Source: Mobula birostris (lineage: Eukaryota). Taken from it: a stretch of DNA of 64,000 bases. Each line of letters starts with the position of its first letter. Position 1 is the stretch's first letter. Below, piece by piece: positions 1 through 64,000 of this stretch. The notes under the pieces were generated by a model. The model was given only the letters and a program-made list of their open reading frames with translations, was not told the origin of the DNA and did not search any database. Made by a program: the position numbers and the translations under genes. The stretch lies in the NCBI RefSeq assembly GCF_030028105.1, contig NC_092374.1:174864057-174928056 (forward strand), in the 5' to 3' direction.

Positions 1-71
1 CTTAGAACTGTCTTAGAAAGCTCCTGTAAACTTTTCCCCACTCACCATAAACCCACTCCCTATAGTATTTT

Positions 72-290
72 AAAAATGCAAACAACAGGAATTCTGCAGA
101 TGCTGGAAATTCAAGCAACACACATCAAAGTTGCTGGTGAACGCAGCAGGCCAGGCAGCATCTCTAGGAAGAGGTACAGTCGATGTTTCAGGCCAAGACC
201 CTTCGTCAGGACTAACTGAAGGAAGAGATAGTAAGAGATTTGAAAGTGGGAGGGGGAGGGGGAGGGGGAGATCCAAAATGATAGGATTTA
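72..290 (-). mobile_element. Penelope-like 3' terminal fragment with a mutated hammerhead
   Basis: Same terminus as the other copies; core reads CTGACGA..GAAACATC (G>A in helix III). Confidence 0.75.
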
Positions 291-299
291 CCATTTACC

Positions 300-1400
300 C
301 TCTAGTATTTGACATTTCCATCTAATTATCTATCCAATTTGTGTTTCTCATCATTCTATAAACCTTTCACGTCTCCTGTCAGCCCCTGATGCTCCAAGGA
401 AAAAAATCCAAGGTTGCCCAACTTCTCCTCAGAGCTGATTCCTTCTAATCCAGGCAGCATCCTGAAGAAGCTCTGCAGCCTCTCCCAAGCTTCCACATCC
501 TCCCTGCAATGTGATTTATCCAGAGTTTTCTACAACTGCAACATGATCTCCAGTCAATGCCCCAACCAATGGAAGCATGTCATATCAATGCCGGTCAAAA
601 TTAGATTTATTGTGAGTATGTACATGTCACCACATACAACCCTGAGATTGTCTTTAATGGAGAACAATCTGTGCACAACTATTCACGTCATGTACAGAGG
701 AGAGCTTTCTGACTGGTTGTATCGCTGTCTGGTATGGATTGCAAGTGCCTAGCTGACTGACAGCAGCGTCACAGGACAGTGAACAAGGTGTTTGGCCTTC
801 ATCAGTCAGGCCATTGAGTGTGGGGTTTGGAAGTACAGACTTTGGAGAGGCTACATTTGGACTATCACGGGCAGCTCTGGCCATCCTATCAAAAAGATAT
901 TACTAAACTGGAATAAGTGCAGGAAAGATTCACCAAATGTTGCCTGGATTACAACCGAGGTTTTACTTTATTCCATGGGTTATAGGAGGTCGAGGTAGAT
1001 AAGGTTACAAGGGGTAGAGGCACTGTGAGAGCCTGTACTGCTTTCCCCAGAAAGCTGATGTGAAATCTAGAGAGTGTAGGTTTAAGATCGGAAGCCAGAG
1101 ATCTTAGGATATCAGGGGAACTTCACACAAAGAGTGGTGTGGTTTTGGAGTGAACTGCCAGAATTGGTGGAGGGGGGGGCACATTATCAACATGTAAGAG
1201 CGTCTAGATAAGTACGTGGACAGGAAAATGTGGATAAATGGAATTAACAAGCGGGGCAGCACAGTTGGCATGGATGAGATAGACTAGGGGGCCTGTCTCC
1301 ATGCTGTATGTCTATGACATCTGAGGAGGGGGGGCATATTCTCCTCAGAAGGTAGCTGGCATCTGGGTGGAGGCAGATACCCTCAGCATTTGAATCACCA
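300..1400. mobile_element. Degenerate CR1 LINE 3' fragments (both orientations)
   Basis: Recognisable decayed similarity to the CR1 copies at 17-19 kb and 26-27 kb. Confidence 0.6.
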
Positions 1401-1599
1401 GGCAGAGAAGGCTAAAGGTCAATGTGGGTTAGAATTGATGGGGATCTGAAGTACCTGAAGGGGCAAAGGGCCTGTTTCTATACTGTGTAGCTTTATGAAT
1501 GTTTGATAAACAGTGGGTTCACATTTACTCCCCCCAATCCACAGCAAGTTCCAAAGCCCACAGGACGGACGATAATCAGTGTCCATTTGATCTCCTACC

Positions 1600-2095
1600 C
1601 TCTCTCCCTCTACCATCTGCCCCTCATCGCAATCATTCCCCTTTCCCAATTCCAGTCTTCCCTCCCATCTCCCCTTCCCACTCTTCTGTCCCTCCGTCTC
1701 CCCTTCTCACTCCTCCCTGTCCGTCCCACCTTCCCTTCTCACTCCTCCCAGTCCCTCCCATCTTCCCTTCTCACTCCTCCCTATCCCTCCCTCCCTTTCT
1801 CACTCCTCCGTCCCTCCGTCTCCCCTTCTCACTCCTCCCTGTCCCTCCGTCTCCCCTTCTCACTCCTCCCTGTCCCTCCCTCTCCCCTCCTCACTCCTCC
1901 GTCCCTCCGTCTCCCCTTCTCACTCCTCCCTATCCCTCCCTCCGTCTCCCCTTCTCACTCCTCCCTGTCCCTCCGTCTCCCCTTCTCACTCCTCCCTGTC
2001 CTTCCCTCTCCCCTCACTCCTCCGTCCCTCCGTCTCCCCTTCTCACTCCTCCCTGTCCTTCCCTCTCCCCATTCCCCCTTCATCCTCTCCCTCCT
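1600..2095. repeat. Pyrimidine-rich tandem repeat (ctccccttctcactcctccctgtccctccgt-like)
   Basis: Direct inspection. Confidence 0.9.
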
Positions 2096-2254
2096 TAACA
2101 CTTTCACTCCATTCTGCTGCATCTCCTCCCCCCCCCGCCTATTTCCCCTCTGTCACCCCTCCCCCCCCACACACAGACCGGGAATCTGGGACACACCACT
2201 CCAGCCTGGTCGGGAATTCGGGAATTGTCAGGTTAATTTACCGCCGCAACTCAC

Positions 2255-2376
2255 CTTCAACCCCAAAGCTGCAGCAGGGCACTGCCGGAACCCCGGGAAT
2301 GTCCAATGAGAGTAGAGCTCAGTGCTGAGTCATCAGTTACTGGGCAGAGTGCGGCTGCGGAGGTTGGTTTCTCACT
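2255..2376 (-). promoter_or_regulatory. Minus-strand X1-X2-Y promoter module and short non-coding first exon
   Basis: Minus strand reads CCCAGTAACTGATG-ACTCA-N15-CTCATTGG (2344 to 2303); AAG|GTGAGT donor after 2255; IRF-like GTGAGAAACC upstream; CpG-rich context. Confidence 0.7.
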
Positions 2377-2407
2377 CTGACGCGCTGCTGCTGCCCCCTA
2401 AAGGCCG

Positions 2408-2708
2408 CAGTAACAACGTCCCGTGTCCCGCACCGGTCAGCGGAGATCCGCCGTCACGACGTCCCGTGTCCCGGACCGGTCAGCGGGGATCCGCAGTGAC
2501 GACATCCCGTGTCCCGTACCGGTCAGCGGGGATCCGCAGTAACGACGTCCCGTGTCCCGTACCGGTCAGCGGAGATCCGCAGTAACGACGTCCCGTGTCC
2601 CGCACCGGTCAGCGGGGATCCGCAGTAACGACGCCCCGTGTCCCGTACCGGTCAGCGGAGATCCGCAGTAACGACGTCCCGTGTCCCGTACCGGTCAGCG
2701 GAGATCAG
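2408..2708. repeat. 43-bp CpG-rich VNTR, about 7 units
   Basis: Unit cagtaacgacgtcccgtgtcccgtaccggtcagcggggatccg starts at 2408, 2451, 2494, 2537, 2580, 2623, 2666. Confidence 0.95.
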
Positions 2709-2879
2709 GAGTAACGAGGGCAGCGCTCCGTCATCGAAAGGACAGAGGAGGTGTCCTGTGACAGTGAAGGAGCAGGGAGATTGCTCTGTAACAATTAACA
2801 GGACAGAGCCATGTCCTGTGTCAGCGAAGGGACAGACTATGTTCAAAGTTCTATTGTCATCTGACTGACAAAACAACCT

Positions 2880-3740
2880 TCTCCTGGACCACGGTGCAAC
2901 CCAGAAAGCATAAAAATATTATCATAAATAAATGAATAAAGTACAGTTCAGGAGGAGGATATCAGAAGTCCATGAGCCAGTCCTCATCGGAGATCAGAGG
3001 TGGAGAGGGTCAGCAACTTTAAATTCCTCGGATATTATTTCAGAGGACCCGCCCTGGGCCCAGCATGGAAGTACAACATGAAGAGAGCATGGCAGTGCCT
3101 TCTACTTCCTGAGAAGTTCGTGAAGATTTGGCAAAACTTCTATAGATTTGCGGTGGAGTATATTGACTGGTGATATGGAAACACCAATGCCTTTGAACAG
3201 AAAATCCTACAAAACATAATGGATACTGCCCAGTCCATCACGGGTAAAACCCTCCCCACCATTGAGCACATCTATATGAAATGTTGTTGCAGGAAACCAG
3301 CATCCATTATCAGGGACCCCCTCCCCCCAGTCACTTAGGTCATGCTCTCTTCTCACTGCTGCCATCAGGAAGGTGGTACGGGAGCATCAGGTTCAGGAAC
3401 AGTTATTACCTTCAACCATCAGGCTCTTGAAGCAAAGGGGATAACTCCACTCTTCTTCTCTTGCCCCATCATTGACATGTTCCCCCTAACTAATGAACTC
3501 ACTTTCAAGAACTCTTTATCTCATGTTCTTAATATTTATTGCTAATTTATTTTTTGTTATGATTTCTTTTTCTGAATTTGCCCTGTTTGTTGTCTTTTGC
3601 ACGCTGGTTGTATGTCTGAGTTGGTGCAGTCTTTCATTCATTCTATATGGTTGCTATTCTATTATGGATTTATTGAGTATGCCCACAAGAAAATGAATCT
3701 CGGGGCTGTCTATGGTAACATATATGTACTTTGATAATAA
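2880..3740 (+). mobile_element. Rex1/Babar- or L2-type LINE 3' remnant
   Basis: gtggagagggtcagcaactttaaattcctcgg...ctgctgccatcaggaagg..caggaacagttattacc; related tails recur at about 6 kb and 53.4 kb. Confidence 0.6.
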
Positions 3741-3961
3741 ATTTACTTTGGACTTCCTAAAACACATGTAGTGCAGAGCATAGATAACAGTAAACAGCAA
3801 ACAGCTCGTTCTCCTAGTGACAAGAGTCTCTCCAAGATGACGCCACTGAACAGCACAGCTAATGGTGATGTCCTGCAGACAGTTCACGAAACAACTCCTT
3901 TGTCTTTCATAAAAGTTGCTGGTGAACGCAGCAGGCCAGGCAGCATCTCTAGGAAGAGGTA

Positions 3962-3999
3962 CAGTCAACGTTTCGGGCGGAGACCCTTCGTCAGGACTA
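3962..3999 (-). ncRNA. Minimal type I hammerhead ribozyme motif (GUU triplet)
   Basis: TAGTC CTGACGA A GGG tctccg CCC GAAA C GTT GACTG. Confidence 0.7.
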
Positions 4000-4554
4000 A
4001 CTGAAGGAAGAGTGAGTAAGGGATTTGAAAGTTGGAGGAGGAGGGGGAGATCCAAAATGATAGGAGAAGACAGGAGGGGGACGGATGGAGCCAAGAGCTG
4101 AACAGGTGATTGGCAAAAGGGATATGAGAGAATCATGGGACAGGAGGTCCGGGGAGAAAGACAAGGCGGGGGGAAGCCCAGAGGATGGGCAAGGGGTATA
4201 GTGAGAAGGACAGAGGGAGAAAAAGAAGAGAGAGAAAAAATATGTAATAATAAAAGATAAATAAATAACGGATGGAGTACGAAGGGGAGGTGGGGCATTA
4301 ACGGAAGTTAGAACCCATCCGTTATTTTCTCCCTCTGTCGTTCTCATTACACTCCTTGCCCATTCTCTGGGCCTCCTCCCTCCCCCTTTCTTTCTCCCTA
4401 GGCCTCCCGTCTGTCCCATGATCCTCTCATATCCCTTTTGCCAATCAACTTTCCAGCTCTTGGCTCCATCCCTCCCCCTCCTGTCTTCTCCTGTCATTTT
4501 GGATCTCCTCCTCCCCCTCCCACTTTCAAATCTCTTACTCACTCTTCCTTCAGT

Positions 4555-4592
4555 TAGTCCTGACGAAGGGTCTCGGCCTGAAACGTCGACTG
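4555..4592 (+). ncRNA. Minimal type I hammerhead ribozyme motif
   Basis: TAGTC CTGACGA AGG gtctcgg CCT GAAA C GTC GACTG; helix I UAGUC/GACUG, palindromic ACGU helix III. Confidence 0.8.
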
Positions 4593-5849
4593 CACCTCTT
4601 CCTACAGATGCTGCCTGGCCTGCTGCGTTCACCAGCAACTTTTATGTGTGTTGCTCGAAATTCCAGCACCTGCAGATTTCCTCATGTTTTCCTTTGTCTC
4701 TCAGTTGTCTTTGTGATTCTACTACAAAGCTGTGTGCGATTGGAACCTGTAGCTTACATTATGGTGGTGTGTTTATTGTCTGATTGAGTGATCTGGCACT
4801 TTGCTGTCTCCAAAAGAGTTCAGTTTGATTTGGAGCAGCCTGGCAGCCTGGATTCAGGGCGTGAGCTCGTGATCGAATCTATTGCTTCTCTCTGATTGAG
4901 GCATCGAGCAAGGTTGAAGTCGACGAAGATGAGAGTGGAGGTCAGGCAGGTGTTCAGCACCACCTGCCTGCATTTCACCCACCTTCCTCTCCCTCTTGCC
5001 ACGTGCTGTGGGAGGAAAGCGCAGGAGTTTTGGGCTCCCAGTTCAAGGAGGCTCGTGGCTGAGAGATCATTTTTGGAGACTTTGAGGTTCATGTTGCTTG
5101 TATTTCTGGATTCTGACTACTCCATATTTTTTTTTGGCTGATTTTGAGTGGTTTTGGGCAGACTGGGGTGTTTTGACAAAGACTGACTCTGCAGCCTGTA
5201 GTCAGTTAGTTGTGCTGAACTGAACGAAGCTGAATTCACCTGGTCTGGTCTTGGATTGATGTTGATATTCTATGTGTTGTTCACTCGCTTTTTCTTGTTT
5301 GTACAATTCGTTCTTTTTTTCGCAGGTTGGGTGTTTGATGTTTCCTTTGAACAGGTTCCATGATGTTTCTTGTTTCGTGGCTGTCTGCAGGAGGACGTAT
5401 CTTTGAGTTGTGTTCTGTATACTTTAAAAAGAGAAAAATGTATCAAAGAAAGGTTTATTTAATTATACTGTTCTCCTCTAAGCCAGTGGGGGTCAGAAAG
5501 GACCAAATTCATCCACATTGAGTTGCAAACTTTGCCCTTCCCCTATTTCTTCCTCCCATCCCCTACCTTGTCCTCTTCCTCTGCACTCGTCTGTTAATTG
5601 TAAATCTGTCTATTATTGTCACATTTAGCAAAGTACAGTGGAAATCCTGTCTTACATGCAGTTTATAAATATTAATTCATTACAACAGTGCACTGGGGTA
5701 GTAGGAGGTAAAACAACAAGAGTGCAGAATAAAGTGTTACAACAGGGCAGTGAAAGCAGACAACAGAGTTCAGGGTCATAAGGAGGTAGATTGTGAGGTC
5801 GACAGTCCCCCTGTCGTACCAGGGGGACGGTCAATTGTCTAAAACAGTG

Positions 5850-7160
5850 ACACAGTCGCTGTTGTTCTGCCTGCTGGAAGAGCAGATTTTCAGGCGTTTA
5901 TATCTCCTGTCCGATGGGAGGGGGAGAAGGGAAAATGTCCTCGGTGCGTGAGGTCTTTGATTATGCTGACTGCTTTACCGAGGCAGTGAGAAGTGTAGAC
6001 TGAGTCCGTAGAGTGGAGAATAGTTTCCCTGATGTGCTGAGCTGTGTCCACAACTGTCTGTAGTTTCATGCGGTCATGGGCTGAACAGTAGCCATACCAA
6101 GCAGTGATAAGATGGCGGGAGCTCAGACAAAGCAACTTCTACGGGGCCAACATGCAAAGGTGTTATTGTCTTTTTTCAACATATTTTCTACAATCACAGG
6201 ACTCTTCTGGACATTAAATACTTAGAGTACTGCAGATCTGCCCCATCAGTGAGGTGGTTGTTGGTGGAGAAACTGACGGAGTTGGATTTGGTGCAGATTG
6301 TGTTGCTGTCTGCATCAGATAGACATCGGAGTGGGTGCACGAAGGATGTGTGTATTCTAACAGCGAGTGTTCATCCTAGTCATTTTTCTTGTGATCACAA
6401 GACCCTGTTGGACATTGTTAATGTGGAATGTTGCAAATCCAATTCACTGGTTTTTTTCTCAAGCAGCAGGAGCGGATGGCAGAGCAGCTGTCCGCCCTCG
6501 GTTGTAGTTGGGACTGGGCCTCAAGCTGAGGTGTCAACTTCTTGCAGCTGCCCAGCAGAGAGACGTCGGAGCCGGTACATTCCACCAGAGTGCTGGGGGT
6601 GTGGGGGGGGGTATGGTGTGATGAATGGTGTGAAGTTAGTGCTTTCCTCTTGTGTTCGCTTGGCAGAAAGGGAGCTATATGATCTTCAACTGCAGATTGC
6701 TGCAACAGTCATGGACTCCTTTCCATGGTGCAGCACAAGAAGTTGGTGAGGGTCAAAGGGGACCTGCCAAACCTCCTTATCCTTTCAGGGAAGTAGAGGC
6801 ATTGGTGACTGAAGTGGCCATGACCATGAAAGGCTGTTGGTGATGTTCAGTTCTACAAACCTTGCGGATTTCAACCCTCCCAACCTCAGCACCATTGACA
6901 CAGACAGGACTGTATGCACTGACTTGCTTTCTAACGGCCATGACCAGCTCCTGCTTTACAGATGAAGCAGCCTGTTTGAAGACAGGGGGTGAGGAAGAAG
7001 AGGACATAATCTTGGATACTGGGGCTGCAGCCTTGGATCAGGGAACAGTCAGAGTCCCCGCACTGTACGTGTGGGCTGGCAAAGTCAGTATCCAGTGGAG
7101 GACCATGTCTGAACTGGGAGGGTTTAAAACAGGTGTGATTGATCCTTTCAGCTGATGGGC
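5850..7160 (-). mobile_element. Degenerate Rex1/Babar-like LINE fragments
   Basis: Decayed RT C-terminal and 3' sequence resembling 2880-3740 and 13170-13680. Confidence 0.55.
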
Positions 7161-7559
7161 CAGGTAGATGAGAAATAGTCCTCGTGGGGGCTTCCAGTGG
7201 AGATGGACTAACCTCCAAGTAGAGTGGTTGAGGAGGTGATGAGGGAGTTGAGGGACCTTCTAACTGGCAGGCAGTGGTGAGTTCCATCTCTCCCGTTTAC
7301 CAGACCATCTTTTCCCCATTATGGTGTTCGGTTGGACAGAGCACAAATCTCTGAGCTTCCTGGTCATTGTAACCAGGTGGAGAGGGGTGGGGATGGAGGG
7401 AGAGAGGGTGGGTGAAACAGTGACAGATCAAGTAATACCTTCCTTTAATAATGTCAGAGAGTGACCAGTGACTCACTGTGGACTACTGAGAATGTTGGTG
7501 CGGAGTGGCATTGAAAAAGAGAACAAGAAGTGTCGTGTTCAGAAAGTGTAAAGTGGTTC

Positions 7560-7987
7560 CTCTCTCTCTCTCTCTCTCTCTCTGTGTCCCTCCACCTATT
7601 TTTCTCCCCAGCTCTTCGTGTCTCTCTCCCCCACTCAGTTATTTCTCTTTCTCTCCGTCAGTCCCTATGTGTGTAGACACCCCCTTAGTTTCACTGTCTC
7701 TCTCCCTCCCCATGTCCATCTCTCTGTTTCCCTGGCCCCGAATTAATTTCTTTCTCTGTCTCTGTTCATCTCTCTCCCACTCTCTCCATCATTCCCTCTT
7801 TCTCTGTCTCTCCCACATTCCCCATCACTGTCTGTCTCATTGTATCTCTCTCTCTGCCTTTTTCTGTTTTAACTCCTGCTCTTTAATCTCTATCTATCTC
7901 TTTCTCCATGCCTATTAATGTCTTTCATTGTGTCTGTCTCCCTCTTTCTCTGTCCATCTCTCTACCACTTTACCTCTTTCTGTCCTT
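7560..7987. repeat. CT-rich low-complexity sequence running into the gap
   Basis: Direct inspection. Confidence 0.85.
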
Positions 7988-8630
7988 NNNNNNNNNNNNN
8001 NNNNNNNNNNNNNNNNNNNNNNNNNNNNNNNNNNNNNNNNNNNNNNNNNNNNNNNNNNNNNNNNNNNNNNNNNNNNNNNNNNNNNNNNNNNNNNNNNNNN
8101 NNNNNNNNNNNNNNNNNNNNNNNNNNNNNNNNNNNNNNNNNNNNNNNNNNNNNNNNNNNNNNNNNNNNNNNNNNNNNNNNNNNNNNNNNNNNNNNNNNNN
8201 NNNNNNNNNNNNNNNNNNNNNNNNNNNNNNNNNNNNNNNNNNNNNNNNNNNNNNNNNNNNNNNNNNNNNNNNNNNNNNNNNNNNNNNNNNNNNNNNNNNN
8301 NNNNNNNNNNNNNNNNNNNNNNNNNNNNNNNNNNNNNNNNNNNNNNNNNNNNNNNNNNNNNNNNNNNNNNNNNNNNNNNNNNNNNNNNNNNNNNNNNNNN
8401 NNNNNNNNNNNNNNNNNNNNNNNNNNNNNNNNNNNNNNNNNNNNNNNNNNNNNNNNNNNNNNNNNNNNNNNNNNNNNNNNNNNNNNNNNNNNNNNNNNNN
8501 NNNNNNNNNNNNNNNNNNNNNNNNNNNNNNNNNNNNNNNNNNNNNNNNNNNNNNNNNNNNNNNNNNNNNNNNNNNNNNNNNNNNNNNNNNNNNNNNNNNN
8601 NNNNNNNNNNNNNNNNNNNNNNNNNNNNNN
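7988..8630. other. Assembly gap (643 N)
   Basis: Run of N. Confidence 1.
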
Positions 8631-8667
8631 TTCGGCTGACCACTGTCACAGTGATCCCAGACTATAT

Positions 8668-8855
8668 CTCATTGGTCAGTGTCATCTGCCAGCCCCACCC
8701 CTGGGAAACTCCCTGTGACTGAGCGAGAGGCTGAGTCATGCCCTCTGACATGGAAAAGCAAAGCTGGAACTGGAATCTGAAACAGACAGCCCTGGTGAGG
8801 TAGATCACTGCAGAGAGTGAGGGAGAGTCAAACTTCATGACCCAGAACATGGGGT
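8668..8855 (+). promoter_or_regulatory. Candidate immune-responsive promoter/first exon
   Basis: CTCATTGG 8668-75, GGGAAACTCC (kB consensus) 8703-12, TGAGTCA 8732-38, ATG ACC CAG AAC ATG GG|GTGAGA 8837-55. Confidence 0.4.
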
Positions 8856-9345
8856 GAGAGGGTCTGGACGAAGCTCAGTGTGAGGGTGAAGACAGGAGAG
8901 ACGGCTGAAACTGGAACCTGGACTGAAAAGCCATCACTGGAACAACACGGTGGGTTGTTCAGCATCTGTCTCAGTTATTGTCTCAGGTGGGGCACTGCAT
9001 CAGATACCATACAGTGTCTTGTCCCAAAGCACCCACATACATCTTTTGGATCCGTAGAGACTGCCTGACCACTGAGGTTTCCAGCGTTCCGATCATAAAA
9101 TAAAGTTTTATCTTATCTTGCTACAGTTTAACAACACTGAGACCACTTCAGTCTAAAATTAACTTTTTATGTTTTTTCCTGTAGAAGTTGTATGTAATTC
9201 ATGTTTATGATCTTCTTGTGAATGTTGCTTACCTGATACTTTGTGTCTGTGCAAGTAAGCTTGTTATTTTACCTGTGCTTACACATACTTGTGTATGTGA
9301 CAATATGCCTGACCTTGACCTTGCTTTTTGTGTCATAGGTCACAT

Positions 9346-9797
9346 TTCTCCGTGGATCGTCACCTTGTCGTGGTGGAGAAGCTTGTGTGGTCCTGAGATC
9401 CTGAGAGCGATGCCGTCTGGAGCTATGCTCCTGGTAGGGTCACCCATGGCGGTAAGGTCGAGGGTGAGGTCCCTGACAAAGTACAATCCAACCAAGAACT
9501 CAACGGTGGAACGAGGGAAGAAGTTACTTCGAAATCAACGGCTGTGAAGGCGGATGAAGGCTGCAACAAATCCATCAGCTCCGATCGTCGTGGTTTCCAT
9601 GCCATTGGAATCAGTTACTTTATACTTTATACTTTACATACATGAATCAGTTGGTTGATTTGTGAAGTATCGTGTACTTCTTGGAGTGCAACGTCAAGTA
9701 CACGTTAAACAAATACACGCACAGGCGTCTTCGCTCTGTGGGCCACTTCTTCAGAACGAAGACCAGCATCCTCGACCTCGAGGGATAGCCTCGACGA
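9346..9797 (+). mobile_element. 452-bp non-autonomous RTE-derived element with 12-bp TSD
   Basis: CATAGGTCACAT at 9334-45 and 9798-9809; 5' part CCTTGTCGTGG...AGGGTCACCCA...CTGACAAA resembles RTE (Bov-B/Rex3-type) 5' ends as I recall them; ends in cgacga. Confidence 0.7.
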
Positions 9798-10029
9798 CAT
9801 AGGTCACATGGCTGTAGGGTTAAAGTGCAGAGGTATTGACCTCGTAGACTGAGCCTCCTTACCTCAGAAAGTATGTACTGGCAGACATCCCACCCTGCAA
9901 AAACTCATTTCAATCACCACCATTTCAGGGAGGTAGCACCCCTGCCCCCCGCAACCCCATATCCACACCACCCCCCCATCGACCTCCAAGGATGTACGTA
10001 ATACTTTGTTTAGTGATTTTGTCTAATCT

Positions 10030-10780
10030 GTAAACCAAGCTGGGTATATGCAGAATATGTGACATTAAAATATGTACTTATATTATATTATACTATCATG
10101 TTTATTCTATTACAACTTTGAGCAAGTCTACAGGGAGTTTGGCCTCATCACGTAGGACATCACGTAGCTCCTTAGCAGCCAGCCAGCTAGTTTAAATAAC
10201 GTTAAATATGCTGTAATGACACCTGTTAAACTCACCTTAACATGCCTTTTACATTTTAATCCACCATGGGCAATAGAAAAGTAACGGTTGCAAACAGTGC
10301 AGCGAGCAAGACTGTCATTATTTTCGAGGTCGACTGTAAAGCCCGCCCACAGAGAAAACTGATAGGTCTACTTAGCAACGAGACGGTCCCATCGAGGGGT
10401 GAAGGGAGACAGCGATACTCGAAGGGGGTTCCTTATGTCCAGTCTATTCCACAATTTAGTTTTCGTTGCATTCATTGCAGAGATATGTTGGAAATGGAAG
10501 CAACATTTTCAGTGCTTTCCTGACTATCTCGGAATATTTAACCTTGACTTTGATACAGAATGCCAACAGAGATGTTACGTCAAACATACTTTTCATCCCA
10601 CCGTCGTTTGCAAGCTCGAGGAGTTGATCTTCTTCCTGCACTGACATAGATGACGCGCGGGTAATGACCTCGTGTACGTTCAAGTTCAACAGCGCGTGAC
10701 AGGGAATGAGGAAAGGTGCCGCTGACTCATACCGCCAAATCACATCGTTTCCTCGCGGCCCGCTGCTTGGGGACCACTCT
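10030..10780 (-). mobile_element. hAT (Charlie/Buster-type) deletion derivative
   Basis: EEDQLLELANDGGMKSMFD...LLPFPTYLC hAT C-terminal remnant; degenerate terminal ttggggacc. Confidence 0.75.
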
Positions 10781-11199
10781 TAGCATGAAGAGAGACCAAT
10801 CAGGATGCTTGCTCTCGCTCTCCCTCTCCCGCTCAAAAAAATCTATTTCCGGGATATTGTATATAATTTCTGGGCATCAGGGAGCCACTATTGATATGCA
10901 GGAGACTCCCAACCTTCCGGGAGAGGTGGTTTGTCTGTACTGGACACAGAAGGAGTTCAGCAGAGTTTCAGGAGGCTGCTCCCAGAGACAGCGGGTTTGC
11001 TGAATGAGGAAAGATCGAGCTGACTCGGGCTGTATTCTCTGGACCATGAGCAGAGATCTCCGGAAGAAAGTTCCAGCAGGGTTCAACTGGCTGGATGCAG
11101 GGAGGAGATTCTCATGGATGAGTGGTCTAGATCGGGCGGCAGTCACAATAAGAATTGGGCTGGGCTGGGCTGGAGGAGAGAAACTTCCATACTGAGAAG

Positions 11200-11660
11200 G
11201 TGATGGATGTTTGGAAGTCTGGTCTGTATTCCAGGCCACAGCTCTGCATCCTCAGGCCTGGAATACAGACCAGGAATGGATCCAGTGTCAGAGAACAGGG
11301 AGAGGCCACAGCTCTGTGTCCCAATGCCTGGAATACAAACCAGGAATGGATCCAGTGTGATGAGGTAAAAGTGACAGTCCAAAGCTCTGTGTCCCCAGAC
11401 CTAGAATGCAGACCAGGAATGGGTCCAGGCTCAGCGAACCATGATAGTCCACAGCTCTGTGTCCACAGGCCTGGAAGACAGATCGGTGATAGATCTGGTG
11501 TCAGGGAACAGTGACAGGCCACAGCTCTGTGTCCACAGACCTGGAATGCATGACCAGGAATGGATCCAGGCTGACATAACAGGGAGAGGCCACAGCTCTG
11601 TGTCCCCAGACCTGGAAAACAAACCAGAAATGGGTCCGGTGTTGGGGAACAGTGACTGTC
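11200..11660. repeat. About 70-bp minisatellite (ccacagctctgtgtcccc...ggaatggatccag), about 6 units
   Basis: The core recurs at roughly 70-nt spacing. Confidence 0.85.
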
Positions 11661-13169
11661 CACATGTAACCCAGGTTAATTAAACCCAATGATGTAATGT
11701 TAGAAAGCTCCACCTACAGAGGGAAGAAAATGAGGTTTACCAATTTTTTTTTAGAAAGGGGAATTTGAAAAAAAAGCGCGATGTGAGAGGAGGCATGGTG
11801 AATGCATATGGACAAGGAAAGAAACACAGCAATGATTAGAAGCTGAATACATGAACCTGTAAGGGTGGAATGAGGAGTGAGTAGCTTTATCCTACTAACT
11901 TGAAACCCTGAGGGTGAAATCCCTGGAGGAGAGACAATAGTGATAAAATATTTATTGAAGCTATGACTATAACATGCAGCAGCTTTAGTGAGACAATATT
12001 GGCAGAGTCCAGTGTCCAAAATCCCTACTGTGTAGTCGGGAATTGGTTCTGTAAAATCATACCAAGGCATTTGGTCAAGTTTTGGTACAAGTTTGTGAAT
12101 TGACTTACTGTGGATGCTAAACGATTTCATCCAATGAACCAAGAAACAAGATGGCGAGCCACCCAAGAGTCGAAGAACCAGCGCGGGAATGAAATGCGTA
12201 ACGACGCAGAGGATTTAATACGGTTGGATGTACAAATTATGTTCATTTGAAGAACCTGAATTTGATTTTGTGCAAGAACTGACTACTTTTTGCAAAGACT
12301 TTGATAAGTTACTGAAAGAGATTTACTTTATTTAAATGTTGTGATGTTGCCTTCCAGCTGTTGGACGGCATTGTGTTGGGAGCAGGTCGAGGCCACTCAG
12401 CCCTTCCAGCCTGATCTCTCATTCAGCTTGGTCGTGGCTGATTGATCATACCCTCAACCCTGCATTGTCTACCACTCCGTAACCTTTCACCTCTGCTTAT
12501 CAAGTATGCACCTAACTCTGCGTGTTAGGGCGATTTTAGGGTTTCGCACATTTATAGATCACAAATGACTTTGACCACCAGTCTTCCATCTGAGTATAAA
12601 TTGTGGATTTAATTTGGAGTGCAGCGCGGAACATTACTTTCCTAAAAGCCGTGAATTCCAGACTAGACAATGCTGATTAAAATTCATTTGGATGTTTCTG
12701 GTGTGGTTGCATTTCAGCGGGTGTGAAGTTTGTGTGTAGTTTAAAAAGAAGTTATTGTCCATACTTTGTAAATATGCAACTGTCCTTTGATGCTTCGCAC
12801 ACAAAGTATCGAGCCTCACGTTGGGCCAGTAGACCTTTCCACTGAAAGTGACTCCACATGATGCCTGCTGTACCTTGTTTTGTTGAATAAAGAAGCTGCT
12901 TTGTGTCTCCAGTGACTTCATCATTGAAACAACAATGCCTGTAAAATAACCCAAGACTCTGCTTCATTTTGAGGAAAACTCAGCACCCTGTGAGTGAGAA
13001 CATTTCCCCTCGTCTCTGCTTTCAGTGAGTGTCCTGGCCGGTGTATGCTCCATTGTCTTACCTTTCCTAAGGTCCAGGATCAAATTTTTGATCTACTGAC
13101 GTTGAGTACAAGGTTGTTGTTGCAACACCACTCAACCAGCTGATCTGTCTCACTCCTGTACTCCTCGCC

Positions 13170-13680
13170 ACTGTCTGAAATTCTGCCAACAGTCAGCAAA
13201 TTCATAGATGGCAATTGAGCTGTGCCTAGTTACACAGTCGTGGGTGTAGACGGGGTAGTACTGAGGGCTAAGCACACATCCTTGAGGTGTGCCAGTGCTC
13301 ACTGTCAGCAAGGAGGAGGTGTTATTTTCGATTCACACAGTCTGTTGTCTCCTGGTGAAGAAGTTAAGGATCCAGTTGCAGAGGGAGACACAGAAACTCA
13401 GGTTGTGGAGCTTTTTGATTAGAACTGAGGGTATGATTAATCTGAACACTGAACTGTTTTGAAACAGGAGCCTGACGTAAGTATTACTAGTATCCTGGTG
13501 ATCCAAAGCCAAGTGGAGAGCCAGTGAGAATGTATCTGCTGTGGCAATAGGGAAATTGTAGTGGTTTGGGTCCTTGCTTAGGTAGGTGTTGATTCTAGCC
13601 ATGACCAACCCCTCAAAGCACTTCATCCAGTAGATGTGAGTGCCACTGGGTGGTAGTCATCGAGTTAAGGCAGAATCCAG
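13170..13680 (-). mobile_element. Rex1/Babar RT fragment
   Basis: KCFEGLVMARIN...TADTFSLALHLALDH...TYVRLLF...LCNWILNF...RQQTV. Confidence 0.85.
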
Positions 13681-14169
13681 AGAGATCCAGTTCAGTTTAT
13701 GAAATTGAAAGCTTAAATGGCAATGGAAAGGGACAGGTCAAGTCAAGTCAATTTATTGTAAGTTAACCATGTAGATGTATACAACATACAGTATATAACC
13801 ATATAATGTATATAGAAATGAAACAATGATTCTCTGGACCAGGGTGTAAAGCATAGAGGTACACATAACACATGTAACACCTGATAACTTATGAAGGTAA
13901 GGATAAATTCTACAGATGAATCATGCATAAATAACAAACTAAACTGCATAAAGTGAATATTGGAAGGTACGGAACAGATTAACCAGGGACACTTCGAATG
14001 CAATGCAGGACCACTCTAGGATTCAAATAGTCAGTTGAAGTAGGATTGACCCAGGTAAACTAGAAAGAAAGCCAAGCTAAGAAATTTGTTTGTGCATAAT
14101 AAGAGGCTTTGCAGTGGAGATGTTTCACCTACAGTCTGGGTACATTCCTGTAGAGGGAAGGAAAACTAA

Positions 14170-14380
14170 TGCCAGAGCTCCCTAATGCCAAAGAAGAAAG
14201 TCCATGCACCCCAGATCCCTCCACTCATTCACTATGTCCCTTCAAGCTCACATCATACCTTTTGAAATGTAACATGACACTTTTCCCAGGAATAAATTTC
14301 ATCCACATCCTCTCCATCCATTCCACCGTCCTCTTAACAACTTCTTCACAATTCACACCCTCCAGTTCTGTACAGACTGC
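14170..14380 (-). mobile_element. Old CR1 RT fragment
   Basis: ERMWMKFIPGKSVMLHFKR aligns to CR1 ERWQMEFNTDKCEVLHVGR seen at 17-19 kb. Confidence 0.65.
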
Positions 14381-14559
14381 AGATTGGGCCCCAGTGACCA
14401 CGGACCACCAGTCAGGAGTGAGGATGGTGAGTGAAGATTGAAGAAGGGCAGTGGGGATCATTACTGTTAGATCTGGCCCAGCCCCTGATCTGTACCCCAT
14501 GCTTGTACCCATAGGGTTTGTCCCCCAGGTAGAGTACCACAGTCTATTCCCTCAGTGTC

Positions 14560-15490
14560 TGTGCCCCCAATGTCTCTGCCCACAGGCCACCATCAGGGTC
14601 CTTATCCCAGGGTAGGTGCCCTCATGGTCAGTACTCCCTCTATCCATATCCAGCATATCTTCCTTCATCACATCCATCGGCCGTGGTGGAATACCACTTC
14701 GTCACACCTTCTCCTCATACTGCACTTTCGGCTACCTGTAGGGACCACTCCCTTCATGACTCACTGGCCCACTCATCCCTCCCCTCTACAGACACCACAG
14801 GAGGTGTCCCTATGCCCTCTCCACTGCCTCCATCTAGGGACCTAAACACCCCTTCCAGGTGAAGGTATATTCATTTGCACCACTTCCAAACTCCTCCACT
14901 GTTTTCAGTACTCCAGCCTGATTTACATCAGCGAGATCAAGGGGCAGCCATTTAGCAGTCTTGTGTCCTGTCCACACCACTGACCTGATCTCTCACCCAT
15001 TGGTCTGTACATTCTACTTTCAGATATCAGATAATCAGTCTGTGTTCCCTTCCAATTTGCTATGTTCTCTCCAGCTTACTCCCCCATCCCTTTATCCAGT
15101 TTGCTTCCCTCCCCAACACTCACTCTGATCCCACCTGCCCATTCGATAATAAATAGGTTTAAATACACCTAATTACCTGGTGTTCTCCTCCCCTGGCCAA
15201 ACCTATCCCAACACACCGCCCCGCCCCACCCCACCCCCTCTCCTCTGCTTTCTGGATCCATCCGCCTATCACCACTCTCCCTCTGGGTCTACCTATTACC
15301 GACAGAGTCTGTCTCTGAACTCCCTCGGCCCTCACCTGGTTCTACCCATCACCTACCATCCCTGACCTCACCCCTCGCCTTCACCTCTCTGATCTCTTTC
15401 ACAGCCCTCTACACTCTCAATCCCACGGCACTGACCATCACTCTAATTCTACAAATGATTCTCGCCGTACTGAATTTCTTTAGCAGGTTG
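14560..15490 (+). mobile_element. Old Penelope-like copy
   Basis: Decayed match to the RVPLVLTHHPTSLRTQHTIL region and 3' end of the 53.8-55.1 kb Penelope. Confidence 0.55.
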
Positions 15491-15575
15491 TCTTTCTCCT
15501 TCTGTGTAATTTTCCCCGGGGTCTGGCCCCCAGGATCTGTGACATCAGGACCCTGCCTCTCCCTCCCGTTCCCAT

Positions 15576-15784
15576 ACTTTCAATTTGTGATTCCAAACTC
15601 CGCTCACTCCACCCTTCCCGGCAACTGATGACTCACACATCAGCTCTTTTTATGATTGGACGGATGCGGCTGTTTGTAATTTTATTTCCAAGTGACTCGA
15701 ACTTCTGCGACGATTTCTGCCCAGAGACCAATGACTATAAATGGATGCGGATTATGATTGGGCTACACAATGGCGCGGACCAAT
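15576..15784 (+). promoter_or_regulatory. MHC-type promoter: ISRE-like element, two X1-X2-Y modules, extra CCAAT box
   Basis: ACTTTCAATTT 15576-86. CCCGGCAACTGATG-ACTCA-N16-ATGATTGG 15617-59. CCCAGAGACCAATG-ACTAT-N15-ATGATTGG 15720-61. CCAAT 15780-84. Directly upstream of a leader-like exon. Confidence 0.8.
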
Positions 15785-15929
15785 CAGCGTATTCGGGTTG
15801 AAGCTGACGGGTCTCTCACGGAGTCTGCCGGCCTTGGGGAGCGGGGAATTGTAATGTTATCGTGTAATTGTCATGTTACCGTGCAGTGACGGAGGACATG
15901 GAAACTCGAAACAGCGCTGAGAGGGAGGA

Positions 15930-15982
15930 ATGATGCTACATCTACTCTTGCGGAGGGGTCCTCTGTGGAGGGGTCTCCGCAG
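15930..15982 (+). CDS. MHC class I signal-peptide exon, +1 frameshifted as assembled
   Basis: Ends ...GTC CTC TGT GGA GGG GTC TCC GCA G|GTGAGT (VLCGGVSA, phase 1). ATG to donor is 53 nt; removing one base near 15948-15951 gives e.g. MMLHLLLGGVLCGGVSA. Confidence 0.7.
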
Positions 15983-16199
15983 GTGAGTGAAGAGTCAATG
16001 GTCAGCGGGACATTCAGCCCCCGGTTAGCAGCGGTGGTGCCAGAGAATTTTTCTTGCTGGTGCTGCAGTGGGACTGAATTATTCGGTGATGGTGCTGAGG
16101 GATGTACCTTAAGGCAGGGGTCCCCAACCTTTTTTGCACTGCGGACCGGCCGACCCGGTGGGAGGGGGGTAGGGTTGCCAACCGACAAGAATAGCAGTC

Positions 16200-16295
16200 A
16201 ACACACATCAAAGTTGCTGGTGAACGCAGCAGGCCAGGCAGCATCTGTAGGAAGAGGTGCAGTCGACGTTTCAGGCCGAGACCCTTCGTCAGGAC
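16200..16295 (-). mobile_element. About 95-bp solo Penelope-terminus/hammerhead element
   Basis: GTC CTGACGA AGG..CCT GAAACGTCGACTG...gatgtgtgtt; absent from the homologous MITE site at about 26100. Confidence 0.75.
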
Positions 16296-16865
16296 ATAAT
16301 ACGTTGTGTTTACCCCGAGAAAGACTACCATGACCATGAAGCCTTGCGCGGGCACCAGTGTGCGCATGTGTGTACCTGCCGATCCTTTTTCTACAGATCG
16401 GTTTTGGCGATTCTGTTCAGTGAAACTACACTGTACATACATTACTTCTACTTTATATAGGCTGTGTATTTATCATATCATTCCTGCTTTTACTATATGT
16501 TAGTGTTATTTTAGGTTTTATGTAACACAGCGCATGAATATAGTGATAAGTCAATTATAAGTCACTTATAAGTCAATAGCATCGTAACATTTTAAGTAAC
16601 GTTTGGATATTTAACACACAGCACATTATTTTCCCCGTATGAACATATAAAATCATTGCAACACACCAATATCGCTGAATCAGTGGGAACCCTAGGCTTG
16701 TTTCCCTGCAACAAGACGGTCCTATCAAGGGGTGATGGGAGACAGCGATACTCGAAGGGGGTTCCTTATGTCCAGTCTATTCCGCAATTTAGTTTTCGTT
16801 GCATTCATTGTAGAAAGGCCTGCTTCGCAGAGAAATGTTGGAAATGGAAGCAACGTTTTCAGAGA

Positions 16866-19435
16866 TTTAGAAATCATAGAAAAACTACAGCACAGAAACA
16901 GGCCTTTTGGCCCTTCTTGGCTGTGCTGAACCATTTTCTGCCTAGTCCCACTGACCTGCACATGGACCATATCCCTCCATACACCTCCCATCCATGTATC
17001 TGTCCAATTTATTCTTAAATGTTAAAAAAAGAACCCACATTTACCACCTCGTCTGGCAGCTCATTCCATACTCCACCACTCTCTGTGTGAAGAAGCCCCC
17101 CCCAATGTTCCCTTTAAACTTCCCCCCCTCACCCTTAACCCATGTCCTCTGGTTTTCTTCTCCCCTTGCCTCAGTGGAAAAAGCCTGCTTGCATTCACGC
17201 TATCTATACCCATCATAATTTTATATACCTCTATCAAATCTCCCCTCATTCTTCTATGCTCCAGGGAATAAAGTCCTAACCTATTCAACCTTTCTCTGTA
17301 ACTGAGTTTCTCAAGTCCTGGCAACATCCTTGTAAACCTTCCCTGCACTCTTTCAACCTTATTTATATCCTTCCTGTAATTTGGTGACCAAAACTGAACA
17401 CAATACTCCAGATTCGGCCTCATCAATGCCTTATACAATCTCATCATAACATTCCAGCTCTTATACTCAATACTTTGATTAATAAAGGCCAATGTACCAA
17501 AACCTCTCTTTATGACCCTATCCACCTGTGATGCCACTTTTAGGGAATTTTGTATCCGTATTCCCAGATCCCTCTGTTCTACTGCACTCCTCAGTGCCTT
17601 ACAATTAACCCTGTATGTTCTACTTTGGTTTGTCCTTCCAACGTGCAATACCTCACACTTGTCTGTATTAAACTCCATCTGCCATCTTTCAGCCCATTTT
17701 TCCAGCTGGTCCAAGTCCCTCTGCAGGCTCTGAAAACCTTCCTCACTGTCTACTACACCTCCAATCTTTGTATCATCAGCAAATTTGCTGATCCAATTTA
17801 CCACATTATCATCCAGATCATTGATATAGATGACAAATAACAATGGACCCAGCACTGATCCTTGTGGCACACCACTAGTCACAGGCCTCCACTCAGAGAA
17901 GCAATTCTCTGCTACCACTCTTTGGCTTCTTCCATTGAGCCAATGTCTAATCCAATTTACCTCCTCTCCATGTATACCTAGCGACTGAATTTTCCTAACT
18001 AACCTCTCGTACGGGACATTGTCAAATGCCTTACTGAAGTCCATGTAGACAATATCCACTGCCTTCCCTTCATCCACTTTCCTGGTAACCTCCTCGAAAA
18101 ACTCCAATAGATTGGTCAAACATGACCTACCACGCACAAAGCCATATTGACTCTCCCTAATAAGTCCCTGTCTATCCAAATGCTTGTAGATTCTGTCTCT
18201 TAGTACTCCCTCCAATAACTTACCTACTACCGACGTTAAACTTACTGGCCTGTAATTTCCCGGATTACTTTTTGATCCTTTTTTAAACAACGGAACAACA
18301 TGACCCACTCTCCAATCCTCCGGCACCTCACCTGTAGGCAGCGACATTTTAAATATTTCAGCCAGGGCCCCCGCAATTTCAACACTAGTCTCCTTCAAGG
18401 TCCTAGGGAACACCCTGTCAGGTCCCGGGGATTTATCCACTTTAATTTTCCTCAAGACACCAAGCACCTCCTCCTTTTCAATCTGTACAGTTTCCATGGT
18501 CTCACTACTTGTTTCCCTTAATTCCATAGACTTCATGCCAGTTTGCTTAGTAAATACAGATGCAAAAAACCTGTTTAAGATCTCCCCCATTTCCTTTGGT
18601 TCCGCACATAGCCGACCACTCTGATCTTCAAGAGGACCAATTTTATCCCTTACAATCCTTTTGCTCGTAATATACCTGTAAAAGCTCTTTGGATTATCCT
18701 TCACTTTGACTGCCAAGGCAACCTCATGTCTTCTTTTAGCCCTCCTGATTTCTTTCTTAAGTATTTTCTTGCACTTCTTATACTCCTCAAGCACCTTATT
18801 TACTCTCTGTTTCCTATACATGTCATACAACTCCCTCTTCTTCTTTATCAGAGTTGCAATATCCCTTGAGAACCAAGGTTCCTTATTCCTATTCACTTTG
18901 CCTTTAATTCTGACAGGAACATACAAACTCTGCACTCTCAAAATTTCGGCTTTGAAGGCTTCCCACGTACCGATCACATCTTTGCCAGAGAACAACCTGT
19001 CCCAATCCACGCTTCTTAGATCCTTTCTCATTTCTTCAAATTTGGCCTTCTTCCAGTTCAGAACCTCAACCCTAGGACCAGATCTATCCTTGTCCATGAT
19101 CAAATTGAAACTAATGGTGTTATGATCACTGGAACCAAAGTACTCCCCTACACAGACTTCCGTCACTTGTCCTAACTCGTTTCCTAACAGGAGATCCAAT
19201 ATTGCATCCCCTCTAGTTGGTCCCTCTATATATTGATTTAGAAAACTTTCCTGAGCACATTTTACAAACTCTAAACCATCTAGACCCCTAACAGTATGGG
19301 AGTCCCAATCAATATATGGAAAATTAAAATCCCCTACCACCACAACTTTGTTTCCTGCAGTTGCCTGCTATCTCTCTGCAGATTTGCTCTTCCAATTCTC
19401 GTTGACTATTGGGTGGTCTGTAATACAATCCCACT
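16866..19435 (-). mobile_element. CR1 LINE, 5'-truncated, long open ORF2 (endonuclease C-terminus plus RT, 760 aa)
   Basis: ORF 17061-19343: VVGDFNFP, SDHN, NYRPVSLTS, GVPQGSVLGP, FADD; 3' tail ttctatgatttcta. Confidence 0.95.
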
Positions 19436-19729
19436 CATGGCTATCTCAGGATATTTAGCCTTGACTTTGATTCGGAATGCCGGCAGAGATGTTATGTCAA
19501 ACATACTTTTCTGCCCGTCATCATTTGCAAGCTCGAGGAGTTGATCTTCTTCCCGCGCTGACATGGATGACGCATGGATAATGACCTCGGGTGCGTTCAA
19601 GTTCAACAGTGGGCGTGACAGGGAATGAGGAAAAGTGCAGCTGACTGATATCGCCAAATCGTATCATTTCCTCGCGACCCAGTAGCACATGCTTTGCAGC
19701 CCGGTGGTTGGGGACCGCTGCCCTGTGGT

Positions 19730-21360
19730 AATATGTATTTACAAGGCCAGACACGTGGCGTTCAAAAGTCAGTTTCAAGCATTATGTGCCTACTATAAAT
19801 GCTTCTGTTGATTCACAAGCAACAGCAATTGATCAATATAATATAGGAGTGAACTGTGACATTGTCAACAGTATCGGCGACAACCCGGGCTACACAGAGC
19901 ATAAACAAACAAACCAACAGAGCATCCGACCCACAGCGCACAACGTGAATCACGCACCAATCCCGCAATCAGCGTCAAATTCGTGCTTTTCAACTGAAAA
20001 ACACAACACTAACCCACAATGTCCACTGCTATTCGCATTACATAGACAGACAATGCCAAAAGATACACCGTTATTAAAGTCAAATAAGGCAAACAACAGA
20101 TGCAAGGCTTTACCAGGAGTTCGACAAATCGTACTCTGACCATGCAATACCTCAATTAATTCGGCTACTGAATTTAAAACAAAAATCAACAGAATCACCG
20201 CTTGGAAATCTAAGCAAAACCAGTAGGCTTAATAGCAGTAAATGTAATAGTTTAGGATTTTCAGGAAACATAAGGACTATGGGGTATCCACCACAAAATA
20301 ATAATAATAATCAGCATTAGTTTGGCCCAAATTTTTAAAAAATCAACTGCACTCACCATTAATGTTTTCAGAGAAGCACAATCTGTCTGTTGTTGTGATT
20401 GGTGGTGAAAGCATCAATGATTTTCTGGGTGTCAAGTGCTTTGATCCTCCGGCTGTTTATGGCCAACAGGGCCAAGTTGCTGTTCTGAGCATCGCCGCTG
20501 CCATTCCTTAGGTAGCTTTTGAGGCATCTGAGGCAAGAGAAACTCCGTTCACAGGAGGCAGACGTCACAGGTAGAGTCAGTGATATGCAGATTAGTTTGT
20601 ATAAATCTACAAATGCATCGTGGTAGGGTCTCATTAGAGCTAGAAATTCCACTGTGTCATTCACTGTCTGTCCTTGCTGGAGACTCAACCACTGCTCTCA
20701 TATACTCACGATTTTAGACAATCTTTGCATGTCCTTTGTCAAGCATATTTCCCAATCTTGAACCGTCTTGTTTTCTCAGTCTGAATTCAACCCATGACTC
20801 CATAGCAAACTTATGAGCTGCACTTACATGGTGGGTTTTGAAAGCTGTTGTAGCTTTCCACCAGTTGCGGTGACCGGTGACAGTGAAGGTAAACTCAGAA
20901 TGGAACCCATGTCCTCCACACAGGAAATGCCTGCATGCGAAGCAGGACGTAGTATCTTTCATGATCGAATATTCCAGTCAGTCAAACCAGCCACCAATAA
21001 AACTCCTTTGCTGATTGCCAAACTTGTTGTGAGCAGCGAAGGGTACTTTCTCAATGCTGGCCAATGGGGTCCTTCCTCAGGCTGCTGGCTAATATCGTTA
21101 ACAGTATTCCCACTAACACCAAGAGCAGCTTCATCCACGTTCTCTTCCGAATCCCGCTCCATTTCTTGTTCCTCTACTTCACCCTCACACTCCTTCAATG
21201 AACTGCTGTCGTCCTCATCCCCACTTACTTCTTTTTGCATGTCACTCAATTAAGACAGGCTCAGGCTGAGACACCACTGATTACTCTGGACGAGGTCCTT
21301 TTCTCACTAAAAATAGATCCATTTTTCACGCTGCCAAGATAATGCACGTGCCAGGCCCAC
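19730..21360 (-). mobile_element. hAT (Tip100/ZMYM1-like) internally deleted transposase remnant
   Basis: LTLPVTSASCERSFSCLR dimerisation motif (20368-20688) and a CFACRHF...NWWKA...H...H zinc-finger-like segment (20714-20962). Confidence 0.8.
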
Positions 21361-22059
21361 GCTAGCTTGTAAACGTTGTGTGTGTGTGTGTGTGTGTGTG
21401 TGTGGCATCCGTTAGTCTCGCGAGACCATGGATCTGCGCCTGGATGTATACTATCGATCCCTCGCGTGAGTGAGAGTGAGTGACATCATCACCTTAAGTG
21501 ATCTTAGATCAGCTAACTGACCTGAGGACAGCAACGGCAAGACATTGACAACGAACGAATAAGCAGAAGCATAGAGTGGATCTAACAGAGTTTATAACTT
21601 CATTGCTGTGTGGTTGCTATGGTAATTGGGGGCGTTGTTTCACTAGATCAACTGGAGAAACAAGCTGTATTCAAAACTCTACAGAGACAGCAGCTGCAAT
21701 TTGTATGTGAAATTTCAGTTAATTTCTTGGTGGTGCTATTGTAATTTCTGCTGGTACTATAGCACCAGCAAGCACCGCCACTGTGTGAGGGTCCCACGCC
21801 ACCCAGCCTAAGGTCAGTGGAGGGCGGTTTGGAGGTGTTGTGTGGTGGGAGCCCCTGCAGAGACTGCACACAGGAGGCAAGATGCGGAGGGATGGGTTAA
21901 CTTTGACACCTTCACTGACTTGGGCAGGAACTGGACGTGGACAGTGGGACACCAGATGGCTGGTTACACTGGGGTTTAGAGGATGGCGAGGGAAGAGCCA
22001 ATTCAGTCCTGTAGATCCGTGCTGGAGTACTGCTTCCTCCCGACATGTTAAGGTGAGGT

Positions 22060-22109
<50 letters not shown>

Positions 22110-23449
22110 GGGCATTTACAGAGGACAGAGAGGAGTTTGTACTGGGTTGTGGGAAGGAAGCTAAATGTATTACAGAAAGGGAAGGAGGTGAGACACCTTC
22201 ACGTTGTGAAGGAGAGGTTATTAATCTGTTAACCAGAGGGGTCTATGTACTGGCCAGCGCGGAACACCCTATCAGAGGCAGAGTATTGTCCAATCCCTCC
22301 CACCTGTGTTGCGTGAATGAAGTCACCGGAGAAAATTACTGGTAGATACAAAGCAGCTTCTTCATTCGACAAAACAAGGTACAGCAGGCATCATATGGAG
22401 ATGCTTTCAGTAGAAGGGAGTCATTGGCCCAATATGGGGCTTGATATTTTATGTGCCAAACATCAAAGGACAACTCCATATTTACAAAGCCTGGACAATG
22501 CTTTCTTTGAAACTACATACAACATCCACACCTCCTGATTTACATCCTTACCACAGACATCCAAATGAATATTAAGCAGCATTGTCTGGTCTGGGAGTCC
22601 AGGCATTTCGAAACCCATTGTTCAGAGCTGCACCCCAAATTAAACGCACAATAAATTTTCAGACGTGAAGACTGGCAGCCAAAGTCAATTGTTAAATGTA
22701 AATGTCCTAAACCCAAAAATCACTCTAACACCACCCACTCATTTTCTCACATTCCCAGTTCTGGACCTGAAACATTAGCTATGGTGCTGCCTGGGCTGTT
22801 CAGAGTTTCCAGTTTTATGGTGCAGCCCATTTTGTGCCTTCCTCCCTCTCCCGGGAATGAAACCTTTGGAGTTTCCGTAGCTCTGTGTTTTTACACGATC
22901 GGGTTGCTAGCCTCGTGCCCAACCCTCCTCCTTTCCCATCCGGTCCCGAAACCATCCATGGCTGAGTTTTTCCGATTGAAATGTCCAAATGTCTCTTTAA
23001 TGTAGTGTTAGTATGTGATTGCACCACATCCCCGGCAGTGAGTTTCAGATATCAGACACCCTCCGGGTAAAAACACCAGATCTTCTGTGAAACTCCTTCC
23101 TCTCACCTTAACCTATGACCCCGTGTTTTAATACCCCTATGATGGGACAAAGATTTTGACGTCCTTCCGAACTGTGCCTGTTACATATCGGGTCCACCCC
23201 CTTGGCCTCCTATAGTGTACTGAGCAGAAATGCTCACAGTACTCAGTGCAGACTGTCCACCGTTTTATGCAGTTCCAATTGTAGGGAGAATGAGATCTTC
23301 TTTACCTTCTCTGTCAAGGATAATCTGAAAATCATCTGTATATCAAGAGCAGAGGTGCCTGAAGGATCAGTGTGGCTGTATATGTGTGGAGCCTGCGGTC
23401 TCAAATAAATACTTCACATCTCCACTTACTGGGGAGAAGGTCAGACCCA

Positions 23450-25830
23450 AGCTGGGGAATTCAGGAAAGACTACAGAGACATCCTGAAACATTTCAATAT
23501 TACAAACGAGGTGTTGGTGTTCTTGAGCTGCATAAAAATGGATAAATCCATGGTCTGAATGAGAGTCTCCGAGGATATTATGGGAATGAAGGCAGAAATT
23601 GGTCGAGCCCTGGGAAGGGCTATTTACACAGTATCTCTAAATAATTAAATAAATAGTGAAGAGGATTATCATAAGTTACAGAGGGATCTTGATCTGCAGG
23701 GTAAATGGTTGATGAAATGTAAATTAGTTCAGATAAGTATAAGGTTCTGCAATTTAGGAAATCAAATCCAGGTACGACTTTCAAGGTGAGTGGTTGTGAA
23801 TACTGGAGAAGAGGTACCAAGGTCTTCAAGTACGTAATTCCCTGAAAGGTGCATCCCAGGTAGATAGTCATACTTTATTGATCCCAGGGGAAATTGGTTA
23901 GGGTGGCAAAGAAGGATTTTGGCAAGTTCACCTTCATCAGTCAAGACAATGAGTATAGAAATTGATTTATTATTTGTAGGACTTCAGTGCAGTTTCATTT
24001 GGATTATTGTGATCTGCTTTGGCCAATCTGCTCAGGAAAGAAGCCATTAGTTCGAATGCACTGCCTGAGTCAGTGGTGGAGGCAGATACTCTAGTGAAAT
24101 TTAAGAGACTACTAGACAGGTATATGGAGGAATTTAAGGTGGGGGGTTATATGGGAGACAGGGTTTGAGGGCCGGCACAACATTGTGGGCCAAAGGTCCT
24201 GTACTGTGCTGTACTGTTCTATGTTCTATGTTCTAAGTTGCAATGCACCAAAAGTGAGTTATCAGCATGTTCCTTGGGCTGGAAGGAGTGTTATGGAGAG
24301 TGGCTGAGCGGCTTGGGAGTTTTGTCATTGGAGATTAGGAGAATGAGGGGTGATCTTGTTAAAGTGTGTGACGAACAGGATGGATAATTGGTGGATGCTG
24401 TGTGCATGGATTTTCAGAAGACCTTTGATAAGGTGCCTCACATGAGGCTGTTTAACAAGAGCCCATGGTATTGCAGGCAAGATATCGCATGGATTGAGGA
24501 TTGGCTGATCGGCAGGAGGCTAGGAGTGGGAATAAAGGGAGCCTTTCCCTATTGGCTACCTGTGACTAGTGTTGTTCTGTAGTGATTGGTGTTTGGACCA
24601 CTTCTTGTTACATTGCATGTCAGTGATTTTGGTAATGGAATTGATGGCTTTGTGGCCAAGTTTGCAGATGATACGAAGAGAAGTGGAGGGGCAGGTAGTG
24701 CTGAGGAAGCAGAGAGGTTGCAGAAGGACTTTGCTGAGGAGAATGGACAAAGAAGTGACAGATGGAATACAGAGTCGGGAAGTGTACGGTCATACACTTT
24801 GGTAGAAGGAATGAAAGCATAGAATAAAAGCATCTGAATGGAGAGAAAATTCAAAAATCTGAGGTGGAATGAGACTTGGGAGACCTTGTGCAGGATTCCC
24901 TAAAGGTTAATTTGCAGGTTGAGTCACTGGTGAGGAAGGCAGCTGCAAAGTCGGTGTTCATTTCAAGAGAACTAGAACATAACAGCAAGGATGTAATGCT
25001 GAGCCTTTATGAGGCACAGGTGAGGCCTTATGTAGAGTGCTCTGAGCAGTTTTACACCCCTTGTTTAAGAAGGGATGTATTGACATTGGAGAGGGTTCAG
25101 AGGTTCACAAGAGTGATGAAATGGCAGAGCAGACTTGGGCCGAATTCTGCTCCTGTGTCTTATGGTGACATCTTGAGGGTTAATGCCCACAGTCTCTTTC
25201 CTGGGGTTGGGTAATCACAATCTGAGGGCAAAAGTTTCAGGTGGGAGTTAAGAGAACTTGCCAAAGGGCAGCAACGTCCCCCAGTAGGTGGTTCATCTTT
25301 GCTGAAGGTGGTCCCAGGTGAAGTGGTTGAGGCAGGTACATTAACAACATTTAAAAGGCACTTTGATAGAAACATGGATGGAAAATTTCAATGTGAAAGA
25401 AGTAGTTTTGTGAACCATCTGGAGGATGTTGCCCCTGGTCGAGTTGTTCACTTGCATCATCATCTTTCGAGGGAGACGGAAAACGCTGATGAATGGGACA
25501 CTTGGATAGGAGTTTTAGTTGGGCTGAAGGGCCTGTTTCTGAGATGTGTGACTCTCTGACTCCTCGGCCACACATATTCCGATTTCTACCCTCACTGGCA
25601 CAGAGTAATTCACTACAACTCTAGATCCTGCTTTTTGTCTTCAGCCACACCCCCATAAATACTCTCTGCAGGACCACACCTCTCTGCCTATTTCTTTGGT
25701 ACCAACACCTACCATGACCTCTGACTTTTCAACCTCCCCCTTCAGAACCTCTGTACCACTCTGACCCTTCCCTGACCCTGGCACCAGGGAGGCATCACAC
25801 CTTCCTGGGCTCAGCATGAGGAGCACGTGT
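23450..25830. mobile_element. Cluster of degenerate CR1 fragments
   Basis: MDFQKTFDKVPH, KFADDTK, VRPYVECSEQFYTP remnants. Confidence 0.75.
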
Positions 25831-25982
25831 CTTTACCCCTCTGTAACGATTCCTCGACCACCAACACTCACCATGACTTTTCCCTCCCCTGCTGTGGGTC
25901 AGAGCCAGCAGTGGTACCACAATCTCAGCAGTTGTTACTGTTTCTCCATGTGAGATTTTTCCCCCAGCAGTGTCCGATATGG

Positions 25983-28708
25983 CAGGGGTCCCAAACCTTT
26001 ATTGCACTATGGACCGGTTTAATATTGACAGTATTCTTGCGGACCAGCCGACCTGGGGGGGTGGGGGGTGGTAGGGTTGCCAACGGACAAGAGTAGAAGT
26101 CAAATACGTTAGATTCTGGACTAGTTCCTGAGGATTGGAGGGTGGCTAATGTAACCCCACTTTTTAAAAAAGGAGGGAGAGAGAAACCAGGGAATTATAG
26201 ACCGGTTAGCCTAACGTCGGTGGTGGGGAAACTGCTGGAGTCAGTTATCAAAGGTGTGATAACAGCACATTTGGAAAGCGGTGAAATCATCGGACAAAGG
26301 CAGCATGGATTTGTAAAAGGAAAATCATGTCTGACGAATCTCATAGAATTTTTTGAGGATGTAACTAGTAGAGTGGATAGGGGAGAACCAGTGGATGTGG
26401 TATATTTGGATTTTCAAAAGGCTTTTGACAAGGTCCCACACAGGAGATTAGTGTGCAAACTTAAAGCACACGGTATTGGGGGTAAGGTATTGATGTGGAT
26501 AGAGAATTGGTTAGCAGACAGGAAGCAAAGAGTGGGAATAAACGGGACCTTTTCAGAATGGCAGGCGGTGACTAGTGGGGTACCGCAAGGTTCAGTGCTG
26601 GGACCCCAGTTGTTTACAATATATATTAATGACTTGGATGAGGGAGTTAAATGCAGCATCTCCAAGTTTGCGGATGACACGAAGCTGGGTGGCAGTGTTA
26701 GCTGTGAGGAGGATGCTAAGAGGATGCAGGGTGACTTGGATAGGTTGGGTGAGTGGGCAAATTCATGGCAGATGCAATTTAATGTGGATAAATGTGAAGT
26801 TATCCACTTTGGTGGCAAAAATAGGAAAACAGATTATTATCTGAATGGTGGCCGATTAGGAAAAGGGGAGGTGCAACGAGACCTGGGTGACATTATACAC
26901 CAGTCATTGAAAGTGGGCATGCAGGTACAGCAGGCGGTGAAAAAGGCGAATGGTATGCTGGCATTTATAGCGAGAGGATTCGAGTACAGGAGCAGGGAGG
27001 TACTACTGCAGTTGTACAAGGCCTTGGTGAGACCACACCTGGAGTATTGTGTGCAGTTTTGGTCCCCTAATCTGAGGAAAGACATCCTTGCCATAGAGGG
27101 AGTACAGAGAAGGTTCACCAGATTGATTCCTGGGATGGCAGGACTTTCATATGAGGAAAGACTGGATCAACTAGGCTTATACTCGTTGGAATTTAGAAGA
27201 TTGAGGGGGGATCTGATTGAAACGTATAAAATCCTAAAGGGATTGGACAGGCTAGATGCAGGAAGATTGTTCCCGATGTGGGGAAGTCCAGAACAAGGGG
27301 TCACAGTTTGAGGATAAAGGGGAAGCCTTCTAGGACCGAGATTAGGAAAAACTTCTTCATACAGAGAGTGGTGAATCTGTGGAATTCTCTGCCACAGGAA
27401 ACAGTTGAGGCCAGTTCATTGGCTATATTTAAGAGGGAGTTAGATGTGGCCCTTGTGGCTACGGGGGTCAGGGGGTATGGAGGGAAGGCTGGGGCGGTGT
27501 TCTGAGTTGGATGATCAGCCATGATCATAATAAATGGCGGTGCAGGCTCGAAGGGCCGAATGGCCTACTCCTGCACCTATTTTCTATGTTGTGTTTACCC
27601 ATAGAAAGACTACAATGACCATGAAGCCTTGTGCGGGCAACAGTACGCATGCATGACCTCTGCAAGTGTGTACCTGCCGTTTTTCTACAAATCGTTTTTG
27701 GCGATTCTGTTCGGTGGGGGGGGGGGCGGGTTGAGGGAGGTTAATCACGACCGGAATATAGGTGATAAGTGGCATAGACACTCAATCTCGTTTCTAAAAG
27801 GCTTTATCTAATGAATTTAATATTAAACACACAGCGCATATTTTCCTCGCATGAATATAGTGATAAGTCAATTATCAGGGGAGGACAGGGGAGCTTGAAG
27901 TAAGTGTTGAATGAACTTCCAGTCGAAGTGGCAGAGGCAGGTTCGATATTATCATTTAAAGAAAAATTGGATAGGTATATGGACAGGAAAGGAATACGGG
28001 GTTATGGGCTGAGTGCCGGTCGGTGGGACTAGGTGAGAGTAGCGTTTGGCACGGTCTAGAAGGGCCGAGATCGCCTGTTTCTGTGCTGTAATTGTTATAT
28101 GGTTATATAGGTCAATAGCATCATAACATTTTAAGTAACGTTTGGATATTAAACACACAGCACATATTTTCCCCGTATGAACATATAAAATCATTGCAAC
28201 ACATCAATATCGCTGAATCAGTGGGAGCCCTGGGCTTGTTTCCCTGCAACAAGACGGTCCTATTGAGGGGTGATGGGAGACAGCGATACTCGAAGGGGGT
28301 TCCTTATATCCAGTCTATTCCGCAGTTTAGTTTTCGTTGCATTCATTGCAGCAAACTCCGCTTCGTAGAAAAATGTTGGAAATGGAAGCAACGTTTTCAA
28401 GTTTTCGTGGCTATCTCAGGATATTTAGCCTTGACTTTGATCCAGAATGCTGGCAGAGATGTTATGTCAAACATACTTTTCAGCCTGCCGTCATTTGCAA
28501 GCTCGGTGATTTAATCTTCTTCCCGCGCTGACATGGATGACGCGTGGATAATGACCTCCCGTGTGTTCAAGCTCAACAGAGCACGTGACAGGGAATGAGG
28601 AAAGATGCAGCTGACTCATATCGCCAAATCACATCGTTTTCTCGCGGCCCAGCAGCACATGCTTTGCGGCCCGGTACCGGTCCGCGGCCTGGTGGTTGGG
28701 GACCGCTG
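25983..28708. mobile_element. hAT MITE with perfect 8-bp TSD, carrying a CR1 insertion
   Basis: CGATATGG at 25975-82 and 28709-16; CAGGGGTCCC / GGGGACCGCTG termini. Confidence 0.9.
26110..27588 (+). mobile_element. CR1 LINE 3' half (RT ORF 26142-27311 plus 3' UTR)
   Basis: NYRPVSLTS, GVPQGSVLGP, KFADDTK; tail cctattttctatgtt. Confidence 0.95.
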
Positions 28709-29967
28709 CGATATGGTATACGTGTTTGAGATTATTCCCCCAGCAGTGTCCGATACGGTATACGTGTTTGAGATTATTCCCCCAACAGTGTCTGATATGG
28801 TATACGTGTTTGTGATTATTCCCCCAGCAGTGTCCGATACGGTATACGTGTTTGAGATTATTCCCCCAGCAGTGTCCGATATGGTATATGTGTTTGAGAT
28901 TATTCCCCCAGCAGTGTCCGATATAGTATACGTGTTTGAGATTATTCCTCAGCAGTATCCGATACCGTATATGTGTTTGAGATTATTCCTCAGCAGTGTC
29001 CAATACGGTATACGTGTTTGAGATTATTCCTCAGCAGTGTCCGATACGGTATACGTGTTTGAGATTATTCCCCCAGCAGTGTCCGATACCGTATATGTGT
29101 TTGAGATTATTCCCCCAGCAGTGTCCGATACAGTATACGTGTTTGAGATTATTCCCCCAGCAGTGTCTGATATGGTATACGTGTTTGAGATTATTCCCCA
29201 GCAGTGTCCGATACGGTATCCGTGTTTGAGATTATTCTCCAGCAGTGTCCGATACGGTATCCGTGTTTGAGATTATTCTCCAGCAGTGTCCAATATGGTA
29301 TACGTGTTTGAGATTATTCCCCAGCAGTGTCCGATACGGTATCCGTGTTTGAGATTATTTCCCCAGCAGTGTCCGATACGGTATCCGTGTTTGAGATTAT
29401 TCCCCCAGCAGTGTCCGATATGGTATATGTGTTTGAGATTATTTCCCCAGCAGTGTCCGATACGGTATACGTGTTTGAGATTATTCTCCAGCAGTGTCCG
29501 ATACGGTATCCGTGTTTGAGATTATTTCCCCAGCAGTGTCCGATACGGTATACGTGTTTGAGATTATTTCCCCAGCAGTGTTCGATACGGTATACGTGTT
29601 TGAGATTATTTCCCCAGCAGTGTCCGATACGGTATACGTGTTTGAGATTATTTCCCCAGCAGTGTCCGATATGGTATACGTGTTTGAGATTATTTCCCCA
29701 GCAGTGTCCGATACGGTATACGTGTTTGAGATTATTTCCCCAGCAGTGTCCGATACGGTATACATGTTTGAGATTATTTCCCCAGCAGTGTCCGATACGG
29801 TATACGTATTTGAGATTATTCCCCCAGCAGTGTCCGATATGGTATACGTGTTTGAGATTATTTCCCCAGCAGTGTCCGATACGGTATACATGTTTGAGAT
29901 TATTCCCCAGCAGTGTCCGATACGGTATACATGTTTGAGATTATTTCCCCAGTGGTGTCTGATATGA
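28709..29967. repeat. 41-42-bp minisatellite (ccgatacggtatacgtgtttgagattattcccccagcagtgt)
   Basis: About 30 units; one seed unit at about 25950; the array continues at 31620-32140. Confidence 0.97.
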
Positions 29968-31619
29968 CAGGCGTCCCTAACCTTTTTTGCACCGCGGACC
30001 GGTTTAATATTGACAATATTCTTGCGGACCGGCCGACTGGGGTGGTGGGGGTGTTCAAGTAGGGTTAAACTCACCTCAACATGTCTTTTACAGTTAGAGT
30101 TGCCAACTTTCTCACTCCCAAATAAGGTACTAAAGTAGCAGTCAAATCCTGGGGCACTTTGCCCTAGAAACGACAACCATGACATGAACCCTTGCGCGGG
30201 CACCTGTGTGCACGTCTGTGCCGATTTTTTTCTCCCACAAATTGGTTTTGCCTTCATCTTCCCGACTACACTGTACATACATTATTTCTACTTTATATAG
30301 GCTATGTATTGTGACGAAAGAGGGTTACAAAAGTACACATAGATTAACTGTCCTGTGCTGGCACCAGGGAGATCAGCAGTTGGTCTGCCACCTGTCTGCA
30401 GGAGAGAGAGAGAGAGATAAGGAAAACAATGGAGCAGCATTTGGAGATGTTAATGAAGGAGACATCAGTCTGGGTATTTGTCAAGATCGGCTCCGTTTGA
30501 ACCCTGAACTGTTTGAAGTGTAATGGACAGGCGATACCCCAGCAGGGGGATAAAAAGGGACAGGTTCGCTAAGGCAGACACACACGACACCACGAGGTAA
30601 CGAGACCCTGGAAGCGGTGCCCCCCTCGAAAGTCGGCGGGAGTCTTTTGGAGGGCTGGTTGCGGAACCAAGCCATAGACGCACAGGGTGGAAAGGTACGG
30701 ATCGGCGGGAGCCTGGTGTGTGTCCGCCCTTGCCTGGGTGCCAGGTTCACTGCAGAGGATCGACCGTATCTGAAGGAGGGGTCACAGTCAGTGACCTCAG
30801 AAGACATTACAAAGGGCTCGCCTGAAAGCTGCCTGTGAGCAATATCGGAAGGTCTGTGTGGAAGCCGTTTGAATATTCATTCGCCTCTGCTCCGCTCTCT
30901 TCCTCCCCCGCCTTGTCCAATGGCACGACAGTGATTACTGTGAACTGAACTGAACCCAATTGAACTGAACTTTGCGTCACTTTGAAACTGGTCATTTACC
31001 CCTAGATGACGATAGAGCTTGATTGATCCTGTTATCCTAGATCTGTGTACATGTGTGTTTATTCATTGCTAACCTGTTGCATTTGTATCCTTACTATTAG
31101 AGTACTGTGTTGCTTGTTTCTTTAATAAAACTTTCTTAGTTCTACTGATCCAGACTCCAAATGAGTGATCCATTTCTGCTGGTTTGGCAACCCAGTTACG
31201 GGGTACATAACAGTATGCATCATATCATTCCTGCTTTTACTATATGTTAGTGTTATTTATTTTTGGTTTTATGTGTTATTTGGTATGATTTGTTAGGTTA
31301 TTTTTAGGGTCTGGGAACGCTCAAAAACTTTTCCCATATAAATCAATGGTAATTGCTTCTTCGCTTCACGCCATTTCGGCACGAAAGGTTTCATAGGTAC
31401 GCTCTATCTTAGCGGGGGAAATACAGGAGAAACCAATTTAGCCCAATATACAGGATGTCCCGACAAATACGAGACAGTTGGCAACCCTATGTTCAAGTTC
31501 AACAGTGCGTGACAGGGAATGAGGAAAGGTGCAGCTGACTCATATCGTTTCCTCATGGCCTGGTAGCACATGCTCTGCGGCCCTGTACTGGTCTGCGGCC
31601 CAGTGGTTGGGGACCGCTG
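29968..31619. mobile_element. hAT MITE interrupted by a solo LTR
   Basis: CAGGCGTCCCTAACC ... GGTTGGGGACCGCTG; flanks tgatatga/cgatacgg are consistent with a CpG-decayed TSD. Confidence 0.8.
30310..31212 (+). mobile_element. Solo LTR (Gypsy-like), 903 bp
   Basis: TGTGACG...CATAACA termini, 4-bp TSD GTAT, internal AATAAA near 31125. Confidence 0.85.
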
Positions 31620-32140
31620 CGATACGGTATCCGTGTTTGAGATTATTCCCCAGCACTGTCCGATACGGTATACATGTTTGAGATTATTTCCCCAGCAGTG
31701 TCGGATACGGTATACGTGTTTGAGATTATTACCCAGCAGTGTCCGATACAGTATACGTGTTTGAGATTATTCCCCCAGCAGTGTCGGATACGGTATACGT
31801 GTTTGAGATTATTCCCCAGCAGTGTCCGATACGGTATACGTGTTTGAGATTATTCCCCCAGCAGTGTCGGATACGGTATACGTGTTTGAGATTATTCCCC
31901 CAGCAGTGTCCGATACGGTATACGTGTTTGAGATTATTCCCCCAGCAGTGTCCGATATGGTATACGTGTTTGAGATTATTACCCCAGCAGTGTCCGATAT
32001 GGTATACGTGTTTGAGATTATTCCCCAGCAGTGTCCGATATGGTATACGTGTTTGAGATTATTCCCCCAGCAGTGTCCGATATGGTATACGTGTTTGAGA
32101 TTATTCCCCCAGCAGTGTCCGATATGGTATACGTGTTTGA
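31620..32140. repeat. 41-42-bp minisatellite, second block
   Basis: Same unit as 28709-29967. Confidence 0.95.
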
Positions 32141-32989
32141 GAGGGCAGTGACCACTGAGAGTCCCTGACACGACCTGCCTGTCCTTACTGTCCTACCTGG
32201 TGTCACCCATCTCCTCCTCCTCGACTTGTGATGTGACCAGATCACTAAGTGGACCTTTTACCGGATTTTCTGCATCTGAACTGCCCCAGAGTCCAGCAGC
32301 TCTGTGTGTTCTGCCATGAGCTGTGACTGGACACATGTCCTGCAGTGTTAGTGGTGAGTGGAAATGTCTCTACTCTCATGTCCTGCAGGAGGGACAGACC
32401 AATGTCCTCACCTCCCCAGTCTCCTCTCTGTGGAGAGAAAATAGTCACCTGTAAGAATAGGTGAGTGTTTGCTCCAGTTGTCACATCACAGTGCATCGAA
32501 ACATCTGTGAAATGTGTCATTTGCCTCATTGATCAACACAATCTGAGGATGTTTTGGGGGAAGCCTGCAAGTGTTACTTTGCTTCTCGTCAGTGTCCCCT
32601 CTGATTTGTAATGACCAGTGTGGTCAAAAACCTTGTGCTGGGCACGTTTTTGCCCCGCGACAATAACATGCGCACAGTGAATTTTTCAGTGGAAGTGAAC
32701 CTGAAGCAATTCTGAGGATAATAAATTACCGCGTTCGGTTAGTTGTTTAAAAGAAATAAAATAATACACATCATTGAGTTTTATTTCTCATATGCAATAG
32801 CCAGTTCTGAAATCTGCGGGCAAGTCGTCATAAACACCAGGTTGTCAACACTGTTCACATCAGAAACTGGAAAAGTGATTGTGTATGATTGTGAAATATA
32901 CTTAACATGGCAACGAGGTCGAGGGTGACAACCCCTTGTGCGCAGTTTAAATTCCTTTGTGCGCAAGTAGCACACCATGCCCAAACGTA

Positions 32990-33150
32990 TAACCTGTACG
33001 TCTGTGTCATGTGGGGGGAAACCGGAGCTCCGAGATGAAACTCAAACATTCATGTGCAGAATGTACAAACTCCTTGCAGAGCTTAGCTGGAATTGAACCC
33101 AGATCCTTGACGCTATAAAGTGCTATGCTAACCACTACATTACCGTCCAA
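32990..33150 (-). mobile_element. tRNA-derived SINE fragment
   Basis: gaaaccggagc...ggaattgaaccc...gctaaccactac, the antisense of a tRNA-like head. Confidence 0.55.
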
Positions 33151-33519
33151 TCCCTTCACTAAAGGCCAAATATTATCTCGTAGAATGGCCGCTCCTTCTT
33201 TTTCTACCCTTCCTATTGCTTTCCTCCACCAGTGATCCCACAAATTCCTCCTGTCCCACTGTTGCCTCTGGTTCTGTCGACTGAGCGACGTCCTGACCAT
33301 CAATGGAGAATGTGTCGGACAGTTAGATCCTGTCTCTGCTTTGAATGTTCCCCTTGGGGTGAGGGGTCAGTCCTGATTCTCCGGTTCTGGGACCCTGATT
33401 CTCTCAGGAGAAGTTGGGGGTGGACTCCAGGGATTTGGGTCTCAGGGTGCTGATTTCAGATATGGGTTCTCCTTGCAATCTGGACTCCAAGCCTCTCTAA
33501 CTCTCTGCTCCGGTTCCAG

Positions 33520-33780
33520 GCTCTCACTCTCTCCGTTATTTCTTCACGGGAGTGACTCCGGGGTCGGGAGTCCCTGAGATAATGACAGTTGGGTACGTGG
33601 ACGAAGAGCCGATCATTTACTATGACAGTGAGTTGGGGAAGGCGGTGCCCCGTCAGCAGTGGATGGTGGAGAGTCAGGGAGACGACTACTGGGAGCGGAA
33701 CACACAGATCTATCAGGGATGGGATCAGTGGTTCAAGGCCAACATCCCAATCGCCATGAGCCGGACCAACCAGACAGGGG
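33520..33780 (+). CDS. MHC class I alpha1 exon
   Basis: ttccag|(G)SHSLRYFFTGVTPGSGVPEIMTVGYVDEEPIIYYDSELGKAVPRQQWMVESQGDDYWERNTQIYQGWDQWFKANIPIAMSRTNQTG|gtgagt; Y7, Y59, R84 and the N86 glycan site present. Confidence 0.97.
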
Positions 33781-33789
33781 GTGAGTGGT

Positions 33790-34400
33790 GAACAACATGG
33801 GGGGGGGTGATGGGAGGGACCGGGTATGATGGGTGTAATGGGGAGCAATGGGAGGGATTATGGAGGGGAGGGGGAACAGGGTGACTGTGGGGGGGGATAG
33901 GGGTGACTGTGGCAATTGTGGAGGGTAGGTGTGACTGGGGATTGTGGGAAGGACGGATTAACTGAGAATGGGGGGGTAACTATGGGGATTGGGGGAAGGG
34001 TAACTGGGGATTATGGGGGGATGGGACGGGCAACTGTGGGGATTGTGGGGGGGATGAGGAAACTGGGGATTGTGGGGTGCGCGGGTGTAACTGGGGATTT
34101 TGGGGAGATGGGTGTAACTGGGGATTGGGAAAACAAGAGTAACTGGGGATTGGGGGACAGTTGTAACTGGCGATTGTGGGGGGACGGGAGTAACTGTGGG
34201 TATTGGGATGGCGGTAATTGGAGATTGGGATGGGGTAACGGGATTGTGGAGGGAACAGGAGTAACTGGGGAATGCTGGGGTATGGGATGGGTTAACTGTG
34301 GGGATTGGGGGACGGGATGGGGTAACTGAGGGGGGGATGGGACAACTGGGAATTGTGGGTGGGGGGAGGGGGAAACTGTGGGGATTGTAGGGGATGGGGA
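33790..34400 (+). repeat. G-rich intron-2 satellite (ggggtaactggggattgtggg-like), left block
   Basis: Dense GGG runs with strong G skew. Confidence 0.9.
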
Positions 34401-35050
34401 TAACAGTCCGGTGTTAACGCCAGCAAGAGCTTTTGGATAAACTAGGGGGCCTGGTGGGGCGGGCACTGTCACTGGGATAATGCCTTTAACATCCAAGGTT
34501 TTACGGTAATCCTTCCTGTCTGCCTGTCAAAGATGAGCATAGCCGCGCCTGGGATTAAAACAGAGATTGTATGAGCTGGGTGTGAAATTTGTGACAGATG
34601 GTGCACCATAGATCCAATGCGCTTTGGTTTAACGAGGGGGGGCAGTGCTAACAGCCACTGTCAGGTGGGGGTCTGCAGGTCTCCTGTGAGAGAGCCCCTC
34701 TGTTTTCTATCGGTCTCGCTGTTGGTTGTTAAATTCTACTGCTATTCCCAGCCCTTTGGGGCTGAAGAACAGAAGGATCCCGGTCCCGGTTCTCAAGGTC
34801 TCCGTGTCTCCAACACAGGGGGCTGCCTGCTCATCGTAGGTGGGATCTGCGCCCTGCCCGTACAAAGCGGTGCAGTGAAGCATCTTGCTTTCCCGGCCGG
34901 TTTCCAGGAGCTATTGCAAATACTGTCCTTGCAAGTCAGAGGAATCCCTCAGGGCTGTGCATGGTTGTTGTACGAGGGGGGAATAAGGTTTGCAACCCAG
35001 TTGCCAGCAGTACGATACCGGAGTATCACAACAATCATTCACTCCTCCAG
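34400..35050 (-). mobile_element. Possible ERV env (SU-like) remnant
   Basis: Cys-rich decayed frames (CCDTPVSYCWQLGCKPY); lies where env would fall relative to gag-pro. Confidence 0.35.
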
Positions 35051-38000
35051 CGAGCTTTTTTTTTCTCAGCAATATTTTCATTGTTTTTTTAAAATAAAGA
35101 AAGCATAGTACAAAGGGGGTTTGTGCAGTACATAACAAATGTACAATTCACATCTGTGAAAGAGATGCACCCATAGTACAATCATGCTTTAGTTGTCTCC
35201 CTGCCCCGACCCACTCCTCCCAATCCCAATCCCCGTCTGCAAGCCATCATTGCGTTGGCAAGAAGGCTTAAACAGAACATTTGTCCCCACAGAGCTGCAT
35301 TGGTATAGAGAAGGTGTATTTTCCTAACACACAAACATTGTATGTTTACACGTCTGAGTCCGTAGAATTTTACCGGAGAATGCTGGAAGTCAGGGAGTTA
35401 TGTGCAGAGGAGAGGAAGAAAGGATGGGCCTTTAGTTTGGCTGGCATTCAGAAAATATTCAAGAAAGGGTCCCCACACCTTTTGGAACTTTATGTCCGAG
35501 TTGAGAATTGAATAATGGATCTTCTCAAAGTATAGACTGGAAATGATGTCCCTGAGCCAGTGAGCGTGGGTGGGCGGAGCAGCATCCCTCCACCTGAGCA
35601 AGACTGCACACCTGGCCAAAAGACGGTGTGCAATGTTTGGTCGGACTTAGGTGTGTGCCCCCCTCTCCGGGGGTGCCCAAAAGAGCAATCAAAGGGTTAG
35701 GTTCCAAATTATAATTAAGTATTTGGGATAGACTTTGGAAAACATCTTTCCAATATTTTTCCAAGCTAGGGCATGTCCAGTACATGTGAATAAGGGAAGC
35801 CTTGCTCCTTTCGCATTTTTTCACAGCAGGGATTAACATCTGAGTAAATGCGAGATAATTTAGTTTTAGACATATGGGCCCTGTGTATGACCTTGAACTG
35901 TAACAGGCAGTGTCGGGCACATAAAGAGGTTGAGTTAACTAACTTGAGAACTGAATCCCATACATTGTCTGACAGTGAAAAATTTAAATCTTGCTCCCTT
36001 GCAGTTTTAATTTTGTCAAGGGAGCTCGCCTCAGAACCACTAGCTTGTCGCAAATAGTAAATATTGGACCTTTGAGCAATGAATTCATGCAGAGAAGATA
36101 TCAGTGACGTTTGTGTTGGGTGCCTCAGGGAAGTTTGGTATCAGAGGGCTGATAAAATGTCTAATTTGCAAATATCTGAGTGTTGAGTGTTGGGTAGGTT
36201 AAACTCTGCAGACAGTTGTGCAAATGATGCAAAGCAGTTGTCTATAAAAAGATCTTTAAAGCGCCTGATGCCCTTTCTGTACCAGTCTTGAAATGTTGGA
36301 TCATGTATAGAAGGCTTGAAGAGATGATTATATAGAATAGGACTTGAAAGAGAGAAGCCATGGAGACCACTATGCTTCCTGAACTGGGCCCATACTCTCA
36401 GGGTGTGCCTGATAACAGGATTAACAATTGGTTTAGGAGTAAGAAAAGGGAGTGCGGATCCAAGAAGTGCGGAGATGGAGAAATTCTTAATAGAGTTCAG
36501 TTCCATTGCCACCCATATTGGGCAGTCAGATTGGTTGTAGAAATGAGACCAAAAGATGAGATAACGTATATTAGCTGCCCAGTAATATAAGTGAAAATTG
36601 GGCAAAGCCGTGCCCCCAACACTTTTAGATTTTTGAAGATGGACTTTATACAGTCAGGGACGCTTGCCCTTCCATAAGTAGGACGATATGACTGAGTCTA
36701 GCAAGTCAAAGAAGGCTTTAGGAATGAAAGTTGGTATGGATTGAAAAAGGTACAAGAATGATGTTCATTTTGACAACATTGATTTGGCCCATCAGGGACA
36801 TGGACAGTGGTGACCACTGTGCTAGGCTCTGTTTTGTATGATTTAACAATTTAATGAAATTTTCTCCAAAGGGACGCTTATATTTCCTTGTTACTGTGAC
36901 ACCAAGGTATGTAAATTGGTTATTCACTGCCTTAAAAGGGAGGTTCTGGAACTCTGACGCCTGTGCTTCTCCATTTATTGAAAAAAGTTTGCTCTTGTCT
37001 AAGTTAAGATTGTATCCTGAAAACTGGCTAAATTTGTTAAAGAGTAAGGGGGTAAGGGGGTGATCGGGCATTATATAAAAAGTAAAAGATTGTCAGCATA
37101 AAGGGAGACTTTGTGCTCAACTCCCTCCCTCTAAACCCCCGTCAGATCCACACAGTGGCTCTATGGCCAGATCGAAAAGTAAAGGGCTTAAAGGGCGCCC
37201 TTGGCGGGTTCCACGTTTCAGGTTGAAAGGTTGGGATTGCTGAGAGTTGGTCAAAACAGAGGCAGTGGGACACAAATATAACAGTTTAATCCTCGTGATG
37301 AAACTTGGTCCAAAATCAAATTTTTTTAAACAGCAAAGAGGTAATTCCATTCCACACGGTCGAACGCTTTCTCTGTGTCTAAGGAGATAACACATTCAGG
37401 AATCCCTGAAGGTGAGTATAAGATATTTAAAAGACAGCGTATGTTAAAAAAGGGAGGCGGTTTTTGACAAGACCTTTTTGGTCTTCAGAAATAATAGAGG
37501 GTAGGATGTTCTCCAATCTACGGGCCAGAACTTTAGTTAAGATTTTGACATCGACATTTAACAGAGAGATTGGCCTGTATGATGAGCATTCTGTTGGATC
37601 TCTGCCTCTTTTCGCCAGAAGAATGATGCATGCTTCGTTAAATGATGCTGGCAGTTAAATGAATCAGATAAAACCAAGGTTCGTTGAGGTGAGAGCAGTG
37701 ATGAAAATGATTTAAAGAATTCTACCGGGAACCCATCGGGTCCTGGAGATTTACCAGTCTGCAGTAACGAGATGGCTGAGGATATTTCCTCTAATGATGT
37801 TGGCTCATTCAGTCTCATTTTGAGATCTAGAGAGAGTGTAGGGATATTTAAGCTATTTAAAAAATTCTCGACCAAAATGTGATCATTTGGGGATTCAGAG
37901 GTGTAAAGTTGGGAGTAAAAATTCCCGAATGTGTCGTTGATTTCAGAGTGATTCGAGGTGATGCTTCTGTTTTCCATTTGAATTGTTGTGATGTGTTGTT

Positions 38001-40078
38001 TGGCTTTGAAGCCCCTTAATTAGTTGGCTAAAAATTTACCAGATTTGTCACCATGAATATAGAACTGGCACTTGCTCTTCAAGATTTGGCATTCAATTGG
38101 ATGAGTGGAAATAAGGTCAAATTTAGTTTGGATTTCCACTCGTTTTTTGTACAGCTCTGGATTTTTAGTTTGAGCATATTGTTGGTCTATTTCTTTAATT
38201 TGATTGGCCAGGTCAAGACATTCTTTGTGGTTCTTTCTTTTCATATTCGCGGTGTAGGAAATAACTTGACCCCTGAGGTATGCTTTCAGAGCATCCCAAA
38301 CAACCTGGCTTGAGGTTTCAGGTGACGTATTAGTATTAAGGAAAAAGATTATCTGGTCGTCCATAAATTTTACAAAGTCACTATCTGACAGTAAGGTCGA
38401 ATTAAAACGCCAATGATTATTTATTTGAGGAAGGCCAGGAAGAGTTATAGACAGGACAACCGGAGCGTGGTCTGATATCACTATTCTCTGATAAACACAG
38501 GAACGGCCCAATGGAATCATCTGGTTATCAATTAGAAAGTAGTCACTTCTAGAAAATGTGTGAGAAGAAAGAATATTCTCTCTTATTTGGGTGGAGAAAG
38601 TGCCATACATCAGAGGTGCCATAGTTGGAGAGGAAGGACTGAATTAATGAGGCAGATTTGCTCTGTACTCTGGGAGTAGGAGATGATCGATCCAGCACTG
38701 GATCTAACCAACAGTTGAAGTCTCCACCTAGTATGAGAGAGTATGAACTCAAATCAGGCAGCGCAGAGAAAAAACATTCAAAGAAGTCCACATCATCTGA
38801 GTTAGGAGCGTATATGTTAGCCAACACTACCAGTGTGTTCTATAATTTTCCCCGAGACAATGACAAAACAGCTGTTTGTATCTGATATTTTGTTGTGGAG
38901 TTCAAAGGGGACATTTTGATTTATGAGAATTGAGACCTCCCCCTGGCTTTAGCCTGAAAAGTGGAGTGGAATTGCTTTCCCACCCATCGTGACATAAGAT
39001 GGGAATTGTCAGAACTGTGAATGTGTGTTTCTTGTAGAAATGCAATTGCTGTATTAAATGTTTGAGATGTGAGGATACCTTCCTTCTTTTAACAGGGTGA
39101 TTCAACCCCTTGACATTCCAGTTCACAAAATTTAACGGACCAACCATTCTCCTTTAAAAAGGATACAGGTTGGTAGGCATAAACGGTGTCACGTTTTCGG
39201 GTATCAGTTCTAAGGCAGGAGTGTAATTCAAAGAGAAACAGGGCAGAAATAAATCCTGTATAACAAGGACTTCTGAGGGTTCTTAAAAACAGTACCGGCA
39301 TTGGAGTACCCTCCCCCCACCCCCCCAACCCACAACAAGACAGCTGCCAGAGAGCAGAGCAGCAAGCTCTGAAGACCAACGATCATCCAACAGTACAACT
39401 TCCTGTCACTCGTAGCGTCATCTTAAACTCTGTCACTGTTAGTTAAACAGTAAACATTCAACACTCCTAAACTGACAATGTGCTTAGTGAGAGATAAAAC
39501 AATTCCCCCAAGGTTTATTAAACATGGCTCTACAAATTGAACCATAAAACAGAAATATAGACTGATATTTGAAAAAAAATAAACAGAGTTTACCCAGTGC
39601 TCTTCCCACGAAAGGTTGTAGAGTTCACTGGATTGGAGGTAAAAGGAAATACTCTCCCTCTCGAGAGCAGACTGAATGAATATTATTCCACCTATCGTGG
39701 TAGTCCGTACCTAACCCAGCCAAGTCAGACCAGAGCTCACCATCCATGTACTGCTAATGTTACCTGGCAGAGGCTATGGGATAAAAATATCTTATGAAGT
39801 ATTCAGTATAGTGGGGAGGCTATCGATGTATTTTCGTGCTTCATCTACCGAGCGTAGCCACTTCTTGTCTCCGCTGGGAAGTGTAATGCGGAGCCGTGCA
39901 GGATATAGAAGGGAAGGCCTGAATCCTCGGTTGTATAGCTCCGTCATTACTTCTCTGTACTGGGCTCGGAGGCTCAAAACTTCGGGAGAGTAGTCCTCCA
40001 CAACCTGAATCTGCTGGCCGTGGTATTGTAACTTTCATCTGCGCCGGGCCTCCCTAACCAGGAGATCTTTAATCTGGT

Positions 40079-40699
40079 CTTTAATCGCTTCGTCGAGCAC
40101 CTCAGCTCCGTCTGCCACAACAGGCAGGATCTCCCGGTTGCCACCCACTTCAACTCTGCTTCCCACTCCCATTCAGATATGTCCATACATGGCCTCCTCT
40201 ACTGCCATGATGAGGCTAAACTCAGGTTGGAGGAGCAACACCTCATATACCGTCTAGGTAGTCTCCAGCCCCTTGGTATGATCATAGAATTCTCCAACTT
40301 CCAGTAATTCCCTCCCCCTCCCTTCCTCTACCCTTATTTCACTCTGCCCCCTCCCCCAGCTGCCTACCACCTCCCTCATGGTTCCGCCTCCTTCTACTAC
40401 CCATTGTGTTTTCCCCTATTCTTTCTTCACCTTTCCTGCCCATCCCCTCCCTGCCTCTCTCCCCCACCCTTTGTCTTTCCCCTTATTGGTTTTTCACCTG
40501 GAACCTACCAGCTTTCTCCTTCCCGCCCTCCGCCCACCTTCTTTATAGGGCCTCTGCCCCTTCCCACTACAGTCCTGACGAAGGGTTCCGGCCCGAAACG
40601 TCGACTGATCGTTTCCACGGATGCTGCCCGACCTGCTGAGTTCCTCCAGCGTGTTGTGAGTGTGGCTTTGACCCCAGCATCTGCAGGTAGATTATTTTG
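40079..40699 (+). mobile_element. Penelope 3' fragment inserted in L1 ORF1
   Basis: 13-bp TSD TCTTTAATCTGGT at 40066-78 and 40700-12; GIY-YIG C-terminal remnant. Confidence 0.88.
40570..40607 (+). ncRNA. Intact minimal hammerhead motif, sense strand of class I intron 2
   Basis: CAGTC CTGACGA A GGGT tccg GCCC GAAA C GTC GACTG. Confidence 0.8.
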
Positions 40700-40932
40700 T
40701 CTTTAATCTGGTAGTGGTGAAGTCGAAGAATAACCGGGCACGATCTCTGTCCTGGGGCTGGTTTAGCTGCTAGTGAATGGTGGGCTCTATCAATCTCTGG
40801 CGGGGATGGGAGTGTCTCCTTCCCAAAGATCTTGCAAAGCAGACTGGAAAAAAAATTCAGTAGGACGCCTGCCTTCAATGGATTCGGGCAGGCCAGGGAT
40901 GCGTAGGTTCTGTCATCTGCTCCAGTCCTCCA

Positions 40933-41569
40933 ACAGACAATAGGTGCAGGAGTAGGCCATTCAGCCCTTCGAGCCAGCACCGCCATTCACTGTGATCATG
41001 GCTGATCATCCACAATCAGTACCCCGTTCCTGCCTTATCCCCATAACCTTCACTCCGCTATGTTTAAGAGCTCCATCTAACTCTTTCTTGAAAGCATCCA
41101 GAGAATTGGCCTCCACTGCCTTCTGAGGCAGAGCATTCCACAGAACCACAACCCTCTGTGTGAAAAAGTTTTTCCTCAACTCCGTTCTAAATGGTCTACC
41201 CCTTATTCTTAAACTGTGGCCTCTGGTTCTGGACTCCCCCAACATCCGGAACGTGTTTCCTGCCTCTAGCGTGTCCAATCCCTTAATAATCTTGTATGTT
41301 TCAGTCAGATCCCCTTCTCATCCTTCTAAATTTCAGTGTATACAAGCCCAGTCGCTCCAATCTTTCAACATATGACAGTTCCACCATCCCGGGAATTAAC
41401 CTCGTGAACCTCCGCTGCACTCCCTCAGTAGCAAGAGTGTCCTCCCTCAAATTTGGAGACCAAAACTGTACACAATACTCCAGATGTGGTCTCACCAGGG
41501 CCCTGTACAACTGCAGAAGGACCTCTTTGCTCCTATACTCAAGTCCCCTTGTTATGAAGGCCAACATGC
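40933..41569 (-). mobile_element. CR1 3' fragment inserted in L1 ORF1
   Basis: ALVRPHLEYCVQFWSP; L1 ORF1 resumes on both sides. Confidence 0.88.
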
Positions 41570-42981
41570 CAAGTTAGTAACTTTAGCCATTAGCTTGGTA
41601 TTGTTTTCGAGTAAGCTGGAGCAGATGTTTTCCAGCTCACTGATGCGCTGGCTCAGGTCGTCCGTAGCAAGCTCGAGAGAGGGTAAGCGATGGCCATGGT
41701 CCTCCACTTTGCATTGGATTTGATCAAGTTTTGTTTCCAGCAGGCTGAACGAAAATTTAAATTCGGCTGCTAACACTACGCGGTGTTGGTCTAGTAGCGT
41801 GGAGATAGCCTCTACTGTCAGGCCAGCCGCTGAATGGTCCTTTTCTTCCAGTGAGCTTTAACATCTGCGGGATGCAAATTTACGGGAGATCCACGTAAAT
41901 ACCATCAGGCCGACAGTACAAAGTCGCAGCTAACTTATAGAGTCTGTCTGCCTAACAAGGGGAGGGGCTTGTCTTTAGAAATTATACAGGTATCAGTAAC
42001 ATCCACGTTATCTATTGTCAGCGAGGGAGGGGTCGAAAAGGGTTTCTGTCATCGGGACACTGGCTATCCCGATGGTGCTAATCGACTGTCCATTCGCTTG
42101 CGCGTCCGCGGGGGTGGTGGGGGGCACAGAAGACAGAGTAGCTCCATATCAATCAGACAAGACCCCTCACTATCTCCTGTTTTTACAACCACCATGGGCT
42201 CTTCTCTCATCCTTCTGGATAGTCTGATGGCTGCTGCCCGCACCACCGGTTCTCCGTGGCGCCCCTATTGCTGAGGCGAGGGATGAGTAAAAGAGGAAGT
42301 GGGCAACTGTTGATCCTCTGAAGCCTGGGGAGGGGGACGGCAAGGGGCGGGGGTGACAGTTCCGGGCCCACTGTCCCTTTTCCCGCAATTTCGGTATGTA
42401 GTTTGGCAATCTCGGGCCCAGTGCCACTTCTCACCACAACGACAGCATTGGTCGCTTGGGGAATCAGGGAGATTTCTTCGAAACCCCGAATTCCCTCCCC
42501 TTCCCCACCTCATCCCTGAGATGGGCACCCTTTGCTTTGGGAGTACTGGCCTACTGACATTTTCCCTCTCTCGTCTGTTTCCTGAGAAAAGAGTCCCTCC
42601 CGATCCATATGTCCAAAGCAGATTCTGTAATTTATATCCTTGGGCTTGCAGCGGCCTCATGCAGGTTAACAAAGTCTGGATGGCCAAGGGACCATTCCCC
42701 TCTAAGGGTGTCCCAACACTCTCTCCCCACTTCTGCTTAAACCTTGCTACAAAATCTGGAATTGGTTCACCCTTCCTCTGCGAGCACCGTGTCACCTCCC
42801 CTTTACCGCTATGTCTCCGTGCTCCCCCATTATAGCAGTTTTCCCTCCATTCTCCAACCAGTGTGAGATTGTCTCATTACTGGGCACCGTGTCATCCTGT
42901 CCCCAGTCTGCTCCATCCCCCGGGGGTATCACAAAAGCCTCCTTTAGCGAAGGCCCAGAGGACGACGGGCACGTTTTAATA

Positions 42982-45598
42982 GCATCTGCACATCCCCCAG
43001 GGAAGGGCGAGTATATAGTATCTGTACATTCCCCAGGGAGGGGTGAGTATATAGTATCTGTACTTCCCGGGGAGGAGTGAGTATATAGTATCTGTACATT
43101 CCCTTGGGAGGGGTGAGTATATAGTATCTGTACATTCCCTGGGGAGGAGTGAGTATATAGTATCTGTACATTCCCTGGGGAGGAGTGAGTATATAGTATC
43201 TGTACATTCCCTTGGGAGGGGTGAGTATATAGTATCTGTACTTCCCGGGGAGGAGTGAGTATATAGTATCTGTACATTCCCTGGGGAGGAGTGAGTATAT
43301 AGTATCTGTACATTCCCTTGGGAGGGGTGAGTATATAGTATCTGTACTTCCCGGGGAGGAGTGAGTGTATAGTATCTGTACATTCCCTTGGGAGGGGTGA
43401 GTATATAGTATCTGTACATTCCCTGGGGAGGGGTGAGTATATAGTATCTGTACATTCCCCGGGGAGGGCTGAGTATATAGTATCTGTACATTCCCCAGGG
43501 AGGAGTGAGTATATAGTATCTGTACATTCCCCAGGGAGGAGTGAGTATATAGTATCTGTACATTCCCTAGGGAGGGGTGAGTATATAGTATCTGTACATT
43601 CCCCGGGGAGGAGTGAGTATATAGTATCTGTACATTCCCCAGGGTGGGGTGAGTATATAGTATCTGTACATCCCAGGGAAGGTGAGTATATAGTATCTGT
43701 ACATTCCCCGGGGAGGAGTGAGTATATAGTATCTGTACATTCCCCAGGGAGGAGTGAGTATATAGTATCTGTACATTCCCTAGGGGGGGTGAGTATATAG
43801 TATCTGTACATTCCGCAGGGAGGGTGAGTATTGTTATGTACCTGATGCCCCGTATTATGTACTCCCAGGGTTCATATTTTCTGTGGACTGTCACTTTAAG
43901 GCACAAGATAGAACAGAGAGTAACTTTTGGATTTTTGCTGAGAGAGAGAGGGCAGAGTCTGCCTTTCAGCTCGTGTTTCCACCTTTACAAGGACACTGAC
44001 TACTGCTGGCAGCTTCTGGGTGCCATGGAAAGAGAGAGAGAGAGGAACGAGCAGCTCGTGAGTCGCACGGTAACCGAGGGCGGTGTTATGTGATGGACAG
44101 CTGGTGTTCAGCATGCTGAGATAAATACGAGGTCAGCTGGTTGTTAGACACACACATGGTTTTGGACACTGGGTGAGCTTTGTTGTGCCCACAGAAAGAT
44201 GGGTTTTTGGAGGATCAGTCAGGAGAGTCGATCAGTGGCTCTCGCAGTGTGGAAAAGATGTGACCGGTGGGAAGTTATCGGTGTGTCCAACCCTCGCCTG
44301 GGTTGGTAACTTTACCACAGAAGACAGTCTCCTTTTTGTGGTCACATTCGGTGACTTTAAAGGAAGAGAAGCAGGGAGAGGAAGGTTTGTACCAGAAGAA
44401 GCCTAGTGACAAAGAGGTCACTGTTTGGACTCTCTCTCTAAGTAGCCCGCCAGGGTGAGTTTGATTCCATTCGAATACGAAGGTGTGACTGTCATGTAGT
44501 TAATCCACAGGAGTGGGTTCTCTGGTAAGGGGAGTACTTTGTGAATATCACTTGTGTGTTACCCTTATTTGGGTGTGGTAGTTCACTGAAGAAAGGCACC
44601 CCGTGGCAAATCACTGTTGGAGTTATTTCGTATGTCGTGGAACTGGATAAATGGCTATCACAGTTGTGTGTTTGGAGTAACCTTGTGTGGAAACTACCTG
44701 TGTGTGATAATCCTTGCCTGGGTTGGTAGCTTTACCACTTGAAGAAGGTCCCCTTAGTGATAGACTACTGTTGGTGATAATCCCTACGTGGATTCTGTTG
44801 GAGTATCCTGTGGCCACACTTTGGAATGACCCGTAGCTGAATTCAGGTGTGGTACCACTTGTGTTGAAAGGATATTCGTTGAAGATCACTGTCGGTGATA
44901 CTTTGTGTATGGAGTGGAACAACTTCGGAGATAACCTACCACTATTGTTATTCTGTATTGCTGTCATAGAATCTGTGGAATATCGATGTAATTGCCTTCT
45001 CACAGCATTCGCCTTTGGATTACAAACATCTCACATTAATTAACCTGAGCATTGAACTGAACTATCTTACCTACTATCATAAGACTGTATCCACTTACAC
45101 CCTAAGCTGGAAGAAGCTTGGCTTTTATATATTTCCACACTTATATATGCATGATTTTTGCTAACTTGTTTGATTTATCTGATTTTATAGTATTATTAGG
45201 TAGTTACTAATAAAAATAGCATTAGTTAAAAGCAATACCAGACTAAAAGTGTTTTCCATTTCTGCTGGTTCTTTAACCCATTATGAGGTATGTAACAGTA
45301 TATAGTATCTATACATTTCCTAGAGAGGGGCGAGTATATATCATCTCCACATTCCCCAGGGAGGAGTGTGTGTATAGTATCGGTACATTCCCCAGGGAAT
45401 GGTGAGTATATAGTATCTGTACATCCCCCGGGAGGGGTGAGTATACAGTATGTGTACATTCCCCGGGGAGGGGTGAGTATACAGTACCTGTACATTCCCC
45501 TGGGAGGGGTGAGTATACGGTATCTGTACATTCCCCTGGGAGGGGTGATTATATAGTATCTGTGCATCCCCCTAGGAGGGGCAAGTATATAGCATCAG
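42982..45598. repeat. 35-36-bp minisatellite (gagtatatagtatctgtacattccctggggaggagt) inside gag, split by a solo LTR
   Basis: Blocks at 42982-43831 and 45298-45598. Confidence 0.95.
43832..45297 (+). mobile_element. Solo LTR, 1466 bp
   Basis: TGTTATGTACC...GGTATGTAACA termini, 4-bp TSD GTAT, AATAAA near 45210. Confidence 0.85.
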
Positions 45599-45764
45599 GA
45601 CCAACCAATTGTGGAAGGTGTTTGGTTTCTTTAAGGGGTCAGGCGCCTCTGTGACCATGATGAGTACTTCGGTTGGGATACAGGGACGTCACCTATCATG
45701 ATATTTGGGGGCCTGAATTGAGGGGTTTGTCCCCTCCTTTTCTTCTCTCTCTCTTCGTCCCCGT

Positions 45765-46480
45765 ATTTGCTGTCGAGTCACGCGGCCTTTATTGAGTGCA
45801 GTAAAGTTGGACTTCACCTAAACGTTAAAAAGACAGAGTACGTGGTGTTTAAGTGCGACGAAAGTACACTCAAGAATGTAAAGAATGATACCATTAAGAA
45901 AGTCTTTGACTTTAGGTACCTCGGGTCAAGACTGATGAGTTCGGAGAAGGACATAAAGGTACGGAAGGCGCTGGCGTGGAGGGCTATGAACGACAAGAAG
46001 GAAATCTGGAAGTCCAGAGGGCTTAAAAAGAGGACCTTCATAGCAGTCATAGAGCCCATTCTCACATACGGATGTGAGGCGTAGACACTCACCAAGACGA
46101 TGTGAAAGTCTCTGGATGGTTACTATACATGAATGCTCTGGTTGGCTCTTGACTTGAGTTGGCAACAGCACATGGCGAACGTCGAGCTCAATAACGACCT
46201 ACCGATGCTCTCCACTAAAATCGAGGCGAGAAGACTGCAACTAGCGGGGCACTGTCTACGCCACCCCGAGCTACCTGCCAGCCTAGTCATCATACGGGAG
46301 CCCAAGCACGGGAGGATGAACCCTGGGCACCCTCCCAAGACTACGGTCAACACACTCCTAGAAGACAGCGGCGCGGCTGATGTAGATGAACTGAACACAC
46401 TGATGAGGGAGAGGGAGAAGTGGAGAGTCCATCATCGTGCCCGATGCCAGCCCCCTAGGCCTGAGTCAACGTAGTAGTAG
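45765..46480 (+). mobile_element. RTE-clade LINE 3' fragment
   Basis: FRYLGS...IKVRKALAW...RRLQLAGHCLRHPE; (tag)n tail. Confidence 0.75.
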
Positions 46481-47319
46481 CACGTGGCCTCCTGCATCAC
46501 CTGTGGTGCTGCTCACTTCGGTCTCATCTCCGGCAGCCCTCGCACCTCCTGGAGCCGTCACGGCCCCGTCCTCACGGAGAGGGGGTTGATACCGTGGCCG
46601 GGGGCCTGGCTGTCTCTGCCTCTGACCTCGCCCACAGGGGGTGGCCATCTGTGTCAATTCCTCTGTGTCCCCCTCCGGGGGATCACTCGGGGCCGATCTG
46701 ATATACTGTCCCAGCAGTGGTTGGGAGGCCGGGGGATTACTCTTATGTGGTCCTTTATCTTTCCAAGGGGGCTTAGGGGGCCAGAGTCTCTTGGCCACCT
46801 CCTCCCATTTATTAAAACAGCCGATCATATAATTCAGATCCCAATTCGGATCCCCATCTCCCATTTCCACAGTCTCTTTCCAGTCCCTTATCTTAACTTG
46901 CGTAAGCAAGTTAAATGTTCCGACATAGGGCCAATCTCCTTGGGACCACCCGTACAGGTCATTACTAAATGTTATCCCGTTTCATGTATTACTGTATCGG
47001 CCGGCGATCCGGCCGGAGATAAGTACCCCCAGAGTTGCCTCTACACTGGGCAGCCTTGGGATGCCTTACTCCTAGAGTTAGGTCCCTTGAGCTATAATCG
47101 CTCCTGCCAAATCTCTCACTTCTTCCATATTCACTCAATTGCCAGATTGTGAATGTTTGGTCCCGGCTCTCCTTTTCACCGTTGGAGCAGCCAGGACTAT
47201 CCCCCAGGCACAAGAGTCGCAGCTTTCTTGTGCACATTATGATAGCTACCCCAGTCGATTTCCTTTTCTACTGGGGTTTTCCACAGCTGTCCCTCTGTTA
47301 GTATCCCGTTAGTGCTGGG

Positions 47320-47338
47320 ATCCTGTTGACTTACGCCA
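47320..47338 (-). promoter_or_regulatory. Primer-binding site, tRNA-Ser type
   Basis: TGGCGTAAGTCAACAGGAT versus the tRNA-Ser complement TGGCGTAGTCGGCAGGAT (recalled); 3 nt from the LTR end. Confidence 0.75.
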
Positions 47339-47341
47339 GAT

Positions 47342-47896
47342 TGTCGTGAAAATTTGACCTTAGTGGGATGAAAAGAATACCTGACTCCTGACGAAGGGTC
47401 TCGGCCTGAAACGTCGACTGCACCTCTTCCTACAGATGCTGCCTGGCCTGCTGCGTTCACCAGCAACTTTGATGTGTGTTACCTGACTCCTGAGTCTCGT
47501 TTCGGGACCTTTATTTTACTTGGGACCGAGGAGAGAGAGAGCTGGTCTCCACCAGCACCCGACTCTACTCTCCTGTTACAATAGTGTCCTTTTATACTGT
47601 TCAGCATAGTAACAGCAGACTCATTATAATATATCCAGTCATTGCATAAGAATATTACCACTCTGCCAATATGTTACTGTTCACTACAAAAAACTTAGAG
47701 AGAAAAGAGCAGTTACAAGTTGAACTATCTTGCAGAGCTGAGCACATTAGTTCCTGTTTCTCTGGTCGCAGCAGATTAGACTCATACCTGATCTCGCGAG
47801 AGTTAGCACGTAACATTCTCTATTTGCACACAAGGGTCTTTGCTTTGCAGTCTCCTTGACCCTAGTCACGTAGCTCATTAATCCTTTTCCTCCACA
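47342..47896 (-). mobile_element. ERV 5' LTR
   Basis: Minus strand TGTGGA...ACGACA; TATAAAA (47596-90) then AATAAA (47515-10). Confidence 0.8.
47385..47480 (+). mobile_element. About 95-bp solo hammerhead element inside the ERV LTR
   Basis: Direct repeat TACCTGACTCCTGA at 47378-91 and 47480-93; the 5' strand of helix I is truncated. Confidence 0.8.
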
Positions 47897-49320
47897 TGGA
47901 GGGTAACTGTCGGGATTGTGGAATGGGTGGTGGTCACGGTGGGGATTGTGGAGGGTACAGGGAAACTATGGGGTCTATGAGGGGTACGAGGTAACTGGGA
48001 TTTGGGTGGGGGATGGGGTAACTGGGGATTGTTGGGGGGATGGGGTGACAGGATTGTGGGTGGGACTGGGTAACTGGGGATTGTGGGGGGACAGGGTAAC
48101 TAGGGATTGTGGGAGTGATGGGGCGACTGTGAGGATTGTGTGGGTGATGGGGTAACTATGGAGATTGTGGGGGGATGGGTAACTGGGGATGATGGGTGAA
48201 ACTGTGGGGACGGGGTAACTGGGTATTGGGATGGGGTAGCTCTGGGTATTGGGGACAGGGTAACTGTGGGGATTGTCAGGGAGATGGGGTAACTCGGGAT
48301 TGTGGGTGGGACTGGGTAACTGGGGATTGTGGGGCGACTGCTTAACTGTGGGGATAGGTTAACTGGGGTTTGTGGCAGAGACAGAGTGACAATGGGGATT
48401 GTGGGAGCGATGGGGCGACTATGGGGATTGTGGGCGTGATGGAGTAACAATGAGGATTGTGGGGGAAGGGTGAAACTGTGGGGATGGGGTAACTGTGGGT
48501 GTTGAGACAGGGTAACTGGGTATTGGGGGATGGGGTAACTGGGAATTGTGGGGGGAACAAGGTAACTGGAGATTGTAGGGGTGGAGGTAACTAGGGATTG
48601 TGGGGGCTGAATGGGTGACGGGATTGTGGGTGACGGGGTAACTGCAGGGATTATGGGGGTACAGGGTAAATGAGGTTTGTGGGGGTATGGGGTAACTGGG
48701 GGTTGAGGGTAACTTTGGGGATTATGGTGGGGAGGGGTGTAATTGTGGTGGGGATGGGGTAATGGGACTGTGGTGGGGATGGGGTAACAGGATTGTGGTA
48801 GGGATGGGGTAACTGTGGGGATGATGGGTGAAGCTGGGGGGTTGGTACCAAGGTATTGGAGATGGGGTAACTATGGGGATTGTTGGGGGTAGGGGTAACG
48901 GGATTGTGGAGGGAGTGGTGGTGATTGTGGGGCAGTGGGGGTGATTTGGGGTGACAGGTAACTGGGGATTGTGGGGTGTACAGGGTAACGGGATTGTGGG
49001 AGGATGGGGTAGCGGCATTGTGGGGTGTGTAGGGGTGACTGGAGATTGTGAAGGGGTTTGGTGGTGACTGTGGGGATGGGGGAATGGGGTAAAGGGATTG
49101 TGGGGGATAGGGGAAACTAGGGATTGTTGAGGGAGTGGTGGTGGGGGTGATTGGGGTGACAGGGTAACTGGGCATTGTGGGGGGTGTAGGGGTGACTGGG
49201 GATTGTGGAAGGGGTTAGTGGTGACTGTGGGAATCTGGGGGGACAGGTCTAACGGTGGGGATTGTGGGGGGTGATGGGGTAACTGTGAGAATTATGAAGG
49301 TAACTGTCGGCATTGTTGGG
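47897..49320 (+). repeat. G-rich intron-2 satellite, right block
   Basis: Same unit type as 33790-34400; resumes immediately after the LTR. Confidence 0.92.
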
Positions 49321-49388
49321 GGTGTGATTTTGAGCCACGTTTGACAGATGTGGATGTGCCCACCACCCCCCCCCCGGGTTTGTTCCAG

Positions 49389-49661
49389 GGATCCACATTT
49401 ACCAGTTTATGGTTGGCTGTGAGCTCCGTGACGACGGGACCACCAGCGGGTTCATTCAGTACGGCTGGGACGGGTCAGACCTCATCGCCTTTGACAAGGA
49501 CCAGATGGTGTGGGTGACCCCTGTGCCCTGGGGTCAGATCACCAAGGACAATTGGGACCAGGATTCGGACTACAACCAGTACAACAAGGGTTACCTGGAT
49601 CAGGAGTGCATTGACGCAGTGAAGAGATACGTCAAGGCCGGGGAGAGTCACCTAGAGCCCA
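49389..49661 (+). CDS. MHC class I alpha2 exon
   Basis: ttccag|(G)IHIYQFMVGCELRDDGTTSGFIQYGWDGSDLIAFDKDQMVWVTPVPWGQITKDNWDQDSDYNQYNKGYLDQECIDAVKRYVKAGESHLEP|gtgagt; both cysteines present, 273 nt, phase 1. Confidence 0.97.
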
Positions 49662-49910
49662 GTGAGTGGGGGGGGGGGAATGTGTGTCTAGCAGTGACCC
49701 CCCCCTCACACTTGCACTGTGCCCCCTTCCACCCGTCTCCTCTCTCTGCCCCGTCTCCTCTCTCTGCCCCATCTCCCCTCCTCTCTGCCCCGTCTCCCCG
49801 TCTCCCCATCTCCCCATCTCCCTCCCCGTCTCCCCATCTCCCTCCCCGTCTCCTCATCTCCTCTTTCTCCCTTCTTCCCAACACTCACTGCCTCTTCTCT
49901 CCCACCCCAG

Positions 49911-50174
49911 ATCCCCCCGAAGTCTCGTTCACCGCCTCCAAGGACGGCCGCCACCTCTCCTGTGTGGCCACTGGCTTCTACCCTCAGTCTATCAACGTGA
50001 CTATTCTGCGGGACGACCGGATCCTGGAGGAGATCCATTCCCACGAGGTCCTGCCCAATCACGACAACACCTACCAGCTGACCAGGACGGTGCAGGTGGA
50101 GCCCATGGACACAGCAGAGTTCTCCTGTCGGGTGGAACACCGGAGTCTCCCCGAGCCCCTCGTCATGTTGCTGG
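49911..50174 (+). CDS. MHC class I alpha3 (Ig C1) exon
   Basis: PPEVSFTASKDGRHLSCVATGFYPQSINVTILRD...VLPNHDNTYQLTRTVQV...FSCRVEHRSLPEPLVMLL; cccag acceptor and gtaag donor. Confidence 0.97.
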
Positions 50175-50452
50175 GTAAGAAACACTCACTGGTGGGGCGG
50201 TACACGGGCAGTGAAAGTGAGGGGGCTTGGCTGACCACTGGCCCAAGGCTGGGACACTGTTGACCTCTGGTTCAAGAGCACAGTGAGGGGTCACTGTTGA
50301 CCATAGGCCCAGGGTTGGACAAAGGGAGGAATCCATGTTTCTAAGACAGGGTGGTTGGTGGGATGGGAGAGTGTGGGTGGGATTGGTCTAGGAGAATCGG
50401 GGTTAACACTGTCTCTGTCACTGATGTGACTGTTTCTCTGAATCAGCAATAG

Positions 50453-50554
50453 ATCTGAAGCCCAACTCCATCCCGATCTTGGTCATCGCTATAGATGTGG
50501 TCCTGGTGATCCTGGTGATGGTCATCGCTGTTGGTGTTGCCTACAAAAAGAAAG
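50453..50554 (+). CDS. MHC class I connecting peptide/transmembrane exon
   Basis: DLKPNSIPILVIAIDVVLVILVMVIAVGVAYKKK|gtagga; a second in-frame acceptor would start the exon at 50447. Confidence 0.9.
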
Positions 50555-51570
50555 GTAGGACAGAAGGGAGTTGGACTGTTCCCCTGGGGAAGGGGGCTTG
50601 GGAAGGGTGTGTCCTCCTGGCATTCCTCAGCGAACCCCATCCCAGTACCCTTGTGTTTCTACACCCAAGGGTGCCCACATCCAACCCCACCATTCCCCAC
50701 CACGTTTCCTCCTCCCATTATAACAGTTTCCTCCTCTTAACTGTCGGTAATGTGTCAACCTCGACCACCACCCCCAGCAGTGTTCCATTCACCCCCCTGA
50801 CATTCACCCTCTGTACTTTCTTTCAATCAACCTCATAGGGATGTTCTTTGGTACTAGACATTGCTTTCCTGCTTAAAGCCAAAGCTGTTGTCCATGTTAT
50901 CTAAACCTCTGATCATCTTATAGAGTAACGGTCACAATTCCCCAGTTCGAGAGCCGTTGGGTCAGACTGCAAGGATTTAGTCCCTTGGACACGACCTGCC
51001 ATTGCTGATCACATACTTGCACACTCTGATCCCATTTCCTTGCCCTCTCTACCTTGGTGATTCAGATGCCTGTCTAGATCTATCTTCAATGTTGTGAGAG
51101 TCTGTCTTCACTGCTCCGTCAGTGTGTTTGATTCCAGCCATCTTCTGGGGCAGGGTGCATGAAATATTCTTTCCTCTGGTCACTCCCAGTTTCTCTCTCC
51201 TCACTGACCGATTCTGATCTTGGACTCCTCTGCTCAGGGAAATCAGTTCCTCCTACCTGCCCCACCTGAGCCTCTCATTACCGTGTGCATCCATACCTGG
51301 TGGACCTGACCAGGGTCAGGGTCAGTATTAGAGTAAGTGGTCACTCCAAACCTCCCACTGACCACTCTGTCACACTCCAGCTTTGTTCCGTCTCATGGCC
51401 TTAAAATGAGTTGGGGCCACACTGATCCTGTTGGATGTGTCTCCTTTCACAGCTTGTGCCTTGAGTTCTGTTTGATTGGAATTCAGAGCTCACTGGGCAG
51501 GAGATGAATCTATCTGGTTATATGCTGGGGATGTGGGACCATTCTCATTGACTGTCTCTGTGTCTTACAG

Positions 51571-51615
51571 CAGGCTGTTTTTCATCAGGGAACAAGGGCT
51601 ACAATCCCACCAAAA
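51571..51615 (+). CDS. MHC class I cytoplasmic exon 1
   Basis: ttacag|AGCFSSGNKGYNPTK|gtaagt; Tyr motif GYNP; phase 1 to phase 1. Confidence 0.85.
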
Positions 51616-51883
51616 GTAAGTTTACTGTAAGTCACAGCTGGGTGGTTGTGTGACATTGTTCATGTTCACTGGGTCTCATCAACAGAACAGGGGTTCTGTG
51701 CGTGTGTGTGTCTCTGTGTCTGTGTGTACAACACCTTTGTGCATGTCTCTGTCGGTGTGTGTGATTATCCGTATATACCTGTGTTTGTGCAGTGGTGTAT
51801 TGTGTGCATGTGGCTGTCTTTGTTTCTCTGTGTCTGCACTGCATTGGTAGTAAATGCTTTCCTGCCTGTCCTTCCATTCACAG

Positions 51884-51930
51884 CTTCTGACAAAGGAGAA
51901 TCCTCCTCCAACTCCTCTGCCATGGCCTGA
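51884..51930 (+). CDS. MHC class I cytoplasmic exon 2 with stop codon
   Basis: tcacag|TSDKGESSSNSSAMA*; TGA at 51928-30, donor gtagg at 51932. Confidence 0.85.
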
Positions 51931-52484
51931 GGTAGGAACCGTGTTGGGCTCTGGTCAATGCTGGGCTTCCCAGCTCTTGTCACTGGAGCTGGAGCTGGTC
52001 ATTACAGCACAGTCTGGGCACTGAGAAACCCTGGTCCGGAACCAGAGCTGTGGGATGGGCTGTAACCAGTCCCCACAGCACCTCACCCTGGGAATGGCCT
52101 CCTGCTCCGTTCCATTCCAGAGATCCAGTGCCCAGTTTTCATGGTTTGTCATTGGAATTGCTGCTTTCCCAGGGTTGCCCAGTGTTTTGAGGTGGGGGTG
52201 AGGGAGGGCTAGGGAGAGTTTGGGGTATGGGGGTGTTGTGGGTGATTTATGGTGGTGGGGGGAGATGGATTTTGTGGGATGTGTTACGGTTGTGATGTGG
52301 TGGGGAATGGGTTGAATGTATAGATTATGTTGTACTGTTTATTGGGAATTGGAATCACTGGACATTATTCCCAGTGTTGTGTTGGGGGGGGGGTTTTAGT
52401 CGGTTTCATTGTCAGTGTTGGGGAGATTGACTGCTGATGCCTCACTCTATAACCATATCTCCTCGCCTCTCTCCCCCTCTGCAG

Positions 52485-53024
52485 GAAATTCAGTTCCTAG
52501 CAGGATATTGATGAAGAAATCTATGGGAACAGAGTGTAATCCTGGACTCTGGGTGATTAACGAGATATTCTCGGGGGAAATCCATGATTTATGCTTTGAT
52601 CTTTGTGCTTGGTATTACTGATAATTTGCTGATTCACTGCAGGAGACGGACTGTAATGTTGCTTTTCAAAGGAACCTGAATCACTTTAACGTGTCTGGGA
52701 TGAAGTGAAGGAGCTTAGTGGGGAACATCTCCGACCCACAGCTCAGTCCTGGTCAGCATCTGGAGACTCACAGTGGGTGACTAGATTTACTCATTCAGTC
52801 AATTTGACTGTTGACCGAGAGTGGCTTCTGGCCCCTGTGAGATGGGAGGGGAGTGGGTGGCAGGTGCTGAAGTTAAAGTGAGACTTTAAACCACGGGCTG
52901 TGGGAATGTTACAGGGACATTTGGAAGCATGATTTAATGCTGGTGTGGGGAGGAAGGGAGGGAGGGAGGGAAGGGTTCATTTGTGCTTCATTGTCCAGGC
53001 TTTTTAATACTGAATCCAAATAAA
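52485..53024 (+). other. Probable 3' UTR exon with polyA signal
   Basis: Pyrimidine tract plus gcag acceptor ending at 52484; AATAAA at 53019-24. Confidence 0.6.
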
Positions 53025-53441
53025 ATCTCTGTTTATTCCATCTCCCTGTCTGGCAGTGTTTGTGGTGGTGGGAACATTGGGATTTGAAGGATGCAGCCAC
53101 TAGGACTCTGGACAAAGTGGGAATGATGTGGATTATGGATTTAAGGAGAATCTACATTCGTGGGAGGGTGTGGGAGAAGACATGAGGAGTGGTTTCTGTT
53201 GAGGCAACAGTGACCAGGGAGAGATCTAGCAAGGCCCAGTAAAACGGTGTCTGGTACAGTGGTGACTATGTTTCTGAGATGCTCCCAGTTACCTTCTGCG
53301 AAGTTGGAAGCCAAGGATTTATGTAATCGCACCATCATACAGAATAAGGTTTACTGTCAGTGACAATGTTGTGAAATTTGTTGTTTTGTGGCTCCATCCA
53401 GACCGTGCTCTGTTCCTGCTGCTGCCATCAGGAAGAAGGTA

Positions 53442-55749
53442 TACTCGCAACACGCTGGAGGAACTCAGCAGGTCGGGCAGCATCCATGAAAATGATCAGT
53501 CAACATTTTGGGCCGGAACCCTTCGTCAGGACTGTAGAGGGAAGAGGCAGAGGCCCTATAAAGAAGGTGGGGGGGGAGGGTGGGAAGGAGAAGGCTGGTA
53601 GGTTCCAGGTGAAAAACCAGTAAGGGGAAAGATAAAGGGGTGGCAGAAGGGAGGCAGGGAGGTGATAGGCAGGAAAGGTGAAGAAAGAATAGGGGAAAAC
53701 ACAATGGGTGGTGGAAGGAGGCGGAACCATGAGGGAGGTGATAGGCAGCTGGGGGAGGGGGCAGAGTGATATAGGGATAGGGGAAGTGAGGGGGAGGGAA
53801 TTACAGGAAGTTGGAGAATTCTATGTTCATACCAAGGGGCTGGAGACTACCTAGACAGTATATGAGGTGTTGCTCCTCCAACCTGAGTTTAGCCTCATCA
53901 CGGCAGTAGAGGAGGCCATGTATGGACATACCTGAATAGGAATGGGAAGCAGAGTTGAAATGTGTGGCTGCCGGGAGAACCTGCCTGTTGTGGCAGACGG
54001 AGCGGAGGTGCTCGACAAAGCGGTCCCCCAATCTGCGTCGGGTTTCACCGATGTAGAGGAGGCCACACCGGGAGCACCGGATGCAATAGATGACCCCAAC
54101 AGACTCACAAGTGAAGTGTTGCCTCACCTGGAAGGTCTGTTTGGGGCCCTGAACAGTGGCAAGAGAGGAGGTGTAGGGACAGGTGTAGCACTTGCGCTTA
54201 CAGGGATAAGTGCCAGGTGAGAGATCCGTGGGGAGGGACGTGTGGACCAGGGCGTCATGGAGGGACTGATACCTGTGGAAAGCGGAGAGGGGTGGAGAGG
54301 GAAAGATGTGCTTAGTGGTGGGGTCCTGTTGAAGGTGGCGGAAGTTGCGAAGGATAGTGTGCTGTGTCCGGAGGCTGGTGGGGTGGTGGGTGAGGACAAG
54401 GGGAACCCTGTCCCTGTTGTGGTGACGGGAGGATGGGGTGAGGGCTGAAGTGCGGGAAATGGAGGAGATGCGGGTGAGGGCATCATTGATGACAGCAGAA
54501 GGGAAACCACGATCCTTAAAGAAAGAGGACATTTGAGATGTCCTGGAATGGAAAACCTCATCCTCGGAGCAGATGCGGCAGAGACGGAGGAACTGGGAAT
54601 AGGGAATGGAATTTTTGCATGTGGCAGGGTGGGAAGAGGTATAGTTGAGGTAGTTATGAGAGTCAGTGGGCTTGTAGAAGATGTCAGTGGACAGTCTGTC
54701 TCCAGAGATGGAGACCGAGAGATCGAGAAAGGGGAGAGAAGTGTCCAAGATAGACCAAGTGAATTTGAGGGCTGGGTGGAAGTTGGAAGTAAAGTCGATG
54801 AAATTGACGAGCTCAGCATGGGTGCAGGAAGCAGCACCAATGTAGTCGTCAACGTACCGAAGGAAAAGTTGGGGAGCAGTACCAGAATAGGTTTGGAGCA
54901 CAGACTGTTCCACATAACCAACGAAGAGACAGGCATAGCTAGGGCCCATGCGAGTTCCCATAGTTACACCCTTGGTCTGAAGAAAGTGGGAAGAGCCAAA
55001 AGAGAAGTTATTGAGTGTGACAACCAGTTTCGCCAACCGGAGGAGGGTAGTGGTGGTGGGGAGCTGGTGAGGTCTATTATCCAGAAAGTAGCAGAGGGCT
55101 TTGAGGCCTTCTTGATGGGGAATTGAGGTGTACAGGGATTGGACATCCATAGTGAAAATGAAGCGGTTGGGACCGGGGAACTGGAAGTTATTGAAGAGGT
55201 GGAGGGCATGGGATGTATCCCGAATGTAGGGGGGGAGAGACTGAACTATGGTGCCATGATGAGGCTAAACTCAGGTTGGAGGAGCAACACCTCATATACC
55301 ATCGAGGTAATCTCCAGCCCCTTGGTATGAACATAGAATTCTCCAACTTCTGGTAATTTTTCCCCCCCTCCCTTCCCCTATCCCTATGTCAATCTGCCCC
55401 CCCCCAGCTGCCTATCACCTCCCTCATGGTTCTGCCTCCTTCTACTACCCATTGTGTTTTCCCCTATTCCTTCTTCACCTTTCCTGCCTATCACCTCCCT
55501 GCTTCCCCTCCCCACCCCTTTATCTTTCCCTTTACTGGTTTTTCACCTGGAACCTACCAGCCTTCTCCTTCCCACCATCCCCCCACCTTCTTTATAAGGA
55601 CTCTGCCCCTTCCCTCTTCAGTCCTGACGAAGGGTTCCAGCCCGAAATGTCAACTGATCTTTTCCATGGATGCTACCCGACCTGCTGAGTTCCTTCACTG
55701 TGTTGTGAGTGTTGCTTTGACCCGAACATCTGCAGATTATTTTGTGTTT
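53442..55749 (-). mobile_element. Penelope-like element (RT plus GIY-YIG ORF 53801-55150) with an inverted copy of its 3' end
   Basis: MGTRMGPSYA, RYVDD, GVIYCIRC..C...YIGET; inverted 3' copy at about 55250-55749; 12-bp TSD AGGAAGAAGGTA at 53430-41 and 55750-61; both hammerhead cores mutated. Confidence 0.93.
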
Positions 55750-55869
55750 AGGAAGAAGGTACAGGAGCCTCAGGACTCTCACCACCAGGTTTAGTAACAG
55801 TTATCACCCCTCAACCATCAGGCTCTTTAACCAGGGGCAATAAATAACAGGTTTTCATAAGACAGTAAG

Positions 55870-58800
55870 ACTCAGGAACAGAATTAGGCCATTTGGCCCA
55901 TCAACTCTGCTCTGCCTTTAGATCATGGCTGATCCCTTTTTCTTCTCCTCAGCCCCACTCCCCAGCTTTCTCCCCATAACCTTTGATGCCGTGTCCAATC
56001 AAAAATCTGTCCAGTCTTCCTTAAATACACCCAATGACCTGGTCTCCACAGCTGCCTGTGGTAATGAATTCCACAAATTCACCACCCTCTGGCTAAAGAA
56101 ATCTCTATATCTCTGTTTTAATGGGCACCCATCTATCCTGAGGCTGTGCCCTCTTGTCCTACACTCCCCCACCATGGGAAACATCCTTCCACACTACTCT
56201 GTCTAGGCTTTTCTTTTTTTTTGGCGTGTGCCTGCGTGCGTGCGGGTCTATGCGTGTGCGTGTATGTGTCCGTGATGATGGATTTTTCATGATTTTTTTC
56301 CAAGGTGCAGAGCGAGAGAGAGAGAGAGAGAGAGACTGTGGAGCGTCACTCCTCACACAGACATTTTCACAGTATTTTCCCTTTGTTTTACGTGGTCTCG
56401 ACACAGATGGAAAGCATGCTCGGGGGCGGACCTGACTAGTTTCGAACTCGGGAACCTCCACTCCCAGGTCCGGCACTGATGTCATTTTGCCACCAGCCGG
56501 CCCCTATCGAGGCTTTTCAACAAGATTTCAATAAGGTCCCCCCCTCATCCTTCTAAATTGCAGCGAGTACAGACCCAGTGCTATCAAACATTCCTCGTAT
56601 GATAACCCTTTCATTCCCAGAATCATCCTTGTGAACCTCCTCTAGACCCTCTCCAATGCCAGCACATCTTTTCTTAGATGAGGAGCCCAGAACTGTTCAC
56701 AATACTCGAGGTGAGGCCTCACCAAAGCCTCATAAAGCCTCAGCATCACATCCTTGCTCTTGTATTCCAGACCTTTTGAAATGAATGCTAACATTGCACT
56801 TGCCTTCCTCACCACTGACTCAACCTGCAAATTAACCTTCAGGGTGTTCTGCACAAGGACTCCCAAATCCCTTTGCATCTCAGATTTTTGGATTTTCTCC
56901 CCATATAGAAAATAGTCTGCACATTTATTTCTACTACCAAAGTGCATGACCATGCACTTTCCAACATTATATTTCATTTGCCACTCTCTTGCCCATTCTG
57001 CTAATCTGACTAAGTCATTCTGCAGCCTACCTGTTTCCTCAACACTACCTGCCCCTCCACCAACCTTCATATCATCTGCAAACTTGGCAGTAAAGCCATC
57101 TATTCCATCATCTAAATCATTGAAATACAGCGTGAAAAGAAGCGGTCCCAACACTGACCACTGTGGAACACCGCTAGTCACTTTGGCAGCCAACCAGACA
57201 ATGATCCTTTTATTCCCACTCACTGCCTCCTACCAATCAGCCAATGCTCTAACCATGTTAGTAACTTTCCTGTAATACCATGGGCTCTTCACTTGGTAAG
57301 AGCCTCATTTCTGGGACCTTGTCAAAAACCTTCTGAAAGTCCAAATAATACAACATCCACCACATCCCCATTTATTTATCCTACTTGTAATCTCCTCAAC
57401 CAATTCCAATAGGTTTGTCAGGCAAGATTTTCCCTCAAGGAAACCAAGCTGACTTTGTCCTATCTTGTCCTGTGTCCCCAAATACTCCATAACCTCATCC
57501 TTAACAATTGACTCCAACATCTTACCAGCCACTGAGGTCAGGCTAACTGGTCTATAATTTCCTTTCTGTTGCCTCCCTCCTTAAAGAGTGGAGTGACGTT
57601 TGCAATTTTCCAGTCCTCTGGCACCATGGCAGAGTTCAATTATTTTTGAAAGCTCATTACTAATGCCTCCACAATCTCTACCGCTACCTCTTTCCGAACC
57701 CTAGGGTGCAGTTTATTGGGTCTGGGTGACTTGTGTAGCTTTCAGCTTTTTTGAGCACCTTCTCGCTTGTAATAGTAACTGCACTCGCCCCTCATCCCTC
57801 ACACTCTTCAATGTCTGGCACACTTCTAGTGTCTGCCACAGTGAAGACAGATGCAAAATACTCATCTCCATCTCCTTGTCCCCTGTTATTATTTCTCCGG
57901 CCTCATTTTTTTACCAGCAGAGCCACGTCACCCCCTCTGCCTACCTTTCTATCCCTCCGATACAACATGTAACCTTGGACATTTGGCTCCCAACTACAAC
58001 CATCCTTCAGCCACGATTCAGTGATGACCATAACATCATACCTGGCAATCTGTAAAAGTGCAACAAGATCATCCAGCTTTTCTCTTATACTCCGTGCATT
58101 GAGATATAACACTTTGAGTGCCGTATTTGCTACCCTTTTTGATTTTGCAACCCCAATGCACTGATACTCGCCCTGTTGGCTGCACTTTTGTCCTGTCATC
58201 TGCCTGCCCTTCCTGAGTCTGACTGCACGCTATTTTTGCTCATTTACCGTCTGTCCTATCCTGAGTCCATTCACTCTGGTTCACAACCCATTACTTTTGA
58301 ACAGGTCATGCCTCCTCTAGAAGAGATCCCAATGATCCAAGAACCCAAAGCTCTGCCCCTGCACCAGCTTCTCAGCCACGCATTAATTTGCCAAATTTTC
58401 CTGTTTCTACCCTCACTGGTGCGTGACACAGGCAGCAATCCAGAAGCTACTACCCTGGAGATCCTGCTTCTCAGCTTTCTGCCAGCTCTCTAAATTCTCT
58501 CTTCAGGACCTCTTTGCTTTTCCTTCCAATGCCATTGGTACCAGTATGTACCAAGACATCTGGCTGCACTCCTTCCTTTTCCAAAATATTGTAAACGTGA
58601 TCCGAGACATCCCTGACGCTGGCACCAGGGAGGCAACATAACACATCCCGGTGTCCCGTTCACATCCACAGAATCTCCTGCCTGTCCCCTGACTATTGAG
58701 TCCCCTAACACTACCACTCCCCTCTTCTCTCTCTTTCCCTCTGCACCACAGACCTATGCTCAGTGCTGGTAACCCAGTCTCCATGGCATTCACCTGGGGG

Positions 58801-59150
58801 GTCACCCCCACAACAGTATCCAAAACAGTATACTAATTATTGAGGGGAACGGCCACAGGGCTGCTCTGTGCTAACTGCCCATTCACATTTCCATTTATCC
58901 TGACGGTCACCCAGCTACTCGTCTCCTGCAACTTCGGTGTGACTACTTCCCTGTAACTCTGATCGATTTATCCTCACTCTCCCGTACAAGCTGAAGATCA
59001 TCCAGCTGCTGCTCCAGATCCCTGACACAGTCTTCAAGGAGCTGCAGCCGGATGCTTTTCACACAGATGTAGTTCCCTGGGAGACTCTGGGTCTCCCAGG
59101 ACTCCAGCATCCAGCATGAAGAATATATAACAGCCGTTTACTACACCAGG
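55870..59150 (-). mobile_element. Long degenerate CR1 including an ORF1 esterase remnant
   Basis: VVLGDSIVRG (58490-58717), YLNARSI and ITESWL endonuclease motifs, KFADD RT. Confidence 0.85.
56214..56509 (-). mobile_element. tRNA-derived SINE with polyA tail and 9-bp TSD
   Basis: Minus strand GGCCGGCTGGTGGCAAAATG (A box)...GTTCGAAAC (B box); AGGCTTTTC at 56205-13 and 56510-18. Confidence 0.8.
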
Positions 59151-59689
59151 TACAGTAAGAGAAACCAAAAGGGAACTTTAACAAAATCTAATCCGGAGCC
59201 AAAATCTCTTTTGAGCCAAAGCTTGACATTCCTACTCTCACCACTGGCCTACTCCCGATGATGGTCACCCGCTTGTCCCTTCTGTACTTTTAAACAAGCA
59301 TCACTGACCTGTGAGAAATCTCGTCGCTGTGGCCTCTTCCTGCCGCTGATTGGGCTACTTGTTTGTTCCCTTTTAAAAATATATTCACTGTAATTTACAG
59401 TGTTTATAATTGTGTTGCCGTTGCAGAACAACAAATTTCACGGCAGTGATATTAAACTTGATTTTGATATTTATTTAGTATTTTCTCAACCTGTGTTCCT
59501 TTACACATTCGTTGTTAGTCTGTCTTGTTGATGCAGTCTTTCATTGATTCTATTGTGTTTCTTGGATTTACTGTGAATGCTGGCAAGTAAATGAATCTCG
59601 GGGTTGTATTCATGACTTTCTTTGTTCATTTTGGGGCCAGAGTTTCTGATCAAAGTGTACAATATCCCGACTCTGCAGGACACTGTCTC

Positions 59690-60510
59690 GGTCTTTAACC
59701 ATAGAAACAGACCCTCCAGACCACTATGCCTGTCCTAATCATCAATGACCAATCCACATTATTCCCATTCACTGACACCTGGTCCATAACCTTCTCCATC
59801 TTGGTTATTCAAGTACTTCTCAAGGTATTTCTTAAACATTGTGAGTCTGCCCGTCCGCCATCCCCCAAGTAGTGTGATCCAGGTTCCAAAACCCCCCACC
59901 CTCCGTATGAACATTCTTCCTTGGATCTCCTCTAAACCTCTTCACCATTGCCCAAACCCTGTCTCTCTAGTTTCAGACACGTTTGCCATGGGGCAGGTTT
60001 CAAACATGGACGACCCTGTCTTTGCCTGTAATGATTTTGTACGTCTATCAGGTCTCCCCTCAGCATCCTCCACTCCAAGGGAAGGGGTCTATCCATTCTC
60101 TCCTTCATAACCACACTGCTCCATCACAAACACCACCATGATGGATCCCTGCACCCTGTCCAGTGCGATTTCATCCTTTTCCCCTCCTTGGGGACCACAG
60201 ATGCTGATGGAATTTCTGACAATTCCGATGTTTCAGGGTACTTACTGAGAGCAATGGGCCACCTCATCCTGAATCTGGGTTATTCCATAGAGAAAGGAAC
60301 AGAATTAGGCCATTTGGCCCATCGTCTCTCTACTCTGCCACTTCATCATAGCTGATTATTTTCCCTTTCAGCCCCAATCTCCTTTCTTCTGCCTATAACC
60401 CTTAATACCCTGACTCATCAAGAAACTATCAATCTCTACCTTAAATATTCCCAATGACTTGGCCTCAACAGCCACCTGTGGCAGTGAATTCCACAGATTC
60501 ATCACTGTCT
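59690..60510 (-). mobile_element. Degenerate CR1 3' fragments
   Basis: RMLRGDLIDV and the CR1 3' UTR tail. Confidence 0.65.
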
Positions 60511-61287
60511 GCTGACAGATGACCCATATTGTTCATAAGAGAAACTCTTCTACATAATTCACAAACTCTGTTATCGAGGTGTGTTCACTTTGGGAAATGG
60601 TGTTTGAAGTAATGACTTTGTGTAAGGTCACTGCATTTGGTTTATCCTTCATGAAAGTTAAGTTCTATGGCTTTTTGAAGCCCAGAAAATGACTTTTGCA
60701 TTGATTATTCGCAAAATCCTACAGTATTATTTCAGCAACAAGCCTGCCCAGAGCTCCAGCAGGGGCACAGTCCCCTACAGCTGCAGGCCTGGACTCAGGA
60801 CCCTGGTCACAGCCACATCCAGCACAGCGAGACACTGCAGGACAGTGGGTACAGCCATCACCAGGAGTCAGTCCTAGGCATCTGAAATACGGAGAAACAC
60901 AGGCTATAGAGAGAGGCACACCGCATTCAGAAATACAGTGAGAGCCATGTTCTAAAGAGGGGGAGGGGAGAAAGAGTTGATTGGGGGTGAGGGGAAAGGG
61001 ATAAGGGAGGGGAGAGGAGGGGGAGAGGGAGAGGTGCAGGGGAGGAGGAGGGGAAAGGGTAGGAGGTGGGAGACAAAGGGGGAGGAGTGGGTGAATATAG
61101 GGGAGGATGTGGGAGGGGTTGAAGAGGAAGGGAGATGGAGTGGGAAGGGGTGGAGGGTGACTTTTGACACGTCTGCTGTCTAAAGTTGCCACTGTTATGG
61201 AATTTCCAGTGGTGCACTAACAAAGCATTGCAAGAACTTTTAGGTATGGTAAATTTCTATCAAAGATCACAATTTGGTGTGGTCTTT

Positions 61288-63700
61288 TGTTACGTAACCG
61301 GCAACAATGATTATCAACCGAGACAGGTTATATAAAAACAACCAAACATTTATTTATCTCCTTCCGAGATAAAGACAAATCTTTCTGGTCAGACCTACCA
61401 CCAAAATCCTGATCAAATAATGTAGGTAAGAAAGTTTCTGATACATCCTCAAAATTCGAATCTTGATTTGAGCAATCATGGGTAACAACCTCATCCTGTA
61501 CATCAATCTTTTTAGCCATAGCTCTTGTTACAACACAGGAACAATCTGTGTTAGAATCTCTCTGTGGTTCCTCAGACTTTGAATTTATTGTCAAATGCAC
61601 TTCAGGAAAAACTTGTTCACCTGCTAAATCATTCCCTAACAAAAGAGAAACATCATTCACAGGTAAACTGGGTTGTAGTCCTACTTTAACAACCCCTGTA
61701 ACTAATCCTGACCTTCAATTTACTCTATGTAAATGTACTGGCATACGGGCACTCCCAACTCATCTTATATAATTTACCTCACCAATGTCAGACTCACCAC
61801 TAAACTTTAGCACACTGTCTAATATTAGTGATTGAGAAGAGCCAGTATCTCTAAGTATTCTTATTGGTACTGAATTGGATCCATCTTTCAAGGATACAAA
61901 TCCTTTGGTTATAAAAGTTTCATATCCCTTTTTAACTTGGTCAGATTCTGACACGTCTTCATTAGTATTTTCTAAACCCTATGAATTTACAGGTGTTTCA
62001 ATCTGCTGCACACAAGCATCTGGGACTACTTCTTTCTCTTTCCTTCTCAATCGAAAGCAGTTAGCTACTACATGTCCAGGTTTCTTACAATAATTATAAA
62101 TAATATCAAAATATCTTTCCTTCACATGTCTCCCTTCATCCTTACTTTTCTCAGTAACTTCAGGTTAAATTTCTGGTTTACCTTGACTCTCTGTGCTATT
62201 TTTCCTTTTAAAAGTTCTACCTGGAGAAAATTTATTCTTATGAATTAAAGCATACTCATCAGCTAATTTAGCAGTTTCCTGCAATGTAGCAGTGTCCCTT
62301 TCATTTAAGTATGTTCTCTCTTCAACAGGGATGCTCCTTTTAAATTCCTCCTGCAAAATCAACTCTTTTAATTTATTATACTCCCCATTCACATTTTTAG
62401 AGGAAGCCCATCTCTCAAAACACACAGATTTCTGATAGGCAAATTCTGCATAAGTTTTTTTCCATAGATTTCTTCAAATCTCTGAATCTTTCTCGATACG
62501 CTTCCGGAGCCAACTCATATGCCTTTAATATATGCTGTTTAACAATATCATAATCCAGTGCTTGCTCAGCATTTAAAGCTGTATAAACTTGTTGTGCCTT
62601 GCCATTAATTACACTTTGTAACATCACTGACCATTGCTCTTTCGGCCACTTTAAACTCAGAGCAATAGTTTCAAAATGCTGGAAATATTTGTCCACTTCA
62701 GCTTCATTAAATGGAGGAGCCAAAATAACCTCACGACTAGCAATAAACTGTTTCTTAGAACCAGAAGACTGATTTCCCATCCTTAATTTCTCCATCTCTA
62801 GCTCAAATTTCCCCTGGTTTTCAGCTTCTCTTTCTTTAAATTCCCTTACTTTGCTCTCTATCTTCAAATTCCCTTTTTTATGGGCCTCTCTAGCCTCGAA
62901 TTCCTTCTCTTTATTTTCAGCTTCTAACCGACTTCTTTCCAAATCAGCTTCTAATTGCTTTAACTTTATTTGTTCAAGATGTAACTGCATTTCCAGATTA
63001 CTCATTGGAAACCTATCTAACACCTCATCATCAAACGTTTTCAAAGTAATATAATGCTCAGCGATTTTTTTTTTGTATTAAAGCCTTTGTGGTATTCTTC
63101 GCAATTCCTCAGACTTACCACCAAAATCCTGATCAAATAATGCAAGTAAGAAAGTTTCTGATACATCCTCAAAATTCGAATCTTGATTTGAGCAATCATG
63201 GGTAACAACCTCATCCTGTACATCAGTCTTTTTAGCCATAGCTCTTGTTACAACACAGGAAGAATCTGTGTTAGAATCCCACTGTGGTTCCTCAGAATTT
63301 GAATTTATTGTCAAATGCACTTCAGGAAAAACTTGTCCACCTGCTAAGTCATTCCCTAACAAAAGAGAAACATCATTCACAGGTAAATTGGATTGTAGTC
63401 CTACTTTAACAACCCCTGTAACTAATCCTGACCTTAAACTTACTCTATGTAAATGTACTGGCATACGGGCACTCCCAACTCATCTTATATAATTTACCTC
63501 ACCAATGTCAGACTCACCACTAAACTTTAGCACACTGTCTAATATTAGTGATTGAGAAGAGCCAGTATCTCTAAGTATTCTTATTGGTACTGAATTGGAT
63601 CCATCTTTCAAGGATACAAATCCTTCGGTTATAAAAGTTTCATATCCCTTTTTAACTTGGTCAGGCTCTGACACATCTTCATTAGTATTTTCTAAACCCT
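61288..63700 (-). mobile_element. Gypsy LTR retrotransposon remnant: gag (SCAN-type), knuckle, protease present twice, LTR 3' end
   Basis: PPFNEAEVDKYFQHFE...ELAPEAYRERFR; CKKPGHVVANC; ILRDTGSSQSL at about 61.85 and 63.58 kb; ...GTTACGTAACA terminus. Confidence 0.85.
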
Positions 63701-64000
63701 GTGGAGGAGCAACACCTCATATACCGTCTGGGTAGTCTCCAGCCCCTTGGTATGAACATAGAATTCTCCAACTTCTGGTAATTCCCTCCCCCTCCCTTCC
63801 CCTATCCCTATGTCACTCTGCCCCCTCCCCCAGCTGCCTATCACCTCGCTCATGGTTCTGCCTCCTTCTACCACCCATTGTGTTTTCCCCTATTCCTTCT
63901 TCACCTTTCCTGCCTATCACCTCCCTGCTTCCCCTCCCCCACCCCTTTATCTTTCTCCTTACTGGTTTTTCACCTGGAACCAACCAGCCTTCTCCTTCCC
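63701..64000 (+). mobile_element. Penelope 3' fragment (runs off the window)
   Basis: EEQHLIYRLGSLQPLGMNIEFSNF followed by the 3' UTR. Confidence 0.85.

Follow-up and report, generated by a model that had tools for sequence, protein, structure and literature searches.

A class I MHC heavy-chain gene of the giant manta ray (Mobula birostris) appears to have been silenced by a single net extra base in the coding sequence of its signal peptide. We put at about 60% the probability that the leader exon described here is this gene's own first exon and that its extra base is a real germline frameshift, one that would make this copy a null allele or a very young pseudogene; the ancestral state of the exon is here reconstructed from protein sequences. 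A first, sequence-only reading had left three explanations side by side, namely a very recent null allele, a polymorphic on/off switch and an indel error in the consensus. The first of these is now the best supported, with the extra base present in a separately built DNA contig and the remaining gene open and conserved.

Within the window, the whole 64-kb stretch of DNA that we analysed, the exons from alpha1 to the stop codon are 100% identical by tblastn to the NCBI proteins XP_072115031 and XP_072115032, the apparent mismatches being split codons. The best match in a search with alpha2-alpha3 was a Mobula birostris protein, found among batoid class I heavy chains, and the window's product (P0002/P0027) contains the alpha1/alpha2 peptide-binding domain (Pfam PF00129) followed by a C1-set Ig domain (PF07654). 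No further class I exon was detected by tblastn anywhere in the window. The two NCBI proteins are isoforms from one cluster on a 210 Mb chromosome of GCA_030028105.1. The tandem acceptor CAG/CAG at 51568-51573 is the sole difference between them, and the cytoplasmic tails of isoforms X1 and X2 read KKKAGCF and KKKGCF, one Ala apart. Both models begin with MTVGYVDEE at an internal alpha1 Met (33582), with no signal peptide and with the first 20 alpha1 residues absent. Because both start at this internal Met, the public annotation also gives the gene no leader.

The coding exons from alpha1 onwards (261, 273, 264, 108, 45 and 47 nt) are open, bounded by AG/GT sites, all in phase 1 and closed by the stop codon at 51928-51930 (Table 1). 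There is one exon per domain and the splice sites are canonical, confirming the earlier claim that all downstream exons are open. A search for pseudogene decay beyond the first lesion revealed no additional stop, splice defect or excess of odd substitutions between alpha1 and the stop. Private changes fall in 8 of the 151 conserved columns (those at least 93% conserved among 15 batoid relatives), compared with 3-22 in the relatives themselves. The disulphide cysteines of alpha2 and alpha3 (columns C115, C178, C213 and C268) do not vary in the alignment (A1), and the NQT glycosylation site at the end of alpha1 is present.

Table 1. Features of the class I gene and of the region ahead of it (positions in the window).
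Feature	Positions	Strand	Basis
Candidate promoter region with MHC-type motifs	15578-15791	+	regex positions
Short upstream reading frame	15898-15933	+	direct reading
Probable leader (signal peptide) coding part of exon 1, 53 nt	15930-15982	+	frame reading, six-frame scan
Zone with the net extra base	15944-15960	+	six-frame scan, base-removal test, gapless DNA contig
Local direct repeat	15949-15975	+	repeat comparison
Splice donor GTGAGT after CAG	15983-15988	+	direct reading
Intron 1, 17,537 nt, repeat-filled	15983-33519	+	sequence scans, read depth
alpha1 exon, 261 nt, phase 1 in and out	33520-33780	+	tblastn, frame reading
TGA that would end translation from ATG15930 if exon 1 is spliced to alpha1	33575-33577	+	computed
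Internal Met, NCBI start	33582-33584	+	comparison with XP_072115031/32
alpha2 exon, 273 nt	49389-49661	+	tblastn, frame reading
alpha3 (C1-set) exon, 264 nt	49911-50174	+	tblastn, frame reading
Connecting and transmembrane exon, 108 nt	50447-50554	+	tblastn, alignment
Cytoplasmic exon, tandem acceptors CAG/CAG	51571-51615	+	frame reading, isoform comparison
Last coding exon, stop TGA 51928-51930	51884-51930	+	tblastn, frame reading

Several residues depart from those of relatives. Seven of the eight peptide-termini residues (Y7, Y59, R/Y84, T143, K146, W147, Y159 and Y171), placed by alignment with relatives and by 6LUP numbering, are present; the K146-equivalent, in the alpha2 exon, is Asn (TKDNW, against TKNKW). 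In the alpha2 segment CIDAVKRYV, Ala replaces the Trp of CIEWLKKYV. This Ala is common to Hemitrygon akajei proteins P0003 and P0004, the first of which also has no Lys at the K146-equivalent, carrying Glu. The PEF motif carries Ile, and the membrane span (IAIDVVLVIL) has Asp where all compared relatives have Val. The shared Ala and non-Lys residues might mean that the sublineage is an older, non-classical-like one, or that exons were exchanged, and the membrane-span Asp could be a functional charge or reflect early relaxed constraint. The Asn, Ala, Ile and Asp residues suggest that, already before the lesion, this was no typical classical locus. The description of the frame break as the only lesion thus holds for the reading frame and splice sites, but not for the Asn at the K146-equivalent or the Asp in the membrane span.

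The leader exon does not supply an AUG and signal peptide in frame with alpha1. The alpha1 exon, which begins after ...ttccag and reads a split G followed by SHSLRYFF..., requires phase 1. Read from the ATG at 15930, the exon gives MMLHLLLRRGPLWRGLR and ends with two bases of an incomplete codon, that is, in phase 2, and the ATG at 15898 opens 11 codons closed by a TGA (15931-15933) that overlaps the main ATG. The frame that reaches the donor in phase 1 reads CYIYSCGGVLCGGVSA-G (ending ...CGGVLCGGVSA-G); it has no ATG and is shut upstream by the TGA at 15931. The last three bases of the exon, CAG, precede the GTGAGT donor. Direct reading bears out each of the points made earlier about this exon, namely its VLCGGVSA-G end ahead of GTGAGT, the phase 2 exit of the frame from ATG15930 and the arrest of ATG15898 at the TGA at 15931.

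The leader MMLRLLLLALLCGGVSA-G opens the relatives' proteins in Mobula, Hypanus, Hemitrygon and Pristis, and the two halves of the exon, MMLHLLL and GVLCGGVSA-G, resemble this family leader but occupy different frames. When all six frames of the window were scanned, MMLRLLLL matched best at 15930-15953 and ALLCGGVSAG at 15955-15984 (score 44; the next best site for the latter scored 27). These two sites adjoin each other in differing frames. The leader has 53 coding nucleotides, where the 17-residue leaders of relatives imply 52. A 25-mer spanning the exon end and donor is unique in the window even when 3 mismatches are allowed. The view that this is an authentic-looking class I leader lying one base out of frame was therefore sound, as the family match in the six-frame scan exceeds chance.

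Removal of a single base anywhere from 15936 onward yields an open phase-1 leader, and the two family-like halves are both preserved only if the removed base falls within about 15944-15960. Because several removals in this zone keep both halves, the extra base is not assignable to one position. Dropping C15951 does restore MMLHLLLGGVLCGGVSA, as the sequence-only reading had proposed for a one-base deletion, but C15951 is one choice among several. The family match in the ATG frame reaches about 15950 and resumes in the next frame from about 15955. A local direct repeat lies here (TGCGGAGGGGTC and TGTGGAGGGGTC, 11 of 12 bases identical, 15 nt apart), with the frame break inside its first copy; this repeat might be linked to the origin of the mutation.

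The extra base is reproduced in the best DNA run of the same species (X1, holding 81% of sampled words), where a 367-base contig covers 15622-15988 with 0 differences and 0 gaps. This run lists no indel in the leader exon and contains no second contig over it. The contig is independent of the assembly software and consensus step, not of the individual: the run, whose depth is only about 2.5, may have been made from the assembly's source animal. An error in the consensus is unlikely, because the contig was built without the assembler's consensus and shows the extra base without a gap, and the earlier proposal of such an error loses most of its force.

If the assembly were nevertheless wrong, the true genome would carry an intact leader of 52 coding bases. 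As a sequencing or assembly error would have it, the lesion amounts to one net base beside a run of four G in a gene that is otherwise intact, and the sole confirming run may hold the assembly's source data; we still judge this explanation improbable, since the X1 contig, made apart from the assembler, matches exactly and without a branch. Dropping one G of the four-G run, moreover, gives MMLHLLLRRVLCGGVSA, which has two Arg in its hydrophobic core and is not family-like. Homopolymer miscalls of the usual kind need a longer run than four G.

The suggestion of a polymorphic on/off switch finds no support, as no second allele was seen at the leader site in the one sample that covers it and no mutable repeat longer than the run of four G lies at the extra base. 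The remaining runs of the species are tiny or contain nothing of this stretch. We consider it doubtful that the frameshift segregates, as a null allele of a transcribed class I locus; if it did, individuals would differ in their number of working class I genes. Were it segregating, the situation would resemble human leukocyte antigen (HLA) null alleles or haplotypes of variable gene content.

The exon end and intron start have counterparts elsewhere. A segment of about 15948-16028 is also matched by contigs of DNA runs X1 and X6 (the latter from a related species), and a contig of the probable RNA run X19 is identical over 15967-16017 and then turns into unlike sequence; the X19 contig is therefore from a sister gene or unspliced RNA. 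Together, these contigs show that sister genes share the exon end and intron start.

The claim that an MHC-type promoter stands ahead of the leader is upheld at the level of motifs. The candidate region contains an ISRE-like TTTCAATTT at 15578, an X1-like GCAACTGATG at 15621, an X2/AP-1-like TGACTCA at 15629, ATTGG (Y) at 15655 and 15757, CCAAT at 15728 and 15780, and TATAAA at 15736. DNA of the related species (X6) covers this promoter at about 92-96% identity, and no X6 contig lies on the leader at 90% or more identity. Around TATAAA (15736-15749), 8 of the 14 bases differ in the X6 contig, far above its flanks, and the contig over these bases may come from a paralog and not an ortholog. The promoter segment 15610-15647 is 82% identical over 39 nt to a minus-strand module at 2314-2351. 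That sequence forms part of a second X1/X2/Y-type module on the minus strand at 2250-2351 (…GTAACTGATGACTCAG…CTCATTGG…), from which a short stretch leads to a GTGAGT donor near 2253; the module faces leftwards out of the window and is followed by no class I exon within it.

The gene seems to be transcribed, because four small, probable RNA runs from the same species (X19, X20, X25 and X26) hold its alpha2/alpha3 exons: they contain 43-51% of the sampled words of alpha2-intron-alpha3, a stretch of which exons make up 69%. The two annotated isoforms also suggest transcript support. We infer that these transcripts join 15982 to 33520; if the frameshifted leader is used in its 53-base form, the transcript would read ...GGGGTCTCCGCAG up to its junction with 33520. 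Short protein fragments that run upstream of alpha1, and might reveal what is spliced to it, were searched for and not found.

It is also conceivable, though we think it unlikely, that the promoter and leader at 15.6-16.0 kb are decaying and no longer spliced to alpha1. The alpha2/alpha3 transcripts would then begin elsewhere, and the frameshift would be one sign of decay in an exon that had previously fallen into disuse. Two probable RNA runs with the alpha2/alpha3 exons (X19 and X20, examined over 15300-16100) do show no contig on 15813-15966, but contigs record presence only, with no expression level, and cannot prove absence, and some records are dropped by a filter. A disused leader would also fit with the insertion of a repeat only about 45 nt into the intron and with the intron continuation of the sister-gene contigs, which we searched for across the window and did not find. 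Set against these points, tblastn, the six-frame scan and the 25-mer search found no second leader-like exon on either strand of the window; the order, strand and distance of the exons agree with the family; and expressed sister genes have the identical donor and last 16 coding bases.

With the leader as the gene's own first exon, a germline net gain of one base would have direct consequences for the product. Translation from the AUG at 15930 would depart from the signal-peptide frame after about seven codons and, with exon 1 spliced to alpha1, would end at the stop at 33575-33577 as a 36-residue product. This copy would be unable to make a secreted, membrane-anchored heavy chain. Because the stop precedes five exon junctions, the mRNA should by the usual rule be a target of nonsense-mediated decay. 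The lesion is probably young, because the remaining gene is still intact, and the copy would be a null allele or a pseudogene that has only begun to decay. We also considered compensation by splicing; a one-base shift of the donor or of the alpha1 acceptor yields no GT/AG.

That the gene functions despite the shift seems to us very improbable. Two GT dinucleotides inside the exon (15958 and 15973, giving exon ends at 15957 or 15972) are in phase 1 relative to ATG15930, but as donors they read GTCCTC and GTCTCC, without consensus bases, and the resulting leaders would have only five hydrophobic residues before Arg-Arg. The absence of decay in the downstream exons would suit a gene that still works, and Met 33582, five bases after the stop, could serve re-initiation. 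The product from this Met would, however, have no signal peptide, none of the first 20 alpha1 residues and no first groove strand, and judging from the known fold (for example, 6LUP) it could not reach the endoplasmic reticulum or fold the class I groove. Re-initiation at this Met to give a leaderless cytosolic fragment is less likely than a segregating null allele.

A class I gene silenced by a one-base frameshift but otherwise intact is a well-known form of null allele or young pseudogene. Human HLA null ('N') alleles arise from single-base indels, pseudogenes of the HLA-H/J type are familiar, and the family as a rule evolves by birth and death, leaving many pseudogenes. The manta gene shares with these cases a disabling change in an otherwise intact gene: it is a complete member of an MHC multigene cluster apart from one small frame-shifting change, and its transcript is apparently still made. 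It differs in that the lesion lies in the leader exon and that it occurs in a batoid fish with class I genes tens of kilobases long. Newt genomes each hold 8-23 MHC-I pseudogenes and fragments (PMC12863176). Our literature search found no paper on Mobula MHC genes. Most likely, the frameshift is an ordinary event in a gene family known for null alleles and pseudogenes, and opens no new mechanism.

Among molecules, the nearest sequences are 'F10 alpha chain-like' proteins of Mobula, Hypanus and Hemitrygon, and the closest of the solved structures, identified by using a sister protein, is shark MHC class I (6LUP chain A). The gene resembles elasmobranch classical-type class I in its domain order (leader, alpha1, alpha2, alpha3, membrane span and tail), phase-1 exons, conserved cysteines, NQT site and a tail ending SSSNSSAMA. 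Unlike those genes it has its leader out of frame, Asn in place of the Lys that binds the peptide C-terminus, Ala for Trp, and the membrane-span Asp.

For annotation, our reading implies that the NCBI models would best be regarded as products of a gene with an out-of-frame signal peptide, and not as a working or 'MR1-like' class I molecule. Tallies of functional class I genes in manta rays should enter this locus as null or uncertain. Should the lesion turn out to be polymorphic, it would offer an easy marker of variable functional MHC gene number in an endangered species.

The distance of 17.5 kb between leader and alpha1, which had been presented as an oddity, is unexceptional for the family. 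Coding spans of sister genes on the same assembly are 18.8, 27.5 and 40.5 kb, that of a Hemitrygon relative is 27.5 kb, and that of this gene is 36.0 kb. Intron 1 contains a highly repeated element from near 16027, at which read depth reaches thousands, a minus-strand LINE-type open frame (17064-19367, 768 aa) and 42-nt minisatellites at 28709-29964 (30 copies) and 31620-32142 (12.5 copies).

The window holds further repeats and minor features. An Rfam scan of all of it gave no match. A unit of about 95 nt occurs in at least five copies of 93-100% identity (16199-16295, 116-212, 3908-3997, and, on the minus strand, 4557-4653 and 47386-47480), with weaker copies at 40572-40643, 53461-53532 and 55621-55692, and is probably a SINE-like family. 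In two species, read depth over the adjoining segment (16029-16100) runs into the thousands. Intron 2 contains 36-nt minisatellites at 42979-43831 (24 copies) and 45297-45596 (8 copies), and G-rich degenerate repeats lie at both of its ends (33790-34330 and 47900-49300). Upstream of the gene, 643 N at 7988-8630 mark an assembly gap or masked stretch. At 15325-15445, run X1 holds two forms, one identical to the window and the other with 3 substitutions and deletions of 5 and 2 nt, which represent heterozygosity in the sample or a repeat copy.
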